Source: a virus (lineage: Duplodnaviria > Caudoviricetes). From it: DNA of 64,000 bases. The translations under genes were made by a program, and so were the position numbers. The stretch lies in the IMG/VR virus record IMGVR_UViG_3300028635_000004, positions 1 to 64,000 of that record. One strand, given 5' to 3'. The notes below the pieces were generated by a model. That model worked only from the letters and a program-made list of their open reading frames with translations, was not told the origin of the DNA and did not search any database. Shown piece after piece: positions 1 through 64,000 of the stretch (the first letter of the stretch is position 1; the number at the start of each line of letters is the position of its first letter).

Positions 1-2
1 AT

Positions 3-410
3 TCTTACGGCAACGGGGCGGTGATGGTCAGGCAGACACATGAAAGGACTATTTATACTCCTGAACAGACACCTGCCTTATTCTCTTTTTACCGTGATAA
101 CGCATCGGCTGAACTTGCATGGATGGATGGTGAAAAGGTTGAGGCAGGCTGGAAACGTACCTATGGAGGCAAAACCTATGAGTGTTTACAGGCTCATCAG
201 ACACAAGCGGACTGGACACCTGATAAAGTACCCTCTTTGTGGAAAGAGGTGGTAGTGATACCGATAACGGGTGAATGGACTGTAGGCATTGCATATAAGG
301 TAGGCGATGAGGTAATGTACTTAGGTAAAAAATACCGATGCAGGCAGGCACATACAAGTATAGCGACATGGACACCAACGGCTGCCATAAGTTTATGGCT
401 TTTAGTGTAG
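3..410 (+). CDS. C-terminal part of a carbohydrate-binding (CBM5/12, ChtBD3-like) repeat protein, probably tail/receptor-binding associated; open at the left edge
   Basis: Two clear repeats (YECLQAHQTQADWTPDKVPSLWK; YRCRQAHTSIATWTPTAAISLW) plus a degenerate third (VRQTHERTIYTPEQTPALFS). The frame is open back to the window start. Confidence 0.75.
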   Translation, partial: SYGNGAVMVRQTHERTIYTPEQTPALFSFYRDNASAELAWMDGEKVEAGWKRTYGGKTYECLQAHQTQADWTPDKVPSLWKEVVVIPITGEWTVGIAYKVGDEVMYLGKKYRCRQAHTSIATWTPTAAISLWLLV

Positions 411-425
411 TAGCAAATAAACGAC

Positions 426-644
426 ATGAACGACTTAGGCAAACACTTTTTAGCAGGGGCAGCGATAGGCACGGTGATGGTACTGCTGGGCATAGCCCTA
501 TTTGGTAAGTATCTGCCTGACTGGTATGCTGCCATAGCCTTCCTGATGCCCTTCTTCGTGGGTGCGATCTACTAGGCTTATCAGTATGTCAGTGGTGACG
601 GCACGGCAGAGGTTAAAACAAGATTGGCAACTATTATAGTGTAG
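426..644 (+). pseudogene. Small membrane protein interrupted by an in-frame TAG at 573-575
   Basis: ATG at 426 gives MNDLGKHFLAGAAIG...FFVGAIY*AYQYVSGDGTAEVKTRLATIIV*. The hydrophobic reading continues plausibly past the TAG. Not in the supplied ORF track. Confidence 0.45.
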
Positions 645-736
645 TCGCTGTCAGACTTAAATAAGAAAGAGGGTTATTAAAGAATAGCAGCAGCAATAGA
701 AACAGAATTAGTATTAACAGTAAAAACAGAAAGGCA

Positions 737-1027
737 ATGAAAACAGTAAAAGTAATTCACTATCCCGAAGGCGGGAACAAGACAACAGAGATCTTTGAAG
801 CCGAGACGGTAAAAATAGTTGAGGGCTATTTACATGAGGTGGTACCCGAGGGTTTTATTGTTGACCCGAGATTTGGGGCAAGAATGGACCTTGAAAAACC
901 TCATAAGTATTGGGTAACCCTATTGTATTTGAATGATGCATCGATGCTTGCAGGATTAAATTCCAAAGTGTATGTAATGGTTGACGGCAAAACTGTCGCC
1001 TCTTACGAATCAATAATTATCGATTAA
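737..1027 (+). CDS. Hypothetical protein (96 aa)
   Basis: ORF track; ATG after an A-rich leader; no recognisable motif. Confidence 0.6.
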   Translation: MKTVKVIHYPEGGNKTTEIFEAETVKIVEGYLHEVVPEGFIVDPRFGARMDLEKPHKYWVTLLYLNDASMLAGLNSKVYVMVDGKTVASYESIIID

Positions 1028-1051
1028 ATGAAATTGCTGCTGCTATTTTAT

Positions 1052-1258
1052 ATGAACGATAAACTTAAATTAACAATAACTGCAATATTTTTTGTCGCAA
1101 CAATGCAGGCTCAAATATTTGAACCCGTACCCCTTGACAAGAAGTGGCACATCGGAGGCGGGTCATTCCGGGGGCTTGGCATGATAATGGTTACGATTCA
1201 TATGAATATAGGGGAGATTTACCAAGAACAGCTGGCTATCAGTCAACAGCAATATTAG
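1052..1258 (+). pseudogene. 5' fragment of a small exported/membrane protein, apparently truncated near 1185
   Basis: MNDKLKLTITAIFFVATMQAQIFEPVPLDKKWHIGGG looks like a signal peptide followed by a DKxxH motif. After about 1185 the protein-like frame switches. Confidence 0.35.
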
Positions 1259-1497
1259 GACCTACCGCGGGAGTTTTACCAAAAACTGTAGGTGGCAGTG
1301 ATTCAACATATTATTGCGATTACTTTTATACATCTATACCTCCATCGGGCATATCTTTAAAAATGCCTTTAATTGGTGGGAGAACTGCTTTTGGTACACA
1401 AAACGGTTTAATATGTTCTTCTAGTTTTACCGATGCAAATGTTCCATCCAGTCTTATTGGTTTCAGACTTAGGTATGAAGAAGAACCTTTAACGTAA
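1186..1497 (+). pseudogene. Orphan C-terminal C-type-lectin (DGR-target-like) tip of a receptor-binding protein
   Basis: YEYRGDLPRTAGY...VGGSDSTYYCDYFYTSIP...LIGG...IGFRL matches the C-terminal pattern I recall for Bacteroidota phage DGR target proteins. There is no in-frame ATG before the domain, only a GTG at 1144. Confidence 0.6.
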
Positions 1498-1509
1498 ATA
1501 TAATAAATA

Positions 1510-2091
1510 ATGAATATGGAAAAATTATTACCAAAGAGAGGTACTTATATTGTTATGGTTAAATCTTATAGTGCTTTAGCTAAAGTTATAAGGTTTGGTA
1601 TGAGAGTTGAGCAGTTTATGAAACGTGAAAAAAGGTATGTTGATTTAAACCATGCAGATATTCTTATTGACGGTATGGTATCTGGTGCTATTGCTAGCGG
1701 TGTAGCAAATAGGACAGTTAATTCCTCATATATTAATGATGGTAAGAAACGAGAATTATATGTCTTTAAAGTAAAAGTTCCTAAAGGCAAAAAAGCATCT
1801 CTTAGGGATTTCTGCTTAGATTCAGATAAAAAGAAATATGAAGTATTGAATTTCTTGTGGCATGCTATTGATATATTATTCCATAAGTGGTTTGGTAAGA
1901 AAGGTAATAAAGCAACCAAACGTGTTTATTGTATAGAGTATGTTGCAATGGGTATTAATAAATTATATCCTGGTTTAATTAGCGAACCGTGGCTCGTTAA
2001 TCCTAATGATTTATATAAGTTATTAATATCAGATACTAATAAATTTCAACTGACTGAAGTTATAAAAATTCCAGTTGCTAAAAAAGATTAA
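1510..2091 (+). CDS. Permuted papain-like (YaeF/YiiX, NlpC/P60) amidase/hydrolase
   Basis: N-terminal NHADI His and C-terminal VYCIEYVA Cys, the permuted order; adjacent to the lysis genes. Confidence 0.65.
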   Translation: MNMEKLLPKRGTYIVMVKSYSALAKVIRFGMRVEQFMKREKRYVDLNHADILIDGMVSGAIASGVANRTVNSSYINDGKKRELYVFKVKVPKGKKASLRDFCLDSDKKKYEVLNFLWHAIDILFHKWFGKKGNKATKRVYCIEYVAMGINKLYPGLISEPWLVNPNDLYKLLISDTNKFQLTEVIKIPVAKKD

Positions 2092-2093
2092 GT

Positions 2094-2378
2094 ATGATAA
2101 AAGAAATTTGTGATTCATCAGATAGTAAATTTGAAGCATTAGACGAAATATTGGCTCAGTTGCAGAAAGATGTAGCAGAGATTAAAGTTGCTTTGCTTGG
2201 TAATGAATATAACCCAGGTGCCGGTTTGGTATATCGCACAATTGCTGTAGAGCGTGAATTAGAGCGTCTTAAAAATAAAGTCTATAGGATTATATGGACT
2301 ACTGCTGGTGCGGCAAGTGTGTTGACAATTGTATTAAATATCATATGGGTGTTATTCCAAAAGTTTGTATTACATTAG
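2094..2378 (+). CDS. Putative holin (coiled coil plus C-terminal transmembrane helix)
   Basis: Hydrophobic IIWTTAGAASVLTIVLNIIWVLF; directly upstream of the endolysin. Confidence 0.55.
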   Translation: MIKEICDSSDSKFEALDEILAQLQKDVAEIKVALLGNEYNPGAGLVYRTIAVERELERLKNKVYRIIWTTAGAASVLTIVLNIIWVLFQKFVLH

Positions 2379-2854
2379 TGGAGAATATATCTAAACATAT
2401 AACTTATAAGGAAGCTACTTATTCCTATACTGCTATACAAAATGGTATAGACAATACACCTAATGAACCACAGCTTAGGAATATGATTTTGCTCGCAGAG
2501 GCCATTTTTGAGCCCTTACGCGAGTTTATGGGTGTTCCTATAGCTATTACATCATTCTTTAGGTCAAAGGCCTTAAATCAAAAATTAAAGGGGTCTAGGA
2601 CGAGTCAGCATTTAGCTAACAATGGTGCAGCTATGGACATTACTGCTAATATATATGGCAAGCTATCAAATTTAGATATATTTGATTATATAAGGGAGAA
2701 CTTGGACTTTGATCAATTAATATCAGAATATCCGGATGAGAATGGTGTACCTACTTGGGTGCATGTATCATATAAAGCAAAGGGCAATCGTAAAGAGATT
2801 TTAATATCCCAGCTCACTGAGACTGGTAAGACATATTATATTAAGGTTGGTTAG
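2378..2854 (+). CDS. Endolysin, peptidase M15 family
   Basis: SFFRSKALN...SQH...AMDI...WVHVSY zinc-peptidase motifs. Probable GTG start at 2378 overlapping the holin stop. Confidence 0.85.
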   Translation: MENISKHITYKEATYSYTAIQNGIDNTPNEPQLRNMILLAEAIFEPLREFMGVPIAITSFFRSKALNQKLKGSRTSQHLANNGAAMDITANIYGKLSNLDIFDYIRENLDFDQLISEYPDENGVPTWVHVSYKAKGNRKEILISQLTETGKTYYIKVG

Positions 2855-2855
2855 T

Positions 2856-3575
2856 ATGAAAACAAGTAATGTTAGTAAACTAAAAACGTTAGTTATAGTA
2901 ATTCTATCAGCGGCATTAGCGTTTTCCGTTGTTAGGATTGTTGGGTATAATAGGATTATACAAAATACTAACAGTATATTAGACTATATTGAACTTCAAA
3001 ATGATAATTTAAACAAGGATATTGCTGATTTACAGAGCAAATATATGGTAAAAGAGAAGGAGTATGCTAAATTGGACTCACTCCTTGACAACAAAAACAA
3101 ACAATTAGATAGATTAAAGCTGGAGAATCGCGATCTACAATTAAAGTTAGCTAACCTAGAAAACGTTATGGCAAACATACCGAGTGATTCTTCGTATAAT
3201 TATTTGATGCATAGGTATATACCTACACAAGACTCCTTGCCATATGGTTTTGCCCCTAATCAAGTCAAAGCTATTCATTATGATGTGATAGCCTATGATT
3301 ATACAAAAGTCTTAAATTCAAATGTAGATTCATTAAATAGGGTTTTAAATTCATTGTATAAAACAAGTACATTAAAGTTTAAAACTTGTGCAGATCAAAA
3401 TTCAATATTGTTAGAGCAACAGTCTCTACAAAATGAAAAGATTGCTAATTTAGAAGCAACAAATAATATTTATAAAAAGCAAATAAAAAAAGAGTTAGTT
3501 AAATCCTCTGCATTTGGGATTGGTGTTGCAGGTGTATTAACGTATATAGTAGTTAAATCTATAATTAATAAGTAA
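2856..3575 (+). CDS. Spanin-like membrane-anchored coiled-coil protein
   Basis: N-terminal TM helix, long coiled coil, C-terminal hydrophobic segment; follows the endolysin. Confidence 0.5.
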   Translation: MKTSNVSKLKTLVIVILSAALAFSVVRIVGYNRIIQNTNSILDYIELQNDNLNKDIADLQSKYMVKEKEYAKLDSLLDNKNKQLDRLKLENRDLQLKLANLENVMANIPSDSSYNYLMHRYIPTQDSLPYGFAPNQVKAIHYDVIAYDYTKVLNSNVDSLNRVLNSLYKTSTLKFKTCADQNSILLEQQSLQNEKIANLEATNNIYKKQIKKELVKSSAFGIGVAGVLTYIVVKSIINK

Positions 3576-3576
3576 T

Positions 3577-4272
3577 ATGATTGAATTTACAACATTAGAT
3601 ACTATAACTACAGACTTGCTAAATATAATAAGGAATTTTAATGTATCCCGTAGTGAAGATATATCCAAACGTCAATTAGAGATGTGGGTACATCAACACA
3701 GAGCTTTGCTCATTAAACAAGACATTGATAAGGGTAAGTTACCTAATCCTGATTATATACAGACAATTCCATCTTTACAATTAGAAGTTGTAGATGAGTC
3801 AGAGGGCGGAGATATAGAAACTAATTCATATATTTTAAGGACAGAATTAGAAATACCTAATACTCTAGATTTTAATTTTAAATCAGGTTTTACATATATA
3901 GGTACAATAGACGGTCATGAGATTCAATTTATACCAGAGGGTAGGCGTAAGTGGCAACAGTATAAGAAATATACTAAAAATGATAACTTAGCATTCCTTA
4001 GGGACAATAGACTTTATCTTATATATCCAAAGCCAATTCATCAGATTACAGTGAGGGGAATATTTGAAGTACCTACAGAGGTTATGAATATTGTTAATCC
4101 TCATCATACACCTACAGAAGGTGGTTGGTCTGATCCCTACCCAATTCCTATCAATATGTTACCTACTCTTAAAGAAATGATACTTAAGAAAGAGTTAGGC
4201 ATTGGTGTATCCGCTTTAAGCGATAACAAAAATGATAGTGCTAACTTTGTATCAAAGGATACAATAACTTAG
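3577..4272 (+). CDS. crAss-like tail ring protein
   Basis: Position before the IHF-like, ring and muzzle genes; ITVRGIFEVP and YPIP motifs typical of crAss ring proteins. Confidence 0.65.
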   Translation: MIEFTTLDTITTDLLNIIRNFNVSRSEDISKRQLEMWVHQHRALLIKQDIDKGKLPNPDYIQTIPSLQLEVVDESEGGDIETNSYILRTELEIPNTLDFNFKSGFTYIGTIDGHEIQFIPEGRRKWQQYKKYTKNDNLAFLRDNRLYLIYPKPIHQITVRGIFEVPTEVMNIVNPHHTPTEGGWSDPYPIPINMLPTLKEMILKKELGIGVSALSDNKNDSANFVSKDTIT

Positions 4273-4276
4273 AAAC

Positions 4277-4744
4277 ATGTCGAAATTTTATGGTAGAGGT
4301 AAAAATGTGATTCAACAACCTTACACCTTGCCAGATATGTATCAAGCTTATATTAAAGACATACCAAAAGAATCAGCCTACTATGTTACGTATAACGAAT
4401 ACGCTAAGATAGTAGGTTTATTTTATAAAGAGGTGTCTAATAAAATAATACAGCAAGGTGAATTATTCCATATGCCTTTTAGGTTGGGGGACACATATGT
4501 AGAAAAAAAGAAAGTAGATTATAATAACAGACCTCCTATAGATTGGCAAATGACTACAGCAATGGGGAAAGTTATTTATAATTTTAATGAACACTCAGCT
4601 GGTTATAAGTATGAATTAAAATGGAATAAACGTAATAGTATATTCCGTAATGTTTATTTATATAGGTTGGTGTACACTCGTGCAAATAAACGTGCTGTAG
4701 CTAAATGTGTTAAGAGTCGTACAATTGATTATTTTGAAAAATAA
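4277..4744 (+). CDS. IHF/HU-like protein of the crAss tail module
   Basis: EYAKIVGLFYKEVSNKII.QGELFHMPFRLG resembles the HU/IHF fold; conserved synteny. Confidence 0.6.
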   Translation: MSKFYGRGKNVIQQPYTLPDMYQAYIKDIPKESAYYVTYNEYAKIVGLFYKEVSNKIIQQGELFHMPFRLGDTYVEKKKVDYNNRPPIDWQMTTAMGKVIYNFNEHSAGYKYELKWNKRNSIFRNVYLYRLVYTRANKRAVAKCVKSRTIDYFEK

Positions 4745-4749
4745 TATAT

Positions 4750-5667
4750 ATGATCTATAAGTTAACCAGTGTTAAGTCTGTTATTGCAAAGGTCTTTACT
4801 GACTTGGACTTACACGAAGAGACACATAGGGTATCAGATATGATAGAATGGGCTGGTGAAGCACTTGAGAAGATTGGTGCTTTCCCTTATTTTGTTAATA
4901 AGGTTACTGGTCTTGAAGGAGTTCCTTTGCTGGAACTTAATAACTATCAAGTTAAATTACCTTGTGATTTTTATTCTGTCATACAAATGACATATTCAAG
5001 TAATCCCAACGGTCCTTTTTTACCAATGAGGTATTCAACTGGTAATTTTGAAACCTATGGTGAATCTAAAGTCATAAGCAATACTAGGGTTACTCCTCCT
5101 GAGTCTGATATTATTACATTTGCAATGGAGCTTTATAATATGAAGTACGATGAGGCTATTACATATTTGAATACCAATCCTGAGAAACGTACACTCATAA
5201 TTGCTATGATTTCAGACGGTTATGTGAGAGTTCCTAATATGAGTAATATAGGTGATCCACTTAACACTACAGATGATATTACTTATGTCATTGCTCATAA
5301 CTATATTAAAACCAATGTGCGTACCGGTTATATTATGTTAGCTTATCAAGCTATTCCTACAGACTGTGAAGGTTATCCCATGATACCAGACGATGCTAGT
5401 TTTAAAGAAGCAATATACTGGTATATAAATATGAAGCTTATGTATCCCAAATGGGTTGATGGTAGGGTAAGAGATGCTGTTTACGCAGATGCTAAACGTT
5501 CGTGGCATTATTATTGTAGGCAAGCTTATGGCAATGCTTTAATGCCAAATACAGATAAACTTGAAAGTATTAAAAATGCTTGGATTAGGTTAGTGCCCGA
5601 AATACATGAGCATAGTTCTGGGTTTTCAATACTTGGTCAAGAGGAGTATTACTATAATCATAATTAA
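4750..5667 (+). CDS. Tail tubular/ring protein (P22 gp4-like, crAss ring)
   Basis: MIYKLTSVKSVIAKVFTDLD N-terminus and YQAIPTDCEGYPMIPDD motif; immediately upstream of the muzzle gene. Confidence 0.7.
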   Translation: MIYKLTSVKSVIAKVFTDLDLHEETHRVSDMIEWAGEALEKIGAFPYFVNKVTGLEGVPLLELNNYQVKLPCDFYSVIQMTYSSNPNGPFLPMRYSTGNFETYGESKVISNTRVTPPESDIITFAMELYNMKYDEAITYLNTNPEKRTLIIAMISDGYVRVPNMSNIGDPLNTTDDITYVIAHNYIKTNVRTGYIMLAYQAIPTDCEGYPMIPDDASFKEAIYWYINMKLMYPKWVDGRVRDAVYADAKRSWHYYCRQAYGNALMPNTDKLESIKNAWIRLVPEIHEHSSGFSILGQEEYYYNHN

Positions 5668-5669
5668 TT

Positions 5670-8600
5670 ATGGCTGAAAAAGTTGTAAATGGTTTTATGA
5701 AAGGCATGTCTACAGACATGCATTATTCGACATTAGATAATCAGCAATATTTATATGCAGAAAATATTAGGCCTATAAGTTCTGGTTTTAGTACAACTGG
5801 TGCTATAGAGAATATAAAGGGTAATAGTTTTATAGGTGATTTTGGTTTTACAGACGATCAAACTCTTATACCAGGTAATACTTATATGGTTGTACAACCT
5901 ACAGTTACTTATGGTGGTGTAACTTATGATGTATATGAAACATTCATATGTACAGTACCTGGTGGCAATACTTTTACTGGGGGTAGAATTATAAATATTA
6001 GTGCTTATGGTATACCTGCCGATATGTATGTTATTGGTGGTGTTGAGCTAAGGGATGTTATTGTATTGTTTACTACAAATAATACGAGGTCTCAAATATA
6101 TACTTTAAGTTTAACTGGTACATCAAGTAGCCAATTATCCGCATTAACTTTATTATACGATGATGAATATAATATCGATCACTCGCGGTTAATGTTTAAT
6201 GTTGATAATAGGGTGAGGGCTGTAGCTAGGTATGAAACACCAAATATTCAAAAGGTATATTGGACGGATGGGATAAATCCGTTACGATATTTAAATATAA
6301 ATAAACATTGTACTGTTAATGGTGAACCATATGTAATACCAGGTGACTATTGGGGTATTGATAAATTTGAGTTACTCCCTAAAGTGGTGTTAGGTAAACC
6401 ACTTGTAGTTGGTTCTACTACTGGTACTATATCTACAGGTATGGTATTTTATGCTTATCAGTTATATATTGAAAGTGGTGCTGAGTCAGCAATGTCTTAT
6501 ATAAGCGATCCTGTTCATGTTACTTCATCGGGTGATTATGATTTAAATGATTTATACTATGAAGGTGACGGTGTTGATCCCATAAAATCTAAAGGCTTTC
6601 AATTGGAGATTGACCTTAGGGGTAATACCACATTTAATAGGTTAAAGCTTATTAGGGTTCATTATGAAAGTTATAATCAAGTGCCAAAGATTTATGTGGC
6701 TGCAGATATACCTATTGATTTACAAAATGAATATGCTTATCTTGTAGATACTGGTTCTATAATAACAGAACTTACACCTGAAGAATTTGCTATTGATTCA
6801 ACAGAGATATTTATATGTCAGGAGTTAGCCAGTAAAGATAATATATTATTTGCTGCTAATATAGAAAAGAAGACATTTAATATAGACGATTTTGATGCTA
6901 GGGCTGTGAGGTTTAAAAAGTATACAGAGTCTACATCTGGTACTGGTTATGTATATACTTATGTGTGTGATGAATCTCCAGCGGACGATTATGATTATCT
7001 TACTACTGAAATAATGCCACCAGACACTGTTAGGGTGATTATCCATAACTTCAGAGAATGGGCTGGTATTCCAACAGATAGGTATATTACAACAATTGAT
7101 CAAATTCGTTTTGATAGGGTAGAGTTTAGTTATAGAGATCAATATCAACAAGACTATAATGCCTTTACGACTAACTTTACAATTAATCATACATCGTGGG
7201 ATGGTACTACCTTATTAATAGATATGATATTACATGATTATTTATTTGACGGTACTGAAACCCCTACAAGGTGTGTATTGCGTAGGTTTGACTATCAAGA
7301 CTATACTTTTAGGTATAGTTATACCGCTAGTGGTGCCCAAACAATAGTATCTGATATTACAGATATGAGCCATGGCTATGGTGGTTGTTCTATACTAAGG
7401 CCCACCGATACATCAAATCCCTTTGCTTGGCATGTAGCTGGTTGGCATAATTATAGGAAGTATCATGACGGTGTTAATTACTTTAATAACCCAGACAATG
7501 ACGGCGATGCATCGAAAGAATATATGTATAAGTCCGATGGTACTGAATTAGGTGCAGAAGGCCCCAATATTATTGTATCAATTGAGTGGGTAGATATTAC
7601 AATAGATGATGTTGCTTCTACTTCTGAAACCTATCATGTTGCTGTAAGTCCCGGTGAGTCATATAGCAATTATTCAAGTCCATTGAATATTGGTAAGTTA
7701 AGTTGGCAGCGTGACGAAGTATATAGGTTGTTTATAAGTTTTAAAAATACACGTGGTCAAGACACAGAGCCTAAATGGATTTGTGATTTAAGGATGCCTA
7801 AGTTTATTGATAATATATATGGTTATGGTAGGTTTACTCATAGTATGTATACTTATACACATGCTAGGCGCTTGTTTCCAGTAGTTGAGATTAGGCCTGG
7901 TAGTTGGCCAAGCGATGCTGTATCTGCTCAAATATATAGGGTTCCAAGATATAAAGAGGATCGTCAAGTTGTTACTCAATGTTTGGCTTATCCCTTTACT
8001 TATGTATATAACGGTTGGTATATTGACAGGGCCATTAACCCATTACCTACATATGATGGTAGTGATAATAATACTAACTTAGTAAAATTAGTATCGCCTG
8101 AAATAAATATTACTAAAAATATAGCAAGTACCGGCAATGACTTCTTGGAATATGTACATCACTTTGGTGATAATTATATAACATCTGGTGGCTATGGTGC
8201 TTTGAACCAACGATCTATTGTTAAGTGTAGGGCCTGTACACCAAAAACATCCTATAATTTAAATGATCGTACTGGTATAACGGATATGACTAGTGTTATG
8301 CCATTAGATAATCAAGCTAGTTTTGCTGTAGCTGGTATAAGTTTTCACAACTATAATGATGAATCTTATATAAATGCCAAAGGTTCTACAGGCTTAGTTG
8401 TTAAATATGGTAACAATTCATGGTCAGCAGAAGGTAAACGTTTAGCGGTTGTTAATTATAAAACCAATTGCTGGAATTCACAGTACGGTGGTTTAACATA
8501 TGAGAACAGGCAGTTCAATAATATGGTGCCTTGTTCTGATATTATGAAAGAACTTACTGGTATAGCAATATGTAATTATGGCGATACATTTATAAATTAT

Positions 8601-10178
8601 TTTGATGTATCAACATTATTATATGATATGAGTGTTGCAGAAGGTAGTTGGTCTGACTATTCGAAAAATGAATCAGTATATGTGCCATTAGAGTCTTCTA
8701 TAAACTGTAATTTGAGACATGGTGGATTTGAAATGCATAAACAATACAATGTTAATGAATCATACATGTTACAAGAGGAACTAGGCGCTCATATGTTTAC
8801 TGATAGCAATAGTATATTACATACTTATAATCAAACTAATGATATGTATAAATATAATACTGTGTATTCGCAACAACCATTAGTAGCCGGCTTAGTATCA
8901 ATAGATGAAAGTCGTAAAAGCGAAACAGTATTTGATACACAGATTAGGGCGTCTCTACAAAAGGTTAATGGTGAATATGTAGATTCATGGACTAAGTTTG
9001 GTGTTAATGAAACTATAGAAGTTGATAGTTTATATGGTCCGTTAAACGCTTTACTTGAATATGGTCATTCGTTATATTTCTGGCAGGACAAGGCATTTGG
9101 TACATTATCTGTAAATACTAGGTCTTTAATACAAGATAATAATACAGCTCAACTTGTATTAGGTACAGGTGGCGTCTTAGACCGTTATGATTATATATCA
9201 ACTGTTAAAGGTTGTGAAGATAAGTTTTCTATTGTAGCAGGTGTTGCTGGTATATATTGGGTTGATAGGCAAAATAGGTCTATTAATAGGTTTGCTGAGA
9301 CACTCGTAGATTTAGCTTTACAAAAGGGCGTTAAGTCTTTATTTATGTTAGACGAGGATATAATACGTTGGTCTACTTATTTAGCAGTACATGATAAAGA
9401 GAATAATGAAGTTATATTTACATTAGCAAATTATATAAATGGTGATATGATCAATCCAGGTATGGTAGAACATGATATAAATAAACCATTTACATTATGT
9501 TTTAATGAAACAATAGATGCATTTACTTCTACATATTCTTTTGTACCATATGTATATATACCATTTAAGAATATATATTTAACTAATAGTATATATAATA
9601 CACATCAAATTGGTATGCCAGCTAACTTATTGTTTGTACACAATGTAAATGAGAATGTGCAAGCAAGGAATAATTTCTATGGTTTATATTATAATGATGT
9701 ATTGGGTCGTTATCCATCTAAAATGAGGTTAGTGTTTAATCCACATTATCTTAATTCAAAGGTGTTTGATAATTTATTTATTAATGGTGAAGTTAGGGTA
9801 TCTACAAGTGAACCAGACTTATATACACGTTATACAAATGAAACTATAGATAATGATTTATGCCCAATACATAATATAATGTTTTATAACAGTTATCAAA
9901 ATAGTGATGTTATAAACTTAATATATAAAACTAATTTAGAGCGTAGGGAGCGCATATGGACTACAGTTATTCCCAGGAATGCAATCAATAGCCCATACGA
10001 CACGCAGTATAATGATCCCACAATAGAACCTTTAACGCCTAGGGTTGGTTATACAGAAAGGCTTAGGGATAAGTATTTAGTATGTGAATTTAATACAGTA
10101 GTTCCTACTAGTAATACTGAATCATATAGGTTTATTATAGAAAATATAGGTGCAACATATAGGCAATCGCATAGGTAA
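5670..10178 (+). CDS. Tail stabilization/muzzle protein (1502 aa)
   Basis: Large beta-rich protein with GMSTD N-terminus, YWTDGINPLRYLN, FWQDKAFG and LRDKYL C-terminus; synteny. Confidence 0.75.
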   Translation: MAEKVVNGFMKGMSTDMHYSTLDNQQYLYAENIRPISSGFSTTGAIENIKGNSFIGDFGFTDDQTLIPGNTYMVVQPTVTYGGVTYDVYETFICTVPGGNTFTGGRIINISAYGIPADMYVIGGVELRDVIVLFTTNNTRSQIYTLSLTGTSSSQLSALTLLYDDEYNIDHSRLMFNVDNRVRAVARYETPNIQKVYWTDGINPLRYLNINKHCTVNGEPYVIPGDYWGIDKFELLPKVVLGKPLVVGSTTGTISTGMVFYAYQLYIESGAESAMSYISDPVHVTSSGDYDLNDLYYEGDGVDPIKSKGFQLEIDLRGNTTFNRLKLIRVHYESYNQVPKIYVAADIPIDLQNEYAYLVDTGSIITELTPEEFAIDSTEIFICQELASKDNILFAANIEKKTFNIDDFDARAVRFKKYTESTSGTGYVYTYVCDESPADDYDYLTTEIMPPDTVRVIIHNFREWAGIPTDRYITTIDQIRFDRVEFSYRDQYQQDYNAFTTNFTINHTSWDGTTLLIDMILHDYLFDGTETPTRCVLRRFDYQDYTFRYSYTASGAQTIVSDITDMSHGYGGCSILRPTDTSNPFAWHVAGWHNYRKYHDGVNYFNNPDNDGDASKEYMYKSDGTELGAEGPNIIVSIEWVDITIDDVASTSETYHVAVSPGESYSNYSSPLNIGKLSWQRDEVYRLFISFKNTRGQDTEPKWICDLRMPKFIDNIYGYGRFTHSMYTYTHARRLFPVVEIRPGSWPSDAVSAQIYRVPRYKEDRQVVTQCLAYPFTYVYNGWYIDRAINPLPTYDGSDNNTNLVKLVSPEINITKNIASTGNDFLEYVHHFGDNYITSGGYGALNQRSIVKCRACTPKTSYNLNDRTGITDMTSVMPLDNQASFAVAGISFHNYNDESYINAKGSTGLVVKYGNNSWSAEGKRLAVVNYKTNCWNSQYGGLTYENRQFNNMVPCSDIMKELTGIAICNYGDTFINYFDVSTLLYDMSVAEGSWSDYSKNESVYVPLESSINCNLRHGGFEMHKQYNVNESYMLQEELGAHMFTDSNSILHTYNQTNDMYKYNTVYSQQPLVAGLVSIDESRKSETVFDTQIRASLQKVNGEYVDSWTKFGVNETIEVDSLYGPLNALLEYGHSLYFWQDKAFGTLSVNTRSLIQDNNTAQLVLGTGGVLDRYDYISTVKGCEDKFSIVAGVAGIYWVDRQNRSINRFAETLVDLALQKGVKSLFMLDEDIIRWSTYLAVHDKENNEVIFTLANYINGDMINPGMVEHDINKPFTLCFNETIDAFTSTYSFVPYVYIPFKNIYLTNSIYNTHQIGMPANLLFVHNVNENVQARNNFYGLYYNDVLGRYPSKMRLVFNPHYLNSKVFDNLFINGEVRVSTSEPDLYTRYTNETIDNDLCPIHNIMFYNSYQNSDVINLIYKTNLERRERIWTTVIPRNAINSPYDTQYNDPTIEPLTPRVGYTERLRDKYLVCEFNTVVPTSNTESYRFIIENIGATYRQSHR

Positions 10179-12316
10179 TGAGTACAATAAAAATTAAAAA
10201 ATCTAAGCAAGGTAGTTTGCATAAACATTTAGGTGTCCCAAAAGGTAAGAAGATTCCTGCTAGCAAACTTAGAATTAAATCTACAGATAGTCCAGCAATA
10301 AGGAAGAAGAAGCAATTTGCCATTAATGCTCGTAAATGGCGCCACGAATATGGTGGTTTAGTACCAGAGTATTCATGGGGTGGCGTATTAGCTGACACTG
10401 CAGCTGGTGCAGGCATGGGTGCATTATCAGGTAGTGCTGTTCCTGGCATTGGTACAGCTATAGGTGCTGCAATTGGTGGTGCTGGTGCATTCTTAAAGGG
10501 GGCTGTAGGCGAGATAATGGGTAACAGGGCTGAACAAGCTGAGTTAGCTAAACAACGTGTAGACAATGCTAATATGGCTTTCAACACTATGATGGGTGCT
10601 GGTATACAAAACCCATTTACTCCCACATTTGCTTTAGGTGGTAAAGTTGGTTTAGTTAATGCAGAAATTGAAAAGGGTGAGACAGCTGTATCCCCAGATG
10701 GTACAATGTATGAGTATTCATTACCTCCGCATGCTAATGCAATGGGTGATAACTTTAAATATTTTGATCCAGGTACTATGATATTTAGTGATAAATTAAA
10801 GTTCAATAAGCATAGGACATTTGCTCAAGAACAGAATAGGTATAAGAAAGTATCTGATAAAGCAGACAAAACATTATCTAATACAGGTTCTACATTTTTA
10901 CAGAAGGCTACTGCTAAGTTAAATAAAAAGAATGCTCTTAAGATGAGTGTTGATTTATTTGGTAAGCAGGAAGCAATGAAAATGTCTAAGGGTGGTAAGA
11001 TACCTGGTAAGTTTCCAGGTGGCGGTATAACAGGTGATCCAAGGTATCCATGGCCCGAAAGTACATTTAATGCAATGACTTATGGTGTAAGACCTGGTAC
11101 ATATGTTAACCCATATCAATTAGGTGAGATACCAGTTCTTGGTCATAGGACACCACAGCTTAATATTAATTCACCATTCCCAGTTAACTTAGGTTATAGT
11201 GGATTTGGTACAAGTGGTTATCCATGGCCTCAACGAGCTAAGTACACACCAGAACCAGACTATCTTTCACCTTATGATTGGGCTACAGGCAGGGGTTCTA
11301 GTCTTAGGCCAGGGGAACCACATATGTCTTATACATCAAATAATTTCTTGTCTAAACCTATAACGCAATCACCATATTTAGAGATAGCTGCTGCACAACC
11401 TATTGTAAGGGGGCAATCTCCAGTTGGTATCACAACTACTGCTAGTAGTGGGGGGACTGGTGCAACCGCTACTAAAGGCTCAATACCATCTTTAAAAATG
11501 GCTAACTTTAATAGGGCATTTGCCCCTAAAAATGCTCCTTTCTATGATACTACTCCTGCTATGGCATCATTGTATCAATATGGCACTAGTGGGTTCAAAC
11601 CAGGTGGTGATATTAGTGGTAATTTAGCTGCTGTTAGTCCAGCAAATCCTTCAGCAGCTGATATTAAACAACATTTAAAAGAACATGGTGTAGGACCAGA
11701 TTGGGGTAGTATAGGCATGCAGGCTTTAGCATTAGCACCAGATATATATAATCTTGGGCATGCATTATTTAGTAAACCTGAGAGAATTGAGCGTACTAGG
11801 TATTTCAACCCGTATACAAATCAAATACGTTCTAGGATGAATGATAGGAGATTTAACATAGATCCTATACTTGCTGCTAATAGGGCCGCTAATGCAATAT
11901 ATAACAGGAATGTAAGTAATGCTGCTGGTGGTGATAGGTCAAGGTTATTATCTAACCTATTGGCTGGTATGACTGGTAGGCAAGCTGCTGATGCATCTGC
12001 ATATGCTAATAAGATTAATATGGACAACCAGTATCTTGCAGAACAAGCACAAATGGATTACACGCTTGGTGCTATGAATGCTAATGCTCTTGCACTAAGG
12101 GATGATATTAACGCGCGTAACGCAGCAGCTTATCGTAACTTTGGTGCTGCAGCTGCTTCAGGTTTACAGAATTATGCACTTAACCAAATGCAAATGGACA
12201 ATCAACTGGCTTCACAGAGGGCTTATTTAAATGTCTTAGAAAGATCTAATCCATTCTTTAATCAGTGGTTAAACTTAGATCTCCTGAAGTCTTATGGTAA
12301 ATATAATAGAGAATAA
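10178..12316 (+). CDS. Ejected cargo protein 1 (basic N-terminus, Gly/Ala-rich membrane segment)
   Basis: Basic N-terminal FAINARKWRH domain; GAGMGALSGSAVPGIGTAIGAAIGG segment; AEIEKGE motif; first gene after the muzzle. Confidence 0.7.
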   Translation: MSTIKIKKSKQGSLHKHLGVPKGKKIPASKLRIKSTDSPAIRKKKQFAINARKWRHEYGGLVPEYSWGGVLADTAAGAGMGALSGSAVPGIGTAIGAAIGGAGAFLKGAVGEIMGNRAEQAELAKQRVDNANMAFNTMMGAGIQNPFTPTFALGGKVGLVNAEIEKGETAVSPDGTMYEYSLPPHANAMGDNFKYFDPGTMIFSDKLKFNKHRTFAQEQNRYKKVSDKADKTLSNTGSTFLQKATAKLNKKNALKMSVDLFGKQEAMKMSKGGKIPGKFPGGGITGDPRYPWPESTFNAMTYGVRPGTYVNPYQLGEIPVLGHRTPQLNINSPFPVNLGYSGFGTSGYPWPQRAKYTPEPDYLSPYDWATGRGSSLRPGEPHMSYTSNNFLSKPITQSPYLEIAAAQPIVRGQSPVGITTTASSGGTGATATKGSIPSLKMANFNRAFAPKNAPFYDTTPAMASLYQYGTSGFKPGGDISGNLAAVSPANPSAADIKQHLKEHGVGPDWGSIGMQALALAPDIYNLGHALFSKPERIERTRYFNPYTNQIRSRMNDRRFNIDPILAANRAANAIYNRNVSNAAGGDRSRLLSNLLAGMTGRQAADASAYANKINMDNQYLAEQAQMDYTLGAMNANALALRDDINARNAAAYRNFGAAAASGLQNYALNQMQMDNQLASQRAYLNVLERSNPFFNQWLNLDLLKSYGKYNRE

Positions 12317-12318
12317 CT

Positions 12319-14211
12319 ATGGCACGTATAAATCGCTATGACTCCCCAGCGGAGAGTAATTATTTTAATACATTTGTTCCTCTACCATTAGATCAGATTA
12401 CTGTTCTTGGTATGAAGCGTCAAGAAGACCTTGAGCGTAAACAGGACTTTGCTTATAAGACTTTAGATGAGGCATCATTGATAGACTATATACCTACATC
12501 GCATGATGAGTATAGGGTTAAGAATGAATTTTTACCAGAGATACAAAGACTTGCTGAAGAAGCAATGTCTGTAGATTTGAGTAATCCTGTTGAATGGGCT
12601 AAGTATTCTACAAGGATTAAACGTTTAGCTTTATCAGATGATATAAAACGTATAGAACAATCTGCTGCTGCCCATAGACAAGCTTTAGCAATTGCTGCAG
12701 AACAAAAGATGAAAGGTGTATATAATCCTTTATTAGATGACACTGCTAATTTAGCTAAAGGGTGGGATAGTAGAACTAATATATTTAGTTATGTTCCAGA
12801 GTCTCAAATAAATAAAGCAGAATTATTTGCACCTTATTATAGAGATTTAGCTCACCAAAGCAGGTATGGTGAAATGAATGGCATCAAGGGTCAGTGGGTT
12901 GGTATTAGCAGGTCTAGGGTTAACGAAGTTGCTGCACAAGCTGCGCAAGAACTTATGGGTACTCCTGGTGGTCAACAAATAGTTAGGTTGGCTCTTACTA
13001 CAAACCCAACGTTATATGAAGGAAAAGATCCATATGATATACTTAGGATGCAAATGACTGACTATGGTATGCAAAAATACGGTGAAACTTTCCATGCATT
13101 TCCTGAATTTGCGCAAGGTATTGGTGATGGTAAAGTACCATTAGTAAGTAGTTGGTCACCAACAGCAACTCCTGGTACGAGCGGTAAATATAGGATGGAC
13201 CCGTCTGGTGTATTAGGCGGCTTATATTCCGGTGGTGATTCTGGCGAAGGTGATGAACCAGTTAGTGGAAAAGATTTATGGAAAGGAGCTATGTCCGCTG
13301 CAGGTAAAGCTGCTATGTCAGGCGGTCAATATCTAGATATGACAGATTATAGTAAAGCTGGACTTACTGAAGAAGGTGAAAATAAAAGAGTTAGTAAGAT
13401 ATTAAGTGACTTCCCAGAGTTACAATTTGATAATAAAGGTAAGAAGTTAACAAATAGGCAAATCATGGAGAGGTATAGGCAATTATCTAAAAACCCAATG
13501 GGTGGTGCTATTTATACTTCCAATGATCCAGAAACAAACGCCCTTTTAGATGATCTATTAGATAATAAATTTACTACGTTTAAATACTTAATACCAGGTA
13601 CAAATGAAGTTCTTAATGTTAGGGAGGCTGCAAAAAAACTTATTGGTACTACAGATGTTGATGAATTTAGGAAATCAATGAGGCCGGCCGGTCCTTCATT
13701 TGATTTACCTTATGGTATGGCTATACAGATATCACCTAGTAAGAAAAATAAGTATGCTAGAGGTACAGAGGAAGCTGGTAATCAAATAGTAGCAGTTGGT
13801 GATATTGCTATTGAAAATGAATTAGCTAATATAAGGAATATAAAACATATGGTTGAGACTGGTGGCAGAGGTCCTGTTATGTTAGCTACAGACGAGACTG
13901 GAACTATGTATGGCGTAGATATAGGGTGGCGAGTTGGTGAAAGAAATGGCAAAGAGGGTTTCGTACCGACTTATAAAATGGTTACATCTAAACCAGATGG
14001 TACATATGATTATGTTTATCAAACTGACAAACAAGGTAATGTAATACTTGATGAGCAAGGTAATCCTATACCAATGATGACAAATATGGATGATATATTT
14101 AAAGTAATTGTAGATAATATGTTTAAGGGACAGGGGCTTTCGCCCTATGACGTTAATTTAGGTCAATCCGTTAGTTCTACAGCTAGGAGAGTAGTTAGAT
14201 CAGGTAGGTAA
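12319..14211 (+). CDS. Ejected cargo protein 2
   Basis: MARINRYD...FVPLP N-terminus; lies between cargo 1 and the virion RNAP. Confidence 0.6.
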   Translation: MARINRYDSPAESNYFNTFVPLPLDQITVLGMKRQEDLERKQDFAYKTLDEASLIDYIPTSHDEYRVKNEFLPEIQRLAEEAMSVDLSNPVEWAKYSTRIKRLALSDDIKRIEQSAAAHRQALAIAAEQKMKGVYNPLLDDTANLAKGWDSRTNIFSYVPESQINKAELFAPYYRDLAHQSRYGEMNGIKGQWVGISRSRVNEVAAQAAQELMGTPGGQQIVRLALTTNPTLYEGKDPYDILRMQMTDYGMQKYGETFHAFPEFAQGIGDGKVPLVSSWSPTATPGTSGKYRMDPSGVLGGLYSGGDSGEGDEPVSGKDLWKGAMSAAGKAAMSGGQYLDMTDYSKAGLTEEGENKRVSKILSDFPELQFDNKGKKLTNRQIMERYRQLSKNPMGGAIYTSNDPETNALLDDLLDNKFTTFKYLIPGTNEVLNVREAAKKLIGTTDVDEFRKSMRPAGPSFDLPYGMAIQISPSKKNKYARGTEEAGNQIVAVGDIAIENELANIRNIKHMVETGGRGPVMLATDETGTMYGVDIGWRVGERNGKEGFVPTYKMVTSKPDGTYDYVYQTDKQGNVILDEQGNPIPMMTNMDDIFKVIVDNMFKGQGLSPYDVNLGQSVSSTARRVVRSGR

Positions 14212-14221
14212 TATTTGAATT

Positions 14222-17200
14222 ATGGCAAAGAGATTGTTATATGATACTGTTACTGGTACCGATTCTATGGTTAATCCAGGTACAGAAACTTATTTTAAAT
14301 TTCCAGACAACCTTAGACCAATCCCCGGTGAATATTTTGATGACTTTGCTGGTGATCCATATAGGCCTTTAAGTTTATACGGGGTTGGGGAATCTAGATT
14401 TGATAAAGGTTTGACCTACTTAGATGAACCATTTCTACAAAACATTAGGGCTTCTAGACAGGGCCCTATTGCTCAATTAGGTTCATCTTTTACACAAGCC
14501 GTTATAGGGGAAATAGTTGGTGGTACTATTGAAGGTGTTGGTTATCTATTTGAACTAGGTGAATTTAATGATTTGTTATCTGGTGAAGACGAAGAATTTG
14601 GTAATGCCGTTAGTAGATTTGGTAAATCAATGAGGGAAGGCATTAGGGAAAAACTTCCTGTGTATGAATATGACTATCGTGAAGGTCAGTTTAGACCATG
14701 GGATTGGTCTTGGTGGATGACCAATGGTCCTTCAATTGCCTCTACTATTGCTCTAATGGTTCCTTCGGGCGCTGTTGCAGCTATACCAGGGAGGTTAGCA
14801 AAAGGTTTATCGTATATTGGTAAATTTAATAGTGTTATTAGGGCTGGTAGAACTACTGGTGAAGCAGCAGCATTGGCAAACAGGGCTTCTACAAATGTTT
14901 CAAGAGTTGTAGCTGGTACTACTCAAGCCATTGTATCTAGGAAGATGGAGAGTATGATGGAAGCTGCTGGTACATACGACGATGCTTATGAATTAGCTAT
15001 AAGTGCTGGTAAGTCTGAAGAGGAAGCTAGGATTATTGCAGCTAAAGCAGCTAAAGCCAACTATGTAGCTAACTGGGCAATGCTAGCACAAGATGTTCCA
15101 CAATATTTATTGCTTAATAAATATATAGGTAAGTTTTCAACTAAGTCTGCTGAAAGGGCTGCACAGAAACTAGGTGCTGCGGCTAAAAAAGAGATGGGTC
15201 AAAAGGTATCATTTAAGGATTATATACCATCATTAAGTTCAACCTATAATATAGGCAAAGATATGCTTGGTGAAGCTGGTGAAGAAGCATACCAGTATTT
15301 CTCAAATCAATATGGTATGTATATAGCAGAACGCATGATTAACCCAGATCTTGATGTATCATTTGTACCATGGATGAAGGAGAATATTGATACAGGGGAA
15401 TTATTAACAAGTGCTTTCTTTGGTGCTATCGGTGCTGGCTTTATGCATGGTGTTGGTCGTCCAGTAATGGATAGGATGCGCGGTGTTGAAAATGAGCAAG
15501 TGCTTGAAGTAAGGTCAATGGCAGAGCGTTATGCTACTATAGGTAAGAATATACTCAATGCTCAAAAGGTTGGCGATGATTATAGGCTCACTATGGAGTT
15601 AAGCAAGGGTGGTGTTGAACTTGGTATCAGGGCTGCTATGTATAACTCTAAGGAGCTAATGGACTCTTTCATGGACTTAGTAGACTCTGGTGAGTTTTCA
15701 ACTGCTTCAAAAGACTTACAAGATTTTGCTGCTAGTGAGGAAGGTAAAGCTATTATCGCTCAAGACAAAAAGAATGCTAAGGAAATAAAGAAGTATGCAC
15801 AAATGGCCTATGATACTTATAATGAGGTTATGGGTCAAATAAACCAAGAAGGTCATACATTTAATAAAGGGTACAAAAAGGCATTAGACAACCTTAAAAA
15901 AACAGGGCGTCAAGTTGATCCCGAATGGTATAAGAAAGCATTAGCATCTGTAATGACATCGGCTTCTATAAATAAAAATATAGTTGATGATAAAGTACAG
16001 GAGCTTTCTACTGAATTTCAGGCGTCAAAGGAAAAATACACCAAAAGTGCAAACCAAGTATTTAATTCATTAAGTGATCTTGGTCGTCAATTAGTATTCC
16101 TTGAAGCTGAACTTGATGCATTGAAGGATGTAAGGGCCAAGACTGAAAAAGCACACCCAGAAGATATTGTAAATAAATTAAGCGACAATCAAAAGAAAGA
16201 CCTTGAAAGTTGGTATAAGACTAATCAAGATATGACAAGTGCCATTGAGCAACATATAAATCAATTAAAGGATAGTTATTCTGATGAAGATAAAGCTAAC
16301 GATTCTACAATTAAAGTTAATAAAAAGGACCTTACTGAGTATAGGGATTTTGGTGCAAGACTTTATCATTTGAAGAAAGACTCCTACATTCTTGGTAGGA
16401 TGTTAAAGCGTTATAATGATGGTGAACTATTAAGCGAAGCTGAGATTGAAAAGTATGCTAAGGAGTTTGCTGAACGTCAGGAAGAGTATTATGAAAATGG
16501 TTTTCAAATAGGTGATACTGTTACAGTTGGTAAGGATGGCCCTACGGCTACTATAGAGAATATTATATTTATTAATGGTAAACCTGTATATACTGTTAGG
16601 GAATTTACTACAGACGAAGATGGCAATGTAGAAAGTGCTACTGATACACAAGACTACGATGAAGATGATTTGTGGGCATATGGTACTTCTACTCAACTTA
16701 AAGCAGAGTTAGTAGATACAGTATCTTCTACAATAAATGAACCTAATAATGACCCACAAGCTGAAATTAGGCAACGGTTACACAAAGGTGGGTTAAATGA
16801 TCCATTGACTACTATTGCTGATATGATATCTATGGTTCATATTGAACCCACAGCTATTAATCAATTAGTTCACAGAGATCCTAAATTAAATTCTTTACTT
16901 AGCACACCATTTTCTGAAAATCCCAACTTTAGTAAAATATTAGCTAATAGTAGGGTAGAGTATACTATAGATCTTAGTGACAAGCAAAAGTTTTGGGTAA
17001 AACATAAGGCCCTTAAAGATAATATTATTGCTATTCAAACTAATAAAAAAGCTACTGCTAAAACTAAAGACAAACAAATCAAAGCTTTATTAGACTCTTT
17101 ACATAAGGGGATTGATACTAATCAATTTAATCATGTAATTGATACTATTCCTATCAAGGTTGCTGTAATAATAAAAGATGGTGATCAAGAAACCAGATAT

Positions 17201-20200
17201 GATGGCAATGATGAGTATAATCTTTATGTACATAACTCTGACTTTTGGAACATAGCTGCCCCATTATCTATTCTTTTAAAGGGTGATGACAAAGCAAGCG
17301 AGGAGTATATATTAGAACAAAGGATTGGTACTCGCGAATTTAGGTTTACTTTATTAGAAGAGTTATTAAGGTCAGATATAGCTGTAGCGAATAACCTTGA
17401 AAGACTTGGCGGTCACTTAAATAGGGTTTCTACATATGGTACTATACACGAAAGACTTGGGGACGACCTTACTGATGTAGACCTGTGGGTTGGTATTACT
17501 GATACAGACGGTATTGCATATCCTTTTGTAGAATCTGGTGTTAGGGGACAATGGGAGACTGTACCAGGTAGTGTATTATTTAGGACAAACAAAACACTTA
17601 CTGGTGAAGAAATATTTGTACCTGCTACAATATCATCTTTATCCAAAGAACATGCTGAGATAATATGGGACTGTTATTTAATTTTAGCAGCTGGTTTTCC
17701 ATACTCTTCAAAGTTAAATAGAGATGATATTAAGAATGCTACAGTAGGTGAGATACTTGACTTGTTAGTTACACAAGGTGAGAAGGTATCAAACTTAATG
17801 CAAGACGAGAATCAAATATTATATTTAAAGGGTAGACAAGAGTTACACTTTGGTAAGCACATTATTAAAGATATAACTAAAGCCACTGATGCACAACGCG
17901 GTGAATTCATTAAATGGGCTAATCAACATAAGAAATATAAAGTACCGTTTGCTGTTAAGGGTTTAGGTTTTAGACTTAACTCAAAATATAAGACTAGGAC
18001 TGGCATTAAAATTGGTTCATTTGAACTTAAGCCAAATGATGATAGGACCTGGGCTCAAATGATGATGAGCACTCCTATATCTACTGGTAAAGCTGGTAAT
18101 AGGTATGCTGTTGTTACTAACGTTGAAAGAGTTGTAGACGAAAAGACTGGTGAATTTAAGGAGAGTATAATTCATTCTCCATCATTAAAGGTTAGGGACT
18201 TAGACGTTAAAGGTTACAATAGGGATTCTACTACAAAAGAACCAGTTACACCAGTTACACCAGAGCCTACAGTTGATGTTACACCTACTACTGAACCTGT
18301 TGCTAATAGTTTAGACGAAATACTTGGTTCTATCGAAGTTATAGGTGGTGACGATGCTGTTGTTGGGTTTTATAGGAATAAGGAAGTTGAAACAACAACT
18401 GAAACTGTATCTGATGCTGAGTTTACTTGGTTGAAGAACAGACTAAAGAGTGGTGCTACTGTTGAGATGTCAGACCGTTTTATAGAGATTGTTAAAGACG
18501 GTCAGTCAAAACAAGCTTATGGCGCATTTAAAGCCAGTGCTATATATCTCTATAGTGGTGCTGTAAAGGGTACTATATATCATGAAGCATTCCATAGGGT
18601 ATCTTTAGGTTACTTATCAGACGAAGAGCGTGAGCGTTTCTATAATAATGCAAGGGTTAAATATAATATGCCCGATGCTACTGATAGTGAAATTGAAGAG
18701 AAACTTGCTGAAGAATTTAGGTTGTGGCGTAATCACAAAGAATTAAACGCTGAAATTGAAGGTGTTTCTATATTTGATTGGGTTAAGAATTTATTTAACT
18801 TTATTAAACATTATTTTACTGGTGCCAATGCTATACAGAATTATGAAGTAGAAACATTGTTTAAGTTAATAGATCGTGGTGCATTTAAATATCATAAGAT
18901 CAAGCGTTCAAGGTTAAAGGAGTTAGCTAATGTTGAGGCACCGTTAGAGCTTAGTACTTTAGGCGAAGGCTTCTACGATGTACCATTTGTTAATACACGT
19001 GCTGAGTTTGAAGATTTCATTAAAGGTCTTGGTACAATACTTATTATACAAAACGATATAAGGGACTTAGCAGACGTTAAGTCAATGAACTTTCAAAGAA
19101 TGTTTAGTTACATCTATGATAAGTTTATACCAACTCGTGAAAAGACTGTAGTAAATTTAAAGAATTATTTAGCTGCTGGTAAGTTTAAGGAAGGTGAAAC
19201 AGCAGAACAAATACAAAGTATTATAAATGATTTTGAACGTTCTATAGCATTATATGAATCAATAAAAGAACCCAAGTATCAAAAGATATATATGAGTCAT
19301 TTAAAGAAAGTATTAAGGACTGAGTATGGCATTAATGTTATATCAAAGGATGATAGTGACTTATTAATAGACGAGGACGAAGAGACTATGTCACCTCAAG
19401 AGTTAATAACAAGGTATAGCAAAGAGTCTTTTGAACTTAATATTGTTGATAATGTAACAGCTAATGTTAAGTACTTAATCTCTATATTACCTAAGTCTTC
19501 AAAGATCAATCCTATAACTGGTACATATGAGTTTGTTAAGTTTAAGGAGACATTTGATAGTTTATTGTTTCACTTATACAACTTAGACTCTTTGGAAGAG
19601 ATGTTAGACAAGTTGGAAGAGCTTGGTAAAACCAATCATGCTTTCTCTGTACTACATAAGCGGTTGGTTCGTGGTTCACCTAACTTAAGAAATCAATTTA
19701 AGGTTGCTATGAGTAAGCATAAACATTTATATATCAACTTTACATACACCAGGGATTATGGTAAGTATGATACTCCTATATATCAAATATTTAGGGCTGA
19801 TGTTAACAGAGCTGAAGAAGCTGAGAAGTATGACTGGGCTGAACAATTCCTTATGTCAGAATATATGGATCATGGGGAAAAGGTAGGAGACGTGCAAAAG
19901 CTCAATATAGAACGACTTACCAAGGTTTATGAGGATTATGTTAGCTTTGAGAAGGAAGTGCGTAGAAACGCACGAAAACAGCTCTCAGCGGAGGAATTAG
20001 GTGCTTATGCTGATAGGTTCATAGAATTAGTACGTGCAGTAAGGATTGACATTGACAAGACTATCCTTGATGCATATATAGCTGGTAAGGTTAGGGCTGC
20101 TGGTCGTAAGTCTTTTGGTGTTAAGGAAGCATTAGTAAACTTAATTACAAGCGAATTTACATCACAACCAGGTCGTGAAGAGGATCCTGCTGGTTACTTC

Positions 20201-23200
20201 TACAGGTTAAAATTATTAGCTGGTAAAGCATTAGACCATGAGAAAGCTGTAGCAGAACGTAAGAAAGGTGCTCGTGCCATAGAGTATGATCTTGATGCTG
20301 ATATAAGGTCTATCTACTTAGGTAAAGATAGTGTATATGCTATTAGGGAGTTAGCTAGGAAGCGTTATGAAGTTTATCCAGACTTACTTAGTGATATTGT
20401 AATAGGACCTGAAGGACATCAGTACTATACTTATTCATTAAGGACATATACTTCAGACCGTATTAAACAATTAAAGGATAAGGCATTTGTAGATCGTAAA
20501 CTTAATAAGGTTGGTAATAGGCATAGTATATTCCTACAACAGTTATCCAATGATCAAAATGTTAGGGACGCTGTTAATATTAAAACAATGTCTTCATTCC
20601 AAGAACGCGATGCACATGACTCTGGTCAATCATACTCTGATATAAATACTATAGAGGACTATATCCTAAGGTTAGGTGCATTGCATAATTATGATACACT
20701 TGTGCCATTCCCAATTATAGCAGACCGTACTACATATTATTTCTTAGAGGGGTTTGATATACCTAAGAATTTATATGAACTTAATACTGAAACTGGTGAA
20801 CTTGAGTTTACAGACGAGATATTAAGTATCTTCATGGGTTATGCTGAGGATGAACGTGAACGTATTAAAGATGCTAAAGATGTAATTAAACGATATAAAG
20901 CTGCCGTTAAACGTAAGGACGGCAGTGACCTTGATATTCTTAAGAATGAAATGGTGTTAAATTATCACTATAAATTAAAAGGTGATCAAATAATACCAGA
21001 GAGCGCCAATGCCATTAAATACATTGAATTTAGTGAGTTCAATAAGCGTGGTTTTGATTTTGAAAGGGATGCTCGTAACTTAATTATAGAGCACCTAAAG
21101 AAAGTTGTAGACTTTGGTATGGAAAGGGCTGAGAAGCTTGGTGTTTATACTACAGAGATAGATAGGGAAGATGATTCTATAGTTTATAGGAACAATTTAT
21201 TAGACAGGAATGTATTTGCTAACTATGCAGATACGTATGGTACTTATGAGAAAGCTATTCGAGCTATTATAGCATTCAATGAAATAGGTATGATTATATC
21301 AAACTTTGAAATTAATAAGATATTTACTGGTGCCCCTGCATTCTATAAAGGTGATGAAACAAAGTCTATACAACAGGACAGGATTAAACGTTTGATGGTT
21401 CTTACATCTAGCGGTGATCCTATACATCAAAAGACAACAGATAAAGGTGTTATAGACGATGCTTTTACAATGGCATCATTGGCTACTCAAAAACTCAATA
21501 TGTCTCGTGGTGAATATAATAATCAAGATCCTTCAAATTATTATCATACCCTTAGGAACTTATTAATTGTTCGTTATTCACAATTACTTGTTAGTGAAAT
21601 AAAGTATAAAGACAAAGAGTTATACAATAAGCATGCTAATATTTTATATGAGGACTACATCATTGAGAAAGATGGTGTTGAAACATTTGACTCTAATAAA
21701 ATAGACAACCTTGAGAAAACTGTATTAAGGGGTGCATTTGGTATTGATATCAATGATATACTTGAACCATATAGGAATATAGACAGTACAGATGGTCAAG
21801 CTTATGTATCTCCTACAATGTATAGGTCTATGCTTATACAATTAGGTGAGTGGCCTGATTGGAAAGAGAGAGCCTATAATAATATTATGAGTAGGCGTAA
21901 CTGGGACGATTTAACTACTGAAGAGAAGGATGAGCTGCTTAAATTCTACATGCAGCCACTTAAACCTGTGTTTTTTGACCTTGTTGATCGAGGTAATATA
22001 GAAGTACCAGTATATCTTAAGATGTCTGTAATGCCTTTATTCCCTGGTCTAGTGGATGGTACTAAACTCGAAGACCTTGCTAATAGGATGGAAGCTATTG
22101 GTAGGTATGCTGGTCAGAATAAGATAGACATGGTTACTTATGATAGCGCCGTTAAGGTTGGTTTGGGTTATACTGCTCCGTTATATAGTAATCAGTATAC
22201 AGAAGAATTAAGTGATTTAAATGATTTACATTATACATCATTACCATTATCATCATTAAGGAGACAATTAGTTACAGATCCGCATGATATTAAAGAAACT
22301 AAATTAGGCACTCAGGTTATAAAAATTAACCTAGCTGACTTAATGTTAGACGAACATGTGTACAATATACCTGGCGTGGAAGATTCTATTACTGGTAGAG
22401 AATTAGCAAATATTGTATTTAATTGTTTAGCATCTGTTAGTGATAAGGGTCTTGCTAAACTTAAAGAAAGAATTGGTTATAATGATGTAACCAAACAAGT
22501 AGACTTGCAATTGCTTACTAAATCACTTAGGGAAGATGCTATCAAAAGCAATATGCCTGATATGATTGTAGATGCACTTAGGGTTGAAGGAGATGGGTTA
22601 TATCTTGAACTCGACTCATTTAGCAATAGGAAACAAATATTCAATAGACTTATTGGTGATGTTGCCAGGAATACCATTGACATTGAGATGCCTGGTAATC
22701 AATTTATACAGCTGTCTACAACAGGTATAACTACAACTTCATCTGATAATCTTAAGTGGTATAAACTTGATATGGATGGTAATGTTAAAGCGGCAGAATG
22801 TGCTATATCTATTACTTTATTCAAACATCTTATACCTAATTATAAAGATATAAGTTTTAAGGAAGCAAGTGATTATGTATTAAAACATATACCTGAGATA
22901 TTGGTATATCGTATTCCTACACAAGGTCAATCATCTGCTATGTATCTAAAGGTGGCTAAATTGTTACCAGAACAAGTAGGCGATACTATAGTACTACCAA
23001 AGGCTGTTACTGCATTAACTGGTTCAGACTTTGATATTGATAAAATGTTTGCAGTTAGGCATTCATACTTTGTTAATGAAAAAGGTGAACTTGAAAAGAT
23101 TAAATTCTTTGATAAAGAAATAGATGGTGTATCACCGCAAGAATTAGCGTTTGAACATCAACATAGGCGTATTATATCGCAATATACTCAGCAAATAAGG

Positions 23201-26200
23201 GAGTTACAAAAAAAGTTATTTGATGAAAATGTTCCTCAGGCAGAGAAAACTACTCAATTGAGAATGTTTATAGATTCTGCAATAGAAGTTATGCCCGAAT
23301 CAATGCAAGTTGAATTAAGGGATATCTTGTTAGAAATGGAGATGGCAGAGTTCTATGAGGAATGGGTTGGTATAAAGACTGCTAAACGTTTATCAGATCT
23401 ATTAGACAAGTGGAATTATGATAGCGCTAAGGCTGAGTTCTTAGAGAAGTATAAAGAAGCATCCCCATATGAGTATAACTCTGAACAAGCCATTAAGAAT
23501 AGGTTATTAGATGCTTATTTGTCTATATATAAGAATTCTAACAATATACAACAATCACAATCGCCACTTGGTGCTTATAAGAAAGAGCTTACTACATTGG
23601 CTGGTAATATAACCGAAGAGGATAGCGGCAGCATGTTTCATATTTATTCTGCAACAAATCAAAATATATTAAAGTTTGAATATACCGGTGGTGGGGATGG
23701 CATTGGGCCATCTGCATTAAACAATGTACATCATGTGTTGTCTCAATTAGCTGGTTTGAAATATAGGGGTGCGTCATTTGGTTTATTAAATAGGGACAAA
23801 GCCGGTAGGATAGATTTAAGTGGTAAATTAGGTGTAGACCATAAGAGCATTATGGCTTGGCTGTCTACATTGATTGATGCTCACGTAGATTTAGCTAAGG
23901 ATAATTATATTATGAAACTTAATGTTAACTCTGCTACATATAACTTTGTTATGTTTATGATTAGGGCAGGGTTTGGTCTTGACACATTTAAGTTAGTATC
24001 ACAGCCTATAATTAAAGACTTGGCCAATAGGATTAATTGTTCTGGTAGGTATAGCAAGATGTCATTATATGGCAGTAAAAAAGCTGCTATGAGTAAAACT
24101 ATGCAGTATTGGGAAGACTTACTGTCAGATAAAGCTAAAGAAGAATATAAAGAATTTAGACTTAGGAAGAAAGAAGTATATCAATTTATACGTACTGAGA
24201 AAGCACTTGAAAAGGATTATTTAAATACTAAGGTTGAAAATCTCAAGGGCGATGAAAGAGACGCATTTGTGCTTCATCAGTTAAAGATACTCCATATTTA
24301 TAATCATTTTAACAAGATGGGCGAGGCTCTCAATAACTTTGTACAGATATCACAAATTGATACAAAGAAATTTGGTCGTAGTGTTACAGACATTATTCAT
24401 TTCCAAAAGAGAGTTAATGACTTTAAAGCTGATAATAAGTTTGTAAACGCTGATATATTATTCCCAACTAACCCATCAGAGATTAGGAACGGTCAATCGT
24501 TATTAGGTCCATATTATAAGAACTCTATACTATTCCTATTAGATGTATTACCTGGTTTAACTATGTATGCGTCTCCTGGGTTTATAGAGATAGTTAATAC
24601 TATACTCAATCTCAGTGGCAATGGTGATACATTAAATAAGAAATTAGTTAATACTGTAGCAGACGAAGTATTTGCCGCTATTGTAGGTGATTTCTTCTTT
24701 GATGTAGACGAAGATGGTAACCCTGAAGAGAACTCCTTTGGTTTAAAGAAGAACAATGTTGTTACGGTTATGCGTAATGTAATGGATGTTATAACCAGGG
24801 TTAAGTTCTCTGATGAGCCTATAGCTAAGAGATTTAGGGATAATCCTATATTTAGTTTATTCCTTAAACGTCCATTAGCATCAGAGAGAGGTTTACCATT
24901 TACTTCATACTTAGCTATTACTAGGAAAGCATTCTCAGATGTGTCTGGTACAAATGATTTTATGTATGGTATATTAGACCTATTAAGCGCTACACCTAAG
25001 GATGAGAGTGAAGTTGAAATGATTAAGGAAGTACATAGCTTTGCTCGTTCATTATTTGTGTATAGCTACCTTAATTCAGGGTTTAGGAATAGGTTACACT
25101 CATTCTTTAATGTTATACCACCAGTATTATTTAAGTCATTAACAACTGGTAAACGCGAAAGAACATTATCCTATAATGAATTTATTAAGGGTAAGAAAGA
25201 ATTATTTGCAAGCGAACTTAATACTGCATTATCTGTATATGTAGATAGGGTGTTCACTAATACATGGTCAAATAAAATGCTTGTACCCAGTGTTGCTGGC
25301 AATGATATAACAGATATATTACCTAACATAATGGTTCCCAAAAAGGATCCTAAGACAGGTGAAATTACTAAAGATTGGCTTGATGTAGATGGTGATCAAA
25401 ATATAGATAAATACTTCCCGCCAAAAGTTTATATTTTAGGTGATGGTTCAAGTGAGGGTAGCAGTGTTAAACGTAGGTTCTACTTAGGTAAGAATAAGGA
25501 TAATGAACCTGTGTTTGTTAAGTACCTCATCAATTGGGAGTATAGGGACGATAGGATTGACATGTATGGTAATGTAGCTCCTTACTACGAGCCTCATTTA
25601 TTGGAGTATGTGGGTTATATTAAGTCCTATGGTAGTGAAGAAGATGTATATGAAGCTGGTGATTTTGACTATGCGTACTATGAAGCAGAGTCCGACGATG
25701 AAGATTATGCAGAATCAACTGATACTGATGTAGAAGAGACTGTAGAAGAAACCGAAGATAAAAAAGTAGTTATAGTACATCCTGTATATAAAGTTGTTAG
25801 GCGTAACTCATATGAAAAGTCTGGTATAGTTATTAAAGTTCCTGGTATGACGCCAGATAGCTTTATTAAAGGCGCTAATGAGGATAACTTAGTAATAGAA
25901 GATGGTGAAGAAATTGATTACTTTAACAGCCCGCATATACAGTCTAGGATTGATAATAAAGAATTTATACCTGTAACTAATCTTGTTGTGTTTACAAAAC
26001 CAGATCGTGAACGTGAAGAGGGTGATAAGGCACTTGCTGTTATGGCCCAGTCAGGTAAGACAATAACACCTGAGATTGAATCTGAAACACCATTGTTTGA
26101 TGCATTACCAGAAAGGTCTTATGCTCCTACAATGACATATGCTGGTATAGGTAGTAGGGGTACACCTGAGCATATATTACCACTAATGACAGAAGTTGCT

Positions 26201-27727
26201 AAAGAGTTAAGTAAACTTGGTTATATACTTAATACTGGTGACGCAGTTGGCGCAGACTCAGCATTTACTGAAGGGGCGCCAGATGATATGAGACGTGTAT
26301 TCCGCGCATATCACGCTACAAATCTTACAAGATCGATTGCTAAAGAAATACATCCTAATTGGGACGCTTTAATTAGCAAGGGTGAATATGCTGCAAATTT
26401 AATGGCACGTAACACTAACCAAATATTTGGTGCTGAACTTAATTTACCGGTTGATTTTGTTATATTCTGGGCTGAAGAAAGCAGTAACCCGTTGAGACCA
26501 GAGGGTGGTACTGGCCAAGCTGTAGAAATGGCTAGGCGTAAAGGTATACCTACAATCAATATGATAGATGATAATTGGCGTGAACAGTTAGACAATCTAT
26601 TAGCAGAATTAAAGCAACGTAAAGCTGATCTTAAGACACGTAAAGAAACTGAACCTAAGGTGTCTACTTCTACTATAGAAGTTACTAAACTTGGTGCGAC
26701 GCCTATTAAAGCAGCAACCGATAAGTATACTAGGGAATCTGTTATGAAAGATACAGACTCATTATATATATTTACAGATAATACTGATAGGACATCTGGC
26801 ACTAAAGCTAATGTCAGTGGTTGGTATGCAGAAAAGTATGGGGAAGGATTATCATATGGTACAGATCGTAACCCAACTACTGCTGTAATTAGGGGCTTAG
26901 ATAATGCATATCCTATAAGTACTATGAAATGGTTCTATAGGAAACATAACGTTAGTGTTGAAGAAGCCAGATGGACAGATGAAGAATTTGATGAGTTTAA
27001 AGAAACTATAGATGACGAGATAGATCAAATAAAGAAAGCAATTAATAGTGGCAAATTTAAACAAATTATAATTCCCATGGGTGATGGTTTCTTTAATACT
27101 AGGATTTCTAATATTACTGAAGAAAGAACTCCCAATATATATAAATATCTAAAAAATAAGTTAGCAGAGTTAAAATCAATTGGAACTATAGACGAACCTA
27201 TAAAAATTGCTAGTAAAAAAATTAAAAATCATTCGATGGTTTATTCAATGCCAGGTAAGGACAATATTACTGGCGTAGATACTTCTACTATTGAGATGTG
27301 TGAGATTGGTCTACGAACTGCTACAACCAGATCATATCCACTTGGTGAAGTTGGGGATATAATAACATTTGCTGATAGGCCTCAAAAATATATAATTACT
27401 GATATTGAACAACTTACAGAAGAAAAGGTTACTGATCCAAAGTGGGTAGAAAAGTGGTCTGATAAGGAAGGATGGACTACAAAATATTTCTATTCTCATC
27501 TTAATAAAAAAGGATCTGCTGTAAAGACTGGTAATTATCAGACATCGTTTAAAAAGATTAGTGATGCTGAAATTGCAGAAACTATTCGCACAAGTGAAAT
27601 TACACCAGAACTTGTAGCAAGAATTAATGATAAATTCAAAAATAAAGAAGGCTTTATTCCTTATAGTGCAGAGGATTTAATGAATATGCCAGCTAGAGAA
27701 TTTAATAATATTATAAAGTGCTTATAA
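14222..27727 (+). CDS. Giant virion RNA polymerase polyprotein (4501 aa) with zincin domain and C-terminal accessory domains
   Basis: Catalytic ALTGSDFDIDK (DFDID at 23027-23041), DSTDGQ and RIPTQG motifs, zincin HEAFH at 18581-18595, and C-terminal SLOG/macro-like/ASCH-like domains. Confidence 0.9.
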   Translation: MAKRLLYDTVTGTDSMVNPGTETYFKFPDNLRPIPGEYFDDFAGDPYRPLSLYGVGESRFDKGLTYLDEPFLQNIRASRQGPIAQLGSSFTQAVIGEIVGGTIEGVGYLFELGEFNDLLSGEDEEFGNAVSRFGKSMREGIREKLPVYEYDYREGQFRPWDWSWWMTNGPSIASTIALMVPSGAVAAIPGRLAKGLSYIGKFNSVIRAGRTTGEAAALANRASTNVSRVVAGTTQAIVSRKMESMMEAAGTYDDAYELAISAGKSEEEARIIAAKAAKANYVANWAMLAQDVPQYLLLNKYIGKFSTKSAERAAQKLGAAAKKEMGQKVSFKDYIPSLSSTYNIGKDMLGEAGEEAYQYFSNQYGMYIAERMINPDLDVSFVPWMKENIDTGELLTSAFFGAIGAGFMHGVGRPVMDRMRGVENEQVLEVRSMAERYATIGKNILNAQKVGDDYRLTMELSKGGVELGIRAAMYNSKELMDSFMDLVDSGEFSTASKDLQDFAASEEGKAIIAQDKKNAKEIKKYAQMAYDTYNEVMGQINQEGHTFNKGYKKALDNLKKTGRQVDPEWYKKALASVMTSASINKNIVDDKVQELSTEFQASKEKYTKSANQVFNSLSDLGRQLVFLEAELDALKDVRAKTEKAHPEDIVNKLSDNQKKDLESWYKTNQDMTSAIEQHINQLKDSYSDEDKANDSTIKVNKKDLTEYRDFGARLYHLKKDSYILGRMLKRYNDGELLSEAEIEKYAKEFAERQEEYYENGFQIGDTVTVGKDGPTATIENIIFINGKPVYTVREFTTDEDGNVESATDTQDYDEDDLWAYGTSTQLKAELVDTVSSTINEPNNDPQAEIRQRLHKGGLNDPLTTIADMISMVHIEPTAINQLVHRDPKLNSLLSTPFSENPNFSKILANSRVEYTIDLSDKQKFWVKHKALKDNIIAIQTNKKATAKTKDKQIKALLDSLHKGIDTNQFNHVIDTIPIKVAVIIKDGDQETRYDGNDEYNLYVHNSDFWNIAAPLSILLKGDDKASEEYILEQRIGTREFRFTLLEELLRSDIAVANNLERLGGHLNRVSTYGTIHERLGDDLTDVDLWVGITDTDGIAYPFVESGVRGQWETVPGSVLFRTNKTLTGEEIFVPATISSLSKEHAEIIWDCYLILAAGFPYSSKLNRDDIKNATVGEILDLLVTQGEKVSNLMQDENQILYLKGRQELHFGKHIIKDITKATDAQRGEFIKWANQHKKYKVPFAVKGLGFRLNSKYKTRTGIKIGSFELKPNDDRTWAQMMMSTPISTGKAGNRYAVVTNVERVVDEKTGEFKESIIHSPSLKVRDLDVKGYNRDSTTKEPVTPVTPEPTVDVTPTTEPVANSLDEILGSIEVIGGDDAVVGFYRNKEVETTTETVSDAEFTWLKNRLKSGATVEMSDRFIEIVKDGQSKQAYGAFKASAIYLYSGAVKGTIYHEAFHRVSLGYLSDEERERFYNNARVKYNMPDATDSEIEEKLAEEFRLWRNHKELNAEIEGVSIFDWVKNLFNFIKHYFTGANAIQNYEVETLFKLIDRGAFKYHKIKRSRLKELANVEAPLELSTLGEGFYDVPFVNTRAEFEDFIKGLGTILIIQNDIRDLADVKSMNFQRMFSYIYDKFIPTREKTVVNLKNYLAAGKFKEGETAEQIQSIINDFERSIALYESIKEPKYQKIYMSHLKKVLRTEYGINVISKDDSDLLIDEDEETMSPQELITRYSKESFELNIVDNVTANVKYLISILPKSSKINPITGTYEFVKFKETFDSLLFHLYNLDSLEEMLDKLEELGKTNHAFSVLHKRLVRGSPNLRNQFKVAMSKHKHLYINFTYTRDYGKYDTPIYQIFRADVNRAEEAEKYDWAEQFLMSEYMDHGEKVGDVQKLNIERLTKVYEDYVSFEKEVRRNARKQLSAEELGAYADRFIELVRAVRIDIDKTILDAYIAGKVRAAGRKSFGVKEALVNLITSEFTSQPGREEDPAGYFYRLKLLAGKALDHEKAVAERKKGARAIEYDLDADIRSIYLGKDSVYAIRELARKRYEVYPDLLSDIVIGPEGHQYYTYSLRTYTSDRIKQLKDKAFVDRKLNKVGNRHSIFLQQLSNDQNVRDAVNIKTMSSFQERDAHDSGQSYSDINTIEDYILRLGALHNYDTLVPFPIIADRTTYYFLEGFDIPKNLYELNTETGELEFTDEILSIFMGYAEDERERIKDAKDVIKRYKAAVKRKDGSDLDILKNEMVLNYHYKLKGDQIIPESANAIKYIEFSEFNKRGFDFERDARNLIIEHLKKVVDFGMERAEKLGVYTTEIDREDDSIVYRNNLLDRNVFANYADTYGTYEKAIRAIIAFNEIGMIISNFEINKIFTGAPAFYKGDETKSIQQDRIKRLMVLTSSGDPIHQKTTDKGVIDDAFTMASLATQKLNMSRGEYNNQDPSNYYHTLRNLLIVRYSQLLVSEIKYKDKELYNKHANILYEDYIIEKDGVETFDSNKIDNLEKTVLRGAFGIDINDILEPYRNIDSTDGQAYVSPTMYRSMLIQLGEWPDWKERAYNNIMSRRNWDDLTTEEKDELLKFYMQPLKPVFFDLVDRGNIEVPVYLKMSVMPLFPGLVDGTKLEDLANRMEAIGRYAGQNKIDMVTYDSAVKVGLGYTAPLYSNQYTEELSDLNDLHYTSLPLSSLRRQLVTDPHDIKETKLGTQVIKINLADLMLDEHVYNIPGVEDSITGRELANIVFNCLASVSDKGLAKLKERIGYNDVTKQVDLQLLTKSLREDAIKSNMPDMIVDALRVEGDGLYLELDSFSNRKQIFNRLIGDVARNTIDIEMPGNQFIQLSTTGITTTSSDNLKWYKLDMDGNVKAAECAISITLFKHLIPNYKDISFKEASDYVLKHIPEILVYRIPTQGQSSAMYLKVAKLLPEQVGDTIVLPKAVTALTGSDFDIDKMFAVRHSYFVNEKGELEKIKFFDKEIDGVSPQELAFEHQHRRIISQYTQQIRELQKKLFDENVPQAEKTTQLRMFIDSAIEVMPESMQVELRDILLEMEMAEFYEEWVGIKTAKRLSDLLDKWNYDSAKAEFLEKYKEASPYEYNSEQAIKNRLLDAYLSIYKNSNNIQQSQSPLGAYKKELTTLAGNITEEDSGSMFHIYSATNQNILKFEYTGGGDGIGPSALNNVHHVLSQLAGLKYRGASFGLLNRDKAGRIDLSGKLGVDHKSIMAWLSTLIDAHVDLAKDNYIMKLNVNSATYNFVMFMIRAGFGLDTFKLVSQPIIKDLANRINCSGRYSKMSLYGSKKAAMSKTMQYWEDLLSDKAKEEYKEFRLRKKEVYQFIRTEKALEKDYLNTKVENLKGDERDAFVLHQLKILHIYNHFNKMGEALNNFVQISQIDTKKFGRSVTDIIHFQKRVNDFKADNKFVNADILFPTNPSEIRNGQSLLGPYYKNSILFLLDVLPGLTMYASPGFIEIVNTILNLSGNGDTLNKKLVNTVADEVFAAIVGDFFFDVDEDGNPEENSFGLKKNNVVTVMRNVMDVITRVKFSDEPIAKRFRDNPIFSLFLKRPLASERGLPFTSYLAITRKAFSDVSGTNDFMYGILDLLSATPKDESEVEMIKEVHSFARSLFVYSYLNSGFRNRLHSFFNVIPPVLFKSLTTGKRERTLSYNEFIKGKKELFASELNTALSVYVDRVFTNTWSNKMLVPSVAGNDITDILPNIMVPKKDPKTGEITKDWLDVDGDQNIDKYFPPKVYILGDGSSEGSSVKRRFYLGKNKDNEPVFVKYLINWEYRDDRIDMYGNVAPYYEPHLLEYVGYIKSYGSEEDVYEAGDFDYAYYEAESDDEDYAESTDTDVEETVEETEDKKVVIVHPVYKVVRRNSYEKSGIVIKVPGMTPDSFIKGANEDNLVIEDGEEIDYFNSPHIQSRIDNKEFIPVTNLVVFTKPDREREEGDKALAVMAQSGKTITPEIESETPLFDALPERSYAPTMTYAGIGSRGTPEHILPLMTEVAKELSKLGYILNTGDAVGADSAFTEGAPDDMRRVFRAYHATNLTRSIAKEIHPNWDALISKGEYAANLMARNTNQIFGAELNLPVDFVIFWAEESSNPLRPEGGTGQAVEMARRKGIPTINMIDDNWREQLDNLLAELKQRKADLKTRKETEPKVSTSTIEVTKLGATPIKAATDKYTRESVMKDTDSLYIFTDNTDRTSGTKANVSGWYAEKYGEGLSYGTDRNPTTAVIRGLDNAYPISTMKWFYRKHNVSVEEARWTDEEFDEFKETIDDEIDQIKKAINSGKFKQIIIPMGDGFFNTRISNITEERTPNIYKYLKNKLAELKSIGTIDEPIKIASKKIKNHSMVYSMPGKDNITGVDTSTIEMCEIGLRTATTRSYPLGEVGDIITFADRPQKYIITDIEQLTEEKVTDPKWVEKWSDKEGWTTKYFYSHLNKKGSAVKTGNYQTSFKKISDAEIAETIRTSEITPELVARINDKFKNKEGFIPYSAEDLMNMPAREFNNIIKCL

Positions 27728-27728
27728 C

Positions 27729-30700
27729 ATGATTAAGTGTGTTAACATTAATCACCCTGATTTTGATCGGCTGCTAAAGGATTCAGGAATGGATCCTATA
27801 GCTTTGTCAGCTGAAATGGGGGTTTGGATGGAAGAGAATAATACAGACGAGTGGCCTACTTTAGAACAATTGGGTATAATCAAGAAGAAGTCTTCTTTTA
27901 TTTCAGATAGATTTAAAGATTTATTAAGTTCAAAAGACGATATTGCTATTAAAGATATTGAACAGTTTATCAAAGGTTTAGCCAATACATTCTCTAGTAA
28001 GAAATATGGTGGTCACTATACTGTACGCAGGGATGATATAATGCAAGTTGGTTTTAATCAAGCGCAACGAGCGAGGGATATTGTAGCAGAGATTAATAGG
28101 ATTGTACCAGATTTATTATATTTACAAGATAACCCCATATATTATAGGAATCAACAAACAGGACAATACTTAATAAATAAAGATACTGGTGAACGTGTTG
28201 CTCGTGGTGATGTATGGACAAAAGTAATTATAAGTGAAACAGCATTAAAACGTTACCTTGCATCAAGGTCTCAGTTATCATTTGACTTTGATCAACCCAA
28301 AGGACTTAGCGAGGATGATGTAAAGAGTATTGAGGATACAATGCCTGAATTTAAAGGACTTATTGGTGACACATTACCAATGGAGTTTGACCAATTTGAA
28401 AATCCCGAAGCTGATCCTAAGTTAGTCAACCTTATATATGCAGAGGCTAAGAAAGTGGGTGAATTACTTGATGGGCAAGGTGATACTGCTAGACCAATGG
28501 CTTTATTAGATGCTATAGAAGATAAGGTTGGTTTATCAGAAGTTAATGCTGAACATAAGAAACTTATTCAAGATTCACTTGGTGATTTGGCTGATATAGA
28601 GTTTAAGATTATAAAGAGGATTGATTTACATAGCTTAGCTGGTGGTGCATTTAGGAAACATATACATGATTATGGTTTCACTCACATTAGTGCTAAGGAT
28701 AATACACGTACTATATATTTAATTAAAGACAACCTTGATGTACCTGGCCATGGTACATTTGACCTGTTAGCTTCTACAATATTACACGAGTTATATCATG
28801 GTATATTATTTAATGCTATAGACAATCCTACAAGTGAAGCTGAACGTGAATTATCCAATGAGGTTAATAAGTTATTTAAAGCAGCAAAATCACAGACTAC
28901 GTTTACTACACATGCTGCATATAAGAATGTACAAGAGTTTGTATCATATGGTTTAACAGATCATAAGATTGTATCAGAACTTAAGGATATGAAGTATAAC
29001 TGGTGGCAACGTTTTATACGTGCTATAGTTAATTTCTTTACTAGGTTTACTGATGCTGGTGAAGGTGGTAAATCACTTACATATTATGACTCTTTATATA
29101 ATGCCGTATTTGGTTATATTAGTAAGCAACGTACTATTAAACCTGTATTAAATGGTGAAGTAACATTGGCAGCCGGTGAGCCTATAAAATGGTTAAGTGG
29201 TATAACTGGCTTAAGAACTACATATGAGAACGCTAAGTTAATTGCTAATAATTTTAATAGAACTTTAAAATCATATCATAATTTCCTTGCTAATGTATCA
29301 CCAAACGAAGCTGAATTTATAACTACGGAGCATGGTCAAAACATAATGGGTTTCTCTGGTGTACCATCAGATTTAATTGCCAAACAAAAAGACCTATCAA
29401 AATTCAAATATAATAATGTTTATGCTACTATTAGGGAAGCTGTAATGAATTATGAAGGCAGAGCTAAGATTGTAGATAAAGAAGCATTAATAAGTATGTT
29501 AGAGAATAGATTTGGTAAGAATGCTGCTGTAGTTACTAATGTATTTGTACACAATATAGATAGGAGAATGTATGATGTCATAGACTTTGTTGTTGTACAT
29601 AGCGATGATGCTAGCAAAGGTTCTATTGTATATAGCTTTGTAGACTTCTATGAATCAAATGGTGAAATGGCTACATTTGAAGATGTTGTTAAACTTGATA
29701 AGAAGAAGGGATTATATAAACCTATGGCTTGGAGTGATAGGTTGGATATGAGACTTAGCTGGGCAAATATAATGTTTAAGCATAAGTTTTATGTTGAAAG
29801 ACAAGGTCCTGATATCTTATTTGACGCCCACAGTTTAAATGTAATACCAATAGCAGAAGATAATGAAGGCAATGCTAGATTAGATGGTGATATAACAGAA
29901 GTAAAGATGTCTGGTATGGGTCACTTCTTCTGGCGTGATAGTTTTGATAAAGCGCGTGCTCAAGCATTTGAAGAATATCAATCGGATATAGACATTGAAT
30001 TATCAGATGAAGTAGAAGATTATACTAAGGAGTACTTCAATAGGATAGAGTTAGAGATGCATACGTTAAAAGAGGATCAAAAGCTAGTATACGATGCTAT
30101 AAAGATGTTACATAGACGTGGTCTTGTTAGTAGGGCGTTTGGTCGTAGGTTAGCTACTGTTGAAATTAGTGGCTTACTTAAGACTTTAATAACTGAGCAC
30201 GAGGAATCACAGAGAGCTATAACGTCATTGGTAGAATACATCTATAAAGAGTTAACTAAGGCTTTTGCTATGCTGCAGGAAACAGATATGCAAAATAAGA
30301 AAATCAATAAGAATACATTAACCGCCTTCTATAACATGACTAAGTCGTTTGAGATAATAAACGATATTGCGTCATACTTTATGATTATAGAGAAGGATAC
30401 TCCTGAGCTAAAAAACTTAGATTTAAAGATAAAGGAGAGTATAAGCTGCTTGGCGTATATTAAAACCGCTTACAAAAATAGGGCTATAAACTTGTTAGTA
30501 GATTTCCTTGCGCCTTACTATAGTAGGATAAAGAATGAACAATTAGAAAAGTATGCTAATGACTATAGGAGGTTTAAGTATTGGCTAAGTCGCATTGAAA
30601 AGGGTGATGAACGATATACAAAATATGATTATCATCGTAGAGTACCTAGCAACTTTAACCCAGACTTTACCGAGGAAGAATATGTAGCATCGCAGTATAA

Positions 30701-33398
30701 AAAGAATGAAAAGAGCATCAATGATAGCACACGTCTTATTATAGCAGAGGAATTAGTCAAGGGTCAAAAGGATATTGCTTACTTAACAATGTTAGTAGAT
30801 AACATACTTGATACAGATGATGCTGTTGTAGGCGCATTTGTTAAAGCACTTAGTACTATAGATGATGAGATACGCTTAGATATTGAAGAGAAGCGTTCAA
30901 ATTACTTCCTTATACTTCAAGATTATGAACGTTATATGACCAATAGTCGTAAGGCATTTACCAATTACATGGAAATGTATGACTTTATGCTAAGTCGTGA
31001 CCCAAAGACTGGTAAATATAATGGTTATATTATAACACAGTTTAGTCCAGAGTTATTGAAGAAACGTGACTCTATATTTGCAATGACTGAATTGTACGAT
31101 GAAGAGGAAAAGAAATTCTTCCGTAGCACATGGCTTAACTACAATATGCCAGTTAACTATGATAAATATTTAGATGCTCTACTAAATCATATAAAGTCAT
31201 TAGCTGAGTCAGGTAAAATAACTGAAGCCGAACTCAAACATATGTACAATCACTTAGCAACGGATAGGAAATATTTTGATGTTAAGTTTTTACTTGAGAA
31301 AGGTTATATCAACGAGGATATAGCTAACGATTTATATGAGTGGATAGGTGTTAATAGGGATTTATATAGGGAACCTGCTGAAGAATGGATTACAGACGAA
31401 TGGCGAGCACTTAGTAAAATACTTGAAGATAAAGATGATCCACGTAGTCAAGTATATAATGCTATCATAGAAATGCGTGATTTAGCAGATTCTATGGTAC
31501 CTGCTAGCAGGGGTATAAAGAATAGGTTGCCCGGTGTTATAAAACAAAAGGAAGAACGTGTGGGTGCTGGTCAACCTGTAGGTAGGTTAATAGCAGACTC
31601 TTTAAGAAAGACGTTTACTTTCCAAGTCGATGATACTCATAGGCATAATGAGATTATTACAGAAGGCAAAGAAGCATTATATTTCTTACCAGTACATTAC
31701 AATAAACCTGTTGTAAAAGTTATAGAAGAAGATGGTAAACAAGTAATACGATTTGATGAGGAGAATCAATCATTTGACTTATTTAGTATATATTTCTCAT
31801 ACTTAACATCTGCTATATCATATAGTAAGAAGCGAACTGTGCTTGCTGAAATTGATATGATGAAGAATCTATTGAAAGTAAGGGAGTTACCTAAAAAAGC
31901 TTCGTTAACCAGTGTATTAAAACGAGTTAAGGATGATCCATCGGATATATTAAAGATGGGTTATAAAGAACAAGCTGTTAAGGTTGGCGGCAATATATAT
32001 GAAATGTTTAATACATGGGTTAATGCTATATGGTTTGGTCAATATTCTGCGGATGTAGGTAAGATATTTGGCCTTGATGCTGGTAAGATAGCGGAGTTTA
32101 TTAAAAAGTATACGGCAGTAAAGTTACTTGGTCTTAACGTAATCCAAGGTGTAGCTAACGTTACACTAGGTGAATTCCAACAGTGGAATGAAAGTATAAC
32201 TGGTGAATTCTTTAAGGCTCCTGCTTATGGCAAAGCACACTTAGACTATTTAGCTAACTTACCAGGTATAGTTGCTGACTTAGGTTCACGTAAGCCGAGG
32301 AATATATTAAGTTTATTGGGTCAGCACTTTGACCTTATGGATATGCCAGAAGCAAGGCGTTTAGGTAAACGTTCAAGGATAGGTTGGTTATCATTAACAG
32401 ACTTTGCGCAATCAACTAACACTGCTGGTGAAAATTTTATGAAGTTTAAGTTTATGTCAGCTATGTTATATCAAAAACGTGCATATGATAAGGATGGCAA
32501 TGATATAGGTTCTATTAGGGATTTTTATACTACAAAATCATATAACAAGAAAGGTGAAGAAGTTGATCCGCATGATAATCCACATGAGGTAAGGCTTACT
32601 AAACTTGTATTTGATCCTGAAGGTAAAGTAGACTTAGTTAAATCTGAATGGACGCCGGCCCATAGAAATGATTTTAAACAACGATTAGAAGGGTTATTAG
32701 GTAGGATACATGGTGACTGGTCTAATTTAGCTAGGGCAACTATACAACATCATCCTTGGGTATCTATGTTATACATGTTTAGGCGATTTATACCACCTGG
32801 TTTCCGTAGACACTGGGGTAAACATCGTTATGAAACACGTAATTTACAGAGTGTAGAAGGAATGTATATTAGTACATTTAACTTCCTCTTTAAACCATTT
32901 ATAGACGCATTTAGGGCTAAGCGCAACCTTGATGCTGAAATAAACGATATAATCCCTTTAACGTGGGGTGAACGTTGGGCAATGCTATCGGATCATCAGC
33001 GTGCTAATATTGGTCGTACGGCCTTAGAAATAGTCGATGTAGCCATGATTATGCTACTCTATAGATTACTTGCTGGTGATGATGACGATGAACTATCTTA
33101 TGCAGATGAATTCCTCATATATCAGTTACTTAGGTTAAAGTCTGAAATATTATTCTTTATATCACCGGGGGAAGCTATGAAAATATTACGTTCACCTATG
33201 GCTTCAATGTCTGTTTTTGAAGACTTAGCTAAGTTTGCTCAACAAGCAATGAACCCATTTGAAGTATATGAGAGTGGCCCTTGGGATGGTCAATTAAAGA
33301 TATATAGGCGTTTGGTTAGTATGATACCTATCTACAGGCAAGCATACAGGCTACGTGATGTTGGTGATCAAATACCATACTTCCAACGCCCACAATAG
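27729..33398 (+). CDS. Large ejected protein (1889 aa) with zincin metallopeptidase motif
   Basis: HELYH at 28785-28799 followed by QEFVSYGLTD; helical C-terminal region; last gene of the + block. Confidence 0.75.
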   Translation: MIKCVNINHPDFDRLLKDSGMDPIALSAEMGVWMEENNTDEWPTLEQLGIIKKKSSFISDRFKDLLSSKDDIAIKDIEQFIKGLANTFSSKKYGGHYTVRRDDIMQVGFNQAQRARDIVAEINRIVPDLLYLQDNPIYYRNQQTGQYLINKDTGERVARGDVWTKVIISETALKRYLASRSQLSFDFDQPKGLSEDDVKSIEDTMPEFKGLIGDTLPMEFDQFENPEADPKLVNLIYAEAKKVGELLDGQGDTARPMALLDAIEDKVGLSEVNAEHKKLIQDSLGDLADIEFKIIKRIDLHSLAGGAFRKHIHDYGFTHISAKDNTRTIYLIKDNLDVPGHGTFDLLASTILHELYHGILFNAIDNPTSEAERELSNEVNKLFKAAKSQTTFTTHAAYKNVQEFVSYGLTDHKIVSELKDMKYNWWQRFIRAIVNFFTRFTDAGEGGKSLTYYDSLYNAVFGYISKQRTIKPVLNGEVTLAAGEPIKWLSGITGLRTTYENAKLIANNFNRTLKSYHNFLANVSPNEAEFITTEHGQNIMGFSGVPSDLIAKQKDLSKFKYNNVYATIREAVMNYEGRAKIVDKEALISMLENRFGKNAAVVTNVFVHNIDRRMYDVIDFVVVHSDDASKGSIVYSFVDFYESNGEMATFEDVVKLDKKKGLYKPMAWSDRLDMRLSWANIMFKHKFYVERQGPDILFDAHSLNVIPIAEDNEGNARLDGDITEVKMSGMGHFFWRDSFDKARAQAFEEYQSDIDIELSDEVEDYTKEYFNRIELEMHTLKEDQKLVYDAIKMLHRRGLVSRAFGRRLATVEISGLLKTLITEHEESQRAITSLVEYIYKELTKAFAMLQETDMQNKKINKNTLTAFYNMTKSFEIINDIASYFMIIEKDTPELKNLDLKIKESISCLAYIKTAYKNRAINLLVDFLAPYYSRIKNEQLEKYANDYRRFKYWLSRIEKGDERYTKYDYHRRVPSNFNPDFTEEEYVASQYKKNEKSINDSTRLIIAEELVKGQKDIAYLTMLVDNILDTDDAVVGAFVKALSTIDDEIRLDIEEKRSNYFLILQDYERYMTNSRKAFTNYMEMYDFMLSRDPKTGKYNGYIITQFSPELLKKRDSIFAMTELYDEEEKKFFRSTWLNYNMPVNYDKYLDALLNHIKSLAESGKITEAELKHMYNHLATDRKYFDVKFLLEKGYINEDIANDLYEWIGVNRDLYREPAEEWITDEWRALSKILEDKDDPRSQVYNAIIEMRDLADSMVPASRGIKNRLPGVIKQKEERVGAGQPVGRLIADSLRKTFTFQVDDTHRHNEIITEGKEALYFLPVHYNKPVVKVIEEDGKQVIRFDEENQSFDLFSIYFSYLTSAISYSKKRTVLAEIDMMKNLLKVRELPKKASLTSVLKRVKDDPSDILKMGYKEQAVKVGGNIYEMFNTWVNAIWFGQYSADVGKIFGLDAGKIAEFIKKYTAVKLLGLNVIQGVANVTLGEFQQWNESITGEFFKAPAYGKAHLDYLANLPGIVADLGSRKPRNILSLLGQHFDLMDMPEARRLGKRSRIGWLSLTDFAQSTNTAGENFMKFKFMSAMLYQKRAYDKDGNDIGSIRDFYTTKSYNKKGEEVDPHDNPHEVRLTKLVFDPEGKVDLVKSEWTPAHRNDFKQRLEGLLGRIHGDWSNLARATIQHHPWVSMLYMFRRFIPPGFRRHWGKHRYETRNLQSVEGMYISTFNFLFKPFIDAFRAKRNLDAEINDIIPLTWGERWAMLSDHQRANIGRTALEIVDVAMIMLLYRLLAGDDDDELSYADEFLIYQLLRLKSEILFFISPGEAMKILRSPMASMSVFEDLAKFAQQAMNPFEVYESGPWDGQLKIYRRLVSMIPIYRQAYRLRDVGDQIPYFQRPQ

Positions 33399-33437
33399 TG
33401 TGACTTAAGTTTCATTAAAATTTAATTATGGGTATGT

Positions 33438-33468
33438 AAAAAAAAGGGGGTCTCTTGACCCCTTTTTT
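33438..33468. terminator. Bidirectional intrinsic terminator at the convergence of the two gene blocks
   Basis: A-run, GGGGTC-tctt-GACCCC hairpin, T-run, between convergent genes. Confidence 0.85.
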
Positions 33469-34288
33469 ATTTCCCCTTAGATTTTAAGTAAATATATTTG
33501 CTAAGGTGATCACGCATAATAAGTACTATCTTATCTATAGTCTTATTGTTACTGCTCAGTATACTCTTATGTATATTGTCTATTAGCACAGGATCTCTGT
33601 ATTCTTTAGGTAGCATAGACTCTACAATAGTCCTAAGTATCACAGGATCTGTTACTTTAAACTCTACAATACTTTCAAATCTACCGGGTCTTTTCATTAT
33701 AAATCCTGGTAACCTTGAAGTATCATTTACTGTTGCAATAAATATTATATTCTCAGGACTATCTACACCATCTAATAATGATAATAAAGGAGCATCATTA
33801 TTACTTACAGATTTCTCAAATTCATCAAATACCCATACTATGGGTTTATCTGTGAATGTTCTAAGGTGTTGAATGATCTTCCTTGTCATTTCACCATCTA
33901 CTTCTGTTGTAACGATGCATATACCACCTTTTTTATCAACAATCCTTTGCCCAATTAAACCAGCTGTATATGTTTTACCAGTTCCTGGTTCTCCACAAAA
34001 CATCAGTCCTATTTTGTTTTTTAATTTGAGTATTCTTTTTGCTTCAGCCATAGCATCGCTAAGGTGAATATTAATCAAGTTATCAATTCGTTTGTATATT
34101 CCTGCTTTTACAAACTCTTTATTTACAAATGTATTAACTTTATTTAGGTATAATACTTCTCTTGTACCAAAGAATGTTTCAATCTTTTGTACTTTCAGTG
34201 AATATACACCTGGTTCTAATGTAGTTTCAATATTATCTATGGTTTCAAATGAAATCCTTAAAGAACCATCTTCTTCTCTTATGAACAT
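33467..34288 (-). CDS. AAA+ ATPase
   Basis: Walker A GEPGTGKT, Walker B VFDEFE, sensor ATVN, arginine finger RPGRF. Confidence 0.85.
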   Translation of the reverse strand: MFIREEDGSLRISFETIDNIETTLEPGVYSLKVQKIETFFGTREVLYLNKVNTFVNKEFVKAGIYKRIDNLINIHLSDAMAEAKRILKLKNKIGLMFCGEPGTGKTYTAGLIGQRIVDKKGGICIVTTEVDGEMTRKIIQHLRTFTDKPIVWVFDEFEKSVSNNDAPLLSLLDGVDSPENIIFIATVNDTSRLPGFIMKRPGRFESIVEFKVTDPVILRTIVESMLPKEYRDPVLIDNIHKSILSSNNKTIDKIVLIMRDHLSKYIYLKSKGK

Positions 34289-34312
34289 TCTGTTATCTTT
34301 TTGTTAGTTAAT

Positions 34313-34340
34313 AAAAAAGGGGGTATTATAACCCCCTTTT
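34313..34340 (-). terminator. Intrinsic terminator
   Basis: On the - strand GGGGGT-tataat-ACCCCC followed by TTTTTT. Confidence 0.75.
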
Positions 34341-34355
34341 ATTTGTTTGTATTAT

Positions 34356-35129
34356 TTAAAAACCATAAGAGAACTTTACATTACTGCTTTCTAAAGTTTT
34401 TAAATAATCTCTAGCCTTACCAATAGCACTGGTGGTATTTATACGCTTAAATTCTTTACGTCCAACAAATTGTTTATAAAGCTCTTCTGCGGCCCTAAGT
34501 ATTTGTTTACGGAATAACTTAGTGAATAAACCGCGCGGCCATACAATCCTTTCACCATCTTTAATAGTTTCGAGATATGCTATTTGCTCATTGAGTTTAT
34601 TAATTTCAGCAAGTCTTTCAGCTTCAACAATATTAGCGGCTTTGTCGAGTTTAAGATTCTCATAATCTTCTTTGACATCTTTTAATTCTTTATGAAGTTC
34701 TTTAATTTGATCTTCATAATCATCTACAATGTCATTGTGATATTTCCTATTTTTCTTCTCTAATGCCGTAATCTTGTCTTTTAAATTATCAATCTCTTCT
34801 TTCTGAGATTTAACAATTTTCGCCTGCTCTTTATTAATAGAGTTTTCTATGATCTTTACTAACTCAGGTGAGTCTTTTGAAAGCCTTACAAAATTGTTGT
34901 AGAGAATACCGCTTGGGTTTTCAGCATTTGTTAAATACACATAAGTGTTAGCTTCTGATACATCGTTTTCTAACTTACTTATTTCTGTATTAAGGTGTGC
35001 AATTTCACAATTGCGTTGTGTAACAATGTCTCGCTGATTCTCAAGTTCTCTTTTAAGGTCATTCACCTCATCAATCATAGATTTATACTCATTAAGAGTA
35101 ATCGTCATAGTATTAATTGCATTTTCCAT
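34356..35129 (-). CDS. Coiled-coil hypothetical protein
   Basis: Long E/K-rich heptad pattern; likely start MENAIN at 35129. Confidence 0.6.
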   Translation of the reverse strand: MENAINTMTITLNEYKSMIDEVNDLKRELENQRDIVTQRNCEIAHLNTEISKLENDVSEANTYVYLTNAENPSGILYNNFVRLSKDSPELVKIIENSINKEQAKIVKSQKEEIDNLKDKITALEKKNRKYHNDIVDDYEDQIKELHKELKDVKEDYENLKLDKAANIVEAERLAEINKLNEQIAYLETIKDGERIVWPRGLFTKLFRKQILRAAEELYKQFVGRKEFKRINTTSAIGKARDYLKTLESSNVKFSYGF

Positions 35130-35136
35130 ATTATTG

Positions 35137-35523
35137 TTATTGTTTGTTAATAATGTTTTCAAATTCAAGTTTTTCGTCTACTATTTTGATTATCTCTTCA
35201 AAACTTAATGAGTCTGGTAAAGTTGATAATATTGCTTTTAATTTTCTTTCTATAGCAACACTGATGGGATATCTATCATATATGCGACCGAATATTCCCA
35301 CATTAAATATACGATTAGATATGCTGCAAGCTTTATCTTTAGCAAATTCGTTATCCAATCCCTTGTCTATAAGGAAAGATTCAATTTCAGCAATTGTTTG
35401 TTTGTATTTATCAGATTCCAATATTTCTTTGATTCTAACAGATTCTAAATCTTGGATCTTTTTTTGATACTCAGCATATAAATACATAAAAAGATTATTT
35501 ATTTGTGAGTCGTTTAAAGTCAT
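35137..35523 (-). CDS. Hypothetical protein (128 aa)
   Basis: ORF track; co-oriented with neighbours; A-rich leader. Confidence 0.6.
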   Translation of the reverse strand: MTLNDSQINNLFMYLYAEYQKKIQDLESVRIKEILESDKYKQTIAEIESFLIDKGLDNEFAKDKACSISNRIFNVGIFGRIYDRYPISVAIERKLKAILSTLPDSLSFEEIIKIVDEKLEFENIINKQ

Positions 35524-35562
35524 CTGATAATTGTTTTTGTTAATAAACGAGAAGTGCTGAGC

Positions 35563-36066
35563 CTAAAGACCCAGCACCTCTACTACTAAATTTGGCTTAT
35601 ACCAATATTCATCATTCTTTAAGTCCTTTACTGGGTCAATCTCAGTATATTTCTTATAGAATGCCTTAACATGTTTGTTAGGTTTATGGTATAAGATTCC
35701 ATATATAAAAGAATCGTCAGTTTCTTCCCAGAAACTTAGTATTCTGTTCTTAGCATCTTCGGACAATTTAGACCAATATCCTCTCAAAATATTGACATAA
35801 TCGTCTTGGTATACTTCGGGTAATTCATAGACAAATACACGACGACCAGCATCTCTATATTCGTCTACTTTGTTTTGAACTGGCAATTCAGTTCTTTCAG
35901 AATAAACAAGTATGATTTTATCATCATATTGTTTTTTGTTAAAGTCCGCTACATAAGCGTTAACAAAACTATTAGTAATGATTTGCGAACTTTTTGTATC
36001 CTTTGAGAATAATAGTGGGACTAGAAAATAAGTTGTTTGTGTATATTTAAGTTTTAATAAGTCCAT
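35563..36066 (-). CDS. Conserved crAss-like hypothetical protein
   Basis: ORF abutting the exonuclease gene; no catalytic motif recognised. Confidence 0.55.
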   Translation of the reverse strand: MDLLKLKYTQTTYFLVPLLFSKDTKSSQIITNSFVNAYVADFNKKQYDDKIILVYSERTELPVQNKVDEYRDAGRRVFVYELPEVYQDDYVNILRGYWSKLSEDAKNRILSFWEETDDSFIYGILYHKPNKHVKAFYKKYTEIDPVKDLKNDEYWYKPNLVVEVLGL

Positions 36067-36067
36067 A

Positions 36068-37051
36068 TTATTCCAATATATCTAAACCATTTCCTTCATA
36101 ATATTCTCTGGTGTACTCCCATAAATTGGTTTCAAAATGCCACGATAATCTGTTCATTAGGATTGCTATTTCATCAAATCCCTTATTCAACATATCATCT
36201 GTTATTTGATATACTCTTACATCATGAGGTTGCGTACTTTTTATAGCTACTATATAGACTTCAAATTTATAATCTTCTACGTCCATTTTAAGTACGTTTT
36301 TAATATACCAGTATATTGCTAATGAATAGAAAGCCATCTGTCTATGGTAATTGAATGTATAGACTGAATCCTTGAATGTCTTTAATGATATTGTAGTTTT
36401 TATGTCTACTAATTTTATAACTTTGTTGTTAGTGTCTATAATTAATCTGTCAATCATAGATTTACAAGGAACATGTTTATGCAAAGGATGTTCCCATTCT
36501 AACTCTAATTCATTGTAGCTTAATATACCAGCTTGTATTTCCTTATCAAATAAGAGTTCGTTTGCTAATTTATGGTTATACGTATTTTCAAAACACGTAT
36601 CAATTCTTTGTTTCTTAGCAAATGTTAATACTTCTTTATATTTTTTAGCTTTGGTTAAATATGTAAGGTAATCTTTTAACTTATCATACATATCCTTAGC
36701 TTCTTGAAGTATCTTATCGTCTGATTTACCTTTGGTTGAGTACGCAGTACTGTAAGCTAATATAAGCCTGTCTTCTTTCTTCATATGTGGCCTTTCCACA
36801 TATACAGTGCAAAATAGTTTTTGTTGCTCTGACTTTGGTAATTCATAACTAAGAACTGTATATGATTCTTTAAACCTCTGTGGTTCTAATATCCTCATAT
36901 GCACTTGCCTACCAAAGTCTAAGTATCTTTTATCAACCTCTTCTATTTCTTCATCTAAAAACTTTTTAAAAGTTAATGGCGATTCCTCGAAATAACTTAA
37001 AGAGTGTGAAGATACTGCTTTAATCTTGAAGTAATCCTTCTGTTCCGGCAT
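36068..37051 (-). CDS. PD-(D/E)XK exonuclease (RecE/ExoVIII-like)
   Basis: SHSLSYF N-terminal motif and CKSMIDRL...VDIKTT...YHRQMAFY. Confidence 0.8.
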   Translation of the reverse strand: MPEQKDYFKIKAVSSHSLSYFEESPLTFKKFLDEEIEEVDKRYLDFGRQVHMRILEPQRFKESYTVLSYELPKSEQQKLFCTVYVERPHMKKEDRLILAYSTAYSTKGKSDDKILQEAKDMYDKLKDYLTYLTKAKKYKEVLTFAKKQRIDTCFENTYNHKLANELLFDKEIQAGILSYNELELEWEHPLHKHVPCKSMIDRLIIDTNNKVIKLVDIKTTISLKTFKDSVYTFNYHRQMAFYSLAIYWYIKNVLKMDVEDYKFEVYIVAIKSTQPHDVRVYQITDDMLNKGFDEIAILMNRLSWHFETNLWEYTREYYEGNGLDILE

Positions 37052-37490
37052 CTTTATTCTTAATTAATTCAATACATTCATCTACATGCTTTTGATTCTT
37101 TGGTAAATATAAATCATAGTTAACACCTAATTGTGTTAATAAGTATTTAAATAATTTCCATTTTATAGGGAACGCATCATTAGGGTAACCCTTGCATTCT
37201 ATAATCCAACCTTCGTCATCATTGACAAAGTCTGGTTTATATGTTAATCCCCTAACTAAATTATTCTTTTCACCAAATAACCAATCCTTACCTTTCTTAT
37301 AAGGTTCATATAGTTTGAACTTATATGTAAATGTCGGAATTAAGTTATACGTGTAATTTTCATACTTAAATGATAACCCTTCTTCTTTCAATCTCTTATA
37401 ACAATATACTTCTAATTTGCTACGGAACTTAATTCCATCATATTCAAGTTCTGTTGCATTAGAAATCTTCTTGTTCTTCGACATAATCAA
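37020..37490 (-). CDS. PD-(D/E)XK endonuclease (DUF1064 / T7 endonuclease I-like, possible resolvase)
   Basis: YDGIKFRSKLE...YKPDF...IIECKG. Confidence 0.75.
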   Translation of the reverse strand: MIMSKNKKISNATELEYDGIKFRSKLEVYCYKRLKEEGLSFKYENYTYNLIPTFTYKFKLYEPYKKGKDWLFGEKNNLVRGLTYKPDFVNDDEGWIIECKGYPNDAFPIKWKLFKYLLTQLGVNYDLYLPKNQKHVDECIELIKNKDAGTEGLLQD

Positions 37491-37962
37491 TGGGTATTTC
37501 GTCGTATAAATCTAAGAGGTCCATAGTAGTTTCAATTGCATCTGTACTACCAAATCCCCCTTCCCCACGTTCTGTTTCATCAAGTTCCTGAACTTCTACA
37601 AGCTCTACTTTTACTATAGGAGATATAATCATTTGTGCTATGCGGTCTCCTTCATTTACATTAAATGAATCAACCATCGAAGCATTATATAATATGACTT
37701 TTATTTCCCCCCTATAATCTGAGTCTATTGTACCAGGCGTATTTAATACAGTTATGTTATTATTAAGTGCTAAACCAGATCTAGGTCTAATTTGTGCTTC
37801 ATAACCATCTGGTACTGCAATGTATAAACCTGTAGAAACCAATTGTTTTTCACCAGGTTGTATTACTATAGATTCATTTGCTTGTAAATCAAGTCCTACT
37901 GCACCAAGTGTTTTATATTCGGGCAATGGGTTATTAGACTTATTTACTATTTGTAGTTTCAT
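37459..37962 (-). CDS. dut: Trimeric dUTPase
   Basis: GLDL, RPRSGLA, GTIDSDYRGEI, GDRIAQ and RGEGGFGST motifs. Confidence 0.95.
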   Translation of the reverse strand: MKLQIVNKSNNPLPEYKTLGAVGLDLQANESIVIQPGEKQLVSTGLYIAVPDGYEAQIRPRSGLALNNNITVLNTPGTIDSDYRGEIKVILYNASMVDSFNVNEGDRIAQMIISPIVKVELVEVQELDETERGEGGFGSTDAIETTMDLLDLYDEIPIDYVEEQEDF

Positions 37963-38950
37963 CTTTCAGTAAAGATTTAATCAATTCAATTGTTTTATTT
38001 TTACCAAATACACATATATAATCGCTAATGTCTTTAACATTATATAATGAATAAACACTAGAGTCTATAAATATGTATTCTAAATTATATTCACCGGCAA
38101 GTTTAATAGCACTATCTTTGCCTGGTTCATCGTTGTCAAACAATATAACAATTCTCTTAAATCTTTCTGACAAATCTTTATAAATTTTGTGATTAAGTTT
38201 ATCGTTTTCTGATTGTAGTGCAACCGCATTATATCCTAATTCATATAATACCATTACATCTTTCAATGATTTGGTAATTATAAGTAGGTCTCCATTCTTT
38301 GGTAGTTGTTCATAACCCTGTATATCTATAGCAGAACAATTAGTTCTCCATTTATCTTTTCTATATTCTGAGTAAGGTCTATATATTTTGAACTTATCGA
38401 ATATTTTATAAGCATACATTGGGTTATCTTTTGAATACCTAAATGGTTGCAGTATATCATTTACCCAAAAGAATGTTATAGGATATACATTATATTTTTT
38501 TAATGTCTCACGTTCAATATGATATTGAGACCAATACTCATCATCGTTTTTAGTAAAATTTTGTCTTTTAATTGAAATAGACTTTCTTAACTTACTGTAT
38601 GAATTTCGTATTCTTATACCTTCGGGAGTGGGCTGTATAATACCTCTTACGAATTTATCATATATAAGTTTCAGTGCTTGTTTATTATGATATAAACCTT
38701 CTATTTCTTTTACAAATGTTACAATATTACCTGTTTTACCAGTTGCCTGGTCTTTCCATAATATAGCACCATTTGTTGATTTAAAGACACCAAATGAAGG
38801 GTGTTTGTCCTCCCTAAATGGTGAAGACATTATTTGTCCTACTTTGAATTTACTACCTAAATAATGACGATATACATCATATTCAGTAATATATTTAAGT
38901 AACTCTTCAAGTGTTAATTCTACTATGACATTTTTTGTGTTATAAACCAT
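37940..38950 (-). CDS. dnaG: DNA primase (TOPRIM)
   Basis: SPFREDKHPSF N-terminal domain; ITKSLKDVM and LFDND TOPRIM motifs; KDISDY. Confidence 0.85.
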   Translation of the reverse strand: MVYNTKNVIVELTLEELLKYITEYDVYRHYLGSKFKVGQIMSSPFREDKHPSFGVFKSTNGAILWKDQATGKTGNIVTFVKEIEGLYHNKQALKLIYDKFVRGIIQPTPEGIRIRNSYSKLRKSISIKRQNFTKNDDEYWSQYHIERETLKKYNVYPITFFWVNDILQPFRYSKDNPMYAYKIFDKFKIYRPYSEYRKDKWRTNCSAIDIQGYEQLPKNGDLLIITKSLKDVMVLYELGYNAVALQSENDKLNHKIYKDLSERFKRIVILFDNDEPGKDSAIKLAGEYNLEYIFIDSSVYSLYNVKDISDYICVFGKNKTIELIKSLLKDETTNSK

Positions 38951-38995
38951 AACTATACAGGGGGGTATTTCTACCCCCCATATTATATTAGTTAT

Positions 38996-39667
38996 TTAAA
39001 AAGGCAGATCGTCTGTATTGGGTGCGCCTGGTGCTAAATCATCATACATAGTTGGTTGTATACCATCAGGGTTATATTCTCCTGTGGCATCAGCAACTTC
39101 TATAGGTGTAGTAGCAAACGGGTTTTCGTTTGAACTAGTTTCAACATCAGGTTTATTCCTAACCATTTTATCTATTGCGGTATTTATAGATAATCTACTC
39201 TTCTCAACTTCCATATTTTCAATGAAAGGTACATAGTTAGGTAAAGTAGTATAATCGCTGTTATTTAAAACAACTTTAATGCGTACTTTCTTTCCTATAT
39301 AATTATTACCAAGAATAGCAGCAGACTTATTTACAAAGTCTTCAAAATTAGATGCTTCGAATATAAATTTATCCTCATCTACAAACTTTGTAATTATATG
39401 CTTAAACCGCTTGATCTGATTTAATGTTTTGTTTTCAAGTTTCTCACGATCTTCATCTGAAGGTTCGTATTCAGTATGGATCAGGATTTCTCCTTTATCA
39501 TTTATAAAATGAAAAGCAGCAAACTTGTTACCTTTTTTTGATTCGCCATATACAATCGGGTATTTGCCTTCTTCTACGTGTCTTAACTCTACATTTTCAT
39601 AAATGCCAGGCCCCATAAAATTATTTGACCTGCTTTCAGAGTTAATATCTTTCGTTACATTATACAT
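38996..39667 (-). CDS. Putative single-stranded DNA-binding protein
   Basis: Acidic C-terminal tail ending DDLPF; between AAA_24 and primase. Confidence 0.65.
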   Translation of the reverse strand: MYNVTKDINSESRSNNFMGPGIYENVELRHVEEGKYPIVYGESKKGNKFAAFHFINDKGEILIHTEYEPSDEDREKLENKTLNQIKRFKHIITKFVDEDKFIFEASNFEDFVNKSAAILGNNYIGKKVRIKVVLNNSDYTTLPNYVPFIENMEVEKSRLSINTAIDKMVRNKPDVETSSNENPFATTPIEVADATGEYNPDGIQPTMYDDLAPGAPNTDDLPF

Positions 39668-39692
39668 GTGCGATGTTATTAAAAATTCCTAA

Positions 39693-40349
39693 TTATTTAT
39701 TGTTAGCGAGTACTTTTCTAATATGTTGTAGAAAGCTCTGTGCGTCGTTAGGTATAATATCTTTGCCATCTTCAATAAAGAGTGGTGGAGTTTTAGCAGA
39801 TGTTTTACCATCTGATAATAGATTAAGTACATAATCTCTCTTACCAGTATCTAAATTTACTTCAGCAAATAAGACTATAGTAAAGTCTTTTTCTACACCC
39901 GTCTTATTCCACTCATTGCCTTTTACAGCAATTCGTCTTTCTGCGACGCCTTCTTCTGTTTCAACATTAGCAGAATGAGCTGTAACGAATATATCTTTTG
40001 GGTACTTTTTAATGAGGAACATTAATTTCCCTATCTCTTCGTTATAGTAATTCCACGTGTCAAAACCTTTCTTTATTTCCCTTGCTGTTTTTAGCAAGCT
40101 ATCTAAGTAAGCGGAAAAACTATCCAGTACTACTTCTGTAATCTCTGGGTTTTTGCCAAATTCGATAAGTTTCTGATATGTTTCCTGCCAACTATTAGGG
40201 GTACAGTAGTGTTTAAACCTGTTAATAAAAGGTAATGGTTTGCCTTCAGCATTTATGAATCCACATGTATTAGGATCCATATTTCGAAAAGCCATTGTTT
40301 TTCCCTTACCAGACATACCTACTATAGCAATCTGATAAGGTGTGGACAT
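39693..40349 (-). CDS. AAA_24 / Sak4-like ATPase (recombination)
   Basis: GMSGKGKT Walker A, VVLDS Walker B, VEKDFTIVL and SAKTP. Confidence 0.8.
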   Translation of the reverse strand: MSTPYQIAIVGMSGKGKTMAFRNMDPNTCGFINAEGKPLPFINRFKHYCTPNSWQETYQKLIEFGKNPEITEVVLDSFSAYLDSLLKTAREIKKGFDTWNYYNEEIGKLMFLIKKYPKDIFVTAHSANVETEEGVAERRIAVKGNEWNKTGVEKDFTIVLFAEVNLDTGKRDYVLNLLSDGKTSAKTPPLFIEDGKDIIPNDAQSFLQHIRKVLANNK

Positions 40350-40367
40350 ATTGTATGTTTTTAAAAT

Positions 40368-40483
40368 GAGTCATTCGTTAAGTAACCGATATTGCGTTCG
40401 GGTTAGTTACCTACCTCGGTGGCATATTCTGTGCTTTTGGACAGCTGTGAATAATCTTAACTATAGCCGCAATAGAATGACTC
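40368..40483 (-). promoter_or_regulatory. Structured leader upstream of the AAA_24 gene
   Basis: 9-bp closing stem GAGTCATTC/GAATGACTC, nested stems and a 7-bp pseudoknot pairing. Confidence 0.55.
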
Positions 40484-40494
40484 CTGGTTATTAA

Positions 40495-49421: not shown

Positions 49422-51407
49422 TTATTTAATGGTACATACATCATTAGTACAGTACAATTCAGGTTCAGCTTTGTCTGTTATTTTATCAAATTTAAGCAAC
49501 TCCGGTTTAATTGTACTTATCATTTCTAAATATTCCTTTTCTGATATCTTTTCATATGGCATTTGTGGATAAACTTTGGTATCCGCTTTTGGTAAGAAAC
49601 TGATAAGTTTAAGTTGGTATTGATAATAATCTAAAGCTGTTTTAATTTGGTCTTTCTCCCAAGGTTTAAATGTTACTGTAGAGGATACTTGGTTATCAGC
49701 CCAATATTTTTGTAGAAATGCTGTAACGGCCAATTGCTCCCATATATTAGTATCGTCTATAGTTTTACAATTTTTAACTTCAACTGGTATTTCTACTACC
49801 ATAGTATTGTCAGGATCATTTACATCCTTAACTACATTGTAGTTAGCAACTTTAATATCTTTTAATAGTGAAGAATTAACTGAAAACCTAATACGTCTAA
49901 TGTAATATGTACTTTCTGGAAAGTGTACACCAGGTGTCACACCTGCTAATAAACTAACAGTACCAGATGGTTTAATAGATGTTACCCTAATAGATCTTGG
50001 TACACATAACCAATCTGAATAGATTTGGTCATACTTTTTAATAACATCATAGCCAGTAGTAAGCCACTTACGTAGTTCTTCAAGTCCGCGTATGCCTATA
50101 AATTGTGCTACCCCGCTTATAGATGTACCTATACGCCTATTCCTCATCTGTACCCTATTAGTTTCAGCCCAATGACTTTTACCTAATGTTACAGTTTTAG
50201 CAAATAAATAGGCATATTTTAATGTTTTTAAGAAGTCGTCTAAATTGTCATGCCTAGTAGGAAATGTTTCTACTAAACAACACATTTCATATGACTCTAA
50301 TGGTTGCTCACCACATGGATTAGTACCTTCAGCTCTATTGTCTGTAGTATCAATGATACCATTCATACGTGCATAATTATGAGTATTGTGAATCCAAAAG
50401 AAGCCTGGTTCACCATTAACAGCTACTTGTTCTGCTAATTCTGCATAATCATCACCAATTTCTGTAAACACAGTATTATTTGAAGTCCAACCCCATTCTG
50501 AACGTTTAGCGTTTGAACCATAATATCTGTAGTCTATAGAATCCCAATAATAGTCTTTTAACTTAAGGAATTCTTCAGTAGGTTCGCCTAATGCTATTTG
50601 AGCAGACCTACGCACATTACCTGCTACTACACAACAACCAATTTGATTCATTATATCAGTTATATCGGTTGCTGTAATCCTTTCACCTATACGTTTACTA
50701 AGCGTTTCATTAATTTGTTCATGTAACCTTTTTAATGGTTCAGGTCCTGATGATTTACCACCAAATGTTTTAATTGGTTCACCTTTTGCCCTTAATAAAC
50801 TATAGTCAAATATTGGTTTTGAAGAACCTATAAAATAAGCTTCTAATAGAAACTTAACTGATTCTACCCAACCTTCCCTTGTATCAGGTATAATATGTTT
50901 AAATTCACCTTTGGGTTTACGTATTGTTAATTGACCAGCACCTTTAACATCAAAGCCTACACCACAACCTAACATTGACATGTCCATCATATATTCAAAC
51001 GGTTTAGTAAGCTCTTTACCTAAATCTTTTGTAGATACAAATGAACATGCATTAAGTGCAGCATATAAGCCTTTTTTGTATATGGCGTCTGTACCCATAA
51101 CCCAAAGTGACCTACCACTTGGTAGGAATTTCATATTGAAGATTCTATCATACATCTCTTGTGCTTGAAGTTGAGCTTTCTCTTCGTCCCAGCCAAGATT
51201 GTATTCAGTAATATGAGCTTTTTGCATAGAGAATGAACCTTCTACTACCCTACGCACTACTTCATACCACTGTTCATTAATACCATCGTCTTTTTGACGG
51301 GAGTATGTCCTATAAAATGTAATTTTGCCTAAGCCATTAAACCCAAAGTCTGGATCTAATGATTTATATCGTTTAATAAAATTATCAGATAATTCAAAGT
51401 TTTTCAT
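49422..51407 (-). CDS. nrdJ: Class II (adenosylcobalamin-dependent) ribonucleotide reductase, monomeric RTPR type
   Basis: RTYSR, PSGR, GNVRRSA, TNPCGEQ, KPSGTVS and C-terminal CTNDVC. Confidence 0.92.
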   Translation of the reverse strand: MKNFELSDNFIKRYKSLDPDFGFNGLGKITFYRTYSRQKDDGINEQWYEVVRRVVEGSFSMQKAHITEYNLGWDEEKAQLQAQEMYDRIFNMKFLPSGRSLWVMGTDAIYKKGLYAALNACSFVSTKDLGKELTKPFEYMMDMSMLGCGVGFDVKGAGQLTIRKPKGEFKHIIPDTREGWVESVKFLLEAYFIGSSKPIFDYSLLRAKGEPIKTFGGKSSGPEPLKRLHEQINETLSKRIGERITATDITDIMNQIGCCVVAGNVRRSAQIALGEPTEEFLKLKDYYWDSIDYRYYGSNAKRSEWGWTSNNTVFTEIGDDYAELAEQVAVNGEPGFFWIHNTHNYARMNGIIDTTDNRAEGTNPCGEQPLESYEMCCLVETFPTRHDNLDDFLKTLKYAYLFAKTVTLGKSHWAETNRVQMRNRRIGTSISGVAQFIGIRGLEELRKWLTTGYDVIKKYDQIYSDWLCVPRSIRVTSIKPSGTVSLLAGVTPGVHFPESTYYIRRIRFSVNSSLLKDIKVANYNVVKDVNDPDNTMVVEIPVEVKNCKTIDDTNIWEQLAVTAFLQKYWADNQVSSTVTFKPWEKDQIKTALDYYQYQLKLISFLPKADTKVYPQMPYEKISEKEYLEMISTIKPELLKFDKITDKAEPELYCTNDVCTIK

Positions 51408-51423
51408 AAATGTAAATAAAAAT

Positions 51424-51517
51424 AGCAGGCTACTTAATATTATTATGAGCTTAATAACAACCTCGATACAATCAGGGGCTCAAAGTCCTTTATCTCGGTT
51501 ACATTAAATAGCCTGCT
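51424..51517 (-). promoter_or_regulatory. Structured leader upstream of nrdJ
   Basis: AGCAGGCTA/TAGCCTGCT stem extended to 17 bp with G-U pairs; internal arms. Confidence 0.55.
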
Positions 51518-51524
51518 TATACAA

Positions 51525-52091
51525 TTATTTAAGATTTTTCAAGTCTTCGAAACCTTCGAGTACTTTTACCTTAACTTCGACATGATTATTAAAATCTGAT
51601 AACTTCGTTTTAATGTCAGCTATGAGTTTTTCTGTCTCAGTAATTTCTGCTTTAATTTCTGTTAGACGTTTTTCAATATTTCGCTTACTAGTAAGTTTCT
51701 TATTGAGTTTATGACCAGGATTACTGCGTTTAGTGTCCTTTTCACCGACTTTCTCTTCGAGGTCGATGTAATTCTCACCTTTACGCTCTAAGTCCCTTAA
51801 AGAGGCTAATTTCCTGTTTAAAGCAGATAATTTGTATATGTAGTAATTGTTTGTATTTCCGTCCGAATGAGTATTGTTTGTGTTAGCTTGCTGAATAGCA
51901 AGTTTAACCTCAACAAGTTGCTCATCAATTGTGGTTATAGTGTCGTCTATATCCTTAATTTTTCGAACATCATAATCCTTAGTAAATAATAAATTATACT
52001 TTTTCTGGATGTTCATACGAATTAGGATTTCCAGATCGACCTTTGCTTCAATTAGTTTTTCAAGTTTTATTGTCTTTTCTGCAAATTTCAT
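51525..52091 (-). CDS. Helical coiled-coil protein resembling the DIP1984/DUF6847 family
   Basis: MKFAE...KLAIQQAN...KLSDFN.HVEV pattern recalled for this family. Confidence 0.45.
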   Translation of the reverse strand: MKFAEKTIKLEKLIEAKVDLEILIRMNIQKKYNLLFTKDYDVRKIKDIDDTITTIDEQLVEVKLAIQQANTNNTHSDGNTNNYYIYKLSALNRKLASLRDLERKGENYIDLEEKVGEKDTKRSNPGHKLNKKLTSKRNIEKRLTEIKAEITETEKLIADIKTKLSDFNNHVEVKVKVLEGFEDLKNLK

Positions 52092-52131
52092 AATAGTTGA
52101 TTTATGTTGATAGAGTGCCTGTATTCCCTAA

Positions 52132-52776
52132 TTAACTTACTCCAAATAAGTAATCATTTACCTCTTTTAATTGATACATTTTATGTGCAAATTCATTACC
52201 TGTATTAGCACCTATGAATTTAAGCGGATTAATTGCAGAATTATTACGCCTTAATTCAAAGTGGAGATGACAAGATTTGCCCCAAACGAGGCCAGTTTGA
52301 CCACCAAGGCCAATAACATCCCCAAAATGTACATAATCTCCTTCTTTGACTTTTATGTCATTTAAATGTGCGTATAGCGTACTATACTCATCATTGTGTT
52401 TAATGATTATGTTGTTACCATAACCAATTTTGGAGTACTCAACTCTTATTACTTGACCAGAACCAGAAGCCATAATTGGCTCATTTTTTTCTACAATTAC
52501 ATCTATACCTTTATGTAATAATACTACACGTAATATAGGATGTAATCTGTAGCCATATTTACTTGATAATTTGAAATCAACTGTTGTGTCAATTTCAATA
52601 AAAGGATATAATGGAATGTTTGATATACCAATATGATTGATGTCTAGTTCTTTACTAATGCTTACCACTTTTTCTAACTTTATAGTATTTTCTATTCTTT
52701 CTTTGTCCAAAATTGGAGCAAAACTAGTTAATGTTGAGAATAAGAACATACTTAAAGTTATAAGAAGTTTCTTCAT
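52132..52776 (-). CDS. Exported M23 family peptidase
   Basis: N-terminal signal/TM; HKGID, YAHL and HLHFE. Confidence 0.88.
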   Translation of the reverse strand: MKKLLITLSMFLFSTLTSFAPILDKERIENTIKLEKVVSISKELDINHIGISNIPLYPFIEIDTTVDFKLSSKYGYRLHPILRVVLLHKGIDVIVEKNEPIMASGSGQVIRVEYSKIGYGNNIIIKHNDEYSTLYAHLNDIKVKEGDYVHFGDVIGLGGQTGLVWGKSCHLHFELRRNNSAINPLKFIGANTGNEFAHKMYQLKEVNDYLFGVS

Positions 52777-52972
52777 AACTAAAGATTTCGTTCATATTTG
52801 CATATCTCTTAAGCCGATATGCTAACCTCGCTAACACTTGATTGAGTCGGCTTATATTGTACGCTATAATTAAGATAAGGTTACTATGTTATTAGTAAAA
52901 TATCGAAATTATGGTACTCAAAAATAAGGTAAATGGTAGCCATAAAAGACTACCACTTACCTATTTTGTGTG

Positions 52973-53539
52973 CTATGCTGCACTGAGTAACCCTAGTGCA
53001 ACCCTATTCGGGGGAGACCTTAAAAATGAAATCTCCCTGAGTATAGCGTTTTTAATAATAACTTCAACTCTGTCTGTTGAATCAACAACTAAATTCTTGG
53101 CAGAATCAAGTACTTCTATAATACTAAGTACTAAAGAAGCGTGTTTATCCCTTACATAACCATAAATTTTGTTGATATAGTATTCAACATATAAGGGTTC
53201 TTTAATAGCACCCTTACGTAATAACTCCCTTAATGAAATATTATTAGCTTTAACAGAGGATAAGTTATATCGTTTCGCTACAGTATCCGCATATAAGTAA
53301 TCTATTCTGTCTTTGATAGAATTACTTTCAACACTCGATGTGTCCATAATTGACAATGCAATGTCAATATCAATTTTCATTGGTTTAAATATATATTGTA
53401 ACAAGTTTGTACCAAGCATTAGTTTACCTGATTTATTCACTCCCACATATTTAAACTTAAAGAAAACTGCTGAACATTTTACGATTTCTTTGAGCTTCTT
53501 TTTATAAAGCTTGGATAAAGCGAAAGCGTCCCTTATCAT
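52973..53539 (-). CDS. Hypothetical protein (188 aa)
   Basis: ORF track; co-oriented. Confidence 0.55.
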   Translation of the reverse strand: MIRDAFALSKLYKKKLKEIVKCSAVFFKFKYVGVNKSGKLMLGTNLLQYIFKPMKIDIDIALSIMDTSSVESNSIKDRIDYLYADTVAKRYNLSSVKANNISLRELLRKGAIKEPLYVEYYINKIYGYVRDKHASLVLSIIEVLDSAKNLVVDSTDRVEVIIKNAILREISFLRSPPNRVALGLLSAA

Positions 53540-53548
53540 GATAGATTA

Positions 53549-54115
53549 TCATAAAAGTTTTTGCAATTGATGTAAGACGGCTGCATCAGAGTTGAATAAA
53601 CCCTGTAAGCCCACAAATAATACAAATGATGTAGCCAGTGCTAATATTAAACCAATAATTATAAATAATGTAGCATGTGTTGCGTCTATATGTCTTATCC
53701 GCAGTACTTTTGCCCATAAATAGAATAATAATAGCAAAGGAATCACTATTGCTACAGCTTTATTTGTATTACTTCGTCGCACAGCAGTACTTATATCGTC
53801 CTTTGTCATACCAAAATTTGATGTAATATAAGATATCTTCGCATCACTCTCCTTATAGACTACATTATCTATTTTATTGTCCAATAAGGCAATGCGAGAC
53901 ATTATACCATCATATTCTGTTTTACTTGAGGTTTTTAGTTCATTTATTTGAGTGTAAATAGAACTAACATCCTGAATAGGTAATTTGACATCTGTGGCTT
54001 TAACTTCAATGTTAAGCCTTAAAGTGTCATCTGGCGCTCGTTTTACTGTCTCTTGTGCAGTTAGTGTAAAGAGTGGTAATACGAGTAATGTTAAAAGAAC
54101 TAATAATTTCTTCAT
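53549..54115 (-). CDS. Membrane protein: signal peptide, periplasmic domain, two TM helices
   Basis: MKKLLVLLTLLVLPLFTLTA signal peptide and two C-terminal hydrophobic segments. Confidence 0.65.
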   Translation of the reverse strand: MKKLLVLLTLLVLPLFTLTAQETVKRAPDDTLRLNIEVKATDVKLPIQDVSSIYTQINELKTSSKTEYDGIMSRIALLDNKIDNVVYKESDAKISYITSNFGMTKDDISTAVRRSNTNKAVAIVIPLLLLFYLWAKVLRIRHIDATHATLFIIIGLILALATSFVLFVGLQGLFNSDAAVLHQLQKLL

Positions 54116-54552
54116 TAGTATAACTCTTCTTTAAGTTGACCCCTGAGGAATTCAACAAGATTAGTATATGAATGAAGAATTTTCTCAGCATTAGCAACCT
54201 TATCTTCCATAAAGCTACGCCAGTCAATGTGAGCCTTTTCTTTGTCAACATATACCTTTTCAAAGATACTTACTTCTCCTTCAGGTACACTAAGGTCAAT
54301 GTCATGTTCGCCATTGATGCGAAGAGTTTTACCATCTGCAAGTACATTCATATCAGTTATAAACACTGATACTATTACTGCAAAACCAGTAACATCAATA
54401 TTGTTGATAACTCTTCCTTCAGCAACGCCTTCTTCAGCGTCTTCGAGTTTAATCATATAAGCATCTGTGAACATGTTCGGAATACGCTCACGAACATTCA
54501 TTGCTGAGAAATCAATTTCTAAGCCTTTTGCAGTTGATTTTGATTTAGCCAT
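54115..54552 (-). CDS. Hypothetical acidic protein (145 aa)
   Basis: ORF track; stop abuts the next start. Confidence 0.6.
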   Translation of the reverse strand: MAKSKSTAKGLEIDFSAMNVRERIPNMFTDAYMIKLEDAEEGVAEGRVINNIDVTGFAVIVSVFITDMNVLADGKTLRINGEHDIDLSVPEGEVSIFEKVYVDKEKAHIDWRSFMEDKVANAEKILHSYTNLVEFLRGQLKEELY

Positions 54553-54556
54553 TTTT

Positions 54557-55015
54557 TTAGTGTTTTTGATTCATACTAAAAGATTTATTTGTTTGCAAGT
54601 TTTTCTTTAGTAATTTGGACTCAAATGGAATATAACAAACCTTGATTGTCTCAGACCTGGTCGTGTCTTTGTATATTAATACACTTGTTTTCCCAGTAGG
54701 ACTGTCAAATTTGTCATAATCTTTTATAAGTAATAGCCACATGTTTACTAAGATGGGATGCTTGCCCCAATAGATTTTAGGTAACCTGTCTATTTTCTTT
54801 GGCCATAGGCTTTTATATGGTCGTAGAAATGTACAAGTACCTATGTAGATTTTCAATAAGGTTATGTTCCACTTATTAAATAGGGTTATATAAGATATTT
54901 TATATACCTTATATGAATTTTTTATTCCACCAACGTTTGAATCTTTAATTAATTTACCACCTTTTATTATCGGTACACAACTTCGTGTTAACTCAAAATA
55001 ATAATATGTTTTCAT
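54557..55015 (-). CDS. Hypothetical basic protein
   Basis: ORF track; probable start MKTYYY at 55015 after an A-rich leader. Confidence 0.5.
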   Translation of the reverse strand: MKTYYYFELTRSCVPIIKGGKLIKDSNVGGIKNSYKVYKISYITLFNKWNITLLKIYIGTCTFLRPYKSLWPKKIDRLPKIYWGKHPILVNMWLLLIKDYDKFDSPTGKTSVLIYKDTTRSETIKVCYIPFESKLLKKNLQTNKSFSMNQKH

Positions 55016-56368
55016 TTTAGTGTGGTTATTAATTAAAAAAAGTAGAGACATAAACAATCGGAGAATGCAAACTCATCTTCAGACAAGTAAATCACACTTA
55101 CTTCTCCTCTGTTGCTTTTAAGCAATAATTAAATTGCTCATTATGGTCTTGCTTATGCACTCTACACTATTAATTGGTAGTTAAAGCACTTATTATGCTA
55201 GCCTACCATAGCGTAGAATGTGTCCTTTTAATGAACATACAATAACTGTTGTAGATTGACATATTCCTATGCCATTCGATGCTCGGCCTCCATACTATTA
55301 TATACATTTATAAATATAGAATAACTTTAACGTCGTTATCACTAACACCCGTGTTCCAATTTTCACATTGGCAGCTACTACTAGACGGATCAATATTCAC
55401 TTGTTAACCCTACTTTGCTCATGTCAACTGTAGACATGAGCCTAACAGTTTTCACACTAGCTTATTAGGTAAGTGATGGTTCACCTAATAGATTTCGCAC
55501 TCCTATATAATAAAGAAATAATAATACTTCAACGGTTGCGTGTCTGAGTACGCACCAACTCAGTCTGGCTTGTTTAATATATTCACCGTCACTTGCTGTA
55601 ATATACCGCTATTTTACGTCAGTGTATTATCTGTGCAGTCTAACATAATTAAGCTACAATATTAAACCCAATAAACCGCTATATACTATGGTTCAACATT
55701 AATTAATACCTATAATCCACGCCATTTGCAACTGTCGCTTTATAGGCATCGGGCCCCTTTGCACTCCCTTGGATACAATCTGTTGATTGGTAGGATTCAA
55801 ACCTACGTAGCTCCCGCAGAGCACCCGATTTACTATTAATTCGTTGTAGTATATAACTTATCGACATATCGCTAATTAATTCCTTTCGTCAGAAAGGGGT
55901 TAGGATCTTAGCTTTTTATCAACCCAAATTTGTCTACTGGTAGTCGTCCCAACTTATATTAACGTATAGTTGGCAAATACGGTACCTTTAGGTTTTGATA
56001 ACCCGTGCTCTCATTACTAGTACAATACTCATAAGAGATTCGTCAGTAGCTTTAGAGACTTAAATTTTTCACTGGGAATCCCACCCTGTCGCTACGTGTT
56101 TGGTTGTTAATAAAGTGAATGTGGGCAAGGCTATTGCGTTTAGTCAACATCATATTGACATCAGCACAGCATGGGCACATCGTCTGAGATAGTTGCGGCT
56201 ATCTACGCCTATAAAATTATGAGTAGTATAGACTATTTGATGTGTTTGTTCAGTGCGTCACACAATTGTAACACGCTAATATTTCTCAGCAGATCCTCAG
56301 TCACATTTGACCTCCCTTGCCATCGCAATGCGCAGTTGCTAATATTAAGCGCCACTTTATCGTCTCCA
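55016..56368 (-). ncRNA. Candidate large structured non-coding RNA region (one long RNA or several)
   Basis: About 1.35 kb with no credible ORF in an otherwise gene-dense genome; many stems, with G-U pairs favouring the - strand; tRNA-like module; H-type pseudoknot; ends in a stem plus U7. Confidence 0.55.
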
Positions 56369-57853
56369 CTATTGGTTCAAAAATTCTACTTTGTATAGAA
56401 AGTTTTTGTCCAAAAGACCCCAACGGTTATATTTGAGTGCCGTTGCTGGGATTTGACCAACAGATGTTATTTGAACTTCTTCGGGTAACATTTCTTGGTT
56501 CACCCTTTTAATTTGTCCCTTCATGATTTTATCAAAGAAGAGATAATTAATTCTATTTGCATCAAGGATGGCTTCGTCTACGTCTAATGCCAAGAAGTAC
56601 TTACCTTGCCACCATATTAATGCACAATCCTTAATAAAAGGAAATGAATTAAATATTGATTCAATGTATGCTGGACATACACCATTGGAGAAAGCATAAC
56701 CTACATACTTTGCATAATTACCGTGTGGGGTAAATAATACATGAGTATGTATAGACCTTATAGAATCATCATCTCTATACATCAACATAAGTTCAGATGT
56801 TTCATCAGAAGCTGTGATTTTATTATCAGATAGTAGAAGATGTTTTCTCTTACTTTGTGTCATGGACACTGACAATGTATGCAAATCGGGCAGCATAGAA
56901 ATGTAGCCTGGTTTCTTGCACAGACCAAAAAACATTAGAAACTGTTGTTCCCTATGCACATTGTAAATAGTTGAGTGTCTTAATTTTTCTGATATCTCTG
57001 CCAAGAGAGAGTCTGTTATTAGACCCAACACAATTATGTGCTTAAATGATTTAAAATATCTTTCAAACTTCCTAATAATTAATCGTATAATAATCCTACC
57101 TAAATACTTATGGAAAAACCATTTAAATAATAGTTTATTCTGAAGTGTATCTGATAGAATCTCTCTCCATACAGCACGATATTCTTCATATGGGATATAT
57201 AATACCCTATCGTTTTCAAGCTTAAATTTCTCCCCATGCATAATTTCGTATCTTTTATTTATGTTATAAGGGGTTATGCCATGACGTAGTAATACTAAAT
57301 AATATATGAAGTATTCATCTGTAAGATTGTAGAAACAATGAACTTTGTTTAGTAACTTCTCCCTGCCAAGAGATGATTCAAGATGTCTAAACGCAATAGC
57401 AAAATTAAGTTGATTAGTAGCAACTTTTCGCATTATATCTGAGTATAAAATCATCATGAACGATGGTGAAATATCAAATATATCTGCATTAGCATTTGGT
57501 TCAATTTCAAGAATAGTGTTAAATTCTGTAATTTTTGCAAAAATGCTGTCACTCTTAATACTAATTTTACTATCTGTTATGATATAAGGTTTGTGAATTT
57601 CAGTAAGATGCGATATTATCTCTATCTTTGTCATATTTGTAGGTATAACGTAAAATGTTTTACCCCTTATCATGAGAGCCAGTCTCATAAGGATATTATA
57701 TCTCACGTCTTCTATAAATATGATTGGAGAATATGGATATGCAACATCTCTGTCTAAAGTGTTTATAAATTTTAAACACTTAATTAACTGAATTTTATAC
57801 CACGATGGTAAAGATTTTATCAGCTCGCGTATCAAAGTAAAATAAACTCCCAT
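56369..57853 (-). CDS. Highly diverged long-chain acyl-CoA synthetase (ANL/AMP-binding) homologue, probably inactive
   Basis: The C-terminus (YIESIFNSFPFIKDCALI...RVNQEMLP...) and central region follow the layout I recall for Bacteroidota FadD-like enzymes, but the YTSGTTG and GYGxTE motifs are absent. Confidence 0.55.
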   Translation of the reverse strand: MGVYFTLIRELIKSLPSWYKIQLIKCLKFINTLDRDVAYPYSPIIFIEDVRYNILMRLALMIRGKTFYVIPTNMTKIEIISHLTEIHKPYIITDSKISIKSDSIFAKITEFNTILEIEPNANADIFDISPSFMMILYSDIMRKVATNQLNFAIAFRHLESSLGREKLLNKVHCFYNLTDEYFIYYLVLLRHGITPYNINKRYEIMHGEKFKLENDRVLYIPYEEYRAVWREILSDTLQNKLLFKWFFHKYLGRIIIRLIIRKFERYFKSFKHIIVLGLITDSLLAEISEKLRHSTIYNVHREQQFLMFFGLCKKPGYISMLPDLHTLSVSMTQSKRKHLLLSDNKITASDETSELMLMYRDDDSIRSIHTHVLFTPHGNYAKYVGYAFSNGVCPAYIESIFNSFPFIKDCALIWWQGKYFLALDVDEAILDANRINYLFFDKIMKGQIKRVNQEMLPEEVQITSVGQIPATALKYNRWGLLDKNFLYKVEFLNQ

Positions 57854-57854
57854 A

Positions 57855-58217
57855 TTATTTGATTTTTGCAAGCATCTTACCACCTAAACTTAATTGTTTG
57901 ACTGAAAAGTCTAACCAATTTTGGTGTATTGTAATAGCATAATACCTTGTTTTGTCACTTTTTTCTGTAACAGTACTACAAACAAGTTTGAGATTTTCTT
58001 CAATTTCATCTCCTAAGAAAATGTAGAAGAATGCATCTTTCTTTGAGAAATCGTCAATGTAGTCAATGAGTTTAAAAGCAGTATCGGTAATTTTCTTTGC
58101 CACAGAATATGTACCTACTACTGTTTCTGCATACTCAAGACTCATTGCTTTAAGTTTGAACAAATACTTAATTAAGTCTTTGTCAACTTCTGGTAAACCA
58201 GCGTTCAATATTGCCAT
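57855..58217 (-). CDS. Hypothetical protein (120 aa)
   Basis: ORF track; abuts neighbours. Confidence 0.6.
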   Translation of the reverse strand: MAILNAGLPEVDKDLIKYLFKLKAMSLEYAETVVGTYSVAKKITDTAFKLIDYIDDFSKKDAFFYIFLGDEIEENLKLVCSTVTEKSDKTRYYAITIHQNWLDFSVKQLSLGGKMLAKIK

Positions 58218-58218
58218 T

Positions 58219-58704
58219 TTAGTCTTTTTGATTCATGATAATGTCAAATAAAGTACGTATTTCAGGATCACGTTTTATAGGTTTAATCTCTTCTAATACC
58301 CTTGCTAATTGATTGTTATCATTGAGCATTAAAGAGCCTTCGTTTATAAACATTGGACCTGTTTCAAATGTTTTAAAGAATAGTATATATTCTTTACCAT
58401 CGGCATCATATAACTCTATATAACCACGATAAATATCTCTTGTAGATAAATATTCAACGTTAATGTCAAAATTAACACCTTTTAGTAAAGGTAACATTAA
58501 TTTTTTAATATCATTTTTATATTCAACTATAAGTCTATCGCTTTCAGCTATTATAGAGTCTATAAACATAACAGATGGTGGTGAAGAATAAAGTCTGCTA
58601 TAAATAAACTTCATTCGTTTTTGACGACGATTCATTTTCTTGAGCAGGGCAATTTGCTCTGATAAGAAAATAATACGTTTACAAACTGATTGTTTCTTGC
58701 TCAT
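58219..58704 (-). CDS. Hypothetical protein (161 aa)
   Basis: ORF track; A-rich leader. Confidence 0.6.
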   Translation of the reverse strand: MSKKQSVCKRIIFLSEQIALLKKMNRRQKRMKFIYSRLYSSPPSVMFIDSIIAESDRLIVEYKNDIKKLMLPLLKGVNFDINVEYLSTRDIYRGYIELYDADGKEYILFFKTFETGPMFINEGSLMLNDNNQLARVLEEIKPIKRDPEIRTLFDIIMNQKD

Positions 58705-58723
58705 GATAGTAATTATTTAAAAG

Positions 58724-58852
58724 AGGTGTGACGTCTACCCTATGGGTATTAGCCCACATTAATTGTAAATATATCGCCTACAAATAGAAAAGGATGAACT
58801 ATTTGTATTTAATATAGATACATTAAATATAGATTTTTTAAACGTCACACCT
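58724..58852 (-). promoter_or_regulatory. Structured intergenic element upstream of gene 58219-58704
   Basis: 11-bp perfect closing stem AGGTGTGACGT/ACGTCACACCT with internal hairpins. Confidence 0.5.
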
Positions 58853-58860
58853 AAATATTA

Positions 58861-60936
58861 TTAACTCTTAGGTTCATTTACAAAACCTTTAATGTCTGCT
58901 GCAAAAGCAATCTTATTAATGGCATTGTAAAGTTCACCTACTTGAGCACGTTTATAGCTAGACCTTGCAAAGGACTTTTTATCACGACGTGCTGAATATT
59001 GTATTAAATTCGCACATTCGTTACGAATAGTCTTTATCTCTTTACCTTTTTCTATCGAGTCTTTAATAAAGTCGACTACAGCATTAATAAATTTCTCTTT
59101 ATTACTTGCTGCACAGAATACTTTCTGCCACTCCGCATTTGAATCTACTGCTTCCTCAGTGGTTTCTACAGGATGTAGTTCAGTTTCTGCATCTACTTTG
59201 TCATTTTCATCAAGTTTAGGCTCAGTGTTTAACCAAGCTTGCACTTGTTCGATAGTCCACCGAAGAGGTTCCTTAGAATTTGCAGTTTCATATACTTTAT
59301 TATCTGCAAACGCGTTAGCAATTAATTGAAGAACATAAGCATTTTGCTCTTCATTGCCAATATATTTCCTACTTAAGAAATATATATCTTCTAAGTATTT
59401 AGCATTTTCAACTTCAGTTTTAATTTCAGGAAATTTGTCGTCAACAGGAACGTTAGGACCAACGATAACCACAGATTCTTTATTAGATTCGCTTGTGGTT
59501 TGTTTGGTAGTTCCTGATTCACCTTGAAAGGGTTCACCAGCAGCAATATCCAATGTTTTGGTTCTTGGTAATTTAATCTTTGCTTCTTTAATTAAATTAT
59601 CAAATATTGCTTTTGCTGATTGTAATGTGATACTGTTAAAGCCTTTTTCGTTTAAAACTTTTTTAAGTTCTACGACTACTGAGCCAGGTTTTACACTTCC
59701 TTTAGAAAGTTCTTCACTTTTCTTAAGAATATTATCCTTATAGAAATCAGAAATTAAAGTATTCTTTAATTCCTTGTTGTCAGCTTCAAACTTTGCTTGT
59801 GCTTCAGATTTGTTTTTAACCCTTAAATGATAGTCTACAGTATTGGCGAAATATTTATCCCATGCTTTGTCAATATTAGATTCTTTGATATAATCATCAA
59901 GTCTTTCTATTGTTTTCTCAGTATTGTCACTCATAAATTTAATGAAAGCGTCTTTAACTGATTCAACAGTAGCATTGTCCTTCTTAACCTCGCTTTCTAC
60001 AAACAAGTAGACGTCTCTGTAAGTTATATCATACCAGGGAACTTCTTTAGCATCTTCAATTACACCAGTATCAGAAGACATGCCTTCAACTATTTGGTTG
60101 ATGTATGTTTCTATTGCTTCATTAGTCCATTCAATGTCTTCCTTGTCAGCATCTTTATATGCTTTCTTTGAAAGAATGAATGTAGCAAACTCTAAAGCAT
60201 CGTGTGGTTTATTGTCAATGATAAGAGACCTGATGACATCACCTACTTCAGCTAACGTATACCTGTTAATATCAGTTTTGTATTTGTCTTCAAGAGTTTG
60301 AATTTCTTCAACAGCTGTTTGAACAGTTTCTTGGCGTTTGTTCTTGTTACGCCTTAAGTTATTAACTTCTTTTAAGAAGCCATTAATCTTTTTAGCTTCC
60401 CATTTTTTAGGATTTTTAGCTTTATATAACCCTTGTGAAAGGATATAATGAGCAATTGAACTGGCTTCTTCTTCAGTAAGTTCCATTAAAACTGATTTTA
60501 AAGCATTGACGTCAAATTTATTGATATATTCATCAAATGTTTTTTCTTCGTCTTTAACAACTCTCAAATTAGTTTTTGAAGGGTCTTCCTTAGGAATTAT
60601 AGCCAATGCGTCTTCCTTTTTAGGAGGTTGATGGACCATTGTTGTTGATTCATCTTTTTCTGTAGTGACCCCTGTAGTTACATCAGAATTAGTAATGTTA
60701 TAAACACTAATTGTAGTGTCAATTGCCTTTTCTAATATATTGTAGAGGTTCTCAATATTTTTCCTGCACCTTTCTTGCTCTTTGGGATGGGCAAGTTGTT
60801 TTCTCTTTTCCCATATATCAATAGCAAGATTGATTTTGGTTGGATCAGTAAGTAATATTTCCTTTAAAACATTAACTTCCTGGTCAACCATGTCTTTTAC
60901 GACTTCAAGATGAATTAAGTTTTTCGCTGTATTCAT
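58861..60936 (-). CDS. Hypothetical helical protein with three internal repeats (691 aa)
   Basis: Uninterrupted ORF; three copies of a helix-Y(K/E)xxx-W-helix unit. Confidence 0.65.
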   Translation of the reverse strand: MNTAKNLIHLEVVKDMVDQEVNVLKEILLTDPTKINLAIDIWEKRKQLAHPKEQERCRKNIENLYNILEKAIDTTISVYNITNSDVTTGVTTEKDESTTMVHQPPKKEDALAIIPKEDPSKTNLRVVKDEEKTFDEYINKFDVNALKSVLMELTEEEASSIAHYILSQGLYKAKNPKKWEAKKINGFLKEVNNLRRNKNKRQETVQTAVEEIQTLEDKYKTDINRYTLAEVGDVIRSLIIDNKPHDALEFATFILSKKAYKDADKEDIEWTNEAIETYINQIVEGMSSDTGVIEDAKEVPWYDITYRDVYLFVESEVKKDNATVESVKDAFIKFMSDNTEKTIERLDDYIKESNIDKAWDKYFANTVDYHLRVKNKSEAQAKFEADNKELKNTLISDFYKDNILKKSEELSKGSVKPGSVVVELKKVLNEKGFNSITLQSAKAIFDNLIKEAKIKLPRTKTLDIAAGEPFQGESGTTKQTTSESNKESVVIVGPNVPVDDKFPEIKTEVENAKYLEDIYFLSRKYIGNEEQNAYVLQLIANAFADNKVYETANSKEPLRWTIEQVQAWLNTEPKLDENDKVDAETELHPVETTEEAVDSNAEWQKVFCAASNKEKFINAVVDFIKDSIEKGKEIKTIRNECANLIQYSARRDKKSFARSSYKRAQVGELYNAINKIAFAADIKGFVNEPKS

Positions 60937-60960
60937 ATTTGATTGTGTTTTTAATTGAAT

Positions 60961-61582
60961 TTACCAAAGCAAACCTTTGTCTTCAAGTGCTTTTACATAG
61001 TTATATGCACCTTTTAGACTAGCAATACGAGCTCTTTCAAGTTTCTCTTGTTGCTTTTTGGTTAGCATTGCAGTGTTTCTGATGTTACGGTAAAATTGTA
61101 TATCTTTACCAATACTCAGAATTAAATGATCATAGAACATTGGTGATACGCGTAATTCTTCACCGTTTTCGTCAACAACTATAAGTTTCATAACATCCTT
61201 AGGATGATAGTTGACTCTGGTATTTCGTTTGTTGCCAGTTTTCCTGTGACGAACCTGCACAAGTTGCCTACCACGTTCACCTTTCGACCAAATAACATCT
61301 TCAACAATACCAACACCACGTCTGGTAAAAACTACTTCACCTTTACGGTAACGAAATGTCTTAGTTTTTTCGTCCCATATTGATACAGCTTTAATCCTGC
61401 CAGTCTGAGTTGGTTTGTTGTTTTCTTCTATTTTGTCGAGTAAGTCTCTTAAAACGTTTGCGATACGTTTTTTTGTTGTCACTACTAACATTTTTTGTCT
61501 TTGATTTACGTTTAATCTTGATTTTCGGAGGAGTGTCATCTCCCAATGACATTAAATCCTCATTAGCTAAATTTTTACTCAT
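60961..61582 (-). CDS. Basic protein with SH3/KOW-like domain, apparently split by a +1 frameshift
   Basis: ORFs 61391-61582 and 60961-61539 overlap in different frames and join cleanly at the A7 run (T7 at 61468-61474). Confidence 0.5.
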
Positions 61583-61610
61583 TATATTTCACTTTAGGGT
61601 TAGTGATTTG

Positions 61611-61683
61611 TGACTCAATTAGGATTTGAACCTAAGACCCCATCATTAAAAGTGATGTGCTCTACCAACTGAGCTATTGAGTC
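61611..61683 (-). tRNA. trnK: tRNA-Lys(UUU)
   Basis: GACTCAA acceptor, AGCTCAGTTGGTAGAGC D-arm, CATCA-CTTTTAA-TGATG anticodon arm, TTAGG-TTCAAAT-CCTAA T-arm. Confidence 0.95.
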
Positions 61684-61687
61684 AAAG

Positions 61688-61760
61688 TTGACCCGCCTGG
61701 ACTCGAACCAGGACTCTGCGGAACCAAAATCCGTTGTGTTACCAGTTACACTACAGGTCA
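61688..61760 (-). tRNA. trnQ: tRNA-Gln(UUG)
   Basis: TGACCTG/CGGGTCA acceptor, anticodon loop TTTTGGT, CCTGG-TTCGAGT-CCAGG T-arm. Confidence 0.93.
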
Positions 61761-61770
61761 AATAGGATTG

Positions 61771-61854
61771 TACCTAGGGCGGGACTTGAACCCGCACGAC
61801 CTTTGGGCCAATACATTTTAAGTGTATCATGTCTACCTATTCCATCACCTAGGC
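61771..61854 (-). tRNA. trnL: tRNA-Leu(UAA)
   Basis: GCCTAGG/CCTAGGT acceptor, ATACA-CTTAAAA-TGTAT anticodon arm, long variable arm, GCGGG-TTCAAGT-CCCGC T-arm. Confidence 0.95.
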
Positions 61855-61861
61855 AACATAA

Positions 61862-61981
61862 CTATATATAATTACTTACTAATATTAATAGTAGTAAAAG
61901 TATAGTCATTGGGGCACATACTACAAATAGTGTAAATAAACCGTCTTGTGGGTCTTTATTTTGGTTATAGTACCTGTTCAT
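61862..61981 (-). CDS. Small single-pass membrane peptide (39 aa)
   Basis: MNRYYNQNKDPQDGLFTLFVVCAPMTILLLLLILVSNYI*; start overlaps the end of the upstream gene; below the ORF-track cutoff. Confidence 0.45.
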   Translation of the reverse strand: MNRYYNQNKDPQDGLFTLFVVCAPMTILLLLLILVSNYI

Positions 61982-62507
61982 GTTGTCGCATTATTTTTTT
62001 AGCTTTTTTGCGACCATGCTTCTTACATAAGTTTTTTACATATTTTGAAGTATGAGTACGCCTTGAAGGTGAAGAATAGATACACATAGATGTACCTTTA
62101 CTTTTTAAGCACTTAAGTAGTTCATACTCAGTGATGGGTTTTTTCTTTGCTTTGTCAATGTAGTCTAAAGCTAACTTTGCTGTATTAATAATTTCACTTT
62201 TTGTGAAATCATCAATATTGGTAAGTTTGCTTATTTCAGACTTTGTGTCTTTCAACATATTGAGCTGAGCAAGACTCATAAGTGTAGTATGAACCATTGA
62301 CCTGTTATGGGATTCTTGTAGTGGTAACCGCCTGGCAAGCCCAAACGGCCATTGTGTTTTTTTGTTATTACCCATGCCATCAAGGTGCTCAATTTTATGA
62401 ATACCCTGCATAGCATTAATTTTAGCAATTGCCCTATTATAAAGTTTCATTGCTTTTGGGTTACCTTGTATAGCAGCCAAGGTTGCTGGTAGTTTTTCCT
62501 TTTTCAT
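61965..62507 (-). CDS. Hypothetical basic protein (180 aa)
   Basis: ORF track; A-rich leader. Confidence 0.6.
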   Translation of the reverse strand: MKKEKLPATLAAIQGNPKAMKLYNRAIAKINAMQGIHKIEHLDGMGNNKKTQWPFGLARRLPLQESHNRSMVHTTLMSLAQLNMLKDTKSEISKLTNIDDFTKSEIINTAKLALDYIDKAKKKPITEYELLKCLKSKGTSMCIYSSPSRRTHTSKYVKNLCKKHGRKKAKKIMRQHEQVL

Positions 62508-62519
62508 TCCTTTTTTTGA

Positions 62520-63116
62520 TTATTTTAGGTTTTTATTATCCTTCATTAAATTGTATAATGTACGTCTTGCCCTAAATAAACCAGTTTTAATTGTACCAAT
62601 TGGTTTATTGAGTTGCTCAGCTATTTCTTCATATGATAAATCTTGAAAATACTTCATATGAATAAGTGTTTTATGAAATGGCTTAAGCGTTTCAATCTCA
62701 TTACCCACAATATGCCTTATGTCTGAAGAAATCATTTTATCTTCAGCTGTTAAGTCTGTACATATTATAGGTGTGGTAAAATCGTCTTCAACTGATACTA
62801 AATTATTAGCAGATGTTGGTTGTTTATTACGCGCACGTACAAAATCAATTGCCTTGTTTTGACCTATTGTATGCAACCATGTACTAAAAGCGTACTTTGG
62901 TGAGTAGCTTGATAAAGACTCATATGCTTTTATGAATACTTCTGCAGCTATATCTTCAGCATCTACAGCATTACCTACTACCCGATACACAACCCAATAT
63001 AGTGAATCTTTGTACCTGTTAACCAATGTAGTAAATGAAGAGTTAACCCCGTTTAATGTTTCAGTTATGAGGTCCATATCTGTTTTCTCACTATTTGGTT
63101 TAGTCATATTTTTCAA
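62520..63116 (-). CDS. ECF-type sigma-70 factor
   Basis: Region 2 (DAEDIAAEVFIKAY...FSTWLHTIGQNKAIDFVR) and region 4 HTH (LSYEEIAEQLNKPIGTIKTGLFRARRTL). Confidence 0.93.
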   Translation of the reverse strand: MKNMTKPNSEKTDMDLITETLNGVNSSFTTLVNRYKDSLYWVVYRVVGNAVDAEDIAAEVFIKAYESLSSYSPKYAFSTWLHTIGQNKAIDFVRARNKQPTSANNLVSVEDDFTTPIICTDLTAEDKMISSDIRHIVGNEIETLKPFHKTLIHMKYFQDLSYEEIAEQLNKPIGTIKTGLFRARRTLYNLMKDNKNLK

Positions 63117-63348
63117 ATGTTACTTTGTAAATTCTGTAATTAACATAATCAATTGTATATATACCGTAACCTTGATTATGCAAAGTATTTAAAATAGCTG
63201 TGGGTGTAGTAGTTGGCACATATATTTCAGTTTTACCAATTAAACTGGCTTCTGCTATTTTTTGCAGTATAATATCATATTCTCGTTTGTAATATGATAA
63301 TGCCCTACTCCTTGCATTTAACGGTGTAATTTCAAATGGCCTAATCAT
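63100..63348 (-). CDS. Hypothetical protein (82 aa)
   Basis: ORF track; overlaps the sigma start. Confidence 0.55.
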   Translation of the reverse strand: MIRPFEITPLNARSRALSYYKREYDIILQKIAEASLIGKTEIYVPTTTPTAILNTLHNQGYGIYTIDYVNYRIYKVTFEKYD

Positions 63349-63367
63349 AGTTTTAGTGTATTAAATA

Positions 63368-63622
63368 TTACCTTTCGAGGTCACGTATAAATGTAACAAT
63401 TTCATACATAATATCACTGAGTTTATCAGCATGATGCTCAGATAATTTAGGCTCCATTCTACCGCTTTTCATATCTTCTATGGTACGGTCAATGTTTTTG
63501 TATACATGATGGTGCAGACTACTTATTTCTCGTGTGTTAAAGTTGTCGTAGTCTTTAATGAAGTTTAACTCAACACGTATAACTTCAAGTACTTCCTTTT
63601 GTAATTTTGTTAGCTTAAGCAT
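63368..63622 (-). CDS. Hypothetical protein (84 aa)
   Basis: ORF track; A-rich leader (AAAACACATCAAAATG). Confidence 0.6.
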   Translation of the reverse strand: MLKLTKLQKEVLEVIRVELNFIKDYDNFNTREISSLHHHVYKNIDRTIEDMKSGRMEPKLSEHHADKLSDIMYEIVTFIRDLER

Positions 63623-64000
63623 TTTGATGTGTTTTAAGTATTAGTTGCCTTAATTGGTTGCGAGCCAATATATACTAATGCTAATATTAGTTCTAGACGT
63701 TATGGCATTTCTAATATAACGGGTAGTTACCCCCGCCAAAAGACGCTTTCGAACCACAAACTAATAAAGCAATACATGTTTTTACTATTAAACTATAAGG
63801 CAAGTCCTTTAATATACTGCTGTTGAGGGTACAGTATAATAACAAACGACACATAAGTGCCTTTGCGCATTAATATATTTTGAGCCCAACGTTAGAATCA
63901 TAAGTATATTAATGTTTGTTTATTTTTTTAAAGTTGTCAACGTTATCATATAAATTATATTATAACTAGTATTTTGAAAATATAATTTATATTAATAATC

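Follow-up and report, generated by a model that had tools for sequence, protein, structure and literature searches.

A giant polymerase gene with a C-terminal cassette

The window, i.e. the whole stretch of 64,000 nt of viral DNA analysed here, contains a giant gene that lies among genes for virion structural proteins. Within its product the body of an RNA polymerase is followed by four modules, D1, D2, D3 and a C-terminal tip, connected by linkers. The features are:

14222..27727, plus strand, giant open reading frame for a cargo polyprotein (crAss-type virion RNA polymerase with C-terminal cassette), a single open frame of 4501 aa
18581..18595, plus strand, HEAFH, possible zincin-like metallopeptidase site (aa 1454, from a motif search)
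21755..23080, plus strand, RNA polymerase catalytic region (aa 2512-2953, phmmer match to 6VR4)
23027..23041, plus strand, DFDID motif (aa 2936)
26129..26626, plus strand, D1, SLOG domain of the DprA clade (aa 3970-4135)
26627..26719, plus strand, linker 1, charged and partly disordered (aa 4136-4166, low pLDDT)
26720..27157, plus strand, D2, DUF7831 domain with a weakly macro-like alpha/beta fold (aa 4167-4312)
27158..27211, plus strand, linker 2 (aa 4313-4330, pLDDT <50 at model residues 184-192)
27212..27565, plus strand, D3, YqfB-like ASCH domain with the octapeptide G-L-R-T-A-T-T-R (aa 4331-4448)
27566..27724, plus strand, C-terminal tip, helical, ending in ...NNIIKCL (aa 4449-4501)
27719..27721, plus strand, codon of the cysteine in the tip

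The original prediction of an RNA polymerase was borne out by the match of the catalytic region to phi14:2 gp66 (PDB 6VR4) with an E value of 3.9e-47 in phmmer and by the presence of the DFDxD catalytic motif of the gp66 family in the form DFDID. HEAFH is the sole HExxH motif in the protein, and a profile search gave no match for it. A zincin domain has been described for the crAss-type cargo gene block (bioRxiv 10.1101/2020.03.07.982082).

All motifs from which the cassette had been proposed are located in one frame of the giant ORF on the plus strand. These are YAGIGSRGTP (aa 3973, window position 26138), TGDAVGAD (aa 4005), ARNTNQIFG (aa 4062) and GGTGQA (aa 4095) in D1, LYIFTDN (aa 4181, window position 26762), TAVIRGLDNAYPIST (aa 4220) and IIIPMGDG (aa 4282) in D2, GLRTATTR (aa 4363, window position 27308), VGDIITF (aa 4377) and KEGW (aa 4415) in D3 and NNIIKCL (aa 4495-4501) in the tip. 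The approximate coordinates proposed for the domains held within ~30 bases, except for the end of D1, which lies at 26626 instead of about 26580. An antisense ORF (26311-26802) was rejected as a gene because it is situated wholly within the coding sequence of D1 and D2 and lacks support.

The AlphaFold models of the cassette had mean pLDDT values of 86.7 and 86.6, with low confidence in the inter-domain linkers. In linker 1, pLDDT is <50 at model residues 1-4 and 10-18, within aa 4140-4157; the first part of this linker is a helix in the D1 model, and the stretch is missing or different in relatives. D1, D2 and D3 are each also known as free-standing proteins. As one element of the payload reading described below, and with the same modest degree of confidence, we consider the cassette to consist of three autonomously folded modules, strung on flexible linkers like beads, with the polymerase body before them and the conserved, cysteine-bearing tip after them.

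Identity of the three modules

D1 has the Rossmann-like alpha/beta fold of SLOG proteins and matches phrog_768, the PHROG 'DprA-like' family, with an E value of 3e-44. The fold predicted for this domain stands. The match to the Pfam DprA profile (PF02481) was below cut-off (11.5 bits versus 29.6, E 0.17) and comprised the first motif only. DprA and MoCo-carrier types group with D1 at least as well as LOG enzymes do. The fold is shared with DprA/Smf and related SLOG proteins (ShosA, the ThsA SLOG domain, MoCo carrier, LOG), and the positions of the GSR, GxD, ARN and GG-T/S motifs correspond to those in DprA. In contrast to DprA, D1 consists of the ~165-aa core only, placed between linkers and lacking the DprA flanking domains, in addition to its Pfam score far below the cut-off.

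A free-standing homologue of D1 is gene 4 of the N4-like phage Pokken. It is located at the left end of the genome, where in phage N4 the injected polymerase transcribes the early genes, and adjoins a gene for an N4 gp2-like SSB cofactor in the same left-end cluster. Such a place speaks for a need early in infection, as expected in the payload reading below. Since D1 is closest to DprA, a binder of single-stranded DNA, a role as transcription helper fits it as well as a role in defence. According to this alternative the modules assist the polymerase and play no part in a fight against defence: the DprA-like D1 would keep single-stranded template in place or load it, nascent RNA or DNA would be gripped by the ASCH domain D3, and opening or clearing of the template would fall to the helicase and RNase H modules that relatives have. 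The Pokken gene cluster is in favour of it, as are the far higher activity of gp66 on ssDNA than on dsDNA and the requirement of QDE-1, a eukaryotic relative of gp66, for an ssDNA-binding protein and a helicase (bioRxiv 10.1101/2020.03.07.982082). Taken together with the comparison of relatives below, we regard this set of roles as a rival to be taken seriously, though rather unlikely.

D2 belongs to the family DUF7831 (Pfam PF25176, 43 bits at a cut-off of 27), and its neighbours in Atlas and BFVD are DUF7831 proteins as well. The macro-like character claimed for it was retained in part. Macrodomains, with those of DarG among them, are its best fold matches among solved structures, at Z values in a range where perhaps only a common arrangement is shared. 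These matches came from an exhaustive structural aligner alone, while Foldseek found no match in the PDB. A significant link to macrodomains at the sequence level was not obtained: the Pfam Macro profile (PF01661) had no match anywhere in the 90-kb genome at E<=10, and the hhalign comparison of the D2/DUF7831 profile with E. coli YmdB was not significant (probability 0.07). The sole local alignment, of the IIIPMG strand of D2 on the VAFPAI strand of YmdB, is suggestive but proves nothing. The DarG macrodomain and NADAR antitoxins strip ADP-ribose from DNA bases (PMC11543638; PDB 5m3i, 7omu), and NADAR is fused with D2 in several relatives.

The assignment of D3 as an ASCH/PUA-like domain was confirmed. 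It has the ASCH beta-barrel fold, and 82 representative relatives match it at E<=1e-3, with 22 reaching E<=1e-30. Together with the PHROG match of D1 and the Pfam match of D2, this places the three domains well beyond chance. There was no direct match of D3 in Pfam, including ASCH (PF04266), or in NCBIfam; two free-standing relatives, P0205 (28.4 bits) and P0218 (24.2 bits), which match D3 with E values of 2e-6 and 1e-4, are above the Pfam ASCH cut-off of 21.2. The D3 family occurs almost exclusively inside giant polymerase proteins. Its octapeptide G-L-R-T-A-T-T-R departs from the motif G-x-K-x-x-[E/T]-x-R with its catalytic lysine, the lysine being replaced by arginine in 70 of 72 motifs of the family, with the threonine kept in 68 of the 72 and the final arginine also kept. 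This distinguishes D3 from the YqfB-type ASCH amidohydrolases, which are N4-acetylcytidine deacetylases; the lysine is essential in YqfB, TthASCH, EOLA1 and TRIP4 (PMC6972931; bioRxiv 10.64898/2026.02.27.708502). D3 may therefore not be a deacylase, given an arginine where every tested ASCH enzyme needs lysine.

The same substitution bears on the possibility that the modules are effectors of host take-over, attacking host molecules such as tRNA N4-acetylcytidine, nucleotide pools or signals and so reprogramming the cell. Nucleotides are cleaved by LOG-type SLOG enzymes (PMC9503650) and the ART-PolyVal domains of relatives modify host proteins (PMC5512222), but D3 lacks the catalytic lysine and D1 is not closer to LOG enzymes than to the other types, which makes such a function improbable.

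Searches of the PADLOC defence models and of NCBIfam gave no match for D1, D2 or D3, and sequence and profile searches of solved structures with the cassette, D1 and D2 yielded nothing but designed repeat proteins and further matches by chance. These negative results speak against the payload reading described below. The non-canonical catalytic motif of D3 and the lack of a known activity for D2 would be compatible with decayed, inactive domain remnants that act as spacers or packing material. We consider this highly improbable: the AlphaFold models show high-confidence folds, D1 and D2 have many invariant polar residues across relatives of only 43-67% identity, and the types of all three modules persist as free-standing genes in many viruses. 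The invariant polar residues argue for ligand binding or catalysis by D1 and D2.

A variable slot before a conserved tip

The original prediction of a variable payload slot was supported both by the differing domains in relatives and by the rarity of D2 and D3 among reference Crassvirales genomes. Matches to D2 were found in 5 and to D3 in none of 50,697 phage records, with crAss001 and phi14:2 not among the matching records, while the polymerase core was matched by 102 records, all of Crassvirales. A scan of IMG/VR anchored on the RNA polymerase returned no close relatives. The proteins P0004 and P0005 are 65-70% identical over the N-terminal body and kept D1 and the tip, but D2 and D3 are missing. 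This absence, together with the rarity of D2 and D3, rules out that the cassette is an invariant core part of the polymerase.

Across IMG/VR loci, D1 is followed by 35 to >1000 aa before the stop codon. The position after D1 is taken by DUF7831 in L022 and by an AlkB-like domain in L013. The order is ASCH-SLOG-NADAR in P0003 and NADAR-AlkB-like-SLOG in P0050, and in some relatives modules are found N-terminal to the polymerase. In other giant polymerases the order varies and the domains found are NADAR, AlkB-like, helicase or ART, with PIF1/RecD-type helicase domains as common partners. In the IAS virus, DUF7831 and a cpYpsA SLOG domain form a separate gene beside the RNA polymerase gene. Hence, the slot is modular: in relatives the modules are missing, differ in order, lie N-terminal to the polymerase, or have other domains in their place or beside them. 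With three modules here, the protein resembles polyvalent proteins, which have at least two unrelated effector-type domains in a variable architecture. Polyvalent proteins are also carried in the particle and encoded among virion or late genes; the neighbours of the gene described here are virion structural genes, and homologues of its product are virion cargo. A zincin-like metallopeptidase domain is common in polyvalent proteins, the HEAFH motif being a possible site of this kind here.

The frequent helicase partners agree with modules that assist transcription. Several points speak against this alternative. The gp66 protein of phi14:2 functions without the cassette domains, and the 6VR4 sequence has no match to any part of the cassette; D2 and D3 are missing from the closest relatives; the partners NADAR, AlkB-like and ART are base-modification enzymes and not transcription factors; and a sporadic, shuffled occurrence is typical of accessory genes in conflicts.

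The tip is shared more widely than D2 and D3. Homologous tips are present at the ends of P0004, P0005 and L001 (...NCL) although these lack D2 and D3. The 4501-aa protein contains only 6 cysteines, one of them in D1-D3, and a C-terminal cysteine is also present in gp66 and gp67 of phi14:2 and gp50 of crAss001. Among giant relatives, 108 of 133 have a cysteine within the last 8 residues, and a C-terminal cysteine is near-universal in Cys-poor cargo proteins of this kind. A cysteine at aa 1151 was considered as mark of a fusion junction and rejected, the surrounding sequence being ordinary.

These features of the chain end matter for the question whether the cassette leaves with the virion at all. 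It might be severed during packaging or earlier, e.g. by the zincin-like protease, and be fused only for co-expression; its action would then take place in assembly or at a late stage in the producing cell. Cleavage is expected for polyproteins of this gene block (bioRxiv 10.1101/2020.03.07.982082), the HExxH motif is part of the same protein, and every module is flanked by flexible linkers. Yet the conserved tip comes last in the chain, after the cassette, and does so in relatives whether or not they carry a payload, which suggests that the chain end matters for the intact protein. Moreover, the whole cargo block including the cassette is depleted of cysteine like translocated proteins, and the N4 virion RNA polymerase is packaged unprocessed (PMC5512222). 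A cassette that stays behind therefore has a low probability in our assessment.

A putative payload and its relation to known systems

We favour, with modest confidence, the explanation that the last ~530 aa constitute a polyvalent payload of a DprA-clade SLOG, a DUF7831 and a YqfB-like ASCH domain, which is delivered into the host and has a counter-defence function. The homologues phi14:2 gp66 and crAss001 gp50 are virion cargo (bioRxiv 10.1101/2020.03.07.982082; PMC10172136), from which we infer delivery at injection. These homologous carriers are housed in the capsid and leave it before the DNA or along with it, so that the modules would arrive in the cell at time zero. Co-occurrence of SLOG, Macro and NADAR domains has been described for viruses, with a predicted role in the processing of ADPr derivatives (PMC9503650), and virion RNA polymerases of the N4 type with fused effector domains have been classed as polyvalent proteins (PMC5512222). 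Judging from the domain families and from the fusion partners NADAR, ART and cpYpsA, a counter-defence role against NAD+/ADP-ribose-based immunity can reasonably be inferred. Inside the cell the modules may act on nucleotides and on modified bases of nucleic acids, by binding or by processing them. Candidate ligands are signals derived from ADP-ribose, bases with ADP-ribose or acyl groups on the incoming DNA in the single-stranded form that the polymerase prefers, and early transcripts. The effect would be to blunt host defences, e.g. DNA ADP-ribosylation of the DarT type or TIR/SLOG signalling.

A more far-reaching version, which we consider doubtful as a whole, combines four assumptions. The virion polymerases of Crassvirales and their cargo partners would possess a general platform of slot and cysteine tip from which any domain placed before the tip is packaged and ejected; DUF7831 would be a new macro-type enzyme, highly diverged, that takes ADP-ribose off nucleic acids or destroys ADPr-derived signals; the Arg-type ASCH domain would have a new base-deacylating or modified-base-binding activity; and these two together would protect the single-stranded template of the injected polymerase from base modifications inflicted by the host.

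No phages are more abundant in the human gut than Crassvirales, whose relatives are common in other habitats, and to our knowledge almost nothing is known about how they overcome the defences of Bacteroidota. If the packaged polymerase carries swappable enzymes, the contents of the slot would be a catalogue of candidates for counter-defence or template care in the first minutes of infection, including DUF7831 and the Arg-type ASCH, two families without known function. The conserved terminal cysteine provides a concrete handle on the packing and release of cargo proteins; among those that have it, gp66 and gp67 of phi14:2 are experimentally tractable, and gp50 of crAss001 is a further case. If true, the unrelated virion polymerases of the N4 and crAss types would have converged on a design of polymerase plus payload.

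Polyvalent proteins, fusions of N4-type polymerases with effectors and viral SLOG-Macro-NADAR combinations are already known; new are the carrier and two of the domain variants. In a literature search of incomplete coverage, confined to text, no paper was found on these payload domains on crAss polymerases. The polyvalent proteins of Iyer et al. 2017 (PMC5512222) are similar in being huge virion-associated polypeptides with a polymerase and several unrelated domains, in their varying architectures and in the delivery with DNA and early action predicted for them. N4-type virion polymerases have fused zincin-like peptidase, ART, lysozyme or RNase domains (PMC5512222), whereas the carrier here is a two-barrel crAss-type polymerase that is non-homologous to the T7-like N4 enzyme. 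A payload of SLOG, DUF7831 and ASCH is not mentioned in that work, nor is a tip with a cysteine described. The second comparison concerns the viral SLOG-Macro-NADAR systems (Iyer et al. 2022, PMC9503650), for which early deployment against ADPr-based immunity was predicted. Here, too, a macro-like module comes after a SLOG domain, and NADAR occurs in the same combinations in the relatives P0003, P0050 and cr130_1. In contrast, those viral domains are typically free-standing and not fused to a virion polymerase, most of their SLOG domains fall into the YpsA-like clade while D1 is DprA-like, and the position of the macrodomain is held here by DUF7831. Finally, phi14:2 gp66 and crAss001 gp50 (Drobysheva et al. 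2021; Bayfield et al. 2023, PMC10172136) share the catalytic core with DFDID, the same gene block with other cargo proteins and the scarcity of cysteine with one cysteine near the C-terminus. They comprise 2180 and 2412 aa, respectively, compared with the 4501 aa of the protein described here, which has extra N- and C-terminal parts.

A giant virion polymerase within the cargo block

The source phage record in IMG/VR has 90,327 bp and is rated 86% complete, with the window covering its first 64 kb. One uninterrupted frame in it encodes a protein of 4501 aa that is, judged by its sequence, a crAss-type virion RNA polymerase. It contains DFDID at aa 2936, its residues 2512–2953 match gp66, the virion RNA polymerase of Cellulophaga phage phi14:2 (PDB 6VR4), with an E value of 3.9e-47, and 102 GenBank records of Crassvirales contain a match to its core, with identity reaching 38%. 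All motifs quoted in the original prediction were recovered in this frame, where it had placed them.

Features of the polymerase gene and its surroundings (window coordinates, or aa of the 4501-aa protein)
10178-33398: cargo block with ORFs 10178-12316, 12319-14211, 14222-27727 and 27729-33398
14222-27727, + strand: giant ORF, one uninterrupted frame, 4501 aa
18581-18595, + strand: HExxH motif (HEAFH), aa 1454
aa 3970-4135, + strand: domain 1 (D1), SLOG/DprA-like
aa 4167-4312, + strand: domain 2 (D2), Pfam DUF7831
aa 4331-4448, + strand: domain 3 (D3), ASCH, assigned via relatives

Genes for virion structural proteins precede the giant gene and an ORF of 1889 aa follows it, an arrangement described in these phages as the 'transcription/cargo' block (PMC7886860; bioRxiv 10.1101/2020.03.07.982082). 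The HEAFH motif, the only HExxH in the protein and N-terminal to the polymerase, may represent the zincin-like peptidase reported in this gene block; a profile search returned no match for this region as such a peptidase. An antisense ORF of 163 aa (26311-26802, − strand), situated wholly within the D1/D2 coding sequence, has no support and is probably spurious.

The proteins of the cargo block are strongly depleted of cysteine, at 0–0.13% compared to 0.78% genome-wide (ORFs of 100 aa or longer). In gene order, the four ORFs contain 0 cysteines in 712 aa, 0 in 630, 6 in 4501 and 2 in 1889, and the giant relatives together average 0.09%. Such depletion would be expected for proteins that unfold and pass through the tail.

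Three domains at the C-terminal end

D1 matched PHROG 768, 'DprA-like DNA recombination-mediator protein', with an E value of 3e-44 and reached only 11.5 bits against Pfam DprA. An AlphaFold model built from an alignment of 15 IMG/VR relatives (pLDDT 86.7, pTM 0.83) retrieved Helicobacter pylori DprA as the top Foldseek match (E 6.5e-5), followed by ThsA, ShosA, the MoCo carrier and YpsA. The PHROG match, the model and the Foldseek ranking thus confirm the predicted SLOG/DprA-like fold. Residues invariant in this alignment include R18, D51, E81, H83, R102-N-T-N-Q106, D117 and G134-G-T-x-Q138 (alignment numbering), which point to a putative specific ligand site; the GSR, GxD, ARN and GG-T/S positions presumably correspond to DprA motifs. 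D1 matches occurred in 1502 of 50,697 GenBank phage records; these span many groups of phages, and the match is in most cases a small gene of its own. In the N4-like Stenotrophomonas phage Pokken (Schitoviridae), the free-standing homologue is gene 4 (972-1493) at the extreme left end of the genome, beside the gene for the N4 gp2-like SSB cofactor and in the same gene cluster. In phage N4 this end holds the early genes transcribed by the injected polymerase, and the location would fit a D1 function needed in the first minutes.

D2 had been called macro-like. It matches Pfam DUF7831 with 43 bits (cut-off 27), a family whose free-standing members of ~154 aa are common in metagenomes and which also occurs in Caulobacter phages, Rhizobium phages and giant viruses of eukaryotes. 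Foldseek with a two-domain model containing D2 (pLDDT 86.6) returned no solved relative for D2. In many relatives DUF7831 is fused to NADAR, cpYpsA-type SLOG or ART-PolyVal domains, the position taken by Macro in the viral SLOG-Macro-NADAR combinations of Iyer et al. (PMC9503650). This context somewhat supports the macro-like reading, which is a consistent if weak lead; DUF7831 is the safe name.

The ASCH-like assignment of D3 is supported via its relatives. The direct Pfam search of D3 gave no match, and two free-standing proteins among its 82 relatives (full scan of 1.84 billion representatives; mostly within giant proteins) passed the Pfam ASCH cut-off. The D3 octapeptide G-L-R-T-A-T-T-R is the Thr-type (YqfB) version of the motif G-x-K-x-x-[E/T]-x-R with arginine replacing lysine; this lysine is essential in all ASCH enzymes tested (PMC6972931; bioRxiv 10.64898/2026.02.27.708502). 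Since arginine is the rule in the D3 subfamily (70 of 72 motifs), D3 may bind instead of hydrolyse or may use a different chemistry.

Variation of the slot among relatives

The original prediction of a variable payload slot between polymerase body and C-terminal tip is borne out: D2 and D3 are missing in close relatives, D1 lies at varying distances from the stop and modules are reordered. All three modules are present in a relative with 96% identity (P0002). Two others, P0004 and P0005, are 65–70% identical in the N-terminal body and retain D1 without D2 and D3. Alignment of the C-termini showed clear homology between the final ~42 residues of both proteins and the tip of the window protein (...N-[DE]-K-F...[EN]-D-[LI]-x-N-[MA]......C-L); D1 and tip are nearly contiguous in P0004 and separated by ~95 unrelated residues in P0005. 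Among IMG/VR loci found via D1, the distance to the stop was 35, 45, 116, 148, 209, 288, 343, 358, 457, 471, 688 or >1000 aa. Locus L001 has the same tip as the window protein, L022 has DUF7831 directly after D1 (a strong match, 122.5 bits) and L013 has an AlkB-like oxygenase at this place.

Other giant polymerases have the orders ASCH-SLOG-NADAR (P0003), NADAR-AlkB-like-SLOG (P0050) and DUF7831-AlkB-like (P0017), the AlkB-like matches in the latter two being slightly below the Pfam cut-off, while P0043, P0018 and P0049 carry ASCH-DUF7831 or SLOG N-terminal to the polymerase. In IAS virus, DUF7831 and cpYpsA reside in a separate 837-aa gene immediately upstream of the polymerase gene. CrAssphage cr130_1 (NC_055901.1, 13777-31182) has NADAR, slightly below the Pfam cut-off, and DUF7831 close to the end of a giant gene of 5801 aa. 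Because it contains 35 or more TAG codons in frame and stops at TAA, this gene is read with a recoded TAG, for which there are reports from some crAss-like phages; the giant gene in the window is open without any recoding. Of the 50,697 GenBank phage records, 102 match the polymerase core, 5 (four genomes) match D2 and none matches D3. Because slot contents vary and D2 and D3 are rare in these records, the modules are, on this comparison of sequences, sporadic accessories and not core parts.

The conserved tip and the proposed role of the cassette

The tip ...NNIIKCL contains Cys 4500 (codon 27719-27721). A cysteine occurs in the last eight residues of 108 of 133 distinct giant relatives compared to 0.6% of background 8-mers. 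The phi14:2 polymerase gp66 ends ...QECK, the sole cysteine of phi14:2 gp67 is its final residue, and C-terminal cysteines are also present in the homologous crAss001 gp50, the IAS virus polymerase, the separate IAS virus payload protein and most IMG/VR loci. The feature thus appears nearly universal on crAss-type virion polymerases, together with some partner cargo proteins, and could act as a signal for packaging or tethering. No mention of it was found in the gp66 preprint (bioRxiv 10.1101/2020.03.07.982082).

Polymerases homologous to this one, like their neighbours, are carried in the capsid and ejected into the cell (PMC10172136), and the cassette would enter together with its polymerase. 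In the predicted structure, three autonomously folded modules are joined by flexible linkers, where pLDDT falls below 50; the modules are shuffled among relatives, with partners that reverse base modifications or process nucleotides. The prediction for SLOG, Macro and NADAR domains of viruses is that they process derivatives of ADP-ribose made by host immunity (PMC9503650). We propose that the cassette would act on nucleotides or modified bases as infection begins. The chief alternative is that it assists transcription on a single-stranded template: gp66 transcribes ssDNA far better than dsDNA (bioRxiv 10.1101/2020.03.07.982082), D1 is close to DprA and helicase partners are frequent, whereas the modules occur sporadically and have NADAR, AlkB-like and ART domains as partners, which speaks against a helper.

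In public annotations (GenBank/RefSeq records H51-H65 and H96-H151), some giant crAss polymerase genes bear the name of an accessory domain or of a spurious fold, such as 'DprA-like DNA recombination-mediator protein', 'DNA helicase', 'exonuclease V', 'nuclear pore complex protein-like protein' or 'DUF1768 domain-containing protein'; annotating them domain by domain would be more accurate. Our literature search found no description of the payload slot on crAss polymerases, the Arg-type ASCH subfamily, the conserved tip or the likely fold of DUF7831. The principle is already established by polyvalent proteins, among which N4-type virion polymerases with effector domain fusions are counted (PMC5512222), by such payload-bearing polymerases themselves and by SLOG-Macro-NADAR sets.

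Follow-up and report, generated by a model that had tools for sequence, protein, structure and literature searches.

What occupies the largest gap between genes in the genome of an uncultivated wastewater crAss-like phage? The virus record concerned (IMG/VR IMGVR_UViG_3300028635_000004) is 90,327 bp long, and the whole stretch of DNA analysed here, called the window, comprises its first 64,000 nucleotides. The best GenBank matches of the phage DNA polymerase are 'cr' Crassvirales genomes at ~32% identity, which makes the virus a distant crAss-like phage. An initial annotation, made from the letters of the window, had singled out positions 55016-56368 as an ORF-free and densely base-paired region and had proposed that it encodes an undescribed large structured RNA. 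The block lies between two minus-strand genes, p504 upstream and p166 downstream, and its neighbours are replication and nucleotide-metabolism genes, all on the minus strand. The three components of the locus are as follows:

56369-57853, minus strand: p504, 494 aa, with a predicted adenylate-forming (ANL) fold (structure model and Foldseek), syntenic with the RNA in all lineages
55020-56368, minus strand: non-coding but conserved block, proposed here as the body of the large structured RNA gene (homologues, covariation and RNA contigs)
54557-55015, minus strand: p166, 152 aa, a small basic protein (tblastn, alignment A7) with a conserved ATG at 55015

A non-coding block without an Rfam family

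The block at 55016-56368 is non-coding. No ORF of at least 60 aa spans it under code 11, code 4, or with either TAG or TAA read as Q, and when gaps were ranked across the 90,327-bp genome with an 80-aa ORF cutoff, the ORF-free gap at 55058-56368 (1311 nt) came out as the largest, followed by gaps of 747 nt (at the contig end) and 679 nt. The description of the region as ORF-free and as the largest non-coding gap was thus borne out. Its G+C content is 0.37-0.41, versus about 0.30-0.33 in the flanks. Comparison of the six read-through frames with Pfam and PHROGs returned chance matches only (E above 0.06), and every one of the small ORFs (30-54 aa) on either strand is broken in relatives by frameshifting indels or stops. 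A decayed protein gene, which would have spoken against an RNA, was therefore rejected, since four codes open no frame, relics of Pfam or PHROG families are absent and none of the small ORFs is conserved.

The window was then compared with all 4227 families of Rfam 15 using cmscan. At gathering scores, the whole window contained only three tRNAs, all outside the block, the nearest being 5 kb off. Searching 54500-57000 at E values up to 10 produced only chance-level matches of the snoRNA/miRNA type, with scores of at most 23 bits. That is, according to cmscan the block is no member of GOLLD (RF01998), ROOL, HEARO, OLE, raiA or any other Rfam 15 family, and the homologous regions of relatives likewise matched no family, the only Rfam hit in the most divergent of them (L085, see below) being a 13-nt tmRNA T-loop fragment at 9.7 bits. 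ARAGORN detected no tRNA or tmRNA in the block or its homologues; the 'tRNA-like module' of the initial annotation comes down to a conserved T-loop hairpin at 55790-55806. Moreover, neither blastn of the block nor tblastn of its two neighbouring proteins gave any match among 50,697 GenBank phages, and searches of a limited collection of papers found no description of the present RNA, nor of large ncRNAs in Crassvirales.

Homologues, covarying helices and invariant junctions

Relatives were sought among 80 IMG/VR loci, fetched using the nearby ribonucleotide reductase gene as an anchor, and by searching JGI metagenomes with a profile of the p504 family (A2), which yielded at least two loci, one of them new. 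Full-length homologues of the block were identified in four other contigs (L032, L004, L085 and L156), representing four lineages together with the window. Two of them, from the IMG/VR loci, occupy the equivalent position: L032:5094-6381 (81% identity over 1305 nt; p504 protein 53% identical) and L004:5146-6393 (69% over 1310 nt; p504 protein 41% identical). The fourth lineage, L085, is the new locus from the profile search; it has a p504 that is 30% identical, an ORF-free gap of 1.7 kb separates this gene from a p166 homologue downstream, and the gap is matched by an nhmmer profile of three sequences with E values of 3e-24 and 6e-12. L085 retains the 3′ core of the RNA, in which the motifs ACUGCACAGAUAA, AAAGUAGG, CCGUCUAGU and AGUAGCU are exact, and carries a large insertion (about 450 nt as aligned) in the variable 5′ half. 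The fifth copy, L156, comes from a contig assigned to a 'Clostridiales' MAG and shares 97% identity with L004. The order p504-RNA-p166 is kept in all four lineages, the length of the RNA ranging from about 1.35 kb in the window to about 1.8 kb in a distant relative, and seven contigs show synteny between p166 and the gap. The p504 protein forms nine clusters at 90% identity in the protein database, and seven of these (P0002, P0003 and P0005-P0009) stand for at least five additional lineages. Single-protein locus searches in IMG/VR found nothing, three DNA-pattern scans of IMG/VR recovered only the two relatives already known plus chance matches, and a pattern scan of genome contigs gave 119 stretches, close to the number estimated by chance, of which only L156 was real.

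The block is conserved above its neighbours in the four lineages, with the exception of p214 and nrdJ. In the three pairwise comparisons among the window, L032 and L004, its nucleotide identity is 81.2%, 67.4% and 70.2%, versus 65.7%, 56.6% and 61.3% for p504 in the same comparisons, and it exceeds that of 9 of the 11 flanking genes (52-77%), only p214 and nrdJ being equal or higher.

The earlier description of the region as densely base-paired stands in part: stems are present and backed by covariation, but thermodynamics does not show it. The MFE z-score of the whole block is -3.1, versus -5.6 and -4.2 for flanking coding DNA of equal length, and local 200-nt folding z-scores are unremarkable. 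The concern that the region might fold no better than shuffled sequence is in effect borne out, its z-score not lying beyond that of coding DNA, and the case for an RNA therefore depends on sequence comparison and expression rather than on thermodynamics.

To obtain such comparative evidence, base pairs were first predicted using nothing but the window sequence and then inspected in L032 and L004. Where both sides of a pair had changed, pairing was still possible in 57 of 79 cases (72%), versus 17-28 of 46-61 (36-48%) in slid controls whose partners were shifted by 1-3 nt, a mean of 19.7/51.9 for random partners (maximum 31 in 200 shuffles), and 42-57% in four coding controls submitted to the same test. 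One-sided changes retained the pair in 40% of cases in the block versus 26-27% in coding controls. The three-way alignment folded by RNAalifold gave -223.9 kcal/mol with 6% broken cells, compared to -72 to -142 kcal/mol and 12-14% for coding alignments. RNAalifold counted 75 'compensatory' pairs in the block, from far fewer variable columns, versus 59-66 in coding controls; since such pairs are also numerous in coding sequence, raw counts need caution. Covariation was assessed on four lineages at most, by comparison with slid, shuffled or coding controls. In the alignment of the 3′ core from all four lineages (A6), seven helices comprise 37 pairs and are paired in 95.9% of cells. Both sides have changed in 16 of the 37 pairs; slid controls give 0-2, and none of 500 shuffles attains the observed value. 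The helices thus covary, as the earlier proposal of a structured RNA would have it. The elements mapped within the RNA are listed here from its 5′ to its 3′ side:

55790-55806, minus strand: T-loop-type hairpin GUAGG-UUUGAAU-CCUAC, retained by all four lineages with differing stems
55525-55685, minus strand: second conserved domain (A5 consensus fold, 33 pairs, 8 of them with a compensatory change)
55316-55500, minus strand: best-conserved 3′ core, seven helices split by invariant junctions (A6; model R1 scores 130-195 bits in the four lineages)
55463-55490, minus strand: hairpin UAUUAGGU/ACCUAAUA (A6 helix 1, 4 of 9 pairs changed on both sides)
55446-55461, minus strand: second of two similar GUGAAA-loop hairpins (direct-repeat family D4), with CUAGUGUGAAAAC invariant in three lineages
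55417-55441, minus strand: 9-bp hairpin GCUCAUGUC/GACAUGAGC with a conserved UACA loop start (A6 helix 4)
55370-55388, minus strand: invariant junction CCGUCUAGUAGUAGCUGCC, identical in the window, L032 and L004
55357-55372, minus strand: first of the two GUGAAA-loop hairpins (D4; A6 helix 7)

The stems named in the initial annotation were found at their positions, most of them backed by compensatory changes in relatives. For example, AGAUAG/CUAUCU in the window is replaced by AAGGGA/UCUCUU, and GUCAA/UUGAC by GUUAA/UUAAC; CCAACU/AGUUGG and CCUUUC/GAAAGG were also located in the window. The hairpins at 55417-55441 and 55463-55490 both hold 9 bp though nearly every base differs in L085. In the former, 6 of the 9 pairs are changed on both sides and 97% of cells are paired over the four lineages, and the latter has had its sequence almost wholly replaced in both L004 and L085 while retaining its pairing. 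The stem of A6 helix 7 occurs as CCAAU/AUUGG, CCAGG/UCUGG and CUGAU/GUCAG, and the T-loop-type hairpin reads GGGGG-UUGGAAU-CCUUC in L032, GAGG-UUGAAAU-CCUC in L004 and GGG-UUCGAAU-CCC in L085. At a larger scale, a helix closing a domain of 260 nt shows about 10 compensatory pairs (alignment columns 889-931 with 1107-1149). The second conserved domain contains an internal loop flanked by the invariant strands ACUGCACAGAUAA (55627-55639) and UUACAGCAAGU, as well as an ACUGAGU/ACUCAG hairpin, and its motif is exact in L004 and L085. The junction CCGUCUAGUAGUAGCUGCC has a 2-nt insertion and one substitution in L085. GNRA-type loops (GCAA, GCGAAA) recur in the RNA; inspection by eye revealed no conserved palindromic loop of the kind that would hint at dimerisation.

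In summary of these comparisons, the helices are kept by compensatory substitutions and the junctions are invariant. As judged from the aligned sequences, variable covarying helices combined with frozen junctions form the pattern expected of RNAs with a tertiary core, and this pattern points towards the class of large ornate RNAs, that is, those with a defined multi-domain tertiary fold or an RNA-only assembly.

Strand, depth in RNA libraries and ends

The sense strand is the minus strand. Read on that strand, the covariation-supported helices contain about 22 G-U cells versus one A-C cell, and it is this excess that assigns the strand. The consensus energy is -223.9 on the minus versus -165.0 on the plus strand, and the fold energy of the window sequence alone is -362 versus -307; a noGU test on the whole-length MFE structure (184 G-U versus 146 A-C) did not decide between the strands.

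The stretch is present in 20 public runs (activated sludge and biofilm), six of which are metatranscriptomes. Three RNA assemblies were compared over positions 52000-60000 at the level of assembled contigs, from which strand, ends and single-molecule continuity are unreadable. In run X16 (45 Mb in total), a contig covering 55069-56511 has a depth of 20.8, versus 0-13 for nearby pieces, and depth drops to 0-1.4 downstream of the contig end at 55069. In X18, a contig covering 54939-56622 has a depth of 22.5 versus 0-7 nearby. Both runs show zero depth at 56806-57339, inside p504, indicating that the signal comes from RNA and not from carried-over phage DNA. In X1, the block and four downstream genes lie together on a single contig (52969-57096, depth 64.8), the upstream genes having depths of 3-9. 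In RNA libraries, the contig depth of the block therefore exceeds that of the flanking genes several-fold, and the possibility that the block is not transcribed is countered by its depth above its neighbours in X16 and X18.

Two further elements bear on the ends of the RNA:

56383-56412, minus strand: candidate sigma-70-like promoter TGGACA-18-TAGAAT, weak (consensus scan, 10 of 12 positions), within the last codons of p504
55035-55047, minus strand: CUCUAC followed by U7, the likely terminator region or 3′ end; the sequence does not vary among the window, L032 and L004, and L085 has a similar one

The RNA contigs extend upstream past the candidate promoter, to 56511 and 56622, and the RNA may start inside the end of p504. 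The block had been said to end in a stem plus U7. The U7 is present (55035-55041, minus strand), but a terminator scan found no canonical hairpin ahead of it.

A probable large structured RNA and its meaning for crAss-like phages

Taken together, the lack of an Rfam match, the conservation, the covariation and the depth in RNA libraries support the core of the original proposal, an undescribed large structured RNA that is not GOLLD, ROOL, tmRNA or RNase P. Very likely, the block is the gene for one large (~1.35 kb), highly structured ncRNA on the minus strand, of a family outside Rfam. Transcription of this RNA would run in parallel with that of the surrounding genes for replication and nucleotide metabolism. 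The RNA would accumulate as a discrete stable species ending near CUCUAC-U7, and its three-dimensional fold would let it act in trans. A tertiary core formed by the invariant junctions would serve partner binding or self-assembly, as in GOLLD and ROOL. The action is proposed to take place during the replication phase, with proteins of the neighbouring module as the first candidates for partners.

The main live rival, to which we give a rather low probability, is that the block is a precursor cut into several smaller structured RNAs, each acting alone. The best-supported helices do make up local hairpins or domains of at most 260 nt, the variable 5′ half (with the insertion of L085) and the conserved 3′ core indicate that the two halves evolve differently, and contigs cannot prove single molecules. 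Against this reading, the block is spanned by one contig of even, high depth in three runs, the helix closing the 260-nt domain has its about 10 compensatory pairs, the block is inherited as a unit across the four lineages, and internal promoter or terminator motifs do not recur.

It is improbable that the block is a long cis-regulatory UTR, either the 3′ UTR of p504 or the 5′ leader of p166. It shares strand and direction with both neighbours, synteny with both genes is conserved, and the RNA contigs enter p504 by 140-250 nt and, in X18, p166 by 76 nt. However, the block has 4-10 times the depth of p166 and a far greater depth than the p504 body (zero in two runs), and it is more conserved than either gene it would regulate. 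Furthermore, we know of no bacterial leader that attains 1.3-1.8 kb with invariant junctions.

Less probable still is an element acting at the DNA level, i.e. a replication origin or packaging site whose hairpins function in DNA, as could be imagined from the location in the replication-gene arm and from the palindromic nature of some hairpins in DNA. The block is not at a GC-skew switch (cumulative skew turns near 33 kb and 64 kb), which disagrees with an origin of replication, and no iterons or tandem repeats were found. The roughly 22 to 1 excess of G-U over A-C in supported helices means that pairing is strand-specific and hence a property of RNA, and the region is abundant in RNA libraries. 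Finally, a decayed or recoded protein gene, a self-splicing intron or another mobile ribozyme, suggested by a long gap in a tightly packed genome and by a group I intron elsewhere in a relative (L032:19663-19900), is largely refuted and hardly credible, given that reassignment of TAG, TGA or TAA opens no frame, no protein-family relic was found, group I and group II intron models have no match in the block at E up to 10, both flanking ORFs are intact and conserved in their own right, and the block has diverged in step with the phage, a sign of vertical inheritance.

A role as antisense regulator of another phage gene was also considered; a search of the RNA against the whole 90-kb phage genome returned only chance 13-15-mers, leaving that role unsupported.

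The single large RNA that we favour invites comparison with GOLLD and ROOL, ornate ncRNAs of phages and prophages that cryo-EM has revealed to be RNA-only homo-oligomers (PMC12286853). Like them, the present RNA is phage-borne and very large, has many covarying helices around invariant junctions together with GNRA-like and T-loop-type hairpins, has no known function, and has a higher depth than neighbouring genes in RNA libraries. Unlike them, it is not beside tRNA genes (the nearest being at 5 kb), and no sequence or structure match to either was obtained at any threshold. The block is also ~1.5-2 times longer than GOLLD or ROOL. The best reading is therefore an RNA family absent from Rfam, a new family of large ornate phage RNA that is of the GOLLD/ROOL kind without being a member of either.

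As to the neighbouring proteins, p504 matched no family in Pfam (including AMP-binding) or PHROG. Its AlphaFold model (pLDDT 70.8, pTM 0.72) matches DltA (7vhv) in Foldseek with an E value of 3.6e-10 (prob 1.00, TM about 0.53), as well as hundreds of NRPS A-domains and acyl-CoA ligases, and its Atlas neighbours are viral proteins with AMP-binding domains. Judging by this predicted structure, p504 carries an ANL fold. Catalysis is doubtful from its motifs: inspection by eye found an A5-like motif NTYGE in most p504 relatives, replaced by NVHREQ in the window copy, and the position of the A10 lysine is not conserved. For p166, the structure model (pLDDT 64.5) gave no fold match, and an Atlas lead towards GIY-YIG (0.89) was not supported by it. 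It is conceivable, though speculative and on balance doubtful, that the partner of the RNA is a protein of the three-gene module formed by the ANL-fold protein, the RNA and the small basic protein.

Blocks at comparable places exist in other crAss-like phages. In a sister clade (L005, L006 and L007; ribonucleotide reductase 59% identical), an ORF-free block of 1.7-1.8 kb occupies the same position, directly upstream of the p166 homologue. It is conserved within the clade, and 35 of 44 double changes keep pairing there versus 9-15 of 26-31 in slid controls. It shows no similarity to the window RNA by nhmmer or with covariance model R1, and the invariant motifs are all absent from it. An hhalign comparison of the p504 family with a 563-aa ORF of L005 gave only a 37-column match at 51% probability. 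In the Suoliviridae phage cr52_1, a 2.1-kb unannotated gap is found in the equivalent arm and direction, between the sigma-factor and DNA polymerase genes; model R1 finds nothing in it, there is no sequence similarity, and the flanking proteins are not homologous to those of the window.

Large folded RNAs with conserved tertiary cores are rare. To our knowledge, every class of this kind has proved to be a ribozyme, the core of a ribonucleoprotein or, in the case of GOLLD and ROOL, a self-assembling RNA cage. The locus described here adds an RNA family of 1.3-1.8 kb with a depth above its neighbours in environmental RNA, and its fixed neighbourhood (ANL-fold protein, RNA and small basic protein) offers partners that can be tested. 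Viewed alongside the block of the sister clade and the gap in Suoliviridae, the locus suggests that crAss-like phages, which are among the most abundant phages in guts and wastewater, regularly carry giant RNAs that have so far gone unannotated. A bolder reading, which we regard as unlikely at present, is that crAss-like phages keep a giant RNA at a fixed place in the early/replication arm that has diverged past recognition, and that here it forms a ribonucleoprotein with the ANL-fold protein. The lengths would then be 1.3-1.8 kb in the window clade, 1.7-1.8 kb in the L005 clade and about 2.1 kb in Suoliviridae, and the RNA of the window would, for instance, be acylated or adenylated, or would scaffold the ANL-fold enzyme. 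If true, such a ribonucleoprotein would represent a novel type of RNA-protein machine in phages, as opposed to a passive ornate RNA. The locus itself shows that kilobase-sized 'empty' gaps in phage annotation are not to be dismissed as junk.

Long-range pairing and transcript ends

Sequences near the two ends of the large structured RNA (55020-56368, minus strand) are complementary over 13 nt (85%), the partners lying 1338 nt apart:

56385-56397, 5′ partner, in the last codons of the upstream ANL-fold protein gene p504: AAAGUAGA
55034-55046, 3′ partner, just ahead of the U-run near the presumed 3′ end: UCUACUUU

The candidate pair GUAGA/UCUAC is present in all four lineages and is invariant throughout. 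A GGAGAC/GUCUCU closing helix predicted by RNAalifold competes with this candidate 13-nt complement as an alternative. In X1, an activated-sludge metatranscriptome run, Illumina adapter sequence opens two contigs, precisely at 52969 and 58593, suggesting that many fragments end at both positions. Since 52969 lies 4 nt past the stop of the ORF at 52973-53539 (minus strand), it may be a transcript 3′ end.

ORF-free stretches in this and other phages

Three further gaps lie beyond the window, shortly after the point where the two gene arms switch to divergent directions, each being 627-679 nt long and ORF-free at a cutoff of 80 aa (genome coordinates):

65063-65741, ORF-free gap
67882-68508, ORF-free gap
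69154-69815, ORF-free gap

A sister clade of phages carries an ORF-free block of 1.7-1.8 kb (L005:3401-5215, L006:321-2034 and L007:1-1046) upstream of its homologue of the small basic protein p166, which is the syntenic position of the window's RNA. Within the clade this block is conserved and its helices covary, pairing being kept in 35 of 44 double changes; no homology to the window's RNA was detectable. In crAssphage cr52_1 (Suoliviridae; NC_055888.1, L211:14440-16548), an unannotated 2.1-kb stretch separates gp52 and gp51, in the arm that extends from a gene for a sigma factor to the one for the DNA polymerase, 5 kb downstream of an annotated tmRNA. Its location is analogous to that of the window's RNA; neither a covariance model nor the flanking proteins revealed any similarity between the two loci.

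Neighbouring genes and related contigs

In the locus of a close relative, the ribonucleotide reductase gene is followed about 8 kb downstream by a group I intron (L032:19663-19900; Rfam RF00028, 74.3 bits). The 8.4-kb contig L156 (DHFP01000006.1), which is assigned to the MAG 'Clostridiales bacterium UBA4821', has the gene order p691, p161, p120, p504, RNA, p166, p145. It is a fragment of an L004-type crAss-like phage, and its placement in the Clostridiales MAG is therefore probably a binning artefact. As for p504 itself, seven more distant relatives carry NTYGE, resembling the A5 adenylation motif, where the window's protein (56369-57853, minus strand) and its 87%-identical relative have NVHREQ. 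Judging from this replacement, catalysis may have been lost in the window's p504 lineage.
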